The notes under the pieces are model-generated. The model did not search any database and was not told where the DNA came from. It was given only the letters and a program-made list of their open reading frames with translations. Positions 1 through 64,000 of a stretch of DNA of 64,000 nucleotides are shown piece after piece. The stretch comes from Octopus bimaculoides. Lineage: Eukaryota. Made by a program: the position numbers and the translations under genes. Positions within the stretch are counted from its first letter, which is position 1; every line of letters begins with the position of its first letter. The DNA lies in the NCBI RefSeq assembly GCF_001194135.2, contig NC_068989.1, forward strand, positions 43,481,959 through 43,545,958, read 5' to 3'.

Positions 1-296
1 ATTCGCCGGACATTGCCATATCTGATTATCATTTATTCCGCAGTCTTCAAAATCATTTGGATTGAGAAAATATGAATTCTGTAGACGAGGTCAGAACAGC
101 ACTGGAGGAGTATTTTTCATCACGGACAATTGAATTTTGGAAAAGGGGGCTTGCAAGTCTACCAGATAGATGGAAGGGCATTGTAGAAAATGAAGGAGAG
201 TATATTTTAGATTTAAAAAAGAACTTTGTTTATCTTAATTTTGAAAAATAAAAGAAGTATAAAAAAAAAACCCGCATTATTTATGGGATGACCCAA
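1..296 (+). mobile_element. Mariner (DD34D) transposon 3' end, degenerate
   Basis: Frame from nt 3 reads SPDIAISDYHLFRSLQNHLD*ENMNSVDEVRTALEEYF...LPDRWKGIVENEGEY, i.e. the YSPDLAPSDYHLF motif with an in-frame stop. Ends in a TIR-like ...gggatgacccaa followed by TA. Confidence 0.9.
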
Positions 297-563
297 TATA
301 TTGTTATCAAGCAACACAAAATTTAAGAATTGTTTGACCTGTGAATTTTAGACCTGTGAGCCGTAATTAAACACTGAGTTTCTGTTTGTTTGTTTGTTGT
401 TCTGACATTACTTAGCTGCATGTGGGGTTGTGTGGTAAGAAGCACATGGTTTTTGGTTCAGTCCCACTACGTGACACCTTCGGCAAGTGTCTTCTGCTAT
501 AGCCTCGAGCTGACCGAAACCTTGTGAATAGATTTGGTAGACAGAAACTGAAAGAAGCTCGTC

Positions 564-602
<39 letters not shown>

Positions 603-842
603 NNNNNNNNNNNNNNNNNNNNNNNNNNNNNNNNNNNNNNNNNNNNNNNNNNNNNNNNNNNNNNNNNNNNNNNNNNNNNNNNNNNNNNNNNNNNNNNNNN
701 NNNNNNNNNNNNNNNNNAAATTCTTCAAGGCGATGCCCCAACTTGGCCGCAGTCTAATAACTAAAATAAGAAAGTGATATAAGATTTCATGCTCCAATTT
801 TTTTTTCCTTTATAAGTTCAGTAATTTACCAACAATATTTTA

Positions 843-1060
843 CGAAGGGGTGCTGAAAAGATCCTGGCTTTAAGAGTATCGCGAAAGGCCTGGTTGGAGG
901 CCCAAACTTCTGAGTTCTTTTACAGGGCTTAGAAAAAATGAAGGCCACTGGAATAAGTGTGTGTGAATCTGAGAGGGGAATATGTTGAATAAAATCTTAA
1001 TTAACTGATTCTCCTGTATTTTCTTTTACCCAAAGCCAGGAACTTTTCAGCACCGCCTCG
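843..1060. mobile_element. Mariner-type MITE
   Basis: TA|cgaaggggtgctgaaaagatcctggcttt ... aaagccaggaacttttcagcaccgcctcg|TA: about 28-bp TIRs with TA target duplication. Confidence 0.85.
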
Positions 1061-1503
1061 TATGTGGTCCAGTTGTAAAAATATGTATTAGGGAATTGAC
1101 TTTTTCGTCTTCAAGTGTGATACTATGTGAAGAGGGTAGTCGATAATTAATTATTTCCTAGAGGACTGGACATAGAGAAGGTTGTAAAACACTCACTGTT
1201 TAGTAATTAGTCGTCTCCCTTCATAATATAAATTCGAATCTTTCACCTATCCATCCAGCTAATGTAAATAAAAATCCTACTTCTTTCTTCAGTGATCCGT
1301 TCGAGGTAGGTTATGTATAGAGGCTGATAGCTCGTCTGTGATTCTATGGCAGCAATCCATTGTCGACGCAATCTCCCACGCTTGAAGACTGACTCGTGTT
1401 AATTATTATTAAAATGTGCTAATTATCTTTTCTATATACTGGAGCTGACTACGTCGTTGTTTAGATGTCTCTCCTCAGAACATAAGGATTAGAGTGTCAG
1501 TTT

Positions 1504-1545
<42 letters not shown>

Positions 1546-4500
1546 NNNNNNNNNNAATCGACAAATCACTCCCCAATTTACTTAGGCGGCACATAACTTT
1601 TGGGAGAGCCATTAAAGTCAATAACTCCCAGTTAGGAAATTGATGGAAGCGCCATACTTGATCTAGTTTTATTTCTGTTCAAATAAAGATATAAATAATC
1701 GTTCAAGTATTTTAAACCAGGATTCATAAGATTGAGGAGACAAAAACTTTGGTCTGTAAGAAATTCTTTCAACTATTACAGTGATTCCAGATAACACCCT
1801 CCAATAATCACAAGGCTTGGAATTGGTGTGAGGAGGTAGGGAGTCTGAAAGGATGAAAGGCAAGATCGACCTCGGTGCAATTTGAGCTCAAAACTTTAAT
1901 ACAGACGAAATGCCGCTAAGCATTTTGTCCGGCGTGCTAACGATTCTGCCAGCTAGCCCTGAATTCAAGATAATAACGAAGTCAAGAACATTGGATTATA
2001 ATAGAACCAGGGGGAATGACTATGCATATCGCATATGGAGTTATTTCCCTTGTTTTGTTGTTTTTTTGGCATAGTTTTTTGATTTTTTTTGTTTTTTTTT
2101 GTTATTTCAAAAATTACGATAACCAATGTGCCTTCCAAGGTTGTAACGTGTGTTCTATGAAAAGAATTCGTTTCTTTTTTTTTTATTATTTATAGCAAAT
2201 CAAGTGGTCAGATAGAAGGTTCGAAATTTTCTAGCGTGGTTGGAATGTTTGTAAAGAAATGTATGAAAGATGAAATCTAAATACGTGTATAAACAGCAGT
2301 AGAAAGGGTTACTGCTACTGAGAAGGAAGTATCTAGAAGACTATTGAAATTACGCTAATAAATATAGGATGGAAAAAGCCCAACTGACACACGCTGCAAA
2401 CAAGAAGTTCGATGACTTTGCCAAAGGAATTCACAAACCAGAGAGAACTGAAAGCAAAGGCAATAAAAGCAAACGGTGGTGAAATAATTGACCTCCAAGT
2501 TAAATATTCAACATGTTTTCTGCAAAACCTAGCGTTTATAACTCGTTCGTTTCCCGTCTCCTTTTCGATGGGTTGGACAAGAACTTTGAGTCATTCTTTT
2601 ACGGCAGATAACTTTCCAGTCACTAACTCTTGTTTTCTAACTAAGGGCTTTGCAGTTTGTCTTCTTCAAAAGAACAGAGTTGGTGGACGATTTTGTGACA
2701 GGACATGCCAACATCGTTTTCTTTTTCTTTTTTTCTCGCAATTCTTTCATGATGTTGAATGTAAGCACTCAGAGATGCACTCGCGTGCGCACACAACTGG
2801 GTTCTGTATAGTTCCTATCTACAAATTCCACTAACAAGGAATTGGTCAGCTAAAGGCTATATGATAAAAAAGACCCCAATGAGGATAGTGTTGCTCTGCA
2901 TCGACAAGATGTATTATGTAGTAAAATCAACAAAGAGCACAGTGCACTTGCCATGAAGAGTGGAGAATCCAACGTTTCAGACAGTCCTACTAAGGCTATA
3001 GAAGACATGTGCGCAAGGTGTTGCATAGTAAGATAGAACTTGAAACCACAGCCATGCCTACATACTGATAATATGATATGGGATGCAGCAAAAAGAAAAA
3101 AACCTCCCAGTTTCATCATCCTTGGCCATGTAACATATGGGAGCTTTTTCTGATACACCTTGTATTATAAATTAACGGCTAATATTTTCATACAAGGCTT
3201 GAGTCTCGCTAGTAAGTCTGTTGTTCTTGTTTGAGGTTCAGTTCTTATAATGTTTAACTCATCATTTAATGACCACTTTCCTATGCCTGCATTAAGTCAG
3301 ATGGAGTTTATTTGAAGCAGGTTTTCTATTGCCAACCCTTCTTGTTGCCAACCCTCACTTCTTTCCTAGCAAGGCAGTATTTTCCTATGGCTATACATCT
3401 TCTCACAAAATATTAGAAATGGATGACATTGCTTGTAAGACTATGATACTTGTTTACAGCTATCATGCAACGTCAAAACAAGTTAACAAAACACACACAC
3501 ACACACACATCATCAACATTTAGCGTCCATTCTCCATGCTTGCATGTGTTGGGTAAGAGTTGGCAAACTAGAGGGTAGCACCAAGCTCAATTGTTTGTTT
3601 TGGCATGGTTTCTACAGGCTTCTTTCAGTTTCCAACATCAACCAAATCCACTTAGAAAGGCTTTAGTCAACCCAGGACTATAGTAGAAGACACTAACCCA
3701 AGGTGCTGTGCAGTAGGACTGCATCCAGAACCAGGTGGTTGGGAAACAAACTTCTTACCGCTCAACCATGCCTACAACTCAATATATTGATTTCATTTCA
3801 AATTTTAGCACAAGGTCAACAATTACGTGGAAAGGGTAAATCAATTACATCAACCCCCAGTACTCAACTGATACTTATTTAATCCACTCCGAAAAGATGA
3901 AAAGCAAAGTCAACCTTAGTGGTATATCGTTCATCTTTACGTGTTGGGTTCAAACTCCACCAAGAATTTTGCCTGACGTGCTAGCAAATCTGCCAACTCA
4001 CCACCTTTGCAACTCAATATGTAAAAAGCTAACTCCCCTGAGATTTTATTACGACTATCAGTGAAAGCCTGTGAATACTGTCTTTACTGCTAAATTATTA
4101 GAAGTGTTTAGTTTCGTTTAGGCAAACTCAAACAAGCAAAGTTACAAGCTTTTTCAGGAACACATCAGAAATTACTAAGATTTGAACTCCTGACTACAGT
4201 ACTTCCACATAGGGTGAAAGTGCTTTGTTTTTGTATAATGTAGCATTTCTGCATACTGGAATTTTGTTTCTTCGTAAAAGGATCTGCCTGTCTATTCTTA
4301 CATGTGTTTGTTGTCCTTTCACTGAAAATTTGCCTGAAACTAACCAATTCTAGCATCTATGAATCCGGTGCACCACTAAAATCATGTATAGTCTGCCATT
4401 GATACTTTATTTTTTCGATGCTGAGATTTTATAATTTCATCCATTTTTCTAAGGAGAGATAAACTTTGAACACAATCTGCACAGCCAAATACCCTTCTAA

Positions 4501-4690
4501 CTACTAAACACTATCATTAAGAAGCAAATTTGGGAAGCAGGGAGTAGCAAGGGAAACTTGAACAAACAGTTATGTACTTTCATACAAGTCCAACAAAATA
4601 TCTACAGCTATAAAATTTGAACTCACCATTTGATCAGTGTTTCAGCTACAGTACACTCATAGTTTATAGGATATACATCACACCCACTGC

Positions 4691-4722
<32 letters not shown>

Positions 4723-5043
4723 CTTACAGCTACTGTATGACCAAAGCTCACAGGATATATCATAGCTACAGTACATTCACAGCTTACAGGATTTATATCT
4801 TAGGTTTCTTTTACTTTGATCATCTCATTTCTGAATATATATTTTTAAAAAGTTCAGTCTCCAAATGTCACTTTACAATCAATATTAAGTTCTTTCCAAA
4901 ACCTTCAGATTAAACTAATACTTCATAACTAATCTTTAAATGTTAAGAGTACTCAAAGACCAAAACAGTGAAGGCATAGCCATATAGTTAAGAAGTTCAC
5001 TTCACTAATACAGGACTTCAAGTTCTATCCCACTCAACACAAT

Positions 5044-6009
5044 TGTATCCGGAAAGTTCGCCGCAAACAATTTTGCTGCAGGAAAATTTGCCTCATGATT
5101 TTTGGCCTAGGAAAGTTCGCCGCAAGACAAAAGATGAGTTGCTCCCCTTGGTATACAATTGTTTCAACCAATAAGAAGAGATAAAGTAATTTAACTCATT
5201 TAAAATTTCTTTATTCATTCAACAATATTTTTTTGAGTAGCCAACCTATTAGAACGGTCTATGAAGTAGAAACTAGTATAGGCGGTGTGAAATTAGCTGA
5301 TCTAAACTTTGTTTATAGGATAGATAGAAAATACGGTGAAAAAACATATTGGGAATATGAAAATAGAGAATGTAAAACAAGAGTGCATATCGTGCTGGAA
5401 AAGGATAATTTATCTATATTTAAAACATTCGGCGAGCCTTATCCTTCAAAACCAAAAGTTTACGTTGCAAAAACGAAGCCACTAATTCACAAACTTATGC
5501 GCGGTCGTTAATTGCAGAAATTTTATCTAGTCATTGTCACTAATGCCGACATCATCGCATGCCTTGCAATATTAGCGGTTGGAGGCAAAATTTTTATTGA
5601 AACAAAAAACGTGAGCGAATTGGATCTCGTGGCGTGAATAATCAACAACAACGTGCGTGTGAAGTGAAACAACACAACATACAGTTGTTATGGTAACAAG
5701 CTGTTAATGCCTCGCTCTCTGGTGACTGGCTAAAATTACCCAAATTTTCCAAAATTTAATTCCAAATAACATCAGATTCTTTCATTTACGATACCCCAAA
5801 ATTGAAAACAATCTGAGCACAATTAAAGGGGGTTGATTTTGCGAATGAAATTAACTAGATCCAATAGTTTTACCCCCTCTTATTGGTTGAAACAATTATG
5901 TACCAAGGGGGGCAACTCATCTTGTCTTGCGGCGAACTTTCCTACGACTAAAATTCGGGAGGCGAATTTTCCTGCGGCAAAAATGCTTGCGGCGAACTTT
6001 CCTGGAACC
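5044..6009 (+). mobile_element. Non-autonomous Mutator-like (MULE) element with FLYWCH zinc-finger remnant
   Basis: About 135-bp TIRs (5044-5176 and 5878-6009) with internal GGAAAGTTCGCCGCAA repeats. 9-bp TSD CAACACAAT (5035-5043) versus CAACACAAC (6010-6018). ORF 5233-5511 GGVKLADLNFVYRIDRKYGEKTYWEYENRECKTRVH resembles FLYWCH. Confidence 0.8.
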
Positions 6010-6097
6010 CAACACAACACAAGCGTCTTTTACAAAAACCTTATGGTCAACATACAAGCTTGTCAATGAGACTATTCTTATTGTGTGGTCGACTTAA

Positions 6098-6295
6098 CCC
6101 TTTAGCATTTAAACCGACCAGATCCAGCCAAAATATACAAAATGTACAAAGTGGCCTCACACCAACTCTACAATGCCATTCTAAAAATTAAGTTACCTCA
6201 TTCAAATCTCAAAGCTACAAGATGATATATGATTGATTCAAAACAATGTGAATAAATTAGCATTAGTTTTGACAGAATAATGTGAATGCTAAGGA
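6098..6295. mobile_element. TTAA-flanked piggyBac-like MITE family E
   Basis: TTAA|CCCTTTAGCATT ... AATGCTAAAGGG|TTAA consensus. Other copies at 15514-15724, about 20985-21198, 29070-29272, 39361-39846, 40014-40225 and 44325-44541. Confidence 0.8.
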
Positions 6296-6439
6296 TTAAC
6301 TCCTCATCAAATATACAACTACCAACACCACCTGGCTTATGGATGCCCTTAGACCCAGAAAAAAAGTCATAAGTCCCTGCCCTTACTCCTCTGACCATCT
6401 TTATTTGTCTATCTACCATATACACACACACATATATAT

Positions 6440-6487
<48 letters not shown>

Positions 6488-6505
6488 CCACATATAGATA
6501 TACAT

Positions 6506-7716
6506 AGGTTAGACAAAATAATGGAAACACCTTAAAATTTCAAACAAATATATTTTAATATGGGGTAAGACCGCCTTTAGCAGTAATTACAGCTTGAATT
6601 CTACGAGGTATGGGCTCATACAAAGTTTGAAATGTTTCCAAAGAAATTTTTGTCTATTCTTCAGCTAAAACAGTCTCCAGTTCTTGTAGTAATGATGGTG
6701 GAGCATATCGACTTCTTTTTCTAAAGTGCACCATAAATGTTCAATAATATTGAGATTTGAGGACTGTGGTGGCCAGATAAGATTTTCAACTACACTAGAA
6801 TGTTCCTCGTGCCATTCAGGAACAATTTTAGCTGAATGAATTGGTACATTATCATCCTGAAAGATTGCGTTTCTCTCTGGAAACAGTTTCACAACCACAG
6901 GTTGAATTTGATCAGATAAAATGCTTTGTCCTGACTATTAATTCTGCCATGAAGGGAAACCATTGGGCCAGCAGATTTCCAAGATAAAGCACCCCAGATC
7001 ATCCTCCATGTTTAACAGTTGGAAGAAGGCAGTCTAGGTCAAATGCTTCTTTTGACTGTCTCTACACCTATAGTCAGCCAGTGGTCAGAAATGAGGTAAA
7101 GGATGACTCGTCCGAGAAACATTTTTCTACTGCTCTAGGGACCAATCCTTAGGTTTTTACTCCACTCTAAATGCTTTGCAACGCTTGTTTTTGAAAGTAG
7201 TGTTTTCTGATTGCAGCCCTACCATAAAATCTGCCTTTGTACAGCTCCTGGCAAACAGTTTTTGTGGAAACTGGGTTCTCAAGGTGGTCATTAAGTTCAG
7301 CAGTAATTTCGGAAGCTGTACTTTTGTGATCCTTTCTAACAATTCGCATAATAATCCGGTGATCCCTGTCTGAAAGTTTTGGTTTTCTTCCAGAGTTTTG
7401 TTTAAACGAAGAGGTTTTTCCCCTCTTTCTCAAAGGCTGTCATTACTTTCAAGACAGTACTCCTTGATACAAACATTTAAATTGTTTTCGTTACGTTAGC
7501 ACCTGCCATACATGCACCAAAAATTTGACCTCTTTGAAAGTCCCAAAGATCTGTCATTTTATTGAATTTTAATTACCTTTTTCTGAAAGGAAACAGCAAT
7601 TTTAGCAAAACGTATTAAGCAACACTAACAATAAATAAATAAATAAACAAGCTTTTTGACAGTTTTATAGCTATTTCAAAATTATGATGGTATGTGTTTC
7701 CATTATTTTGTCCAAC
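6506..7716 (-). mobile_element. Tc1-family transposon, decayed
   Basis: TIR ggttagacaaaataatggaaacac / gtgtttccattattttgtccaac. Fragments include an HTH region (SGRKPKLSDRDHRIIMRIVRKDHKSTASEITAEL, 7167-7433) and a DDE region (FQDDNVPIH...WPPQSSNLNIIEHLW, 6665-6898). Confidence 0.9.
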
Positions 7717-7729
7717 ATACACATACACA

Positions 7730-8948
7730 CAAGGTGAGCTGTAAAGAATTCTTGATTGATTTTTAGCAAAATGCATAAAAACAGGAGTTCTTTAGGATTT
7801 AATTTAATATGGTTATGTTACATATCACGAAAAGTTTCATTCAATATACCTGCCTTTCACCTTCATAATCGCCCAAAGATGCCTAAGAACAGAGTCACAT
7901 GAAGCCAGACGATTTGACGCAACTCAGGCTTTCTTCAGAGAAAGTGATATTTTTGTGGGTAACTTTTGAAATGTCATTTTCTAGAATAGACCAACTAGCG
8001 AAGTCCATAGGGTTGACATCTGGGCTGGAAAGGAGACCACACATTTCTTGTCCTAGAACCCACTGAAATGACTCCTGCACCACTGCTGTATCATATTGGA
8101 CGTATGAGGAGTGCCGTCTTGTGTGAACACATAATTATTTCCAAATGCTTCGATCACCCATGGCAAAACATTATCCTCCAACATTTTCATGCAAAATGCT
8201 GAATTAATCTTAGTCTCCTCTTTCATGAACACCAGAGATTTTTCCACCATCAGATGACACTACCACTCAAACCATCATTCAGGTGGGTTTCATTCAGTAA
8301 AGCACCTAACAGGCGCTTTCGGGAACAGTATCATTCTGGGTGTTCACTACAGTCTCCATGGTGAATATCTTTTCATCTGACCAGATGAAGACATTGTCAC
8401 CAGCACTCTGAATCTCCTCAGTTTTCTTGCACCTGTCCAGTTGCTTTGCTTTGAAAGCGGCAGAAATTAGCTGTCAACGCTGCAATATTAAAGACTTGCA
8501 ATTTAAGTCGTCACGTACGACCTGTTGTCTGGGAGAGGTCGAGACTTTTAGCCATTTGCCTCATGCCCCCGCGATGGATTTTGCAACTCTGATGAAATCC
8601 ACTAATTGTTTCATCCTTACGAATCATTTTCAACCAGGAATGGGCTTGCTATCAATTGAACCTGTCTCGTTATACCGTCTCATGACATTACAGACTGTTT
8701 TGGGACCAACACCAATCCTTGAAGCCATGCCTTTGGTGCTATGTCCTGCTGTTTTCAGAGTTACAATCTCACTTCACCTGTTAGCTGCCATATTGAAACA
8801 TTTTACTTGTCAAATGTAAGCAAACAATGGAATGTACATGAACAATTGAATGTCGAAGAATCCATTTTAATTATTTTTGTGCAATATCAGACTAAATTGA
8901 ATAAAATAAGCTTATTCAAATAAGCAGGAATTCTTTATGGCACACCCT
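7730..8948 (-). mobile_element. Tc1/mariner superfamily transposon (maT/DD37D-like), decayed
   Basis: TIR aaggtgagctgtaaagaattcttg / caggaattctttatggcacaccct. Fragments YVFTQDGTPHTSNMIQQW and SSPDVNPMDFASWSILE. Confidence 0.8.
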
Positions 8949-8950
8949 AT

Positions 8951-8998
<48 letters not shown>

Positions 8999-9696
8999 CA
9001 CCGTTTGTGGTTAAGCTACAACCAGTGACTTTTTGTTGACATTTTCTATCAAATCATCTGCAAGCTCAATCCCATAAAAATAGCTATGGGTTGGTGACAA
9101 AAGTGTCCAGCCATAAAAATCCTAACCCAATTTTCTCTCATCTAGGCTACACTAACCTGGAAAACCATGTTGAAGAAAACAATTTTAAAAATAAAATTTC
9201 TCCAGTTGAATATAATTATAAGGAACATAAAACAAAAAAAACAACAAACCTGAATATATATATATAAGTTATGTTTATATACAGTTTTTTGTATTTATAT
9301 TGATAAATTAATACTTATATCAATCCAAAAAAATTAAAAAAAGATACATTATATATACATTCATGTATGTATAACAGTATCAAAGGAACACAGGTGTAGC
9401 CAACCTGGCTAGAAAATTAAAAAATATAAAATCAATTTCAGCAGCAAATAATCACATTGTGTGTGAGTGTGTATATGTAGAATATATGTATGTGTTTTGC
9501 TTGCACACATATTTTTAAGGTTTCTGTTTAAATATTGATAAAGGTTGTATATTTATGCCTGTATGTATGTGGGTATATTTTATATATGCATGAGTGCAAG
9601 AGTATATCTATGTGCATGTGTGTGCATATTCAAGTGAGTGCATGTGCTAATGTGCATGTGTTAGAGCAAGTGTGCAAATGTGCAAGAGTGTACGCA

Positions 9697-9736
<40 letters not shown>

Positions 9737-10950
9737 TGCAAGTTGGTACAAAAGTAAATATGCTTGCATGTATTTACTTTACATCCAAGCATATCTAGTG
9801 TATGCAAGTCTGCACAGTCTTTAGATGCATATATGCATGTCTTGGTTTTTATGTGCATGGTAAATTCTGTATGGTGCACAGCTTAGATCTATATTTTCAT
9901 GCAGGTTGTGTGCGTGTGTGTACGCACATGTATGTACTTATGTGAATGCATACATGTACATATGAATTCTTAGATGTTCATATGAATGCTTGCTTAGATA
10001 CATGCTTATGTGTATGTAGATATATGTATATGTGGGTCTATTTGCTAATTGGATTACTTCTAGGCTGCTGCTTGTATTGGCACTGAGGTGAAGAATTACT
10101 TTTTCCTTTTTTTCATTTTTATTCCTTCACAAACACAACCCAATACCAAAAACACATCACAAAGAAAGAAAGACAACGAGAAAGAGGAAGAAAGAAAGGA
10201 GAGAAAAAGAAAGAAGATATCATATTCCAACAATTAACCCATTGAAAGAAAAGCCAACCTATGTTTAATTAAATTAGGTTTTTGGACTGAAATTTATTAT
10301 ACAAAATATGATTTTAAACTTTATTAGTTAGCCATTTGTCTTATCATGTTAAGAGTTATTGCACTAAAATCTCCCATAAACCTTAAAATATTTTGATAAT
10401 TTAAACATAATGGCAGTATATATTCTTGTCAGAAAAATATGGTCTCAAATGGGTTAAGCTGTATCATTTTTACAATCAAGTCACCTATCTGATGTCTTAA
10501 TGTAGCTGTTTCTCCTCTTCTTTCTCTTCCTCCTCCACATTCTTCCTCCACCTCGATTCCTCATTACATCACAGGCTCAGTTCATCAGTAACAATACAGA
10601 CAATAATCACCTCCACCACTTTCCTCTATAGCACCATCAGTTGTGGGTTGGTCCATTGGTTTCATTTATTTCAACTGCAGTTGAAGTAAGAGGCAAAGAG
10701 AAAGAGAAAGCATGGGAGATTGAGACAGTAACCAGGAGGGATACAGAGGTAGTGAGGGAGTAAAGGGAGGATGAGTAAGAGTAAGAAGAGAGATGGGGTG
10801 AGAGATAGTAAGTAAGGGAGTAAGAGGGAGTGAGTAAAGAAACAATGCAAGACAGAAGAAGCAAGAAATATTGATATTTCAAAACAGTTCAATAATTTTC
10901 TGCTGTGACCATCACCATTCTATCTGGATGGATGGATGGTTGAAATGCAA

Positions 10951-11175
10951 CTACTGTTGCTGTGAGGCTGTATTCCTGTTTTTACGATGTGGTTCTATTT
11001 CACGCAGACAATTGGCTTTACAGTTCGGACATGCTCCCAAGTCCATCAGGTGGACAACATTTGGATGCCAGGCACAGGTCTGTCGTACTCGGCCTTGAAT
11101 GTTGTAACCACACACAGGACACAAGACACGCTTCGGACTCCGGTTACATATACATCCGGGAAATTCATTGGCTGC
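10951..11175 (-). CDS. Terminal coding exon (phase 0) of a small Cys/His-rich, probably zinc-binding protein, CG13380-like uncharacterised family
   Basis: Pyrimidine-rich acceptor ttttcttctcttttcttAG at 11177-11176, then an open frame to TAG at 10951-10953: AANEFPGCICNRSPKRVLCPVCGYNIQGRVRQTCAWHPNVVHLMDLGACPNCKANCLREIEPHRKNRNTASQQQ*. The motif CxC-x8-CxxC-x5-GRxRxxCxxHP-x4-LMD-x3-CPxC matches my recollection of CG13380-like proteins (not database-verified). Confidence 0.85.
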   Translation of the reverse strand, partial: AANEFPGCICNRSPKRVLCPVCGYNIQGRVRQTCAWHPNVVHLMDLGACPNCKANCLREIEPHRKNRNTASQQQ

Positions 11176-12799
11176 CTAAGAAAAGAGAAGAAAAGAAAAA
11201 TCTCATAAATGTTTATTCATATTTATTAGATTTATGTTTATTAGGAAGAAGGCATATTTTAAAATAACGTTTCCTCACATGTGGGTGGTTATATAGAGCA
11301 TCTGTCAGTCAAACTTCACCATGTGTCTGCACATGTATGCTCAGGCCTGGACAAGATTTTTGAAAAATGGCAGTTCCCCATACATGCAAATCCCACCTCA
11401 CCATACCACTGATGTTTGATCTTTTACGCATTCAGATTACTCAGTCAAATGTAATGCTTATTCATTCACATCATTTTGGATTAATCGTGCACTATCTTGT
11501 AGCTTCCAGCGCTGGCAGAATAGTTAGCACACCGGGCAAAATGCTTAGCAGCATTTCATCCATTTGTATGTTCTGAACTCAAATTCTGCTGAGGTCAACT
11601 TGGCCTTTCATTGATAAAATAAGTACCAGTTGAGCACTGCCAACATTTGAAACATTTGAAACCATTATTACAATGAGAGTAGGGATGTGGCCAGGTTAGG
11701 CCAGTTTGGTTATACAACAGGTAGAAAATTTTAACCAGATATGGCTGGTTTAAATGCGTTTTAACGCATTAAGTTTTGTTCCATTAGAAGAGCCAAGATA
11801 TTTTTACATTCCCCAGTATTGGTATTTATTTGAATGAAAGCCGTTTTCTCCTGACTTCGCCTAAATTTAAAAAAGAAATATTCTTCAACAGAAACGACCT
11901 TATTACAATTTTAAAACAAGTAGTATTTATTTGATCATACCAGAAAGGTCAAGTTGACCTCGGCAGGATTTGGAAAGTTGGAGCAAAAAGTATGAGGCAT
12001 ACTAACCAACATTCTAACGACTGCCTATGTTGAATATGTAAAAGCATTGTTATTAATTTAGAAATAATATTTCGGTATTTCAAATCCTGTCTGATACTCT
12101 GTATACATCCAGGAGCAAGATGATAATGACTGCTGATTCAAAAAGAATGTTGTGTAGCTGAAGGATTCAGGCAAGTGCATAGAGGCTCCCTAGTTAGTAT
12201 TCGAGAGTAGGAGGAGGTATTACTCAGTGGTAGTCACCAACAAACAAGATTGTCATCACAGAGACCCTCCACAATCATCATCAACCAATAGGTCATCAAC
12301 GGATATACCCACCACCATCACNNNNNNNNNNNNNNNNNNNNNNNNNNNNNNNNNNNNNNNNNNNNNNNNNNNNNNNNNNNNNNNNNNNNNNNNGCAAGTG
12401 CATAGAGGCTCCCTAGTTAGTATTCGAGAGTAGGAGGAGGTATTACTCAGTGGTAGTCACCAACAAACAAGATTGTCATCACAGAGACCCTCCACAATCA
12501 TCATCAACCAATAGGTCATCAACGGATATACCCACCACCATCACAACCATCAAGATATGCCTCTCCCTCATACCCACACACTCCCATCACCAACAGATAA
12601 TCTGGTTAATCAGTTTTGCTAGTAATATTCCACCACAAATATATCAGTCAGAGGTGTATGCTGTCCTATTTGAATTGTAATATGTCTCTTAAGATGAAAT
12701 TACAGCAATCATCTGCTTAATGGTACCTCCTTGAAACATATTTCTTTTTTTCAAACTGGATCACAAAGCATATAAGGCTATAAATAACGATGTATAATG

Positions 12800-13198
12800 A
12801 ATCGAGTTAAATTCGACGACTGGCACCCGTGCCAACGTCGTCTCTTTCATTGGACATGGGGCTCTGCTTGCGAAGACTTGTTGGGGCAAGTGAAAGCGAA
12901 ATAGTCATGGCACCTGTGCCCAGCGTCGCCTTTCTGGCACTTGTGCCCGCGGCATGTGTAAGGACTTTCGAGCGAGATCGTTGCCAGTGCCCCTGGACTG
13001 GCTCTTGTGCAGGTGGCACATAAAAGCACCCACTACACTCTCTGGGTGGTTGGCATTAAAAAGGGCATCCAGCTGTAGAAACTCTGCCAAATCAGATTGG
13101 AGCCTGGTGTAACCATCTGGTTTCACCAGTCCTCAGTCAAATCGTCCAACCCATGCTAGCATGGAAAGCGGACGTTAAACGACGATGATGATGATGAA
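12800..13198 (+). mobile_element. (GAT)n-tailed SINE family C (RTE-type tail)
   Basis: ...aagggcatccagctgtagaaactctgccaaatcagattggagcc...atggaaagcggacgttaaacgacgatgatgatg. Similar copies at 28385-28775, 39545-39818 and 50400-50695(-). Confidence 0.85.
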
Positions 13199-13279
13199 TT
13201 AACGGGTTAAAATTTGAAAGCTGCTCATGGGGCAATATTATTTATAGCTTTATCATCTACTTCACCTTCAATGAAGGAA

Positions 13280-13580
13280 CATGACTCAGTGGTAAGAGCG
13301 TTGGGCTCACAATCATGAGGTAGTGAGTTCAATTCTGGGACCGGGCTGTGTTGTGTTCTTGAGCAAGACACTTTATTTCACATTTCTCCAGTTCACTCAG
13401 CTGTAGAAATGAGTTGCAATATCACTGGTGCCAAGCTGTAACAATCTTTGCCTTTCCTTTGAATAACATTGGTGGCATGGAAAGGGGAGGCTGGTAGGCT
13501 GGTTTTCCATAAACAACATTGCCCAGACTTGTGCCTCAGAGGGAAACTTTCTAGGTGCAATCCCATGGTTATTCATGACT
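13280..13580 (+). mobile_element. tRNA-derived SINE family D
   Basis: atgactcagtggtaagagcgttgggctcacaatcatgaggtagtgagttcaattc...ggtgcaatcccatgg. Inverted copy at about 30255-30550, and a related diverged copy at 41340-41600. Confidence 0.8.
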
Positions 13581-13859
13581 GGACAAGGTCTTTATTCCTT
13601 TGTTCCATTTACTTCAAGATACACTGTTCTAAAAAAAAAAATTATTTCATGTTCTGTCAAAGCTTATAAATAAATTCTTATGACATCAATAACATGTACG
13701 TATGTATGTACAGTTGAAAAGGGGATAAAAATCCATACCAATCAAAGGTTATAAGTAATATTGGAAACAGCATGGCAGTACGTTTGCAGATTCTTTTTAC
13801 TTGCTTTAGTCAGAAAGGTTAAGAATTTTTATGATTATTCAGTTCCCAGGCCCCTCTTG

Positions 13860-14230
13860 TTTATCATAGTCCTCCAGGCCACAACAGGAATTCAAGACTG
13901 GCTGCACTTGGGAGCTCCTCTATGCTGATGACTTTGTTCTTACAGATAGAAGAATCACTGCCTGAACTAGAGAGGAAATTTCAGGTGTAGAAGCAAGGTC
14001 CGGAATCTAAGGGCCTCAGAGTTAATTTAACAAAGACCCAGTATGTAGGAAAACAGACATATCACAAATCCCATCAGGGAGATGGCCCTGCTCGCTGAGT
14101 TAAAAAGGTGTTGGTAGAAACTCTATTCAGTGTTCCCAGTGCAAGCTTTCAACATATAAGAGGTATATCAGTATCACAGGATGGTTGATGTGCAGACTCC
14201 ATAAACACTTAGATTGAACAGAGAATAGAC
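13860..14230 (+). mobile_element. RTE-clade LINE reverse transcriptase fragment
   Basis: Decayed WELLYADDFVL..LPELERKFQV.KQG.ESKGLRVNL.KT and ..GVGRNSIQCSQC; YADD at about 13921-13932. Confidence 0.85.
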
Positions 14231-14280
14231 TTCCTCAAATGCCCAGGTGATTTACAGGTTTTCATTTTTATTCAGAATAT

Positions 14281-14323
<43 letters not shown>

Positions 14324-14694
14324 CTCTCTCTCTCTCTCAGCATGNNNNNNNNNNNNNNNNNNNNNNNNNNNNNNNNNNNNNNNNNNNNNNNNNNNNNNNN
14401 NNNNNNNNNNNNNNNNNNNNNNNNNNNNNNNNNNNNNNNNNNNNNNNNNNNNNNNNNNNNNNNNNNNNNNNNNNNNNNNNNNNNNNNNNNNNNNNNNNNN
14501 NNNNNNNNNNNNNNNNNNNNNNNNNNNNNNNNNNNNNNNNNNNNNNNNNNNNNNNNNNNNNNNNNNNNNNNNNNNNNNNNNNNNNNNNNNNNNNNNNNNN
14601 NNNNNNNNNNNNNNNNNNNNNNNNNNNNNNNNNNNNNNNNNNNNNNNNNNNNNNNNNNNNNNNNNNNNNNNNNNNNNNNNNNNNNNNNNNNNNN

Positions 14695-14829
14695 GTGCCG
14701 ACTACATAAACAAACGATTCTGAAACAATTAATTCTAACCCTAACCCTCACCCTAGGGTTAGGGTTAAAGCAAATTTAAAATGAAAAAAGCAAATAAAAC
14801 GAAGAATCGTTTGTTTATGTAGTCGGCAC
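14695..14829. mobile_element. 135-bp foldback/MITE with telomere-repeat core
   Basis: Perfect 27-bp inverted repeat gtgccgactacataaacaaacgattct around (TAACCC)~3-TAGGGTTAGGGTTA. Right end is followed by TTAA; left flank is a gap. Confidence 0.75.
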
Positions 14830-15148
14830 TTAATTTCAACCAATCACTGACGTCCATTCAGTCGATATACATTATCGAAATAAGACAATTTTTTACATGA
14901 AATAAATTCGAATACAAAAATATTTTTCTGTTCTATAACACAAAATAGATAAGTATACAAAGTTTGAAAGTCTTTCCGTACCAAAAACACTACGTAAAAC
15001 ATTAATGAAAAATGTGGCCCCCGTTTTAAAAAAGATCCAAAAGTAGATTTAAGGATGGTTGAAAGTTCTAATGATAGGATTTTCTATTTTGTATGTGTAG
15101 GTTGAGTTTCATTGTGTCAAGAGTAAAATTTTTATCTTAACTGCATTA

Positions 15149-15219
15149 GTGAATACAGGACAGGTGAATACAGGACAGGTGAATACAGAACAGGTGAATA
15201 CAGGACCGGTGAATACAGG
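15149..15219. repeat. 15-bp tandem repeat GTGAATACAGGACAG, about 4.7 copies
   Basis: Directly visible, near-perfect. Confidence 0.95.
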
Positions 15220-15513
15220 TCATTTATTGATACACTTAAATATCCATTTTTAGAAACAGTTCAAGAGACTTACTAACACATAGTTTTGTGTAAACTATAG
15301 ATCCTTATTTATTGACTAACTGTGGATGATTCCATATTTAACAAGAAAAGATGACTAGGATGGAAACAAGGAACACTGCATTTACAAATTTTCTAAAAGA
15401 TGTTCCTTCAACATTTATGAGCAGCAAAACCATGTCAAGTAATAAATCCAACACAAGCAACAAAGAAATATCAAACTAGAGATTTGTATATTATTTGTAA
15501 AAGATTCATTTAA

Positions 15514-15724
15514 CCCTTTAGCATTCAAACCAGCCATATCCGACCCAATACTCCACATGTTCTATGTTCAAACTGGCTATATGTGGCCTCATCCTACAAT
15601 GTCATTCCACAAGTAAACAATCACATCATCAAAATTTCAAAACTTTGAGGTAATGCATGGTTAATTCAAAACAATCTGAATAAATAAGCATTACATTTGA
15701 TAGAGTAATCTGAATGCTAAAAGG
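15514..15724. mobile_element. TTAA MITE family E copy
   Basis: TTAA on both sides, TIR ccctttagcatt / aatgctaaaagg. Confidence 0.8.
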
Positions 15725-16764
15725 TTAATCAATTAATTAGTTGACTAGCATTTTATTACTAAAAAAGAATATCTTATTAAACCTTATTCAACACTTTGAA
15801 AATTTCTTGTTAATATCAGAGAGAATGTAACCATCCTTTGTAATATCACTTCATTACAAATTAGTGTCATAATAATTCAGTTAGTTCTAAATATTTAACT
15901 ATTAAGTCTATGTATTCCTGTGATTTATTAGGACACACAAACCAATCTCTACTCAGATGTGTAAAGTAGCTAATAATCCCTTATACATATCTATGTAGCT
16001 GTCCTCAAAAGCAATTAATTTGTAATCACCACATTCTCATGAGCTTGTAATGCTAACTACTTAGGTTTATCCACTTCAGTGAGGAATACACACATTTCTG
16101 TGATGAGGCAGCAATGTACTCCACCCAGTATCATTGCATCCTCACCATTTGGCAGTGGGAGACAGAGAGAGAGAAACCAACCTCAGGAGAGATGTAAAGC
16201 AAAGTTGATGATGGTGGGAGTTAAGCTCAAAACACAAAAAGCTGGAACAAATACAAGGCATTTGTCCAACCATTCAAGATTTTTCCAATTAATCAACCTT
16301 GACATCAATGCTAATTAACAATCACATTTCATCTAAGTGAGTAAGTGCCAATTCATTTAATCATTATTGCCTGTTCCTTATTGTTTCATGTATCAATTCG
16401 TTTCAATAAGCATCATTTCAAAAATTGATTGAAGAAATTTTTTTTAAAACTCAACCAGGGCCTGCTTCTTCTGGGAAGTCACCACTGAAATGGGACATAG
16501 AAGAGAAACAACAACATAATGTAATCAGGAACAACAACATAATGTAACTAATTGGCCAGATCTAGCCTCGCACACCAACCCTACAATATCATTCTAAAAA
16601 TTAACAGTTACCTCATCAAAATCTCAAAGCCACAAAATACATAATTCAAAACATTAATTTAGACAGAATGTGAATGCTAAAGTGTCAACCTTACATTACC
16701 CTGATCCTCAACCTTCTCTCTCTTATAGCTAATATCACACAAGCCAACAAAGGATCCTCTATAC

Positions 16765-16983
16765 CAGTGGCTCTCAACTGGGGTCCATAGAAGATTTTGT
16801 TGTTAAAAATTATGTGCAATAAATCAGTTATACTTATGCAATACACAAGGCATTTTAACAATTTTTTTTATACAATTCCTTTTTTTTTTGTTTTTTTTGA
16901 AAGCCTCAAATGGTTATGTAGGTCCAGAACAGTAAAATAGAAATCAAAAGGGGCAACAGGCAAAAATTGGTTGGGAACCACTG
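16765..16983. mobile_element. hAT (Charlie-like) MITE
   Basis: TIR cagtggctctcaac ... gttgggaaccactg. TSD only partly preserved. Confidence 0.7.
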
Positions 16984-18091
16984 CTGAATATAGTTGCTTG
17001 CCCTGCTCTAAATAGCAGTTAAATCTTCCTGAAGACCCACCATCTCAAAAAGAGGATAGATATTTCATAGTACAATGTTAGATACATACGATGCCCAAGA
17101 AAAAAAAACCAGGGTGGGCACATAGACAATGTATGTCTGTCTGGTCAATCAGAGCCAACCTGATGTTGACAACAATAATCAGTATCATAACCTGATTAAA
17201 ATCAATATCATATTGTTCATTGTAAAGAAAATATTTGGAGAGGTAATTTGGCAGGCAATCATATTCAATGTGAAGCGCATCAGTTCTCAGGAGGCTGATA
17301 GATTAGTTTATGAAATAAATTATTCAGAAGTTAAATTATTAGGAGAAAGATATTTGCTCTCTTCTCCAAAAAAGGGAAAACTTACAGAATAAAGTATGGT
17401 GGTAGTGGTGATAGGGGCACCATGTGTGCATTTGTTATTATCTCTATTCATCTGTATGTGTTTACCCAAGATATTTCTGTCATCATTCCCCTCTCCAGTT
17501 ATGAAGGCTGGAAACCAATAATGATGACTTTCTGACCAGTAAACTGATAAACTTCCTCCACCTCTTCACTAACTTCCATCAAAACAAACGATAGTTATTT
17601 CCCAGGTTATGTCTGTTAGTATCTATGTGAATGAACTGTTATTTCAGCCGGGTGAAAAAAAAAGTAGAGTGCACGTGCATGTGTGTGTGTGTGTGTGTGT
17701 AGTGCATACACCCCTCTGCTTGTGTGGTGAGGGAAATAACAAAGGTGGCTAGACACAATATAAAACCAGAAAGGAAAAATTTAATTGTCACACATTGTGA
17801 CTGTGGGTGCATGGTAGCACCAACAGTGCAAGAAATAAGAGTCCAAGACCCTTATAGCTACAAGCACGGCACAAGTCTACATACTGACAGGTGAGTTAAC
17901 TGTCCCACAGTTAAGCTAGGGGACTATGTTGGCAAGCCAATTTCACTTGAGATTAAAGCTCATCAGCAGTATTACTCCATCACTGACAGTTAAGTCAAAT
18001 CCAGCCTGTCAGTATATAGAATTTACCATAGGAGCCAATGGCTGACTCAGCAAAATAATGGATATGTAGCAGAGACTGTTTTTGAAACAAG

Positions 18092-18127
<36 letters not shown>

Positions 18128-18572
18128 NNNNNNNNNNNNNNNNNNNNNNNNNNNGATTCTTTATGTGAATTTGTGTGTTGAAGCATATTTTATTGTGTCT
18201 GGGGTGAGTCATTCTTTTTTAGTGCCCTTGTTTAACACTCACCTGTTTGATTTCCACTCATTTTTTTTGCCTAAAATTTTCATTGCGTCTTGCAACTTTA
18301 TCAATAGTCGTTGACTGTCAGTTACCAGAGCTGTGTTCTTTTTGTTTGTGCGCATGTGTATACACATGCATATGTATGTAAGTCTGTATGCATGTATGTG
18401 TATGCATTTCTGTACATTAAGTATGTATTTTGCATATTCATGTGCTTATGTGTTCATGTTTGTGTGTTTCTATGTGTGTGTGTGTGTGTGTTTCTCTGTG
18501 TATATGTCTTTGTGTGTGTGTGTGTGTGTGTATGTGTGTGTGTGTTTCTATGTATGTGTGTGTGTGTGTGTG

Positions 18573-18612
<40 letters not shown>

Positions 18613-18617
18613 CCCGT

Positions 18618-18688
18618 GGGCATATGGTGTAGTGGTTAAGAGCGTGGGTTACCAACCCAAAGATTCCAAGTTCAATTTCAGGCAGTGA

Positions 18689-18730
<42 letters not shown>
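18618..18730 (+). mobile_element. tRNA-like SINE head followed by (AAT)n running into a gap
   Basis: gggcatatggtgtagtggttaagagcgtgggttaccaacccaaagattccaagttcaatttcaggcagtgacc has A- and B-box-like motifs but imperfect stems. Confidence 0.6.
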
Positions 18731-19445
18731 NNNNNNNNNNNNNNNNNNNNNNNNNNNNNNNNNNNNNNNNNNNNNNNNNNNNNNNNNNNNNNNNNNNNNN
18801 NNNNNNNNNNNNNNNNNNNNNNNNNNNNNNNNNNNNNNNNNNNNNNNNNNNNNNNNNNNNNNNNNNNNNNNNNNNNNNNNNNNNNNNNNNNNNNNNNNNN
18901 NNNNNNNNNNNNNNNNNNNNNNNNNNNNNNNNNTTTACTGCTAACAAGGGGCTACACACAGAGGGGACAAACAAGAACAGACAAATAAATTAAGTTGATT
19001 ACATCAACTCCAGTCTGTAACTGGTACTTAATTTATCGACCCCCGAAAGGATGAAAGGCAAAGCCGACCTCGGCGGAATTTGAACTCAGAACATAAAGAC
19101 AGATGAAATGCCGCTAAGCATTTCGCCCGGCATGCTAACGTTTCTGCCAGCTCGCCACCTATTTTGGCATAGTTTCTCTGGCTGAATGCCCTCCCTCAAG
19201 CCAATCACTTAGAGTGTACCAAGTGTATAGTATCTTGGTATCAGCACTAGACAAAAGAACTTTCTTACTTTATGTTATCAATTTATTTCAGAAAACACAA
19301 CAGAGAATAAGGCAGGAATATATGAGTGAGGAGGAAGTGGGAGTGATGGAAGAGACAGTGATAGACAGCTTCGTGCTGGTTGTTGGTAAAGAGATTGAGT
19401 AAAAAGAAACATGAATGGAAGTGATGAGAGAGGAAGTGATAGATA

Positions 19446-19834
19446 TTAATGTTGTTGGCACTCCGTCGCTTACGACATCGAGGGTTCCAGTTGATCCGAT
19501 CAACGGAACAGCCTGCTTGTGAAATTAACGTGCAAGTGGCTGATCAATCCACAGACACGTGTACCCTTAACGTAGTTCTCGGGGATATTCAGCGTGACAC
19601 AGTGTGACAAGGCTGGCTCCTTTGAAATACAGGTACAACAGAAACAGGAAGAAAGAGTGAGAGAAGGTTGTGGTGGAAGAGTACAGCAGGGTTCGCTACC
19701 ATACCATGCCGGAGCGTCGTGGAGCTTTAGGTGTTTTCGCTCAATAAACACTCACAACGCCCGGTCTGGGAATCGAAACCACGATCCTATGACCGCGAGT
19801 CCGCTACCCTAACCACTTGGCCATTGCGCCTCCA
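19446..19834 (-). mobile_element. Young tRNA-derived SINE (CpG-retaining)
   Basis: Minus-strand head tggaggcgcaatggccaagtggttagggtagcggactcgcggtcataggatcgtggtttcgattccc has A/B-box-like motifs and is followed by a non-tRNA body. Confidence 0.8.
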
Positions 19835-19920
19835 TGATAGATATTAATAATGAGTGATGGAATATGTATGAGCTGAAGAGACAGAGGGAGTGTGTGGGCA
19901 ATGGAAGGCAATAAAGATAG

Positions 19921-19964
<44 letters not shown>

Positions 19965-20762
19965 NNNNNNNNNNNNNNNNNNNNNNNNNNNNNNNNNNNN
20001 NNNNNNNNNNNNNNNNNNNNNNNNNNNNNNNNNNNNNNNNNNNNNNNNNNNNNNNNNNNNNNNNAAAGAAAGAAAAGGAGAAAAGAAAAGAAAAAAGAGA
20101 AATGAAAAAGAAAGAAAAGGAGAAAAGAAACAAAAATATAATCCTAACAAAGAGCCAAAATTTATCTTGATTTCTCACAACACTCAGCCTCCAGATTGCC
20201 TTATCCAGTAGACTATTAAAAGATGCTCCTTGGCATGGTGTATCTGGGATTACCTTATCCAATGTACCATTTCCTTTTCAAGGTGGTAAAGGGAGATTTG
20301 AAGAAAAATTAGCTGCTATTTCTAGCAAGTTAAGCAACCATATTTAGGCTTTTCTATATGAACCCACACAAGTATAGAGAGCGAGTATACAGAAGAAAAC
20401 CAGAAAGTATTTTCTGACAATTCTTACCTTTTGTTTTTTCCCTATTATATTCATTGGCAATGTAGATTAAATATTTTCCCCTAGCAAATACCACCAGGTA
20501 CTACTGACTGTTCACACATTTACCTTCAACTCAGTAGTAAGCATCACAAAGATGTTAAGTACTGAACCATTTAAGTGAGAACAGAATGTAACCAACCAGG
20601 TTCATATTTTTATAAATACTATGTGAATGAAAGGTAAAACTAAAGCTGAAGAGAAATTGAAATCACGTCTGACATAATTAGTTAAATACTATTCACCCAC
20701 TGCTGCCTCAAGCATTTATGTTGGGCCTCTGCCAATAGTTGTCAGTACTTCTTCTGAGATGA

Positions 20763-20793
<31 letters not shown>

Positions 20794-22377
20794 GTGTTTC
20801 AGTAAACATCTTTTTTTTGTCATCTTATAGGAGGAAAGGCAATGCCCATCATGACCCTTTAAGGGACCACCAAGAATGAAGTGAGGAAACCAGAGACATG
20901 GCCTGAATGCATGCAAAAGAGTAGACACTGCTAAAAGCACCTGAGGTACCAGGTGATAGTGTTAAGCCAGGCAATGGGTTAACTAAACCATTAGCATTCA
21001 CATTCTTTTGTCAAAAGTAACACTTATTTATTCACATGGTTTTGAAATAATCATGCATTTTCATGTAGCTTTAAGATTTTGATGGAGAAAACTTAGGTTT
21101 TAGAATGTTGTAGGGTTGCTGTGAGAGGCCAGATCTCACCAGTATGAACATAAAACAGAATATTTTGGACGGATATGGTCAGTTTAAATGCTAAAGGGTT
21201 AAGTTTAGCATTAACCCTTTGGGACATGGTGGGACTGAACTCCTACTGCAAAGAGCAGGGGCAAATACAAGGCATCTGACCCAATGCTCTTAATTTTACC
21301 AATCTACCACCTTTGAAAGGTACATTTTTTTCTTTTTGTTTTTGTTAAAATCAATCCTGAAAGGTTGGAAGGTCAAGTTGATCTCAGCATGATTTGAAGT
21401 CAGAGAACAAAGTCAGAACAAATACTATGGCGTATTCTTATATTCTGTCTGACACTCTACAGACTGCCAGTTCACCACTCCTGTATATATTCATTCTTAT
21501 TTGTTCTTATTCCAATCCTCAACTCCCAGATCTCCATTTCTGCTCTCATTGTTCTCTCTCCTATTCCTCTCTGCCATCTTTACACCTCTCAAGTTGCCTG
21601 TGTTCATGCAAGGTCTCTAGTGTTGATTGATACTCAGACAGAACCCACCACCCTGCTCACCCCAAGTTAATGCTAAGCCTCCCTACTGCTTGTGCCAAAG
21701 ACAAAAAATAAATAAAAATGCATCTAGTACAACAATACTAGTATAATCTAGTAAAGCAGACATAATGATGATGAAGTTATCAACATACAACATACAAAAG
21801 ATGATGATAATAATCATAATAATAATAATAGTTTTCAAATTTTGGAACAAACCTAGCAATGTAATCAACTTAACCCAGGAAGGAGTCAATTAGGTACTTA
21901 TTTTACTAACCCCTGAAAGGATGAAAGACAAAAATAAACGTAAAAGACAGAGGCCACTAAACATTTTGCCCAGCATGCTAACAATTCTGCCAGCTCACCA
22001 TCTAATACCTATAAGCATTTAAATTAAACCTAATAACAAAAATCAATAATGGCAATGCTCCAGCATGACCACAGCCTTTGGTCTGGAATACAAAGATAAA
22101 AGCGCAACAGCCACTGCTATATCCTAACTGAGGTTATTTCGCTCTAACTTTACTATCTAGTGATATGTCTATTAATGCATAAATTTATAAATCTTCATTC
22201 AATTGTGCTTTCAATTTGAATACACAAATGCAGAATAATATAGAACGTGCCACATTTTTCTCATGTTAACCTTTTCGCTTTTTTTTTTTCACTGATTCCA
22301 CTATTTCCGTTTCTTTACCTCCCCTTCTTCCCACTTCTCTCGTTCTCTGAGATAGAGAGATATGTATAGCAATAGAG

Positions 22378-22567
22378 ATAGAGTGAGAGAGATAGAGACA
22401 GAAAGAGTGAGAGAGATAGAGACAGAAAGAGTGAGAGAGATAGAGACAGAAAGAGTGAGAGAGACACAGAGAGAGAGACACAGAGAGAGAGACACAGAGA
22501 GAGACAGAGAGAGACAGACAGATAGAAACAGAGAGACAGAAACAGAGAGACAAGGACAGAGAGAGAC

Positions 22568-22600
<33 letters not shown>

Positions 22601-23017
22601 CAAAGACAGAGAGACAGAGACAGAGAGACAAAGACAGAGAGACAAAGACAGAGAGACAAAGACAGAGAGAGACAGATAGAAACAGAGAGACAGGGACAGA
22701 GAGACAAGGACAGAGAGACAAAGACAGAGAGAGAGACAGAGAGAGACAGAGAAACAGGGACAGAGAAACAGGGACAGAGAGAGACAGAGACANNNNNNNN
22801 NNAGGACAGAGAGACAAAGACAGAGAGAGAGACAGAGAGAGACAGAGAAACAGGGACAGAGAAACAGGGACAGAGAGAGACAGAGACAGAGAGACAAAGA
22901 CAGAGAGAGACAAAGACAGAGAGACAGAGAGAGAGAGACAGAGAGAGAGAGATAGAGAAACAGAGACAGAGAGAGAAAGACGGACAGAAAGAGAGAGAGA
23001 GACAGAGACAGACAGAC

Positions 23018-23050
<33 letters not shown>

Positions 23051-23090
23051 CCGAGATAGAGACAGAGAGACAGAGACAGACTGATTCCTT
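22378..23090. repeat. Compound (AG)n/(AGAC)n microsatellite
   Basis: About 700 bp of gagacagaga-type units. Confidence 0.95.
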
Positions 23091-23370
23091 TCCATTGAGT
23101 TATTACCACCCTTTGTGTAACAGAAAACACAGATCACAGGTACAATGAAAATAAGAATAACAATAAAATAAGGGATATCCAAGTAAATTCATCTCAGACA
23201 TACAGAGCAGTTATATTAAAATCTTGTATATTTACTTCCAAGAATTCATGCAAGAGCAGTCCTCTAGGAAATCATACTGGAAGTCATGTTTTAATACTAT
23301 TAATTAGAAGTATTAGTAGCAACCATAGTATATATCTGATACTTTATTTTTCTCAAAATACAATATATAG

Positions 23371-24012
23371 GTGCAGGCATGGCTGTGTGGTAAGAAGTTT
23401 GCTTCCCAACTACATGATTCCAGGTTCAGTCCCACAGTGTGACATCTTGAGCAAGTGACTTCTATTAAAGCCTCATGTTGACCAAAGCTTTGTGAGTAGA
23501 TTTGGTAGACAGAAACTGAAAGGCGGCGAGCTGGCAGAAACGTTAGCACGCCGGGCAAAATGCTTAGCGGTATTTCGTCTACCGTTACATTCTGAGTTCA
23601 AATTCCGCCGAGGTCGACTTTGCCTTTCATCCTTTCGGAGTTGATAAATTAAGTACCAGTTACGCACTGGGGTCGATGTAATCAACTTAATCCCTTTGTC
23701 TGTCCTTGTATGTCCCCTCTATGTTTAGCCCCTTGTGGGTAATGAAGAAATAAGAAACTGAAAGAACCCTGTCGTTTGTGTGTATATGTATGTGTGTGTG
23801 TGTGTGTGTCTGCGTTTGTCCCCCACTGCCAACTGACAACCAGTCTTGGTGTGTTTATGTCCCCATAACTTAGTATTCCTGTAAAAGACTGATAGAATAA
23901 TAAGTACCAGGTTTAACAAGCAAATGAGTATTGGGGTCGATTAGTTGGAATAAAATTCCTCAAGGCGGTGCCCCAGCATGGCCGCAGTCTAATGACTGAA
24001 ACAAGTAAAAGA
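23371..24012 (+). mobile_element. tRNA-derived SINE family A with a family B SINE nested at 23520-23752
   Basis: Head gcaggcatggctgtgtggtaagaagtttgcttcccaac and tail ...gactgaaacaagtaaaaga. The nested B copy is flanked by agaaactgaaag duplicates. Many further A copies, e.g. 421-565, 27870-28250(-), 31030-31352(-), 31780-32172, 34575-35065(-), 35325-35668, 45320-45625, 48940-49135(-), 49995-50358(-), 62530-63115(-). Confidence 0.85.
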
Positions 24013-24791
24013 TACCAATCAAGTACAAGTAGTTGATACAATCCTCTCCAGAAACATGGCCTTGTAGCCATGTTAGAAATCCAACATTAGATGAGCTAAT
24101 ATATTAAGTATTAGCAATGAGAGTAGAAAAAAAGTTTCAGAGAGAACAAAAATTAAATGATACAAACTGCCACTAGAATGTTATGGCTAGTGACACACAT
24201 GACATTTTGTTTGACTAAACAGCACAAGGCCAAATTTTATAGCAAGAGATTATATAGTTTTTGTTACATCAACAACAATGCATTACTTACTACTAGCTTT
24301 TATAACAAAGAAATGACAAGCAACTATGAACTGGTGAGAACATTTGTGTGGTTAAGAAGTTCACTTCTCAACTGAATAGCTTTGTCTCAGTGTTTTCTAC
24401 TATCGCCCCAAGCTGGTCAAGGCCTTGCGAGTGGATTTGGTAAAGAAAAACCTAAAGAAATCTGTTGTATACATGTGTGTGAGTCTGTACTTCCTCAGTA
24501 CTTCACACGCATGCATGTTCACTGGTTGTAAACAATAGCTTTGCTGAGAGTGTTTGTTTGCAGCCCACTGCAAAAGGATGTCCCCAAGATACTTAACAGA
24601 TCTTGACATGTTGTACAATCTTTATAACAACAGATTCATTCATACATTATTTGTTTCCAGTTCTCTGCATAAATATGCCAAGGGTGTTTACTGCTTGACA
24701 GACAGGGAGATTATCACTTCACTATTTAAAGTGGGATTTGGAAACAAGAAGTGTAACCAGCTCTAGAAAATTGTGTTCCAACAATACTCTT

Positions 24792-24989
24792 TTCTTTTTT
24801 TACTCTAGGCACAAGGCCCGAAATTTCTGGGAAGAGGGGGGGGGCAGTCGATTAGATCGACCCAGTATGCAACTGGTACTTAATTTATGACCCCAAAAGG
24901 ATGAAAGGCAAAGTCGACCTCGGTGGAATTTGAACTCAGAATGTAAAGACAGACAAAATACCACTAAGCATTTCGCCTGGCATGCTAAA
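24792..24989 (-). mobile_element. SINE family B (second tail variant), 5'-truncated
   Basis: 16-bp TSD TTCCAACAATACTCTT (24776-24791 and 24990-25005). Further B copies near 1840-1955, 18934-19160, 21830-22010, 31395-31600 and 35930-36140. Confidence 0.85.
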
Positions 24990-25704
24990 TTCCAACAATA
25001 CTCTTGACTGACCAATGCAAGCATGGAAAAGTAGACGTTAAAATGATTATGATGATGATACCAATCTTAACATTTCCTTTATGACCAGCTTAATAGAAGA
25101 GGACAGGTATCACATTCAGCTGAATCAGTCACAGTGTATTATTACTTGGCACTTAACTTCATCCGATTTACTAAGTGACAATCTGCTGATGTTGACTTTA
25201 TATAACAGGAGTATCACTCATGTGGCAAAGTTTAGTCTTATCCTGAGGGTTCAATTTTACAAAATTTCAAAATTTTATAATATTCTGTAAAATAATAATA
25301 TATTTTATAGTATTCCGTAAAATAAGTATGAGCATACATTCACATTGGTGCCCAATTAGTCATGATTAACACTAATTCTGACTAGTAAAATCAGTGAACC
25401 TAGTCGCTTCAACCAATTAAAAATAAATCTTAATTTGTATACTGAAAGATGTGACTTATTTTCCCTTCCCTGTGTCTATACATACTAAACTGGGTGAAAC
25501 AGAAATTTCCCTTTTCTTCCTCTGTTCTCATTCTAAAGAATCATAATAGAATTTGTATAAATACCAAGAGATGAGTTTTCCCAACACTTCATACACCTCA
25601 TATTCTAGGCCCCTTTACTATTTACTTTGGTCAACATTATGAATAGGATTTTTAGTACTAAATGTACTTCTTCAGCAATGAAATCTGGTTTATGCTTCAA
25701 TGAG

Positions 25705-25763
25705 ACCAAACTAGTTTGATGCAAGTAAAACTAGTTTCATGCAAGACCAAACTAGTTTCATGC
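25705..25763. repeat. 20-21-bp tandem repeat x3, each with palindrome AAACTAGTTT
   Basis: accaaactagtttgatgcaag-taaaactagtttcatgcaag-accaaactagtttcatgc. Confidence 0.9.
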
Positions 25764-25859
25764 CCCTGTCATATACCATCTCTCTTCAGAGTACTTTAGA
25801 TATTTAGTCTGGCTAATTACCATTTCTGTCAACACCTCTCAGCTATCTAAAGTCAACAT

Positions 25860-27481
25860 TAGGGATACAACTTTTTAATTTTCCTCAAAAACAATTTCCT
25901 GTATCATATTTAGATGAGTTTTAATGCACAAGTAACTAAAGTGAATTCACTTTTGAGCTATCTTTAAAAGGTTCACTCATGAATCCACATTTGCATTCTT
26001 ATGCAAAACTTGTTTGAATAAGGGTATGGTTGCATAGCACTCTTGGCTTTCAATAAATTCTTAGCATTTATAAGACTTCAGTGGTGATTAGACTGTATTG
26101 CTGAGTTATCATCCTTAGTCATAAAGCAAATAATCAAGTTCTTCCACTTTCACCCTTCTTGTTTCTGTTTCAGTATTAGTTCTGCATGACTTCTAGCAGC
26201 ATGTCATTCAAGAAAAGCTTCAAAGTTGTTCACAAGAACAAGGAGAAATGGAGAAATTTGTTGCAGTTCCAGTCCCATTCATCTAGCCAGCAAGAAGCCG
26301 AATATCACTCAAAAAGTAGATTGTTGGTCGGTACCAGTTTCTTGGAAAATCAATTAAAGGCAGAAAGGAGAGTGGCAGAATTATCAAGAGAGAGGACACT
26401 ACTGTGGAGAGATAAACTTAATTTTCCAATCATTTCCAAGAAAGCAATACGGTCCAAGCTCGAAAGTGTGCTTCGTTTGTATGACAAATGTGCCAAGAAA
26501 GGAGAATTTGAATCATTAGAAGAACTGTTCGGTATCACCAAAGTCCATGGTGAATGGCTCAATGCTGATGACAAAAAACTGTACTGCATCCAACTCCAAA
26601 GCAAGGGCAAAGTGGGCTATTCAACAGGCAAAGCTGCAAGCAAACACACTATCTATCCTTCCAAGAGAAGATGTTCTTATGCTGAAGCCACCCATTCTTT
26701 ATCAAACCCAACAGCCTTGGATACTGACGGTGACTCTGAAGAGATTGACAAATACAATTATGCTGAAGATGACAAAGTTGATCAAAATGATAGTGATAGT
26801 AATGGCACCTATTCCTCTACAAGAAGGCACAACAAATCTGCAATTGGTGTGGAACAAACACATCTACCAACAAAACTGAGAAAATCTGCAAACAGTTGTC
26901 AGAGGAAGGCACTGATATTCCAGCTCATAGTCAGCGAAGCATTTACAAGGCACTCTTCAAGGAAACTGGTGAAATGAAGAATCACTTGATCAATACGCTA
27001 CGCAATCAGAAATGGAGCCTGCATTGCAATGGTAAACATATTGACAGAAATGAATATCAAGTGGTTGCCATAAAGAATGGAACAAGTGAAATCAAGCTGG
27101 CTGCTCTGAAGCTGTATGATGGTAAGGCTGAAACCATTGCAGAAGGATTGAAAAGTGTCTTGATTTTCATTGCCGCCGAGCAAAAGCTTATCAGAATATG
27201 ATAAAGGCGGCGAGCTGGCAGAAACATTGCCCGGCCGGGCGAAATGCTTAGCGGTATTTCGTCTGCCGTTACATTCTGAGTTCAAATTCTGCCGAGGTCG
27301 ACTTTGCCTTTCATCCTTTCGGGGTCGATAAATTAAGTACCAGTTACGCATTGGGGTCGATGTGATCGACTTAATCCCTTTGTCTTCCTTGTTTGTCCTC
27401 TCTATGTTTAGCCCCTTGTGGGCAATAAAGAAATAAGAATATGATACAGGACTATGAAGTTGCAAAAAAGTTGTATCCCTA
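25860..27481 (+). mobile_element. Internally deleted hAT transposon (hATm-like) with transposase pseudogene
   Basis: Perfect 17-bp TIR TAGGGATACAACTTTTT. 8-bp TSD GTCAACAT (25852-25859) versus GTCTACAT (27482-27489). ORFs 26186-26977 and 26896-27201 are frameshifted parts of one transposase. WSLHCNGK looks like a decayed LHxDGK first catalytic motif, and the C-terminal half is missing. Confidence 0.85.
27204..27435 (+). mobile_element. tRNA-derived SINE family B inserted in the hAT element
   Basis: aaggcggcgagctggcagaa...gttcaaattc...gaaataag with 11-bp TSD AGAATATGATA (27193-27203 and 27436-27446). Confidence 0.9.
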
Positions 27482-28054
27482 GTCTACATAGAGTGAGAAT
27501 GGATAAGATTTTGAATTAATCTCCCTACAATACTGTTGCCAACTGATCATGAAGAGGTGAAAGGCCATGATAACTGTTAGGATTTTAACAGAACAGAAAG
27601 AGAACAGACAAAATTAGTCAAATGCCATTTAAGCCATTTCAAGGTGCTTCTATGTCATAGCTCAAACTTCTAGAAGTAGCAGGCAATCTTCCCACACATG
27701 GCAGTATCATTAAAAAGTTTGCTTCGCAGCCACATTGTTTTGAATTCAATGTCACTGCATTGAACCTTCAATGAATATCTTCAACCATATCTTATGAGTA
27801 GAATATAGCTGATGGAAACTGCAGAAATTCATTGTGGCTCGATAGATTGGTAGACAGGTTGGTGTGTTTCTTTCAATATAAGGTGAACAAAACCCTGGAA
27901 CACCAGGACTTATTCTTTGCAAGCCTAGTACTTATTCTATCAGACACTTTTGCCAAACTGCTAAGTTACAGGGACATAAACACACCAACATCAGTTGTCA
28001 AGCGATGGGGGGGTGGATAGACACAAACATACACATACACACACACATATATAT

Positions 28055-28096
<42 letters not shown>

Positions 28097-31000
28097 GATG
28101 GGCTTCTTTCAGTTTCCATCAACCAAATACACTCACAAGGCTTTGGTCAGCCCGAGGCTATAGTATAAGACACTTGCCTGAGGTGCCACGCAGTGGGTCT
28201 GAACCAGGGACCATATGGTTTGGAAACAAACTTCTTATTACTCCTGCACCTGTCTTAGGGGAGATTTGTCCTACACACATGTATTTATATACACACACAC
28301 ACACATGTAGAACAAAAATCCCCTAGGCCATTATATATATATATATATATGTATATGTATATATATATATAAATCAAGTGAGATCGTAACCATGGCCAAT
28401 GCCAGTGCCGCATAACCAGCCCATTTAAAAGTACCCTTCAATCATCAGATAATATGCTGTGCTTGAGAAGACCTGTTGAGTCAAGTGAAAACGTAGTTGT
28501 GGCCGATGCCAGTGCCACGTGACTGGCACACGTACCAGTGGCATGTAAAAAGCACCATTTGAGTATGTCAATGCCAGTGCCACCTGAATGGCTCCAGTGC
28601 CAGAGGCACATAAAAAGCACCCACTACACTCTCAGAGTAGTTGACATTAGGAAGGGCATCCAGCTGTAGAAACCTTGCCAGATCAGATTGGAGCCTGGTA
28701 CAGCCTCTTGGCTTGCCAGTCCTCTGTCAAACCAGCCAACCCATGCCAGCTTGGAAAGTGGATGTTAGATGATGATGATGATGACATATATATAAATCAC
28801 CATTGTTGTTTTAAAGTTCACTTTAAAAGGGGAGAGAGAGAGAGGGAAGATTACCTTCAGTTTCCATCTACTAAATCTACTCACGTGTCTTTTGGGCTAC
28901 AGAAGACACCCAAGTAGTCATGCAGTGGGACTAAACCTGAATTTAAGTGGTTGAGAAGTAAACTCTTTAACCACACAGCCACACATGCACCTAAAGTATT
29001 CAGGGATGGAGAATTAACATGATAAATAAGTGAGAAAAAAAGCATTGAAGACAATTGCAATGTCTTTAACCCTTTAGCATTTCAACTGGCCACATCCTGC
29101 CAAAATATTCTGTTTTATGTTCAAACTGGCTAGATCTGGTTTCCCACACCAACCCTACAATATCATTCTAAAACATTAACAGTTACCTCATCAAAAGATG
29201 ATGCAAGATTAATTCAAAACAACGAGAGTAAATAAGCATTACTTTTAACAGAATAATGTGAATAGTAAAGGGTCAATCAGAGGTCTACTGAATCAGGGCC
29301 AGCCCAAGGTGAAACAACTAGATTCTGTTAAATTATTTCATTCAAGTGTTCTATTTCCATCACATTATTGTTCTTTCGTAAAAGGAAACAAACCAAATAA
29401 CAATCATATGAAGTGCTTTAACACTTTGTCCAAAGCATTTTCAGAAGTTTGTCCAAAATGTCCATGCGTATTTTTAGACTTTTAGTTAGCACTTGTTTCG
29501 TGCATTCTGAATAATATGAAACTTTCTTTTCATAAGTCCCAAGTTACTCTGATGGTTGAAAAGAAGAAAAAAAAAAATTGAGAATGTTCAGTAAATTGCA
29601 GGACAGGCAACGGGTTAAAAAATACTTAGCTAATTAATTAATCCTAGTCTGAAAATAAAGATTAATCAACAGAGAAGTGATGGGGAGACCAAATAGATTC
29701 ATTGAGAATCATTTCTTTATTCCAAAGTGTACACGTATTTAACAACTCTAATGATAAATCTGTAATAATTACTCATTTTTAATTACATAAACACACTTAA
29801 GTTGACTGGTTATTAAATCTCTCACTACTTCTAACCAACACATTATGTCATTGGCATGCACACACACACAATTTCCATTGTACATTAGAATATTCTGTGA
29901 ATAGTACTAGTGTATTACATTACAAAGAGTAATTAAATCCTAGAAATCTTCTCAGTATCAGACTTAAACCTTTTCAGGCAAGTTCTCTGCTACTGTGCAC
30001 CAATACCATGATATCTATGCAACCACCAAAAAACATAAGGTGCCTGTGAATTTTTTTTTTTTTTTCCTTGTCTCATTTGTTGATTATTTTCATGGCAACA
30101 AAGCAGGATCTATGGCTTTTTACGGGGTCTCTGAAAAGGATGGCAAGGCAGAAACTACTCATAAATAAAAGATAAGGAAAATGATTTAGCTAGATGATGA
30201 GTTCTGAATACATTAAGAAAAGGTTAAAAAGGTAAAGACTCCCATCAGTCAGGAATGGCCATGGGATTGCACCTAGAAAGTTACCCTCCAAGGCACAAGT
30301 CCAGGCAAAGTTGTTTATGAAAGACCAGTTGCCTATGCATACAAGTCTCCCCTCTCCACACTACTGATGTTATCCAAGGGAAAGGTGAAGGCCGATACAG
30401 CTCGGCACCAATGATGTCACAACTCATTTCTACAGCTGAGTGAACTGGAGCAACGTGAAATAAAGTGTTTTGCTCAAGAACACAATACAAAATCCAGTCC
30501 GGGAATCAAACTACCTCATGATTGTGAGCACAACACTAACCTCTGAGCCATGGGATTAGACCTATTAAATTAATACATTATGAAAAATAATGACGAATCC
30601 TCCTATACTATTCCTAAAGGGAAAAATAATTTGCATTCAATGTTGTTATAATAGGAATCATCATACCCAGATAGTGAGTTCATTCTCAAATTGAAGAGCT
30701 GATCTGAATGTTTACAACAGAGTGGAATCTGTTTTTAGCACCCAAGTACCATATGGCAGGGTTAAATCATATCACAGGATTACTAGAGTATCCACATGGG
30801 ACATCTCAGAAACTGCTGCAGCTTAGGAAGTCAGTGTTTTTAACTGCAATTTTTTTTTTTCATTTCAGCATATTTCTTTTTCAACAATATATCTGAATAT
30901 TAAGAGCAGCACTCATCAATATCTCATATAACAGGATAAACTATGAGTTACATGAAAACCCAATTAAATCTAATACAAATACATTCAAACAAACAAAATA

Positions 31001-32589
31001 TACAATTGCCCAAAATATCCAAATAATATTGTTTGTTTCAGTCATTTGACTGCAGCCATACTGGGGACCTGTGTATAAAAGTTTTAGTCATTTTGAGTCT
31101 GGTGCTTATTTGACCAGTTTCTTTTGCCAAACTGCAAATTACAGGGATGTAGTTGTAAAGTAGTAGTAGAGGACAAACACAAAGACACACTCACGCATAA
31201 TAGATTTCCTTCAGTTTACAACTACCAAATTCACTCAAGGATTTGGTCAACCCAGGGTTATAATAGAAGGCACTTGCCCAATGTGCCATGCAGTGGGATT
31301 GAACCTGGAACCATGCGGTTTGGAAGCAAACTTCTTATGACACAGCCATGCCTGTAGAGAATAAATATTTATCTTCATTAACTTTTAGTGTCAAAGGTAG
31401 CAAGCTGGATAACACGCCAGCCAAAATGCTTAACAGCATTTCATCTGTCTTTACATTCTCAGTTCAAATTCCGCCAAGGTCAACTTTACCTTTCATCCTT
31501 TCAGGGTCAGTAAAATAGTACCAGTTGAACACTGGGGTCAGTGTAAACAACTTAACCCCTTGCTTGAAATTGCTGGCCTTGTTCCAATATTTGAAACCAA
31601 CATTACAATAAATACTTCTTTCGTGTTCACAGGTCTGTCGTTATGATATTCAAGTAACAATAAGGAATCGATAGCTCCTAGTAAATTACTAGAACTGTAT
31701 GTCCCAAACAACCCATGCCAGGATGGAAAATGGATGTAAAATGATAATGACGACTGCAATAAATGCAAATAAAATAGGTGCAAGCATGGCTGTAAGGTAA
31801 GAAGTTTGCTTCCTAATCATATGGTTCCAGTTCAGTCCCACTGCATGGAACCTTGGACAAGTGTTTTCTACTATAGCCTCAGGCCAAACAAAGCCTTGAG
31901 TAGATTTAGCAGACAGAAACTGAAAGAAGCCTATCATATATGTATGGGTGTGTGTGTCTCTTTATGTTAGCGTTTGTCCCCCACCACTGCTTGACAACCG
32001 GTGTTGGTGCGTTTATGTTCCCATAACTTAGCAGTTTGGCAAAGAGGACCAATAGTATAAGTACCAGGATTTAAGAAAAAAATATTAAGTACTAGGGTCA
32101 ATTCGTTCAACAAAAAATTCTTCAAGGTGGTTCCCCAGCATGGTCAGTCTAATGACAAACAAGTAAAAGATAAAACAATTATCACTAATGTATCTAAGAG
32201 TACAAGTACACTCTCTAGAGTTTCTCTTCTACAAATAAAAGCTTATACCTCAGGGTAAAAGTAATCTAGATTATAAAGATAAGCTTTCAACAAGTGATGT
32301 CTGCTAACTAGAGATATCTGTATTAATATCAACTTCATTAACTTGGCTACTTGATGAGATTTAGCCATATAAATCCAAGTGATTATATATATTGAGCCAA
32401 TTAAATATTATGCCAAATTAGAAAACTATAGAAACTGAATTAAATACTAATTGTTGTTTAGCCCCCGGCCAGACCTGATCAAGTAGATCTATGACAAATA
32501 GGTGTTACCATCATGACCATCCTATCATTTTTGCATATCAAAGATTACACTGTCCAATATCTTTCCATAAAGTAGAGCCAGAAGTGCTC

Positions 32590-33060
32590 AAAAGTGACCC
32601 AATAGTTGAGTTTCGTGATCATCAAGGCACCCAAGGTTCTCTCTAGGCAAAAGCACATCCTTAAAACAGCTAGGACTGCATTCCAACGACAGGCTCTTCT
32701 CTTTAATGCCAGCCCTCAACAATTATTGATATTCTACAAAGCTCAGGTGAAGCTAACAATAGAGTACTACTCTCACATTTGGGATGGTGCTACAAACACA
32801 AGACAACCTGTACTGCTTCCAGAAAAGGGTCCCCTGACTGATTGGCATAAAGTCAGACATTCTCCAACCTCCAAGCCCACTAGTGTGTTGTCTCCTCTAT
32901 CACAGGAGAAACCAGCTACTATCATGATGGAGTAGACACCAGAAGGAAGAAAGAGACTGAGGTAAAGACCAAGGGAGATGCAATGCAATACATTCCAGGA
33001 TGACATGATGGAGTTGGATCAAGGAGTCAGGAGGAAGGCTCATTGCCTGCTGTGCTACTA
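32590..33060 (+). mobile_element. CR1/L2/Jockey-group LINE RT C-terminal fragment
   Basis: ORF 32606-32935 contains QQLLIFYKAQVKLTIEYYSHIWDGA, cf. LLTLYKAQIRPxLEYCSHIW. Confidence 0.7.
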
Positions 33061-33093
33061 TCACAGGAGGATCTAAGATATACACACACACAC

Positions 33094-33144
<51 letters not shown>

Positions 33145-33715
33145 NNNNNNNNNNNNNNNNNNNNNNNNNNNNNNNNNNNNNNNNNNNNNNNNNNNNNNNN
33201 NNNNNNNNNNNNNNNNNNNNNNNNNNNNNNNNNNNNNNNNNNNNNNNNNNNNNNNNNNNNNNNNNNNNNNNNNNNNNNNNNNNNNNNNNNNNNNNNNNNN
33301 NNNNNNNNNNNNNNNNNNNNNNNNNNNNNNNNNNNNNNNNNNNNNNNNNNNNNNNNNNNNNNNNNNNNNNNNNNNNNNNNNNNNNNNNNNNNNNNNNNNN
33401 NNNNNNNNNNNNNNNNNNNNNNNNNNNNNNNNNNNNNNNNNNNNNNNNNNNNNNNNNNNNNNNNNNNNNNNNNNNNNNNNNNNNNNNNNNNNNNNNNNNN
33501 NNNNNNNNNNNNNNNNNNNNNNNNNNNNNNNNNNNNNNNNNNNNNNNNNNNNNNNNNNNNNNNNNNNNNNNNNNNNNNNNNNNNNNNNNNNNNNNNNNNN
33601 NNNNNNNNNNNNNNNNNNNNNNNNNNNNNNNNNNNNNNNNNNNNNNNNNNNNNNNNNNNNNNNNNNTGAAACAAGTAAAAGAGAGTAAAAGAGTATATAT
33701 ATATATATATATATA

Positions 33716-34162
33716 AAATACAGAATGGGACAAGAACGCAAAACATCCAGACAGTTAGGTGACACAAGAAAGGAACAAAACATCCAGATAGACGATACAA
33801 AGAAAACAAGGACAGGTCATTCAGAGTTTTCTTTCCTCTGTCCTGTTATTACTTTTTTTATTTTTATTGTATTTGTGTAACATTGTTCGTTTTTCTTCTG
33901 TCCTTGTTTTTGTATACATTTGCTGCTTTCTTCCAAGGAATCTAATGCTCTTAGCTTAGTTTTTCCTTGTGGCTGGCCGGATTGGAGCAATATCGAGAAT
34001 AACCAGCCGAAATTGCAAGGATAATCTGGATCTCGACTGAAGAAAGAAAACTCCGAATGACCTGTCCTTGTTTTCTTTGTATCGTCTATCTGGATGTTTT
34101 GTCCCTTTCTTGTATCACCTAACTGTCTGGATATTTTGCGTTCTTGTCTCATTCTGTATTTT
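33716..34162. mobile_element. Element with about 120-bp terminal inverted repeats, flanked by (TA)n
   Basis: 33716-33833 is the reverse complement of about 34045-34162 (cagaatgggacaagaacgcaaaacatccagacagttaggtga...). Confidence 0.7.
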
Positions 34163-37099
34163 AATATATATATATTTATATATATATATATATATATATT
34201 GGTGTGTGCGCGCATGCGTGCATGCATGCATGCTTGCGTGCATGTGTGTGTGTGTGTGTTACACACACAAATACATATATGGAATAGGTGAGAGAAACAA
34301 TCTAAATGCCAGACAAGGTATTTCACAAAGAATTCTCACAATGTGTTTTGCTGCAGACGATGCAAAACCTGCTACAACAACTGACAACATGCAACTACTA
34401 CTTGCTCGCATTATCACAAAGATATGCGAAAGAACACAAATATGTGTACACAATCAAGTGCACACAGATGTAAACACAAAGTTTTCAAAAATGAACATGT
34501 TAACAGATGGTTAAGTGATTATAAATTTTCCTTTTTATTTATTGTGACTATAAAATATAGTATCTTTTATTTTTTACTTGTTTCAGTCATTAAGCTGTGG
34601 CCAAGCTGGAGCACCACCTTAAAGAAACTTAGTTGAATGAATCGACCCCACTATCTCTTTTATAAGCTTGGCACTTTATTGGTCTCTTTGTCAAAATGCT
34701 AAGTTACAAGGATGTAAACACACCAACACCAATTGCGAAGCTGTGATGAAGAACAAACACACACACAAAATCATAGCCAAAAGTATGGAACATAGGTCTG
34801 AAAATTAAAATTTTTTATATTAAATGCCCAAAGTTATATCTAATTTGCAATATATTATTACTACTTACAGTAATATGGTGGGTATAACAATTTTAATTTA
34901 AAAAAAAAAAAATTTCAAACTTTTGTACACAGCTTATGTATGTTTGTATATGATGGGCTTCTTTCAGTTTCTGTCTACCAAATCCACTCACAAGGCTTTG
35001 GTCAGACTCAAGCAGTGGGACTGAACGTGGAACCACGTTGTTGGGAAGCAAACTTCTTAATACACAGCCATACCAGCAAACTGTGAAAAAGAAAATTAAT
35101 TTTTAGAAAAAAATGGTAGTATGAAGTAGTGATTATTTAGACAGAATCAATAGAATAGACAGACAGATGATCAAACTCACTCAAACTATGATCATCTTAT
35201 CCCAGACCATGTTTATCTAATGGATGTTATTTGCTTCTTATTCACAGGCGGTCCAGCAAACTATTTCTTACAGCATCGATCCATAAATTGCTTTAAAAAA
35301 ATTGGATATCAAACAAAATGAACAAATGGTTGTGTGGTAAGAAGCTTGCTTCCCAACCACATGGTTCCAGGTTCAGTCTCACTGTGCAGCACCTTGGGAA
35401 AGTGTCTCCTACTATAGCTTCAGGCCGACCAAAGCCTTGTGAATAGATCTGGTAGACAGAAACTGAAAGAAGCCCATCGTATATATATGTATGTATTTGT
35501 GTGTCTGTGTTTGTCCCCCTACCATTGCTTGACAACCAATGTTGGTGTGTTTATGTCCCCTTAACTTAACAGTTTGTCAAAAGTGATGGATAGAATAAGT
35601 ACTAGACTTACAAAGAATAAGTCATAGGGTCAATTTGTTCAACTAAAAGGCAGTGCTCCAGCATGGCCAGGCACTAAAAGAGTGACTCTTCCCAGACACA
35701 ATAAAATCTTCGATATTGTTTTGCTTTTATGTTAATCTCTACTCTAAATGGAATCGGTAAATTTATAAGGTAGTTTCTATTGTGGACTATGAACTAATTC
35801 ATGGTTAGCAAATTTGTCAAGTATTTTGTCAATTCTTTTTATTCCTCCGAGAAAAATATATTGAATTAAGAAAGGAATTTAAACAACAAAATGTTGATAG
35901 AAGTTTTTGATAGTTACAAGAAATAATCTTTTCCACTGTAAGTACAAAGCCTTAAATTTTAGTGGGTAGAGCTAGTTGATTGTTACGTTGATCCCAGTGT
36001 TCAATTGGCACTTATTTTATCAATCCCAAAAGGATGAATGGTAAAGATGACCTTGACAGAATTTGAACTGAGAATGTAAAGATGAACAAAACACCACAAA
36101 GCAGTTCGTCCAGCACAATAACAATTCTGCCAGCTTGCAACCTTAATTACTGTACAATTAATATTTGACTATGTATTTACTCTGTGAATGAAAAAAAAAA
36201 TCCTCACAAATTTGCAAACAAAGTATTACTAATGTGTAATGGAATTGTCTTAAAAAGGATTTACCACAACAAATTTCCTTCATGAAACCACAACCAAGAT
36301 GCATCTCACATTGCTAAGATAAGAATTTCCTCCACTTAACCTCTCCCCCCCCCATCACCACCACCACCATTAGCTTTGGTAGATCCTCAATTTCATGTGC
36401 ATCTGCCAAATAATGTGTGTAGTTAAGTGGTTATTATTCACTATTGAGGTATGGAGGTCAATAAAACATCTGATATGGTCTGTTGTCCAGTGGACAGCAA
36501 TACCTATCCTATGTTGAGCAATAATAGCATAAGAGGAATGTGTCCATAAATCTCCTTTTTGGCTTTCTACTTCCACTATGAGAAGTCCTCATGAATATTG
36601 ACAGAAAAACACCTTAGAAGTATAGTAGACTATGAGAAGTTTATTATACAAAATTCATTTTGGCTTTAAAAATGAATTTGAAGTAAAAAAATAAAATTGC
36701 TGATAACATTTTAATAATTCCTGAAAATCTAAATGAAATGGCAAAATTTGTAAACTGTCTATCAGCTTATAGATGTTTATCAACAAGATAACATGAAATT
36801 TGTTTGGCTAGTTTTGTATACTTTGTAAATTTCAAGAGTAGAAAATATTAAAAGCAATTCAGAAATTCCAAAAATCAGAATTAATAGGACTTATTTAACC
36901 AGATACTTGGAGAGTTTCATAGAAATAGTCAATATCTTCTATTATCTAGATTACTTAATCAGCAGTGGAGATGGTAGTCTGAAAGCATAGTAAGCAGAGG
37001 TGAAAAATAAACCCCATTAATTATGGAACAAAAGGATTCACTCTAAGATTGTATGTTGCTTGTGTATAAAGTGAATAGGAGCAAAAAGAAAAAAAATAT

Positions 37100-37450
37100 G
37101 GCCACTGAAAGGAGAGGACACGCAATGGCTAAAAAGAAATGAGGAAAGCATACTTCACTGGGTGACTAATATTAGTATGCATGAACAGAGCAGTAATGAA
37201 ACAAGACCAAAATTGGTTCTAAGAGAAATCACCATTAGTGTGCAAGAAAAGAAACTTGACTAAAACAGACATATGATGCAGTTGGAGGACAGCAGCTGGG
37301 TAAAGTGCTGAACAGCCCAAATAGAAGAAATCTAGGGAAGAGGAAGGCCAAAGCAGAAGTGGTGAAAGCTGATCTCAAGAAGCTGAACCTCAAAGGGACA
37401 ACAAAGTGATGGGATACTATACAGAAGATGTTGTGTACAACCCATGCAAC
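37100..37450 (+). mobile_element. RTE LINE 3' fragment
   Basis: gtgtgcaagaaaagaaactt...ggaagaggaaggcc...gaagtggtgaaagctgatctcaagaagctgaacctc, a decayed RGRP..TW.EVVK.DL tail. Confidence 0.6.
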
Positions 37451-38919
37451 TATTAAAAAAAAAAAAAAGAGGGGCAGTAAAACAATTTTCTTTAGTTTTT
37501 CAAGTTTACACAGGTTTTAGAACACATTTTGTAAAATTTAAACTGGTTTGTGAAAACCTTCAGTTACACTAAGAAATACAGGAATAAAATTTATCTAATT
37601 TCAATTAGACTAGGAGTCTCAAAAAATGGAGAAGATAGAAACTTTCTTGCACAGTAAAATTTTAGAGGAAAATTTGGAAAATTTCAGTTGTACCTGTTAA
37701 GAAGAGGGGAGATTTGTAACTGGGCTACAATATTTTTGTGACAATAACTGAAACTAGGATTACTGGATAACAATCAAGATTTGTAAAAGACGTTTTTTGT
37801 TTACTAATGATAATTCTTTCAAAGTTAGCTAGTAATTTACCATACTAGAAAACTTTTAATTCCTCAAATTGAATAGATGTAAGAAACTTCAGTCTAGGGG
37901 GAGAGAGTAAAATTGTTTAGCTCCAGATCCGCCCTGATCCAGCAAGCCAAATGTGTCCCAGCTATGACAACACAAGAGTTTATTCAAAGTTGCCAACACT
38001 ACATTATATAATAAAAGGTTTGAGAGAGTTTTAGCAACTGAAGCTTCTGTATCAGCTAGCTTGAGAATATTCAGTTAGTTTGGTAAGGCAAAATGAAATG
38101 ATTCCAACAGCAGTAGGGTTCGCTACTACTGCAGTACTTCTTCCATTGAATGATCACTTCTGCAATACATCAATTCTCAAATTTGACTACAAAAGATTTT
38201 CTTACCAAACTGGAATTTTTGTTCAACAGCCCCAGCTCCAAATTAAACTGCTCAAATGTGAAGTGGCAAATATGAAGTGGACATTCGAAAAGGATAAAAA
38301 TAAAAAGATGGCATTACAATAGAAAAGTTATACTAAAATTTCAACTGCTGACACCTACAATACCTGTAAACTAACTACTTAGTCTTTTATTTATCCCAGT
38401 CAGAGTTGTAGCCATACATAGAATCACCCTTAAAAATATGGCAGAAACTGTTGAATACTTTTACCAACACTCAATAAATCTGAAGTTTAGCGACAGACAC
38501 AGACAGTGTGTGCGTGCGTCTCTGTCTGTCTCATCCTCCTGACATTAGTGAGGTCAGGATATCCTGGTAACATACTTTCGGTGTTTTTATCCTCTTTCTC
38601 TTAAATTATACTAACCCAATTTTCTATACAGTCTGGGGGAGGGATCCACCCACCACTCTTTGATAAAACGCTGCCATAACATTAAAATGATGCCTTTATA
38701 GAACAATAATCCCCAACAACAGCCCTTTTAGAATAAAAACAGGAAAAAAAACACTTGGATTTACTATAAATAGCTGTATATATAATAATTATAATCAGAG
38801 AAATTTAAGGTGGTAAATGATAACTTAAAATATATTACAGTATAGCAATTACTAGGCAAATGGTATCTTTATTGTACAAAGCAGTATAAAATTTGATACA
38901 CCGAACTACATAGGTTTAA

Positions 38920-39109
38920 CCCTTTTGATTCCAAGCCACCTGAAACTGCTCCAGGTTCTGTAACAACTTAAAAGTGGTCTAATTTGGTCAAAATTTTATG
39001 ATAATTTGTTCCAAACTCCAGCTTAATAATGAGAAAGTTATTCTACTGAATTTGTCATTATTTTTAAATAATGTCAGCATATGTTAACAGAGAAATAATA
39101 ACAAAAGGG
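38920..39109. mobile_element. Second TTAA piggyBac-like MITE family
   Basis: TTAA|cccttttg ... caaaaggg|TTAA, with an interior different from family E. Confidence 0.65.
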
Positions 39110-39360
39110 TTAAAACAGGAGTACCCGACCTGTGATGCAAAATTACCTTTAAAAAAATTATTAGAAATCTCTCTTTCCAACTTGCAAATATATCACATTT
39201 GTAGAGTGTGTGAAAACTAAACACTTTTGTAGGAGTGATGGCCATAGAAATAGTAAGGAAGCACCAGTTCAAAACGGTCTTTGGGGATGGAAACTCAGAG
39301 GAAGGAGACTTATAATTGACAATGTTTCAAGGGAATACTGAACAGAAGTATCTTATTTAA

Positions 39361-39846
39361 CCCTTTAGCATTTAAACTGGCCATATCCAGCCAAAACATT
39401 CTACTTGTTTTATGTTCAATCCAGCCAGAACTGGCCTCTCACACCTATTATACAATGGCAATCTAAAAATATGCCATCACATCACTGAAATCTCAAAGCT
39501 AAAAGATAATACATAACTGAAAACAATGCAAATAAATAAATACGCCTTCTTGGCACTTCTGCCGGTGGCAAGTGTAAATAAAGACATTCGAGCAAGATCG
39601 TTTGTGCCGGTGGCACGTGTAAAAACATTCGAGCAAGATCGTTACCAGTGTTGGCGTTAAGAAGGGCATCCAGCTGTAGAAACTCTGCCAAATCAGATTG
39701 GAGCCTGGTGTAGCCATCTGGTTCACCAGCCCTCAGTCAAATCCACCAGTCCTCAGTCAAATCGTCCAACCCATGCTATCATGGAAAGCGGACGTTAAAC
39801 GATGATGATGATGATGATTTAACATAGTAATCTGAATGCTAAAGGG
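39361..39846. mobile_element. TTAA MITE family E copy interrupted by a (GAT)n-tailed SINE
   Basis: Both TIRs and both TTAA intact. SINE occupies about 39545-39818. Confidence 0.8.
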
Positions 39847-40013
39847 TTAAAGTATACTTTCCTTTATCCTACAGATGGTAAGTCTATATTTGAGTAGTTT
39901 AATGTGGAGCTGATACTGTGGAGCAAAAATTCCAGTATGTTCATGAAAAGGTTTTCTTTCAGACAAAAATCCACATCATGTCTCCCTTACCTGTGTAGAT
40001 ACATTATTTTTAA

Positions 40014-40225
40014 CCCTTTAGCATTTACATCACCTAGTCAAGCATAATGCTTATTTATTTACAATGTTTTAAATAAATCATGCACTATCTCCTACCTTCA
40101 ATAATGTGACTGCTTATTTTCAGAATGATATTGCGGGGTAGGTGTGAGAAGTTGGATCTGACCAGTTCGAACATAAAACAGGGAGAATATTTGGACTGGA
40201 TATGGCCAGTTTAAATGCTATAGGG
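40014..40225. mobile_element. TTAA MITE family E copy, inverted relative to 39361-39846
   Basis: Internal sequence is the reverse complement of the neighbouring copy. TTAA on both sides. Confidence 0.8.
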
Positions 40226-40519
40226 TTAAATGATACATAGATGGCTATTTTAATATAATGGTGTTACAGTTGCATAAATGTTTCAATTACATTGGTGCAG
40301 GCATGGCTGTGTGGTAAGAAGTTTGCTTCATAACTACACAGTTCCAGGTTCAGTCCCACTGTGTAACACCTTCAGCAAGAGTCCTCTACTATAGCCTCAG
40401 GCCAACCAAAGCCTTGTGAGTGGATTTGGTAGACAGAAACTGAAAGAAGCCCATTGTATATATATGTCTGCCACCACCACCTAACAAGCTGTGTAGGTGT
40501 TTACATCCCCATAACTTAG

Positions 40520-41190
40520 GGGATGTAAAGGTATCCATCAGTTTGGTTAGAGAGCGCTTTAAGCTGATGATTCTGCATTTTTACAGTTACACTTTTTCCA
40601 TGACAGTAGATAAATTTTTTATTCCACAACGTATTTGTAGTGGCTTCTTGCAGTCATCGCATGGATTCTATTCTCGATTGCCAAATTTTACTTAACATTT
40701 CAACAGCACTTTTCTCACAGTAAAACAATAGCTTTTCTGTGAATGATAGCAGTTATACATTTCCCAGATGCTTTTCGCTAAGCAGAATGTCTTCGCCACT
40801 TGAACCTTCTAACCTCTTGTAGGCCACCAGGGCCTGGAATGGAGATAACAGACCTCCAACGAAATCATTTGTTCTCCACATTATGTCTATCCTTCTGGCT
40901 GCTTTTCGATAGTTATAAAAACAAGAAATCTGTAAGCTAAATGAAGTTACTGAGAGCGACCATCAGTGAGTGTGAACATTATTATTGCACTTTCTTCAAA
41001 CACTTCATTCATATATTTATATACAAAAAATCTCTCCCTCTTTCAGCTGACAGCTTTTTGTACTTTTTTGTGATGGAAAATACACATTTTTTGGCAGTTA
41101 TTATTCTGATATAAGAAAGCAATTTCATTATAAGGTGTTTCTTTCAATAGAAAGTCTTTACCCCCAGGAATTACCGGGTACACTAGCTAG
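40520..41190 (+). mobile_element. Helitron-like element (3' end clear, 5' end uncertain)
   Basis: cccaggaattaccggg hairpin then CTAG|T at 41187-41191. Confidence 0.5.
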
Positions 41191-41694
41191 TATATATATA
41201 TATATATATTGAGGCCATAAGAAAACACAAGCATGACATAAGATTTTAAAACTAAACATTAATAAATGCATCCTGTGTGTATGTGTGAATGTGTGCATGT
41301 ATGTATTCATGTGCTTGTGTGCACGTGTGCACATGTGAGAGCATATGGCCTAGTGGTTAGGGTATTGCACTTATGATCTTGTGATTTAATCCCCAGACTG
41401 GGTGTTGCATAGTGTTGGCAAGCAAAACACTTCATTTCATGTTGCCCTGCAATCAGTTCAACATCTGATGTGCACCTGTACAAGCAATGCTGAATTGATG
41501 GAGAGAGTGAGATAATTAAGCACTAAACATTTGATCAATATACGCAGTTCATCTGTGCAGGTTGTTCAGCAAATAATTGCTGAACCCTCATCTGTCATTA
41601 AATGATACATGGTGGACTTTTCCTAACAGCCTGATTCAGCTCCATGCAACATGGGCTTGTGTATTATTTAAAAGTCCACTATGTATTATTTAAT

Positions 41695-41845
41695 AGCAGT
41701 CTGACTCATCTCCATGCAGCTTAAAGTTTTGTGGACTTGTAAAATGAACCTAGCTCTTCAAACTTGGGTTACTAAAGCCTTAAGAGCTAGGTTTGTTTTA
41801 CAAGCCCATGAATCATTAAGTTACATGAAGCCAAATCAAACTGTT
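41695..41845. repeat. Long imperfect palindrome
   Basis: Inner 22-bp stem ttgtaaaatgaacctagctctt / aagagctaggtttgttttacaa with a 23-nt loop, extending outward about 40 bp more at lower identity. Confidence 0.75.
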
Positions 41846-41964
41846 GTTTAACTAATATAACTACTACCAAATGTGTTGAGGGTCACTTTTTGTTTGTCCA
41901 CAGACACACACATATATATATAACAAAATACTTTTAGCTATGTGTGTAACATATGTACATATAA

Positions 41965-42014
<50 letters not shown>

Positions 42015-43689
42015 ACGCACAAAATACACCAGATATTCAGGAACCTATCTTTAGCACACAAATGGAGGGCAGCCAAATATATTGCACAGCAAATTTTAAC
42101 TTCCCCATTTCTCTTCTAGATATAACAACATGGCAGATACAAGTTTGGCAAAGGAAATAAGATATGCCTTGCTCATAGCACTAGCTGCCAATCACAACAA
42201 ATCCAAGATTGACAGTTTCTTGAATATGGCCAAGTCCTTTTTTATCTTCAAGGTCAGAATAAGTTGAAAGCTTCTGGTAAGGATGCAACACCTGTGGGTA
42301 CAACAAAGAAATATTCTAAGCAGTCAGACTTCATTGGGACAACCTAGTTCATTCAGCAGATTTAAGTTATCAATGACAACCCCAAAAGGTTAACAAGGGC
42401 CATTGCAGAATAGAGCAATGTGATGCAGGAGGACAACAGATACAAGTCCAACAGGACAGAGAGAGCAAAGATCATGTCCAACAAAATCCAAAAGGACCAT
42501 ATACCACAGGACTCCCAACATCATGTAGCTTCCTAGCTCTCCTAATCCAAATTCTGTGCTGCTATGTCTAGGGATGTAATGTAGTTGGGGGACCAGCAGA
42601 TGGTCCCATGTTGCCAAAAACTCCTTGAGGTTTGCCATCATGAGCAAAGGCTACTTGATATTGGTATGCAGTCATTTTCACCACATCAGAACCATTATTG
42701 AGGCTGAAGATAGCTTTTGTTGAATGACCCGTTACTTTGATGCCTTTAATGAACATGTATACCATATTCTAGAGTATTCTGCTTTTCTTCTGATGGATAT
42801 TTCTAATAGGAACCTAGAGGTGCCTGATGACTCTATCCCAGTGAACATCCCAGGAATAGTAGGTGAGAAGACAGCATGTGCATTCTCACACACATATACA
42901 CACAATGCTCCATCCTCCTAATGATGCTATACAAGTTAAGCAATGATAAATAAACATCAAACGTTCATCCTGTTGCTCACATCTAACACTATCCCAGATC
43001 ACATACGAGTCACAAAACAGAATGAATAACTTTACAAGAACTAATTCCATTACCCATTTTCATTCAATTCTTTGTTGAAGAAGCAATTTTACTACATGTA
43101 CAAGTATTTTGCATTTAGTTAGATAAAAGCAAAACAAAAAAACAAAAAAAAAAAAAAAAAGGACCTTCACAGTTTCAACTTCCCCTTCATTACATTCTAT
43201 AAAAAGAAAATCAGGCCAAGCAATGTTTTTTAAATTAATATGATGGCTGGAACAATGAAAATACAACTAAAAATTATACCATATATAAATGTAGGATGAA
43301 CTCATAACTGTCACTTGGAAAAAAAAAAAAAAAAAAAAAAAAACTTCTGTAAAACTATTATATTTATATCATTCACTGCTAGAACATGGATAAGGCTAAT
43401 GAGAGACACTAAGAGAACCAGTTTAAATAACTAAAGCCTACATTCCATACATGTTTAGTAGTTATATAAGGAATGTAAAGAGGTATGTGTATGTGGAGCA
43501 GAGAATATCTATGTATAACATTGGCTGTTGTGCATGTGTGTGCGTACAGTTATGTATTAAATGAACCTCAGATGTGAGCTATGCATATGGGTATGTATGT
43601 ATGTATGTTCATTGAAACAAATGAAAAGGCAAATAGTTTGGCAAGACTTGACAAGGACCCTGAGTCACTGATGAAAATTCTTCATACCG

Positions 43690-43724
<35 letters not shown>

Positions 43725-43779
43725 GTATGTGTGTACACATCCAACCCATGCGAGCATGGAAAACATGTTAAATGATGAT

Positions 43780-43810
<31 letters not shown>

Positions 43811-43926
43811 GGTAAATAATTGTGTAATTAAGTGTAGGTGTGTGTATGTTAATAATAAAGAACAAGTTAAACCAGGAAGATTATGAACAAGGAGACAAAT
43901 GTATAAAGTTAAAAAATACTTGTCAG

Positions 43927-43967
<41 letters not shown>

Positions 43968-44324
43968 CATTTAAGTTTACACTTTTGACAAGGCTAATAG
44001 AAATAGGTAATTTTAATTCCTTTCATACACACACTTACAGTAATAATTATTTCTTACACTGACAAGGTTTAATAATGTATTTTGATTCAGTAATACAATG
44101 CCAAGGAGTTAAAAGACATTAATAATAGATATTTCTGTTTCTTTAAAACCTCTTAGATTACCGGCTTGGGGTCAAAATTTAGAAACCAATGAGGTCATTC
44201 AGTCTGCTAAAAATAACAGCCATATCTCAAAATCACACCCCACTCGTTTCAAAAGAGAACAAACACAGTGTCTAACATACAGGGTGGTTACAGTTACAAT
44301 GTCTTTGGTCATACGTCTGCTTAA

Positions 44325-44541
44325 CCCTTTAGCATCTAATCTAGCTATGTCTGGCCCAAATACTCAACCTGTTTAATATTTAAACCAGACAGAGTCAGTC
44401 TCTCATACCTACCCTGTAATGTTATCCTAAAAATAAACAATCATTTCATCAAAATCTTGAACCTATGTGATAATGTATGGTTAATTCAAAACAATGTGAT
44501 TACATAATTACATTTGATAAAATAATCTGATCACTAAAGGG
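44325..44541. mobile_element. TTAA MITE family E copy
   Basis: TTAA|ccctttagcat ... cactaaaggg|TTAA. Confidence 0.75.
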
Positions 44542-46612
44542 TTAATCAGAGTTAACTCAAGGCTATGCAATAAAACTGAGATTAATTGAAACTGTAATAA
44601 ACAGCCAAGTAAGCTATGTTGTAAGAAGAAGTTACATAGAAAGGAGTCACCTGTGAAATTACAGAAGAATTTGAGGTTAGTGAATACTAAGAGAGCAGTG
44701 TAGCTAGGAGTTCCATTTGCTCAGTTTGGAGGAACGATTAATGCAACTGGTTTTCACAGAAGACTCGTTTAGATACAGGTACACCTGTGTGAAAAGTTTG
44801 CTTGCCAAACAAATAGTCTCAAGTTCAGTCCAACTGAATGACACCTTGGGCAACTGTCATTTACTATAGCCCTCAGCCAACCAAAGCCTCATGAGAAGAT
44901 TTTGATAGATAGAAACTGAAACCTATATNNNNNNNNNNNNNNNNNNNNNNNNNNNNNNNNNNNNNNNNNNNNNNNNNNNNNNNNNNNNNNNNNNNNNNNN
45001 NNNNNNNNNNNNNNNNNNNNNNNNNNNNNNNNNNNNNNNNNNNNNNNNNNNNNNNNNNNNNNNNNNNNNNNNNNNNNNNNNNNNNNNNNNNNNNNNNNNN
45101 NNNNNNNNNNNNNNNNNNNNNNNNNNNNNNNNNNNNNNNNNNNNNNNNNNNNNNNNNNNNNNNNNNNNNNNNNNNNNNNNNNNNNNNNNNNNNNNNNNNN
45201 NNNNNNNNNNNNNNNNNNNNNNNNNNNNNNNNNNNNNNNNNNNNNNNNNNNNNNNNNNNNNNNNNNNNNNNNNNNNNNNNNNNNNNNNNNNNNNNNNNNN
45301 NNNNNNNNNNNNNNNNNNATTCTACTATAGCCTCGGGCCGATCAAAGCCTTGTGAGTGGATTTGGTACACGGAAACTGAAAGAAGCCCGTCGTATATATA
45401 TGTATATATATATGTATGTATGTTTGTGTGTCTGTGTTTGTTCCCCCATAATCGCTTGACAACCAATGGTGGTGTGTTTACGTCCCCGTAACTTAGCGGT
45501 TCGGCAAAAGAGGCTGATAGAATAAGTACTAGGCTTCCAAAGAATAAGTCCTGGGGTCGATTTGCTCGACTAAAAGCAGTGCTCCAGCATGGCCGCAGTC
45601 AAATGACAAACAAGTAAAAGAGTAAAAGTGTGTGTGTGTGCGTGCGTGCGTGTGTGTGTCTCCCCCTTTGCTTTGACTATTCTACAGGATTGCATGATTG
45701 ATTTACATCTCATGGCTGTTTATCCAAGTTCCATGATAACCATCTCCAGCTGTGGGTCTTTTGATGACTGGCTACAGTTCTTAAAAGGTAGCAACAACAG
45801 TGAATATAACTATACAGGCAGTTGGAGAATTGCACCTGCTACAGCTTATACTAAACCTCTGCACCTTCACTTGCAGTAACACCAAATTTGCAATGAGTTT
45901 ATAGACACTACTTGATAAGTCACCATTTGGCCATTAACAGAATACTATGCCATTAAATTTTTTAAACAACAAATATACTTTTTTTTTCCTTGATGAGGTG
46001 GGTTTCTCAATATAAAAAAAAACTATTAATGGACGAAAGTAAAATAGTCGACAATATAGTGCCACCTTAATACTAAAACCATCCAACATATCACTGTTAT
46101 CACTGAAGTTGAATTCCTTGAATATTTTGATTACATTCTTAATTAATGTGAGCAATTTACTCTTCAAGTGAAATGACTTAACAGAAAAGAGAACTAATAA
46201 TAGAAAACACCTGAGAAACACAACTGCATTTCTGCAAAATTATGAAATTTTGACTGTTCTGGTAATGGTGAAGTTATGAAGTTCCCTGAAAATTTGCATT
46301 ATACAGATGGATATCTGCAGAGATGTTTGTACTAAAATACAAACATCTCCACAGTATAGCTGTCACTTTAAGTCCCATACCTCATAGAACAGGAAAATGG
46401 TAGTTTTGAGAGTTATTCTCTTTTTTTTTTTTTTTTTTTTTTTGCTATTCATACATTTCATACAATGAGATGATGAAGGGAATTTTTTTGCATCCCTCCT
46501 CCACCCCACAACTTCCTCAATCTTTGCCCTTTTCCTTCCCATGCAACTTCAAGTGACAGCTACTCCAAAACTCCACTTTTAATAAGAACACTAACACAGT
46601 AGCAACCCTTAC

Positions 46613-46649
46613 CATGTCATCAAAGATAAACTTTGTAATGTATTTATAT
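46613..46649 (-). CDS. Candidate upstream exon ending in ATG (possible start codon split from the terminal exon)
   Basis: tttgtAG acceptor, 37 nt ending GACATG, then donor GTAAGG. Splicing to 11175 would give M-AANEF... with gacATGG context. Splice signals only. Confidence 0.25.
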
Positions 46650-47390
46650 CTACAAACATGCATCTTTTCTAACCTACTCATTTACATAATTTTGTATCAA
46701 GTAGTTCAATTGCAGAACTANNNNNNNNNNNNNNNNNNNNNNNNNNNNNNNNNNNNNNNNNNNNNNNNNNNNNNNNNNNNNNNNNNNNNNNNNNNNNNNN
46801 NNNNNNNNNNNNNNNNNNNNNNNNNNNNNNNNNNNNNNNNNNNNNNNNNNNNNNNNNNNNNNNNNNNNNNNNNNNNNNNNNNNNNNNNNNNNNNNNNNNN
46901 NNNNNNNNNNNNNNNNNNNNNNNNNNNNNNNNNNNNNNNNNNNNNNNNNNNNNNNNNNNNNNNNNNNNNNNNNNNNNNNNNNNNNNNNNNNNNNNNNNNN
47001 NNNNNNNNNNNNNNNNNNNNNNNNNNNNNNNNNNNNNNNNNNNNNNNNNNNNNNNNNNNNNNNNNNNNNNNNNNNNNNNNNNNNNNNNNNNNNNNNNNNN
47101 NNNNNNNNNNNNNNNNNNNNNNNNNNNNNNNNNNNNNNNNNNNNNNNNNNNNNNNNNNNNNNNNNNNNNNNNNNNNNNNNNNNNNNNNNNNNNNNNNNNN
47201 NNNNNNNNNNNNNNNNNNNNNNNNNNNNNNNNNNNNNNNNNNNNNNNNNNNNNNNNNNNNNNNNNNNNNNNNNNNNNNNNNNNNNNNNNNNNNNNNNNNN
47301 NNNNNNNNNNNNNNNNNNNNNNNNNNNNNNNNNNNNNNNNNNNNNNNNNNNNNNNNNNNNNNNNNNNNNNNNNNNNNNNAGGATTTTCAC

Positions 47391-47438
47391 TAGGGTGTTA
47401 GGGTTAGGGTTACGGATTTAGGGTCAGGGTTAGGGTTA
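47391..47438 (+). repeat. Degenerate interstitial (TTAGGG)n
   Basis: tagggtgttagggttagggttacggatttagggtcagggttagggtta, next to a gap. Confidence 0.7.
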
Positions 47439-47505
47439 ATGTTGGACAATCCTGCGGGTGTTAATCTGAAAAATTACAGAAATGTGAAAAGTACCGACCC
47501 TGCCA

Positions 47506-48056
47506 TCTATTATAACTTTTGTTGTTCTGTTTAATATATACATAGATTATGCCTCCAAAGAAGAGAGTTTGCTGGGGAAAGAAAGCAGCTGGTTTAAAAT
47601 GACAGCAACAGACTGCAGCAATTCACCACATTCCAGAAGCTACTTTGAACATAATGCAAAATGGTGCATGAACATCTTCTGCTCAATCTGATAGAATTCT
47701 GGCAAAACGGTGTAGCAACAGATCGCCAGCAAGAGCTTCATCACAAATTGCCGTCCTAGCTCCTGCTAAAAGGGATTACCCTTCTATATATAGTCAGGGC
47801 AGCGCAAAAAGTTGTTTTGCCCAAGCATTTCTATAGCCAATTAGACGAATGAAATTTACGTACACTTAATAATGTTACGCAAAACAGCCTTCAGACTTTC
47901 CCTATTAATTTCATTGTCTTTTGAATTATGAACATATTTACATCATAAAGGTTTTTTCGTTGTAATGTTTTGTTTTTTAGTTGATTTTCACCTAGCAAGA
48001 CTTATCGTAGATGGCATAATAAGTCACACCCGAACAACGTCGGGTTATACTGCTAG
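47506..48056 (+). mobile_element. Non-autonomous Helitron
   Basis: A|TC 5' end at 47506. 3' hairpin CCCGA-acaacg-TCGGG (48029-48044) followed by CTAG|T. Internal atgcctccaaagaagaga (MPPKKR) remnant at 47549. Confidence 0.7.
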
Positions 48057-48645
48057 TCTATAATAAACTACTTATATGAGAGATGTTTGTTTACAACTAG
48101 TGTGATGTTGAGACACACACACAAAGCACTTTTGTGAAAACATACCTAATCCATGGGGGAAATATTGCTGCACTTCAAAACAGGTGAAGGTTGGCAACAA
48201 GAAAGGGATCCAGTCACAAAATCTGCCTCAGCCAATTCTGTCTGACCCACGCAAGCATGGAAAAGTGGACGTTAATATAATGATCATTCTTTTACTTCAT
48301 TTTCCATGCTGGTGCTAGCATGGATATGTCACAATATATGGAACACATACATCTCTTAGCTAATGAAGTTTTTGATGATAACAATAACTCTAAGCTTAAA
48401 AAGTCATAAAGTTGGCTAAATCTAAACATCTATTGTTTTACACTTGTAATTCTAATTTTCTGGTTCTGTTCATTTTATCAGATACAAAATAGGTGGTTTG
48501 GTGTGGCAATAAGGTTGCTTCACAATCACATGGTTCCAGGCTCAGACCCACTACATGGCACCTTGGGCAAGTGATTTCTATAGCGTCAGGCCAACCAAAG
48601 CCTTGGAAGTGAATGTGATAGACTGAAACTGAAAGAAGCCTGTCA

Positions 48646-48900
48646 TCTATATATACAAAACTGAGAATGTGTGTCTGTCTGTATGTATGTGTGAATCCCT
48701 AAAACTCAAAAACTACCCAACCGATTTCATTCAAATTTTACACATGCATTACTTAGGGTCCATGGAGTGTCATGCACAAAAAAAATTTCAACTTCTTACC
48801 TAATGCAGGCCTGGACCAATCTTTTAGACTGGTTTAGTATTACATGTCAAAAGTGAATATTGTTTCACTTTTATTCTTTCACTTAATTCTACAGTCCAAT
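48646..48900 (+). mobile_element. Helitron/DINE-like non-autonomous 5' portion
   Basis: A|TCtatatatacaaaactgagaatgtgtgtctgtctgtatg...caaccgatttcattcaaattttacac, a typical HelitronN/DINE-like start. Confidence 0.5.
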
Positions 48901-48906
48901 GACTGA

Positions 48907-48944
<38 letters not shown>

Positions 48945-49241
48945 TCTTTGTCATTATGACTGCAACCATGCTGGAGCACCGCCTTTAGTCATACAAATTG
49001 ACCCCAGGACTAATTCTTTGTAAGCCTAGTACTCATTCTATCAGTCTCGTTTCCCAAACTGCTAAGTTTTGAGAACATAAACACACCAACATCAGTTGTC
49101 AAGCGATGGTGAGGAGACAAACACAGACACACAAATGCATACATGGAGAGAGAGAGAGAGAGATAGAAAGAGAGAGAGAGATACAGATAGAGAGACAGAT
49201 AGAGACACAGATAGATAGAGAGAGAGAAAGGGAGATAGATT

Positions 49242-49299
<58 letters not shown>

Positions 49300-49452
49300 T
49301 ATATATATATATATATATATAGAGAGANNNNNNNNNNNNNNNNNNNNNNNNNNNNNNNNNNNNNNNNNNNNNNNNNNNNNNNNNNNNNNNNNNNNNNNNN
49401 NNNNNNNNNNNNNNNNNNNNNNNNNNNNNNNNNNNNNNNNNNNNNNNNNNNN

Positions 49453-49519
<67 letters not shown>

Positions 49520-50356
49520 CCCAAGCAATTTAACCCGTCCGTCAGTCCAGTGTCCCATGATGGAGATGCTATTCGATGGCATGGGCCTGCCTCCCTAGGT
49601 GCCAAACCGCAAGCCCACTGACTTTTCAGAGTTAATTTTTGCTCCCATTACCGCTTTGGATCCTTTTAGTGTCATGCCGACCAGGTTGATATGCCTGTGG
49701 CTCAACATTAAGATAGTGACGTCTGTGTATGCAGACACACCCCTCCCACTTCGCATCCTTCATGTTTGGTATTAAAGTGTTGGTCAAGGGACAACCTCTG
49801 CTAGCATGTTGGACACAATACCATTTCTATGTGCTTCTTCTAATTTCTTAACTAGGTTTCCCTCCAACTAATTTCAATTTATTGCTAGAGCCTAACTATA
49901 CCTAACCAATTATACTTTAATTGCTTTCTTTAGGGCATACCAACATCTATTATAATCAGATAGATATCATCATCATCATCATATATATATATACTCTTTA
50001 CTCTTTTACTTGTTTCAGTCATTTGATTGCGGCCATGCTGGAGCATCGCCTTTAGTCGAGCAAATCGACCCTAGGACTTATTCTTTGTAAGCCTAGTACT
50101 TATTCTATCAGCATCAGTTATCAAGTGATGTTGGGGGGTACAAACACAGACACACAAACATATACATACACATATATATACATACATATATACGACGGGC
50201 TTCTTTTCAGTTTCCGTCTACCAAATCCACTCACAAGGCTTTGGTCGGCCCAAGGCTATAGTAGAAGACACTTGCCCAAGGTACCACGCAGTGGGACTGA
50301 ACCCAGAACCATGTCGTTGGTAAGCAAGCTACTTACCACACAGCCACTCCTGCGCC

Positions 50357-50393
<37 letters not shown>

Positions 50394-51121
50394 ATATCAT
50401 CATCATCATCATCATCATCGTTTAACGTCCGCTTTCCATGCTAGCATGGGTTGGACGATTTGACNNNNNNNNNNCACGAAAACGGCCACGCTCGAAATGG
50501 TGTCTTTTATGTGCCACCCGCACAAGCCAGTCCAGGGGCACTGGCAACGATCTCGCTCGAAAATCCTACAGGAGCCAGTCAGGCGGTACTGGCAACGGCC
50601 ACGCTCAAAATGGTGCATCTCATGTGCCACCCGCACAAGAACCAGTCCAGGGGCACTGGCAACGATCTTACTTGGCTTGCCGGGTCTTCTCACGCACAGC
50701 ACATTTATATATATATATATATTTTTTTGAAACAAGGAAGATTTAGTCAAAAGTAGACTCTTTCAGATAAGTCTATGCTACCAATTTGATAGGGAAACAA
50801 AAAAACATGATCAATGAAAACAAAAATCATGAAACAGATTTTATACATGCAAAAAAAATTAAATATCACAGTTCCTAAAGCTTTGAAAGAATCTGTATAA
50901 TTGTATGCTTTATCATTAGATAACTATCAAGTCCTTTGTATCCTCCACATAGGAAGGATACAAAGTCAACTGAGAAACAAATGGTGTCACATAGATTTTA
51001 AAACTGAAAATACTAGCAAGAGATTTATCAAAAGAGAACTTCAAAACCACAGTCAGCAGATTAGAGTTAAAGTGAACTAAAAACCAGCTTTTAAACAAGA
51101 CTGCATCAGAAATATTCTTAC

Positions 51122-51142
51122 AATTCATTTCCATTTTAGGAC
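51122..51142 (-). CDS. Candidate 21-nt microexon
   Basis: tttctattgcAG|GTCCTAAAATGGAAATGAATT|GTAAGA: good acceptor and donor, contains aaaATGG. No homology support. Confidence 0.2.
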
Positions 51143-51164
51143 CTGCAATAGAAATACTGAAATC

Positions 51165-51202
<38 letters not shown>

Positions 51203-52930
51203 NNNNNNNNNNNNNNNNNNNNNNNNNNNNNNNNNNNNNNNNNNNNNNNNNNNNNNNNNNNNNNNNNNNNNNNNNNNNNNNNNNNNNNNNNNNNNNNNNN
51301 NNNNNNNNNNNNNNNNNNNNNNNNNNNNNNNNNNNNNNNNNNNNNNNNNNNNNAAAAAAAAAAAAAAAAAAAAAAAAAACGACCAATATGTCAGAAATAT
51401 CAAATGTCAAAAGTTTCTCAAGTAAACAGTGAGAATGATCTTTTGAAAGTTCTAGCCTTGTCTAACAAGTTGGACAATCATGTAATTTTCAGTCATGTTT
51501 ATAACACTATGTTTCTTACTAAATCCATAATAGCAAGTGTTAAATTTCTGTATATCACATGCAGCATGTGATATACAAAAAGGAGGTAAACTTGTTTAAA
51601 AGGGGGTAGAAACTAGTAGTTTGGCAGTAACTTTTAATATCTGAATAGTAGTTCTTTTAATAGAATCATACCAAACATAAAGTAATAATTTCACTGTCTT
51701 GATATCTTTCCATATAGAATCTTTAAAGGTTTACCAACCACAAAACCTAAAACCTTGATGAATAAAAAGGTGGATGAAGCTTTACAAATGAAGAGGTGGG
51801 GGGCTTGAATTCAAAACATTTTTAATTCCCTTTGAGATCAAATAATATCTAAGGTATTACTTTCTACAGTTTCCCATTGACTGGGTTGACATTTTGCCTA
51901 GGGTAAAACATAAGTGACTTACTTAGAATGAGAATCAGAAAGGATGCAAATGAGAAGGGAAGGAGAAGGTATCAGTATGGAAAACTCCCTGGCTTTGGAG
52001 GCTTTCTTTCATAGAATGTCATGTTAACTAAATACTGACTGCTTTGCTTACCAGAACAAGATAAATCTAATTATTAAAGGAACCTACGCTGGAGTAAAGA
52101 TTTTGTCAATAAATGAGCCAGTGGAAATGTTCACAGAAGATGGGCTTGAGGCAAATGCCTTGTATGTAATGATATTGTGAGTAACTAATTTGCTCCATCA
52201 CATATCCTTGATGCTGCAGCAGAAGTAGGGGTTACTGCATCCATGAAATGAAATAAGACCCCGAAATAACCGTAATATGGTAAATTATATTTTTCGTCTT
52301 TGAAGACTTTGTGACATTGGTATAGGAAACGGGGGTTGATTGCTGACAATGAAATTCAATTTTGTTAGGATACCCACCCCGTCTCACTACAGTATCAAAC
52401 AAAGATCTGAAAGATATCAGGCTGTTCCAGTAAACCAGCCTTGCAAATCACCTGCAGAACTGTTATGAGCAATTTAGGTTCTCTCAAAACTTTAGAAGAC
52501 CTGTGTCTCCTGGTGTGATATGTAATTTAAGAAGTGTGAATACCACTTTATTTTGGCGATTTATTTACTCATTTCTTTTTCTTGTTTTGATCTCTTTTAC
52601 TATTTTTTTATAGACTCTGTAAACTGCAAGCATTTTTGATAAGGTTTGCAATAATTGTGTTTACAAACAATTTCTTTTACCGTTTATCTTTCATAGCTAA
52701 CAATTAAAGCCTATTTATGTAAAAGCTTAATCAAATTTAAATCAAACTATTTTTCAACTAATTCAAGCAGTTTTGAAAAATAGTTTAACTGAATACTAGC
52801 CACTAATTCTTCTAGGTAATCATGAATGAGTTGTCTGTAAGCATGTGTGTTTGGTTGCACAAACTAAAAACTGATAAGCATTGTTTATCTTAGTTAGCCA
52901 CAGGTAACTGTCTGAATCCACTAAAAATGA

Positions 52931-52996
<66 letters not shown>

Positions 52997-53808
52997 ATAC
53001 GCACATACAGTATCAATACTAACAAATGCAAATTCCTGCATTCACATGGCTTCTTGGTTTGTATACTAAGTCCTCGGGGGCAGGGGTCTACCATCACAAA
53101 AAACACATTTGGAATCGAAGTAACCCTAGAAGAGTATCTATGCTACTTTAGTGCACCTACATGGAGCACTAATTCAAATAACCCCAAGCAAAATGCAAAC
53201 TAAGTATAAACAATGGAAGACAAGCAGTGAGAAAAATTAACATTTTTTGAATTAGTGTAAGACTGATATTGATCAAATTCATACCCCATTGAAGAAAGCT
53301 ATGAAACAGGAATAGTTTTCTCTTTTGGGCCTATTCAAGAAGAAAAAGCTTTTTATATCATGAGCCAACTAAATTTTTGTTTCAAACTTTTTCTTTGAAG
53401 CCAAATTAGAATTTTAAAAATGGTAAAAATTTCCATTTTCATTGAACAACAAATAGAAAAGTTATATTAATATTTTAGACAGGAAGGTGGCAAAAAAAAA
53501 AAGTTCATAAGTGAGGAGAAACAACATATAGGAAAAAAAAAAAAAATGGCCAGGATAACAAAAACCTGTGGATTCTTGTAAAAAGTTGGGAACATAATGG
53601 TAAAATTTTGACTCAATACGATCACAAAAAGTTTTAGACTGGAGAAATCACTAGAACTGAACAGTACTAAGGCTCCAGAATATTGGATGGAGTTTTTTTT
53701 AATTTTTACATGATAAATTGTATTTATGCAAATATAGAATTATTGATGGCATCTCCTCTCTCTCTCTCTCTCTGTATGTATGTATGTATGTATGTATGTG
53801 TATGTATG

Positions 53809-53847
<39 letters not shown>

Positions 53848-53971
53848 TGCCATCCCATTTCTTTCCTAAAAATGTGTATCTTTCAAAAAATTCACCAGGT
53901 GAGGAGTGACAGTTATGTAGTTATGCCATATTAACATTTTTGATTTCACTGAGTTTAAAAAAAAAAAAAAC

Positions 53972-55709
53972 GGTACTACTTAAGGAGAGTGGACCCGACA
54001 CTCGCACCTGCACTAGTCAGTAGATGGACTCACACACATGCACAAGTCAGTGGCACCCACGATGAAGAACACTCCACATGTAAATTATAAATGGGAGTGG
54101 GTGTTGTAGACTCCTATTATACTCTTAAATCTGCTTTTTGCATTTTTTCAGTAACATTCAACTGAGTTGGTATGTACTTTAAATACTGGATCCACAAAGT
54201 TTTCTTTCTGATTCACTTTGAAATGGGATTACTGTGGTTCAACATCCCATTGTATCCACTCCAACAATTAAAATGGATAGTTGCTCCTGGTTTTATACAC
54301 TTTCTGATAAGGGAAAGCAGACTTTCAGAAGAACGATCATTCACAAACACTAAAAGTACTATTTTGTCCTGTACTGTTTGTTTGCCTATCTATCTATCTA
54401 TTTATCTATCTCTCTCTATCTATCTAAGAAAGAAAGAAAGATAAACAGATACATAGATTAGACACAGACAGACAGACATATAGATTAGACAGACAAATAG
54501 ATAGATAGATACATTAGACAGACAGACAGACAGATACATTAGACAGACAGACAGACAGATACATTAGACAGACAGACAGACAGATACATTAGACAGACAG
54601 ACAGACAGATACATTAGACAGACAGACAGACAGATACATTAGACAGACAGACAGNNNNNNNNNNNNNNNNNNNNNNNNNNNNNNNNNNNNNNNNNNNNNN
54701 NNNNNNNNNNNNNNNNNNNNNNNNNNNNNNNNNNNNNNNNNNNNNNNNNNNNNNNNNNNNNNNNNNNNNNNNNNNNNNNNNNNNNNNNNNNNNNNNNNNN
54801 NNNNNNNNNNNNNNNNNNNNNNNNNNNNNNNNNNNNNNNNNNNNNNNNNNNNNNNNNNNNNNNNNNNNNNNNNNNNNNNNNNNNNNNNNNNNNNNNNNNN
54901 NNNNNNNNNNNNNNNNNNNNNNNNNNNNNNNNNNNNNNNNNNNNNNNNNNNNNNNNNNNNNNNNNNNNNNNNNNNNNNNNNNNNNNNNNNNNNNNNNNNN
55001 NNNNNNNNNNNNNNNNNNNNNNNNNNNNNNNNNNNNNNNNNNNNNNNNNNNNNNNNNNNNNNNNNNNNNNNNNNNNNNNNNNNNNNNNNNNNNNNNNNNN
55101 NNNNNNNNNNNNNNNNNNNNNNNNNNNNNNNNNNNNNNNNNNNNNNNNNNNNNNNNNNNNNNNNNNNNNNNNNNNNNNNNNNNNNNNNNNNNNNNNNNNN
55201 NNNNNNNNNNGATACATTAGACCGACAGATGAACAGATAGATTAGACAGACAGACAAATAGATAGATAGATAGATTAGACAGACAGACAGATACATTAGA
55301 CAGACAGACAGACACATTAGACAGACAGATAGATACATTAGACAGACAGATAGATACATTAGACAGACAGATAGATACATTAGACAGACAGATAGATAGA
55401 TACATTAGACAGACAGATAGATACATTAGACAGACAGATAGATACATTAGACAGACAGATAGATACATTAGACAGACAGATAGATACATTAGACAGACAG
55501 ATAGATACATTAGACCGACAGATAGATACATTAGACCGACAGATAGATACATTAGACCGACAGACAAACAGATCCCCTCCCCCCATTAACAGTTTACACA
55601 TTTATACATGTGGAGGCTTATTTTTTTTTACCGCGGTTGCCACGGACTTGCGCGTTCGTCTCCTGACTAGCGCGTGTGCGCGTCGGGTCCACTCTTCTTA
55701 AGCAGTACA
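53972..55709 (-). mobile_element. Merlin (IS1595/ISXO2-like) transposon relic
   Basis: About 120-bp imperfect TIRs starting GGTACT(A/G)CTTAAG.AGAGTGGACCCGAC. 8-bp TSD AAAAAAAC (53964-53971 and 55710-55717). Minus strand 54130-54375 reads DRSSESLLSLIRKCIKPGATIHFNCWSGYNG and, after a frameshift, HFKVNQKENFVDPVFKVHTNSVECY*, matching ISXO2/Merlin DDE motifs. Confidence 0.8.
54470..55565. repeat. Higher-order minisatellite ACATT(AGAC)n(AGAT)m, 21-25-bp units, spanning a gap inside the Merlin relic
   Basis: acattagacagacagacagacagat on the left, acattagacagacagatagat on the right, acattagaccgacagatagat at the far end. Confidence 0.95.
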
Positions 55710-56000
55710 AAAAAAACTTTCATTTTAAAAGCACGTGGAGAGAAGAAAAGAATCGAGGGAGAGAAATAACTTGTGTTGACCGATGGCGGGAATACAAGAC
55801 TGGTCGAGTCTCTCTTCGTGGCATCGGTTGGCATATTCGTCAACCAAAATTCTAGTTTGAGCACCCCATATAACCCCTCATAACATTTAACCGTTAGTTT
55901 TAGCACAACGCACGACCACCTGATACTCTCCATGTTTTCATTTACATGTATTGATCTTTTCAATATTTTTCTCCCCGTAAACACATTTAATGGAATGATG
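55710..56000 (-). promoter_or_regulatory. CpG-retaining region, putative promoter or first exon of the minus-strand gene
   Basis: First non-TE CpG-rich stretch after a long CpG-poor block. E-box CACGTG at 55732-55737, E2F-like TTCCCGCC (plus strand GGCGGGAA 55785-55792), and an ATG at 55834 opening MPTDATKRDSTSLVFPPSVNT with a weak donor GTTATT after 55771. Confidence 0.3.
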
Positions 56001-56090
56001 ATCCACTTAAGGGGGCATTTCTGAGATTTAAGCAAAAAATTCAGACTGTCCGTATTTTAAACTGATTTTTTTTTTAAATCGAAAAATAGT

Positions 56091-56602
56091 GGGAATTTTT
56101 AGGATTTATAGAGAGACATAAAAATTTAGGACTGAAGCAGTTTCGCACCTCTCCTTGAAAAATGCATTCTTTTTTATAAGTTTTTNNNNNNNNNNNNNNN
56201 NNNNNNNNNNNNNNNNNNNNNNNNNNNNNNNNNNNNNNNNNNNNNNNNNNNNNNNNNNNNNNNNNNNNNNNNNNNNNNNNNNNNNNNNNNNNNNNNNNNN
56301 NNNNNNNNNNNNNNNNNNNNNNNNNNNNNNNNNNNNNNNNNNNNNNNNNNNNNNNNNNNNNNNNNNNNNNNNNNNNNNNNNNNNNNNNNNNNNNNNNNNN
56401 NNNNNNNNNNNNNNNNNNNNNNNNNNNNNNNNNNNNNNNNNNNNNNNNNNNNNNNNNNNNNNNNNNNNNNNNNNNGTAATATCCGACAAAACGTAGGAAT
56501 CCGAAAAAAAAAAAGCTTTTTTAAATGCATTTTTCAAGGAGAGGTGAGAAACTGCATTAGCCCAAAAATGTTTTTAAAACTTTTTTAATTGTATGAATTC
56601 CC
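56091..56602. mobile_element. Foldback/MITE spanning a gap
   Basis: gcagtttcgcacctctccttgaaaaatgcatt versus aatgcatttttcaaggagaggtgagaaactgc; arms extend to gggaatt / aattccc. Confidence 0.65.
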
Positions 56603-58041
56603 ATGTATTAAGAAGTTATGAGGGGTTAAGATGAGGTGATAAACCAGGTTTCTGAATGCCACGATGTTAAGACATTTTCAATCTGCATGTCATATATTAT
56701 CAATAATTGAGTGAGATTATTTGTTTCATCGTCTTCCATTGATTATGATATTGAAAAGTTTGCTTTTTTTTTCACATATATGTAATGTTAAATTATACAA
56801 GTCATGTACACTCAGTTAATCGATTTAAAATATATTGGTAAAATATTTTTATTACTTTATAGTATTTAAATGAAATGTGACTTTTCCAGGGAAAAGCATG
56901 CATTTGTTTAAATTAAAAGAATTCAATTAGAAATAACATTAAAACATAAATTAATGAAAGATGCAGAAATGATTTCTAAAAGTTAATTGATAAGAGGCAA
57001 CGAGTAAGGGATATTTCCTCGTTTTCTTTTTATCACGATGCGGCCCGCCAAATTGACCCATTCTTGCCCACGTGTTTAAGCTCGTTTTGCAACGACGTGG
57101 TTTGGTGTTCCGTCTCATTGCGCGGCACCTTGGACAGGTGTCTTCTATTATCGCCTTAAACTTACTAATGCTTTGTGAATAAATTTGATAGACGAAAACT
57201 GCGAGGAAGCTTGTCGTAAATTATATATAACGTTGCTATTATGTTAATAGGTATTTATTTTTGTTTGCAATAGCCGGTTCTTTTGGTCAAACTATCGTGT
57301 CTCCAGTTGCTTCTGATGCCCAGATATCAATCGTCAAAGTGTACTACAACGGTTTTGTTATGTGTATGTCTGTGTTACCTCTCTAATCTCTCGACAACCG
57401 GTGTTGATTTGTTTACGTCCCTATAACTGGTTCGACAAAAACTAAACCCGTTCCAGCATGGCCACAGTCCAATAACAAAAATTATAAAGAATACAAATAT
57501 TGAGGGCTATTATTAATTTAACCATTGGTGCACATTGGGATTAGATACTGAGAGAAAACCGCTGTAACTTTTTTATTTTTTTCATTTTGGCGATGTTCGC
57601 TTTCGATAATGTGTTCTACATATCACGGTCATGCGATTCCCCCTATAAAATTTTTTGCCCCCCCCCNNNNNNNNNNNNNNNNNNNNNNNNNNNNNNNNNN
57701 NNNNNNNNNNNNNNNNNNNNNNNNNNNNNNNNNNNNNNNNNNNNNNNNNNNNNNNNNNNNNNNNNNNNNNNNNNNNNNNNNNNNNNNNNNNNNNNNNNNN
57801 NNNNNNNNNNNNNNNNNNNNNNNNNNNNNNNNNNNNNNNNNNNNNNNNNNNNNNNNNNNNNNNNNNNNNNNNNNNNNNNNNNNNNNNNNNNNNNNNNNNN
57901 NNNNNNNNNNNNNNNNNNNNNNNNNNNNNNNNNNNNNNNNNNNNNNNNNNNNNNNNNNNNNNNNNNNNNNNNNNNNNNNNNNNNNNNGCCCACCACGAAA
58001 CTTGATATGCTAGACTAGAAATAACAGCTAAACGCGGACAA

Positions 58042-58425
58042 TCCAAATGGTGGAGATGGAGTATATGTAATCTGGGTATACCCCCCACTTTTAAATTTTT
58101 TTTTTTTTTTTACGGAATCCTGTTTCAGATCATGGAGAAACCGATTCTGAAAAAAAATTTTCAAAATTTCGATTCTCCCCCACCCCACCCCGGTTTTTAT
58201 ATAGATCCACAGGGTAAACCTAACCCTAACACTAGTTTTGTGAGATTTGGCTGTTATTTCTAGCATGTAAATAGCCTGCTTGGTGGGGGAGGTTGAAATT
58301 TTTCAAAATTTTTTTTTTCAGAATCGGAATCTCCATAGCCTAAAACGTGGGATTCCGTAAAAAAAAATTAATAAATAAGAGGGGGAAAGGTTCAGAGTAC
58401 ATATAGTCCATCTGTACATATGGAG
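58042..58425. mobile_element. Foldback element with about 145-bp arms and a ctaaccctaac spacer
   Basis: ttttacggaatcc...gaaaccgattctgaaaaaaaattt pairs with aaattttttttttcagaatcggaatc...ggattccgtaaaa; outer agatgga.tatatgta.tctg arms also pair. Confidence 0.7.
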
Positions 58426-59231
58426 TTTTTACGTTTATAACTATTGAACTCCATTTCTATTGTTATTGAAAAATATGTACCATTAATTGCCAACGCAGAC
58501 CACTTTATTTCCTAATATCCTCTTGTTTCACGCAAGAAAGGCTCTGTTAAATACAAGAAGCAGCCAAATTTCCCTCAAATTAACACAAACAGTTAGAAAA
58601 AAAAAGACGAATGCATAGATTCTCGCTTTGCTGACCCGAGTTCGTTCTTAAAATGCTGACGGTAACAAAGTTTATGGTGAGACGTGTGGAAAGATTGAAA
58701 TACTCAACGAATAAATACTTCAGTAATTTAAAATGTCAACAAGTCAGGGAAATGTTATTAGAGTGACATCAGGTGTTTGAACCGTCTGTTTATGTGCCTC
58801 TACTAAGTAATAACAAGCGGCGTTTTTTGTTTTCTTTTTTTTATACTCCCACTTGAAGATAGAAAGATAGACACAGGATTAGCTTATCGAATCGGTATTA
58901 TTTGATTGTGAAAATTTATCATCGAATCTCTACGTAAACAGCAACCTCTGCTCCAAAGTTAATTCACTGTTGTTTAAAAAACAACATACCTCAGAATTTT
59001 TGTAGGCATTCGGGAGATTCCACACTTCACAGTCTAAAGTTATGAGGGTGCTAGTAATTAACTAAAGTTGTTCACCATTTTATAGTATTTTTTTTTTTTA
59101 TAAATACAAAAAACAACATACTTTAGAAATTTTAGAAACATTCGGGGATATCTGCACGTTGTTGCTGGTGTCCCTACCGTTTTGTACCGGCATTCGTTGT
59201 TTACATACAGATTCGAAAACTTTTCGGTTTT

Positions 59232-59267
<36 letters not shown>

Positions 59268-62200
59268 CCCTAACTCTTCGAAACTTAGTTTTAGAATGGC
59301 GGCAGCTGATGAAGGAAATGTTCTCTATGTGGCCTGTGTGTTTTCTGTACTTTGTTTATCATTTTGTCCACGTTTTTTTTTGCAACGATATACTCATTAT
59401 TTGTATTATATATAGGTACTACTAAAGCAGCGCGGACCCGAACACGTATTCATATGTTGAGAGCGTACAAACATCAAAAATGTGATGTATCTATACTTGT
59501 CTCTACATGTATTCTTATAACATACATTCGTGAATGTTTAGAACAAACATAAAAAGTAACAACGAACTTTTGTTTTCCTGTCATTAAATTATTCATAACT
59601 ATTACTTCCGTCTTTACATGCATTTATCGGATAAATATAAGGATACACATAGACATATATATATTTACACACATCGTAAGGATACTTACATATATGTGCC
59701 ATATACGTATGTATTAGGTTATGGACATGTATACAAGCTCTATGAAAAAAACTACGTGATATTGAATCTATAAGGTATGTCGTATATATAAATGTGTGTG
59801 TATAATGTAAAATGTCTACGACGGCAAGGATGAATGTAACTGATATAATAAATAGTTTTATCTCCCAAAAAATTGACAACCACTGTCTGAACAGCTGAGT
59901 GAGATGGGGTCTGTTTTAGTTCCAACCTAATTTCAGCGTAACCCACATAGGTTTATTTATTTTCTTAAAGACTATTTTCGTCCCAGAAGTTTCCGCTAGA
60001 AATAACAACAAAATCTCTCTTTAAGTCAAACCTTACCGTCTTTAACAAAAAAAAAAAAAAAAAAAAAAGTGGGGTGGTATATTGGACCATGTAATTTTTT
60101 TTTACGGTTAACAAGTTTGTATTCGTTAGTTACATAAATATTACGAAGAATAAAAGGAAAAAGAAACAAATAAAATAAGAATGACATTTTAGTAAAAAGA
60201 CGCAAAATGTCAGAAAGGAAAATGTAGAACTTACTTGAGGGTTATAAATTGGAGCATTATTATTGCTGGAAAAATCTCGGTATTGTTGGTTCCCTGTCTT
60301 CGACATGGTTTCACACGAATACAACCAAAATAATCCCACACTTTATATTGTGTTATTAATGTCAGGAGGACAACTTCGATACGAGTTGTTTTCTCTGTTA
60401 TATATAGGTATATATCGAATGATTAATAACAATGGTTTATAATACTAAATATTTTCCTGTTACAAAAATGTGAGGAAAAATTGAAATTCGGGTTTCTTAA
60501 TATATTAACAAGCAAAGTAAAAATTAATTAGTTGTATGGTTGTTAATCCTGAATAAGACGAACAAAACTGTTGAGTGTTAAAGTTAAATAAAATATAGGA
60601 AGTAAAAAAAAAAGGTACCAGACGTCTGGAGAATCAATGAAGAGTGAAAGGTAATAAAACTACATATCAACAGATATGGAACTAGAAATGAGTGTGTATG
60701 TAACGTTCATATGTCTATATGTGTGTATAGACACGTGGGTACTTTTGTCTATGTGTACAGGGAAAGAGATACAGGTTGACTGAGTATCAAAGGCAACATT
60801 AAGGTTAAACGTCTTTTATAGGGCCTTCCTCGCTTGTCATTACTTTCATTTTTACATGAGATGACATGTGTGTTGAAGGAAATGGTTAAATAACTATATT
60901 GATAAACAGGCTCGAATATTATGTTTTGCTATCATTTGGTTCTCCGTATATTTCATATCTATACATGATGTTGTACACTATTGAAAGAACGATATATAAA
61001 TCAAATAAAACTATGAGCTGTCCATCAAAATGTCGTCTGCAAAACTGTTGATGCATTTAACTATCTTGTGGTGAAGTGATTACTGCAGAGTTATCTGCTC
61101 TTGTTTCATTAACACACACACACACACACACATAGAAATTTCAAATGTGTTTATCCAAACAGCTCTTTCTTCCTCTCTTTCTATTTTGTCTTCCACTTTC
61201 ACTCCTGACATTCAAGTAGTTTCTGCGTAGTTCTGATAACCGTCGCCACAGAGTTACCTGCTCTTTATTTCAAAATATCACACGTGTCCACATTTCAGAC
61301 ATACTTTATTCTCTTTTCTCTCTCTCAATCTTATTGTTCCTCTCTCTCTCCTTACCTCTCATACTTTATTTTATCTATCTTTGTCATTCTTTCCTTTATT
61401 TCAATCTATCGCTCTCTCTTTCCTTGAACTATTTCTTGCGTATTTCTGAACTTCGCTTGCAAAACTATCTGCCCTTCATACCACTAACACATTCTTTCTA
61501 TCATTGTTTTACTCTTCATCACTAAGAAATTCATCTCTTCTTTCTTTTTTCTCCAGCTGTCTCTCTCTCTCTCTCTCTCTCCAAATTCCTGTATGTCAAC
61601 CTTCACCTTGGGGACACGTAATTTTATAGGAATATATGCTGCGATTGATTGTATCGACAAATGCCCTCCCCATAAAAATTATCTTCTAAATATAGGACTT
61701 CAATTTATATTACTATAATAATTATTCATATTATGTAACTCATACTTCGAAATTTTGCTACGTGTGTGACTTATTGAAAGTATGAAACGGGAAGGAAAAT
61801 AAAGTAATTCTTAATGTTTCATTCAGTTCAATCGAGGTAGAAAGAGGAAGAATTGGTTCACTCGTGGAGAGTAAGATTCTGGGAAGATAATGTTTATAGG
61901 GGACATGGGTCAATAGTGTATTTTGGTTGAGGAGTGGCTGTGATGAAAAGGGTTTTGGGATGGAGCTATTGTTAAAGAGATAGTTAGGTACAGGAGGGGG
62001 TTGGAGTGAGCGTTCTAAGAATTTAAAGTAGGCCATAAATTTACGAAATTGACTTGGTGGGGGTCGGCAAAAATAGCCTTGAACTTATTTCAATGCAAAG
62101 GAAATTCTCAAGTTTTCACCTCACTTTCCCGCACCTCCGCCAACACGTCACCCCTACAGATATATTCCTGTACACACACACATACCATATGTATGTGTGT

Positions 62201-63604
62201 TTGTATTTATTAGGAACAAGCGTGGCTTTGTGATGAAAAGCTTGCTTCCTACCCACATGGTTCCAGGTTCAGTCTCATTGAATGTTTTATGTACCTTTCA
62301 GTTCTTACACATTCTCTGTGATGCTGGTCGGTACCATAACATAGTTACAAGGTCATGTGGTTGTGTTCCATTCACCAGACAATTTAAGGACAGGAAACCT
62401 CGTGGGTTCCAACCAGGAACATACTGTTCATTCTCGATACATCCGTAAAGAATATTTTTAAACAATTGTGTGATTTTAAATAACAATAAAAATTATAAAC
62501 GCGAAATAACGATTACTCAGTATATCCCTTTTACTCTTTTACTTGTTTCAGTCATTTGACTGTGGCCATGCTGGAGCACCACTTCAGTAGAGCAAATCGA
62601 TCCCAGGACTTATACTTTGTAAGCCTAGTACTTATTCTATCGGTTCTCTTTTGCCGAACCGTTAAGTTACGGGGACGTAAACACACCACCATCGGTTGTC
62701 AAGCGATGCTGCGGGGACACACACACACACATACATACATATATATANNNNNNNNNNNNNNNNNNNNNNNNNNNNNNNNNNNNNNNNNNNNNNNNNNNNN
62801 NNNNNNNNNNNNNNNNNNNNNNNNNNNNNNNNNNNNNNNNNNNNNNNNNNNNNNNNNNNNNNNNNNNNNNNNNNNNNNNNNNNNNNNNNNNNNNNNNNNN
62901 NNNNNNNNNNNNNNNNNNNNNNNNNNNNNNNNNNNNNNNNNNNNNNNNNNNNNNNNNNNNNNNNNNNNNATACACATATACGACGGGCTTCTTTCAGTTT
63001 CCGTCTCCCAAATCTACTCACAAGGCTTTGTCGGCCCGAGGCTATAGTAGAAGACACTTGCCCAAAGTGCCACGCAGTGGGACTGAACCCAGAACCATGT
63101 GGTTGGTAAGCTACTTTATTTCATAAATATTTGCCATAAAGGCATTACAAAGAGGGGACGAACAAGGACAGACAAACATAAAAGGGATGAAATAGCTCAC
63201 ACATCATTCCTGCGCCTATTCACAAATATGTCAAGAAAATATGGCTATTAACTTAGTATTTAAATAAACCAAGAGTTTGTTGCTATTAAAAGGTTTAAGA
63301 ATATTTTCCGGATCTATTTCAAAACGGGGGCACCAGTATTTTCTTAACGAAACACATTGAAACTTTGGACACTGGTAGAATGTGTCATATAAAACATCTT
63401 TTACTCTTAGTCTTCTTAACAAAAAAACGTACATCGCAAGTTATTCCATGTTAAAGTTGTCGTATTTCTGTAATTTCAACCAATCACTGACGTCTATTCA
63501 GCTGAATAGAGTTACTGCTGTGCGGTCATAAAAATGTTATTCCCTGTGACATATTTCATCCGGTTTAATCGTAATTTATACGTATATATTATTTATATAA
63601 TAAA

Positions 63605-64000
63605 CTAGCAGAGATACCCGGCGTTGCCCGTGTGACATGCAATTGAAAAATGAGACTTTTCTGTTATATTTTCTGTAAGGAACTGGAATACATATGATTC
63701 GAATTTCATCAAAATTGCACATGAGGGTTCTTTCCCTCTTTACACACCCTAAAAATATTCTAATCATGAGACATGTATCCCATACTATTGATCTTTATGC
63801 GCATATTCCAAAATTTCAGTCTTCTGGAACCTGTAAAAAAGATTTTGCTTCTGCAAAATGGAGCTCATGGAGCTCTAAAATGTGGGAATGAAGGCCCCTA
63901 TTGGGGGTGGGGGTGTTAATGTCAACCAGAGAAGTTGAATTGTTGGGAATGTTTTTACTTGGGTCTTATAGTATGCCTGTATATATGTGAGAGTATAGTC
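63605..64000 (-). mobile_element. Helitron-like element 3' end
   Basis: Minus strand reads cgggcaacgccggg-tatctctg-CTAG|T ending at 63605. Confidence 0.6.

Follow-up and report, generated by a model that had tools for sequence, protein, structure and literature searches.

A two-exon Octopus bimaculoides gene encodes a short protein with a CG13380-type Cys/His domain that could bind two zinc ions

Positions 10951-11175 on the minus strand of a 64,000-nucleotide stretch of Octopus bimaculoides DNA (the whole of which is subsequently called the window) are, as judged from the sequence, the terminal one of two coding exons in a 98-codon cephalopod gene, which lies wholly within the window. The exon carries a CG13380-type Cys/His domain, which according to its substitution pattern is under strong purifying selection. 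We consider it very probable that such a two-exon gene with its CG13380-type domain, most likely a small rigid binding module, is the whole explanation of what had been noticed in this DNA. The gene is already catalogued, as a prediction in public databases, and belongs to an uncharacterised family.

The gene is composed of the following features, given in the direction of transcription.

60235-60306, minus strand: coding exon 1, 72 nt, an exact match to residues 1-24 of protein P0001.
60229-60234, minus strand: splice donor caa/GTAAGT, read from the sequence.
11176-60234, minus strand: single phase-0 intron of 49,059 nt, derived from the exon coordinates.
11176-11200, minus strand: polypyrimidine tract and AG acceptor, tttttcttttcttctcttttcttag, read from the sequence.
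10951-11175, minus strand: coding exon 2 (terminal), 74 codons followed by TAG (10953-10951), residues 25-98.
10993-11154, minus strand: CG13380-type Cys/His domain, residues 32-85, delimited by regular expression, invariant columns, structural model and dN/dS.
10665-10670, minus strand: first candidate polyadenylation signal AATAAA, a pattern match 280 nt past the stop codon.

Translation of exon 2 on the minus strand yields the stop-free peptide AANEFPGCICNRSPKRVLCPVCGYNIQGRVRQTCAWHPNVVHLMDLGACPNCKANCLREIEPHRKNRNTASQQQ, followed by the stop codon. The 74 codons and 8 cysteines named in the original prediction are thus confirmed, and all of its motifs are present as well, namely CxC, CxxC, CxxH and CPxC, which are formed by seven of the cysteines and one histidine, together with GRVR and LMD. 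The clean acceptor that it described was also found, as a 24-nt pyrimidine tract plus AG can be read directly 5' of the exon (tttttcttttcttctcttttcttag/GCAGCC). The TAG that holds the acceptor AG is an in-frame stop and therefore the coding frame starts exactly at 11175. Exon 1 encodes MSKTGNQQYRDFSSNNNAPIYNPQ (24 aa); its ATG at 60306-60304 resides in the context gaaaccATGtcg and is preceded by a stop upstream in the same frame. Classification of 10951-11175 as a terminal exon holds on two counts. First, the exact 98-aa product (24 + 74 aa) was detected by a word-indexed search in UniParc (UPI00078A4A77, designated P0001), of which residues 25-98 are 100% identical to the product of exon 2. 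Second, the phase-0 two-exon layout is repeated in Octopus vulgaris and Argonauta hians. Both exons are located in the window at a distance of 49 kb, separated by an intron that contains many assembly gaps, microsatellites and SINE-like repeats. Pattern matching detected further candidate polyadenylation signals 625-827 nt past the stop codon.

The gene model also corrects parts of the earlier description. The exon had been regarded as the sole unmistakable coding sequence of the host within the 64 kb, but exon 1 of the same gene is present at 60235-60306. The absence of exon 2 from the list of open reading frames holds at the default cut-off of 60 aa; at a minimum of 40 aa the list includes a TTG-started piece of 57 aa (10951-11124). 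The exon is hidden inasmuch as it has no start codon, and for no other reason; in public databases the gene had already been predicted. Nevertheless, reading of the sequence alone sufficed to pick a start-less terminal exon from 64 kb of repeat-rich DNA and to name the family.

An open frame of this length is by itself not significant, since 108 N-free and stop-free stretches of at least 74 codons exist in the AT-rich window. The Cys/His pattern, for its part, occurs once in the six frames of the whole window. Orthologues were identified in two further cephalopods. The O. vulgaris protein CAI9728332, a member of the P0001 cluster, is 96% identical (94 of 98 residues), and the Argonauta hians orthologue is a protein of 105 aa with 76% identity; both carry the annotation 'hypothetical protein'. 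Exon layout and junction codon are conserved in Argonauta and O. vulgaris, and the GTAAGT donor is found at the identical codon in both. The intron measures ~59 kb in the O. vulgaris orthologue; its Argonauta counterpart is shorter, at 5.8 kb. At the nucleotide level, exon 2 is 96% identical to O. vulgaris and 79% to Argonauta, and exon 1 is 80% conserved in the latter species. When the Argonauta locus was compared with the whole window using blastn and tblastx, exons 1 and 2 were the only unique conserved blocks, and all other shared sequence was dispersed repeat.

Substitution rates were determined relative to Argonauta by the method of Nei and Gojobori:

Residues 32-85, the domain: dN/dS 0.036, dS 1.37.
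Residues 1-31, the N-terminus: dN/dS 0.19, dS 1.08.
Whole protein: dN/dS 0.10, dS 1.10.

Hence, the N-terminal ~30 residues are less constrained than the domain. Comparison with O. vulgaris reveals 9 substitutions in exon 2, including 3 replacements, each of which precedes the first cysteine. From the first cysteine onward, 6 of 6 substitutions are synonymous. Non-coding and flanking DNA is ~90% identical to O. vulgaris. Because of this selection, and because the two exons are the only unique conserved blocks, we regard the exon as a functional coding exon.

The opposite view, according to which an open frame arose here by chance, or the exon is a pseudo-exon or belongs to a dead gene copy, and no protein is made, could refer to the 108 open stretches of such length in the window, to the fact that no transcript contig carries the exact 98-aa protein, and to a 49-kb intron, which is unusual for a gene of 98 codons. 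However, this view would have to accommodate a dN/dS of 0.036 over ~1.4 synonymous substitutions per site, domain changes that are all synonymous within Octopus, and conservation of exons, donor, acceptor and phase across three cephalopod genomes. Homology within the family moreover reaches E=4e-17. The selection data effectively refute this explanation, whose probability we consider negligible. Derivation of the peptide from a transposon- or virus-encoded protein was considered likewise, as the 64 kb surrounding the exon are rich in dispersed repeats. Yet, the exon is single copy within the window and syntenic with the same exon layout in three species. Transposase, integrase and reverse transcriptase domains are present in 0 of 150 family members, no transposon match was obtained, and the viral structure library BFVD provided no significant match. 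Since the exon is single copy and syntenic and the proteins are free of mobile-element domains, we conclude that it is not transposon-derived; an origin from a mobile element or virus is extremely improbable.

The remainder of the window was inspected for additional features. An ATG-started ORF of 263 aa at 26186-26977 (plus strand) is located in the intron, antisense to the gene, and has no match in Pfam. The possibility that it represents a nested gene was rejected: its O. vulgaris counterpart (L005 54049-54836) is frameshifted and divergence is neutral-like. As this syntenic stretch is split into three frames with ~78-88% protein identity, the ORF looks like a decaying relic. No tRNA genes or RNA families were detected in the window by ARAGORN and Rfam. 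Eighteen gaps account for 4,133 N (e.g. 14345-14694, 33145-33666, 46721-47379 and 54655-55210), and long (CT)n, (TG)n and (TA)n microsatellites are present. Most of the listed 'long ORFs' (SLSLSL..., CVCVCV..., runs of X) are artefacts caused by these gaps and microsatellites. A SINE-like dispersed repeat of ~150-240 bp was detected at least 13 times, in both orientations and at 75-94% identity. It often adjoins (TA)n tracts and is also found in Argonauta hians. The copies are:

444-599, 3614-3787, 23363-23521, 28057-28237, 31210-31354, 31759-31946 and 35327-35544: SINE-like copies.
40288-40463, 44785-44921, 45320-45471, 48501-48655, 50110-50365 and 62970-63111: SINE-like copies.
L001 21857-21964: SINE-like copy.

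The extent of the family was assessed with HMMER, the cephalopod pair serving as query for an exhaustive search of a library of 1.84 billion proteins. This search returned 341 cluster representatives at E<=1e-3, of which 49 fell at E<=1e-10, and the best non-cephalopod match scored E=4.0e-17. Over 45 residues the core pattern reads CxCxR-x6-C-x2-CG-x4-GRxR-x2-C-x2-HP-x4-LxD-x3-CPxC, and the ligand spacing C-x-C-x8-C-x2-C-x11-C-x2-H-x11-C-x2-C is matched exactly by the octopus peptide. A loose regular expression was matched by 122 of 151 sequences and the exact 45-residue form is present in 115 of the 151. In the octopus protein this core, from CxC to CPxC, corresponds to residues 32-76 (11020-11154, minus strand). 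Among 150 full-length sequences, C32, C34, C43, C46, C58, H61 and C73 are invariant, and C76, R36, G52, R53, L67, D69 and E83 are conserved in at least 90%. Family proteins are short (median 137 aa) and in 87 of 116 members the domain is followed by at most 30 aa; in the octopus protein of 98 aa it occupies residues 32-85.

Names of members were obtained from cluster look-ups and from one nematode query. Members whose source could be named in this way belong exclusively to molluscs, insects and nematodes. They comprise bivalves and gastropods (Ruditapes, Magallana, Dreissena, Elysia), Blattella and five ant genera, as well as Plectus, six named Caenorhabditis species plus one unnamed isolate, and strongylids. 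Thus, the insect and mollusc homologues with the conserved Cys/His spacing that the original prediction had anticipated were indeed found, with nematodes in addition. Every named member is labelled 'uncharacterized' or 'hypothetical'. Metagenome contigs that encode family members were uninformative as to taxon. Likeness to CG13380, which had been part of the original prediction, is corroborated by the finding that the cephalopod profile detects P0063 with E=3.3e-10, whose cluster bears the RefSeq name 'uncharacterized protein CG13380 [Formica exsecta]'. BLASTP aligned the octopus protein with P0063 without gaps over 47 residues (45% identity, E=4e-14), whereby all eight ligand positions were matched, and with an oyster member at 52% identity over 61 residues. 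These similarities support assignment of the octopus protein to the CG13380 family, a link established via the RefSeq name of the ant orthologue rather than via D. melanogaster CG13380 itself.

Searches of Pfam with the peptide, 10 long relatives, 73 domain sequences and 150 full-length members returned no family at threshold. Likewise, no recurrent accessory domain was detected by Pfam in the 150 full-length members, one of which (P0055) contains a dsRBD. A search of 8.3 million papers retrieved none that names CG13380 or any of six orthologue identifiers. In the Blattella germanica member the single intron interrupts the domain at about residue 62, just before the invariant Asp (L006 2001-2183 and 6969-7031), whereas the cephalopod intron falls before the domain. 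Conservation of the intron position across phyla was therefore rejected.

Several short features recur outside the domain. QSRLxxK is found near the N-terminus of 12 members (e.g. P0039, P0048 and P0087) and (G/A)RG(K/R)xL in 14 members (e.g. P0005, P0007, P0010 and P0101). Long forms from bivalves have a C-terminal tail …P[KR][KR]AVG…DL… in common, and P0080 and P0147 possess two tandem copies of the domain each. Of 122 members, 28 (P0005, P0028, P0039, P0048, P0052 and P0107 among them) have at least three consecutive Asn residues ahead of the domain; these stem from molluscs and insects and include the octopus and Argonauta proteins. Composition-preserving shuffles gave a mean of 4.6 and a maximum of 11 such members. 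Other homotriplets are rarer (19 for Ser, 15 for Ala). The octopus triplet, N15-N17, is encoded by exon 1 (60256-60264, minus strand). The Asn run may be a conserved short motif or slippage-prone low complexity.

For the domain, a compact three-strand fold is confidently predicted. AlphaFold2, provided with an alignment of 73 sequences, modelled 59 residues with a pLDDT of 88.2, with 35 residues reaching at least 90, and predicted short strands at positions 12-15, 22-27 and 55-57 of the domain. The model computed from the single sequence had a pLDDT of 39 and an N-terminal part of ~30 residues without confident structure. A Foldseek search with the pLDDT-88 model detected nothing significant in the PDB (best E 0.34) or in BFVD (0.21), and TM scores were at most 0.53 across both. 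The top matches, all of them non-significant, are uniformly zinc ribbons and rubredoxin-like knuckles, i.e. the MCM N-terminal ribbon, Rpb12, the rubrerythrin C-terminal domain, the Pirh2 C-terminal domain and an archaeal ribosomal protein. Sequence searches of the PDB with the peptide and the family profile were without significant result as well; the PHD finger of BPTF came closest (E=0.055), with an alignment that covers ligand pairs 1, 2 and 4 and leaves pair 3 unaligned. The commonest weak Pfam matches, all sub-threshold, are RUBY_RBDX (21/73), DZR (21/73) and Zn_ribbon_3 (14/73). As no fold match is significant, the term 'zinc ribbon' denotes a resemblance only.

In keeping with the ligand pattern and the confident model, two Zn2+ ions could plausibly be coordinated by the seven cysteines, including the nearly invariant C76, and the histidine. 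One zinc would be shared, in a zinc-ribbon site, by the rubredoxin-type knuckles C43-P-V-C46-G and C73-P-N-C76, and C32-x-C34 together with C58-x2-H61 would hold the second. With C43/C46/C73/C76 in one site and C32/C34/C58/H61 in the other, the order would therefore be 1,2,5,6 / 3,4,7,8, i.e. a cross-brace. A redox or iron centre, either a rubredoxin-like Fe(Cys)4 site or a thiol-disulfide switch, would fit the two knuckles CPxCG and CPxC. The rubredoxin-like domain of rubrerythrin is also the most frequent weak Pfam match (21/73, best E 9e-4, below threshold), and rubredoxin and rubrerythrin appear among the Foldseek and PDB matches. However, all these matches are sub-threshold, the CxC...CxxH set and the basic surface are foreign to rubredoxin, and, to our knowledge, animal proteins of such shape almost always are zinc sites. 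We therefore consider a redox or iron centre very improbable.

Attached to a variable, probably disordered N-terminal tail, which would supply lineage-specific short motifs, the domain most likely acts as a small rigid two-zinc binding module of ribbon-like type. Reading it as a binding module is suggested by its basic core (mean net charge of the 45 residues across the family +3.7, range -1 to +8) and by the invariant non-ligand residues R36, G52-R53, L67 and D69. Many zinc ribbons bind nucleic acid, and binding of nucleic acid is the reading that we prefer, albeit tentatively; we assign about the same likelihood to a conserved protein partner. R53 and D69 could also form a structural salt bridge rather than belong to a binding surface.

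A protein partner would make the domain an interaction module or adaptor comparable to PHD, RING or MYND domains instead of a nucleic-acid binder, a possibility for which we would likewise claim less than an even chance. A cross-brace scaffold would accord with the order of the ligands and with the weak hit on the PHD finger of BPTF, R53, D69 and L67 could make a peptide-binding groove, and variable, apparently unstructured tails with QSRLxxK, GRGKxL or NNN are typical of adaptor and regulatory proteins. On the other hand, no protein-binding finger family shows significant similarity (among 73 members, only 3 match Pfam PHD at E<1). The domain also has a basic character throughout, and the folds closest to it are ribbons of nucleic-acid machinery. 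Going one step further, the domain might be a structurally distinct two-zinc fold, a ribbon cross-braced by CxC...CxxH, which is confined to protostomes and has one conserved molecular function; we put this forward as a speculative proposal, less probable than not. If true, the function could be e.g. recognition of a specific nucleic-acid structure, and the 98-residue cephalopod protein would be close to a minimal natural version, convenient for studies of structure and binding.

The gene itself is no addition to the catalogue, since predictions of it exist for three cephalopod genomes. What deserves attention is a well-conserved domain of strict spacing for which we found no Pfam model, solved structure or mention in the literature, although many other conserved domains likewise lack an assigned function. 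As orthologues exist in fly and worm, its function is directly testable by standard genetics, and a two-zinc module so small would be an easy structure target.

Finally, the domain may be compared with known Cys/His modules. With PHD fingers, exemplified by BPTF, it shares eight ligands in four pairs, a 'CIC' opening and a 'CPxC' closing. In PHD fingers the third pair is H-x2-C and follows after 4-5 residues, whereas in the octopus domain it is C-x2-H and lies 11 residues past pair 2, resulting in a ligand order C4-C-H-C2 instead of C4-H-C3. Pfam PHD (PF00628) stayed below threshold (E<1 in 3/73 members, best E 0.23) and no PHD structures were among the top Foldseek matches. Assignment as a PHD finger was rejected on the grounds of ligand signature and threshold. 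SWIM fingers have the signature CxCxnCxH. As in the octopus domain, a CxC and a later Cys/His pair could make one metal site, but the later pair of the octopus domain is C-x2-H rather than C-x-H, and the two pairs are separated by a complete CxxC knuckle. For GRF and SWIM fingers alike, resemblance is restricted to the level of pattern, and both are missing from the 25 Pfam families that are weakly matched (E<1) most often; neither assignment is supported.

Zinc ribbons share the pair of CxxC/CPxC(G) knuckles, which in the octopus domain are CPVCG and CPNC, each followed by a strand in the predicted model. MCM, Rpb12, rubrerythrin, Pirh2 and TFIIB gave non-significant Foldseek TM scores of 0.44-0.50, and RUBY_RBDX, DZR, Zn_ribbon_3 and Zn_Ribbon_TF matched weakly in Pfam. 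Unlike zinc ribbons, the octopus domain interleaves a second ligand set, CxC...CxxH, and its conserved GRxR, HP and LxD are without counterpart there. No zinc ribbon match reached the Pfam gathering score or a Foldseek E<0.2, and for this reason the domain cannot be filed as a zinc ribbon. With the CG13380 family, the octopus protein has the ligand pattern, the near-C-terminal position of the domain and the lack of any other domain in common. It differs by an extra non-conserved cysteine (C80) and, like its cephalopod orthologues, by lacking the N-terminal QSRLxxK and (G/A)RG(K/R)xL motifs of other subgroups; few members of the family are as short as the cephalopod protein with its 98 aa.
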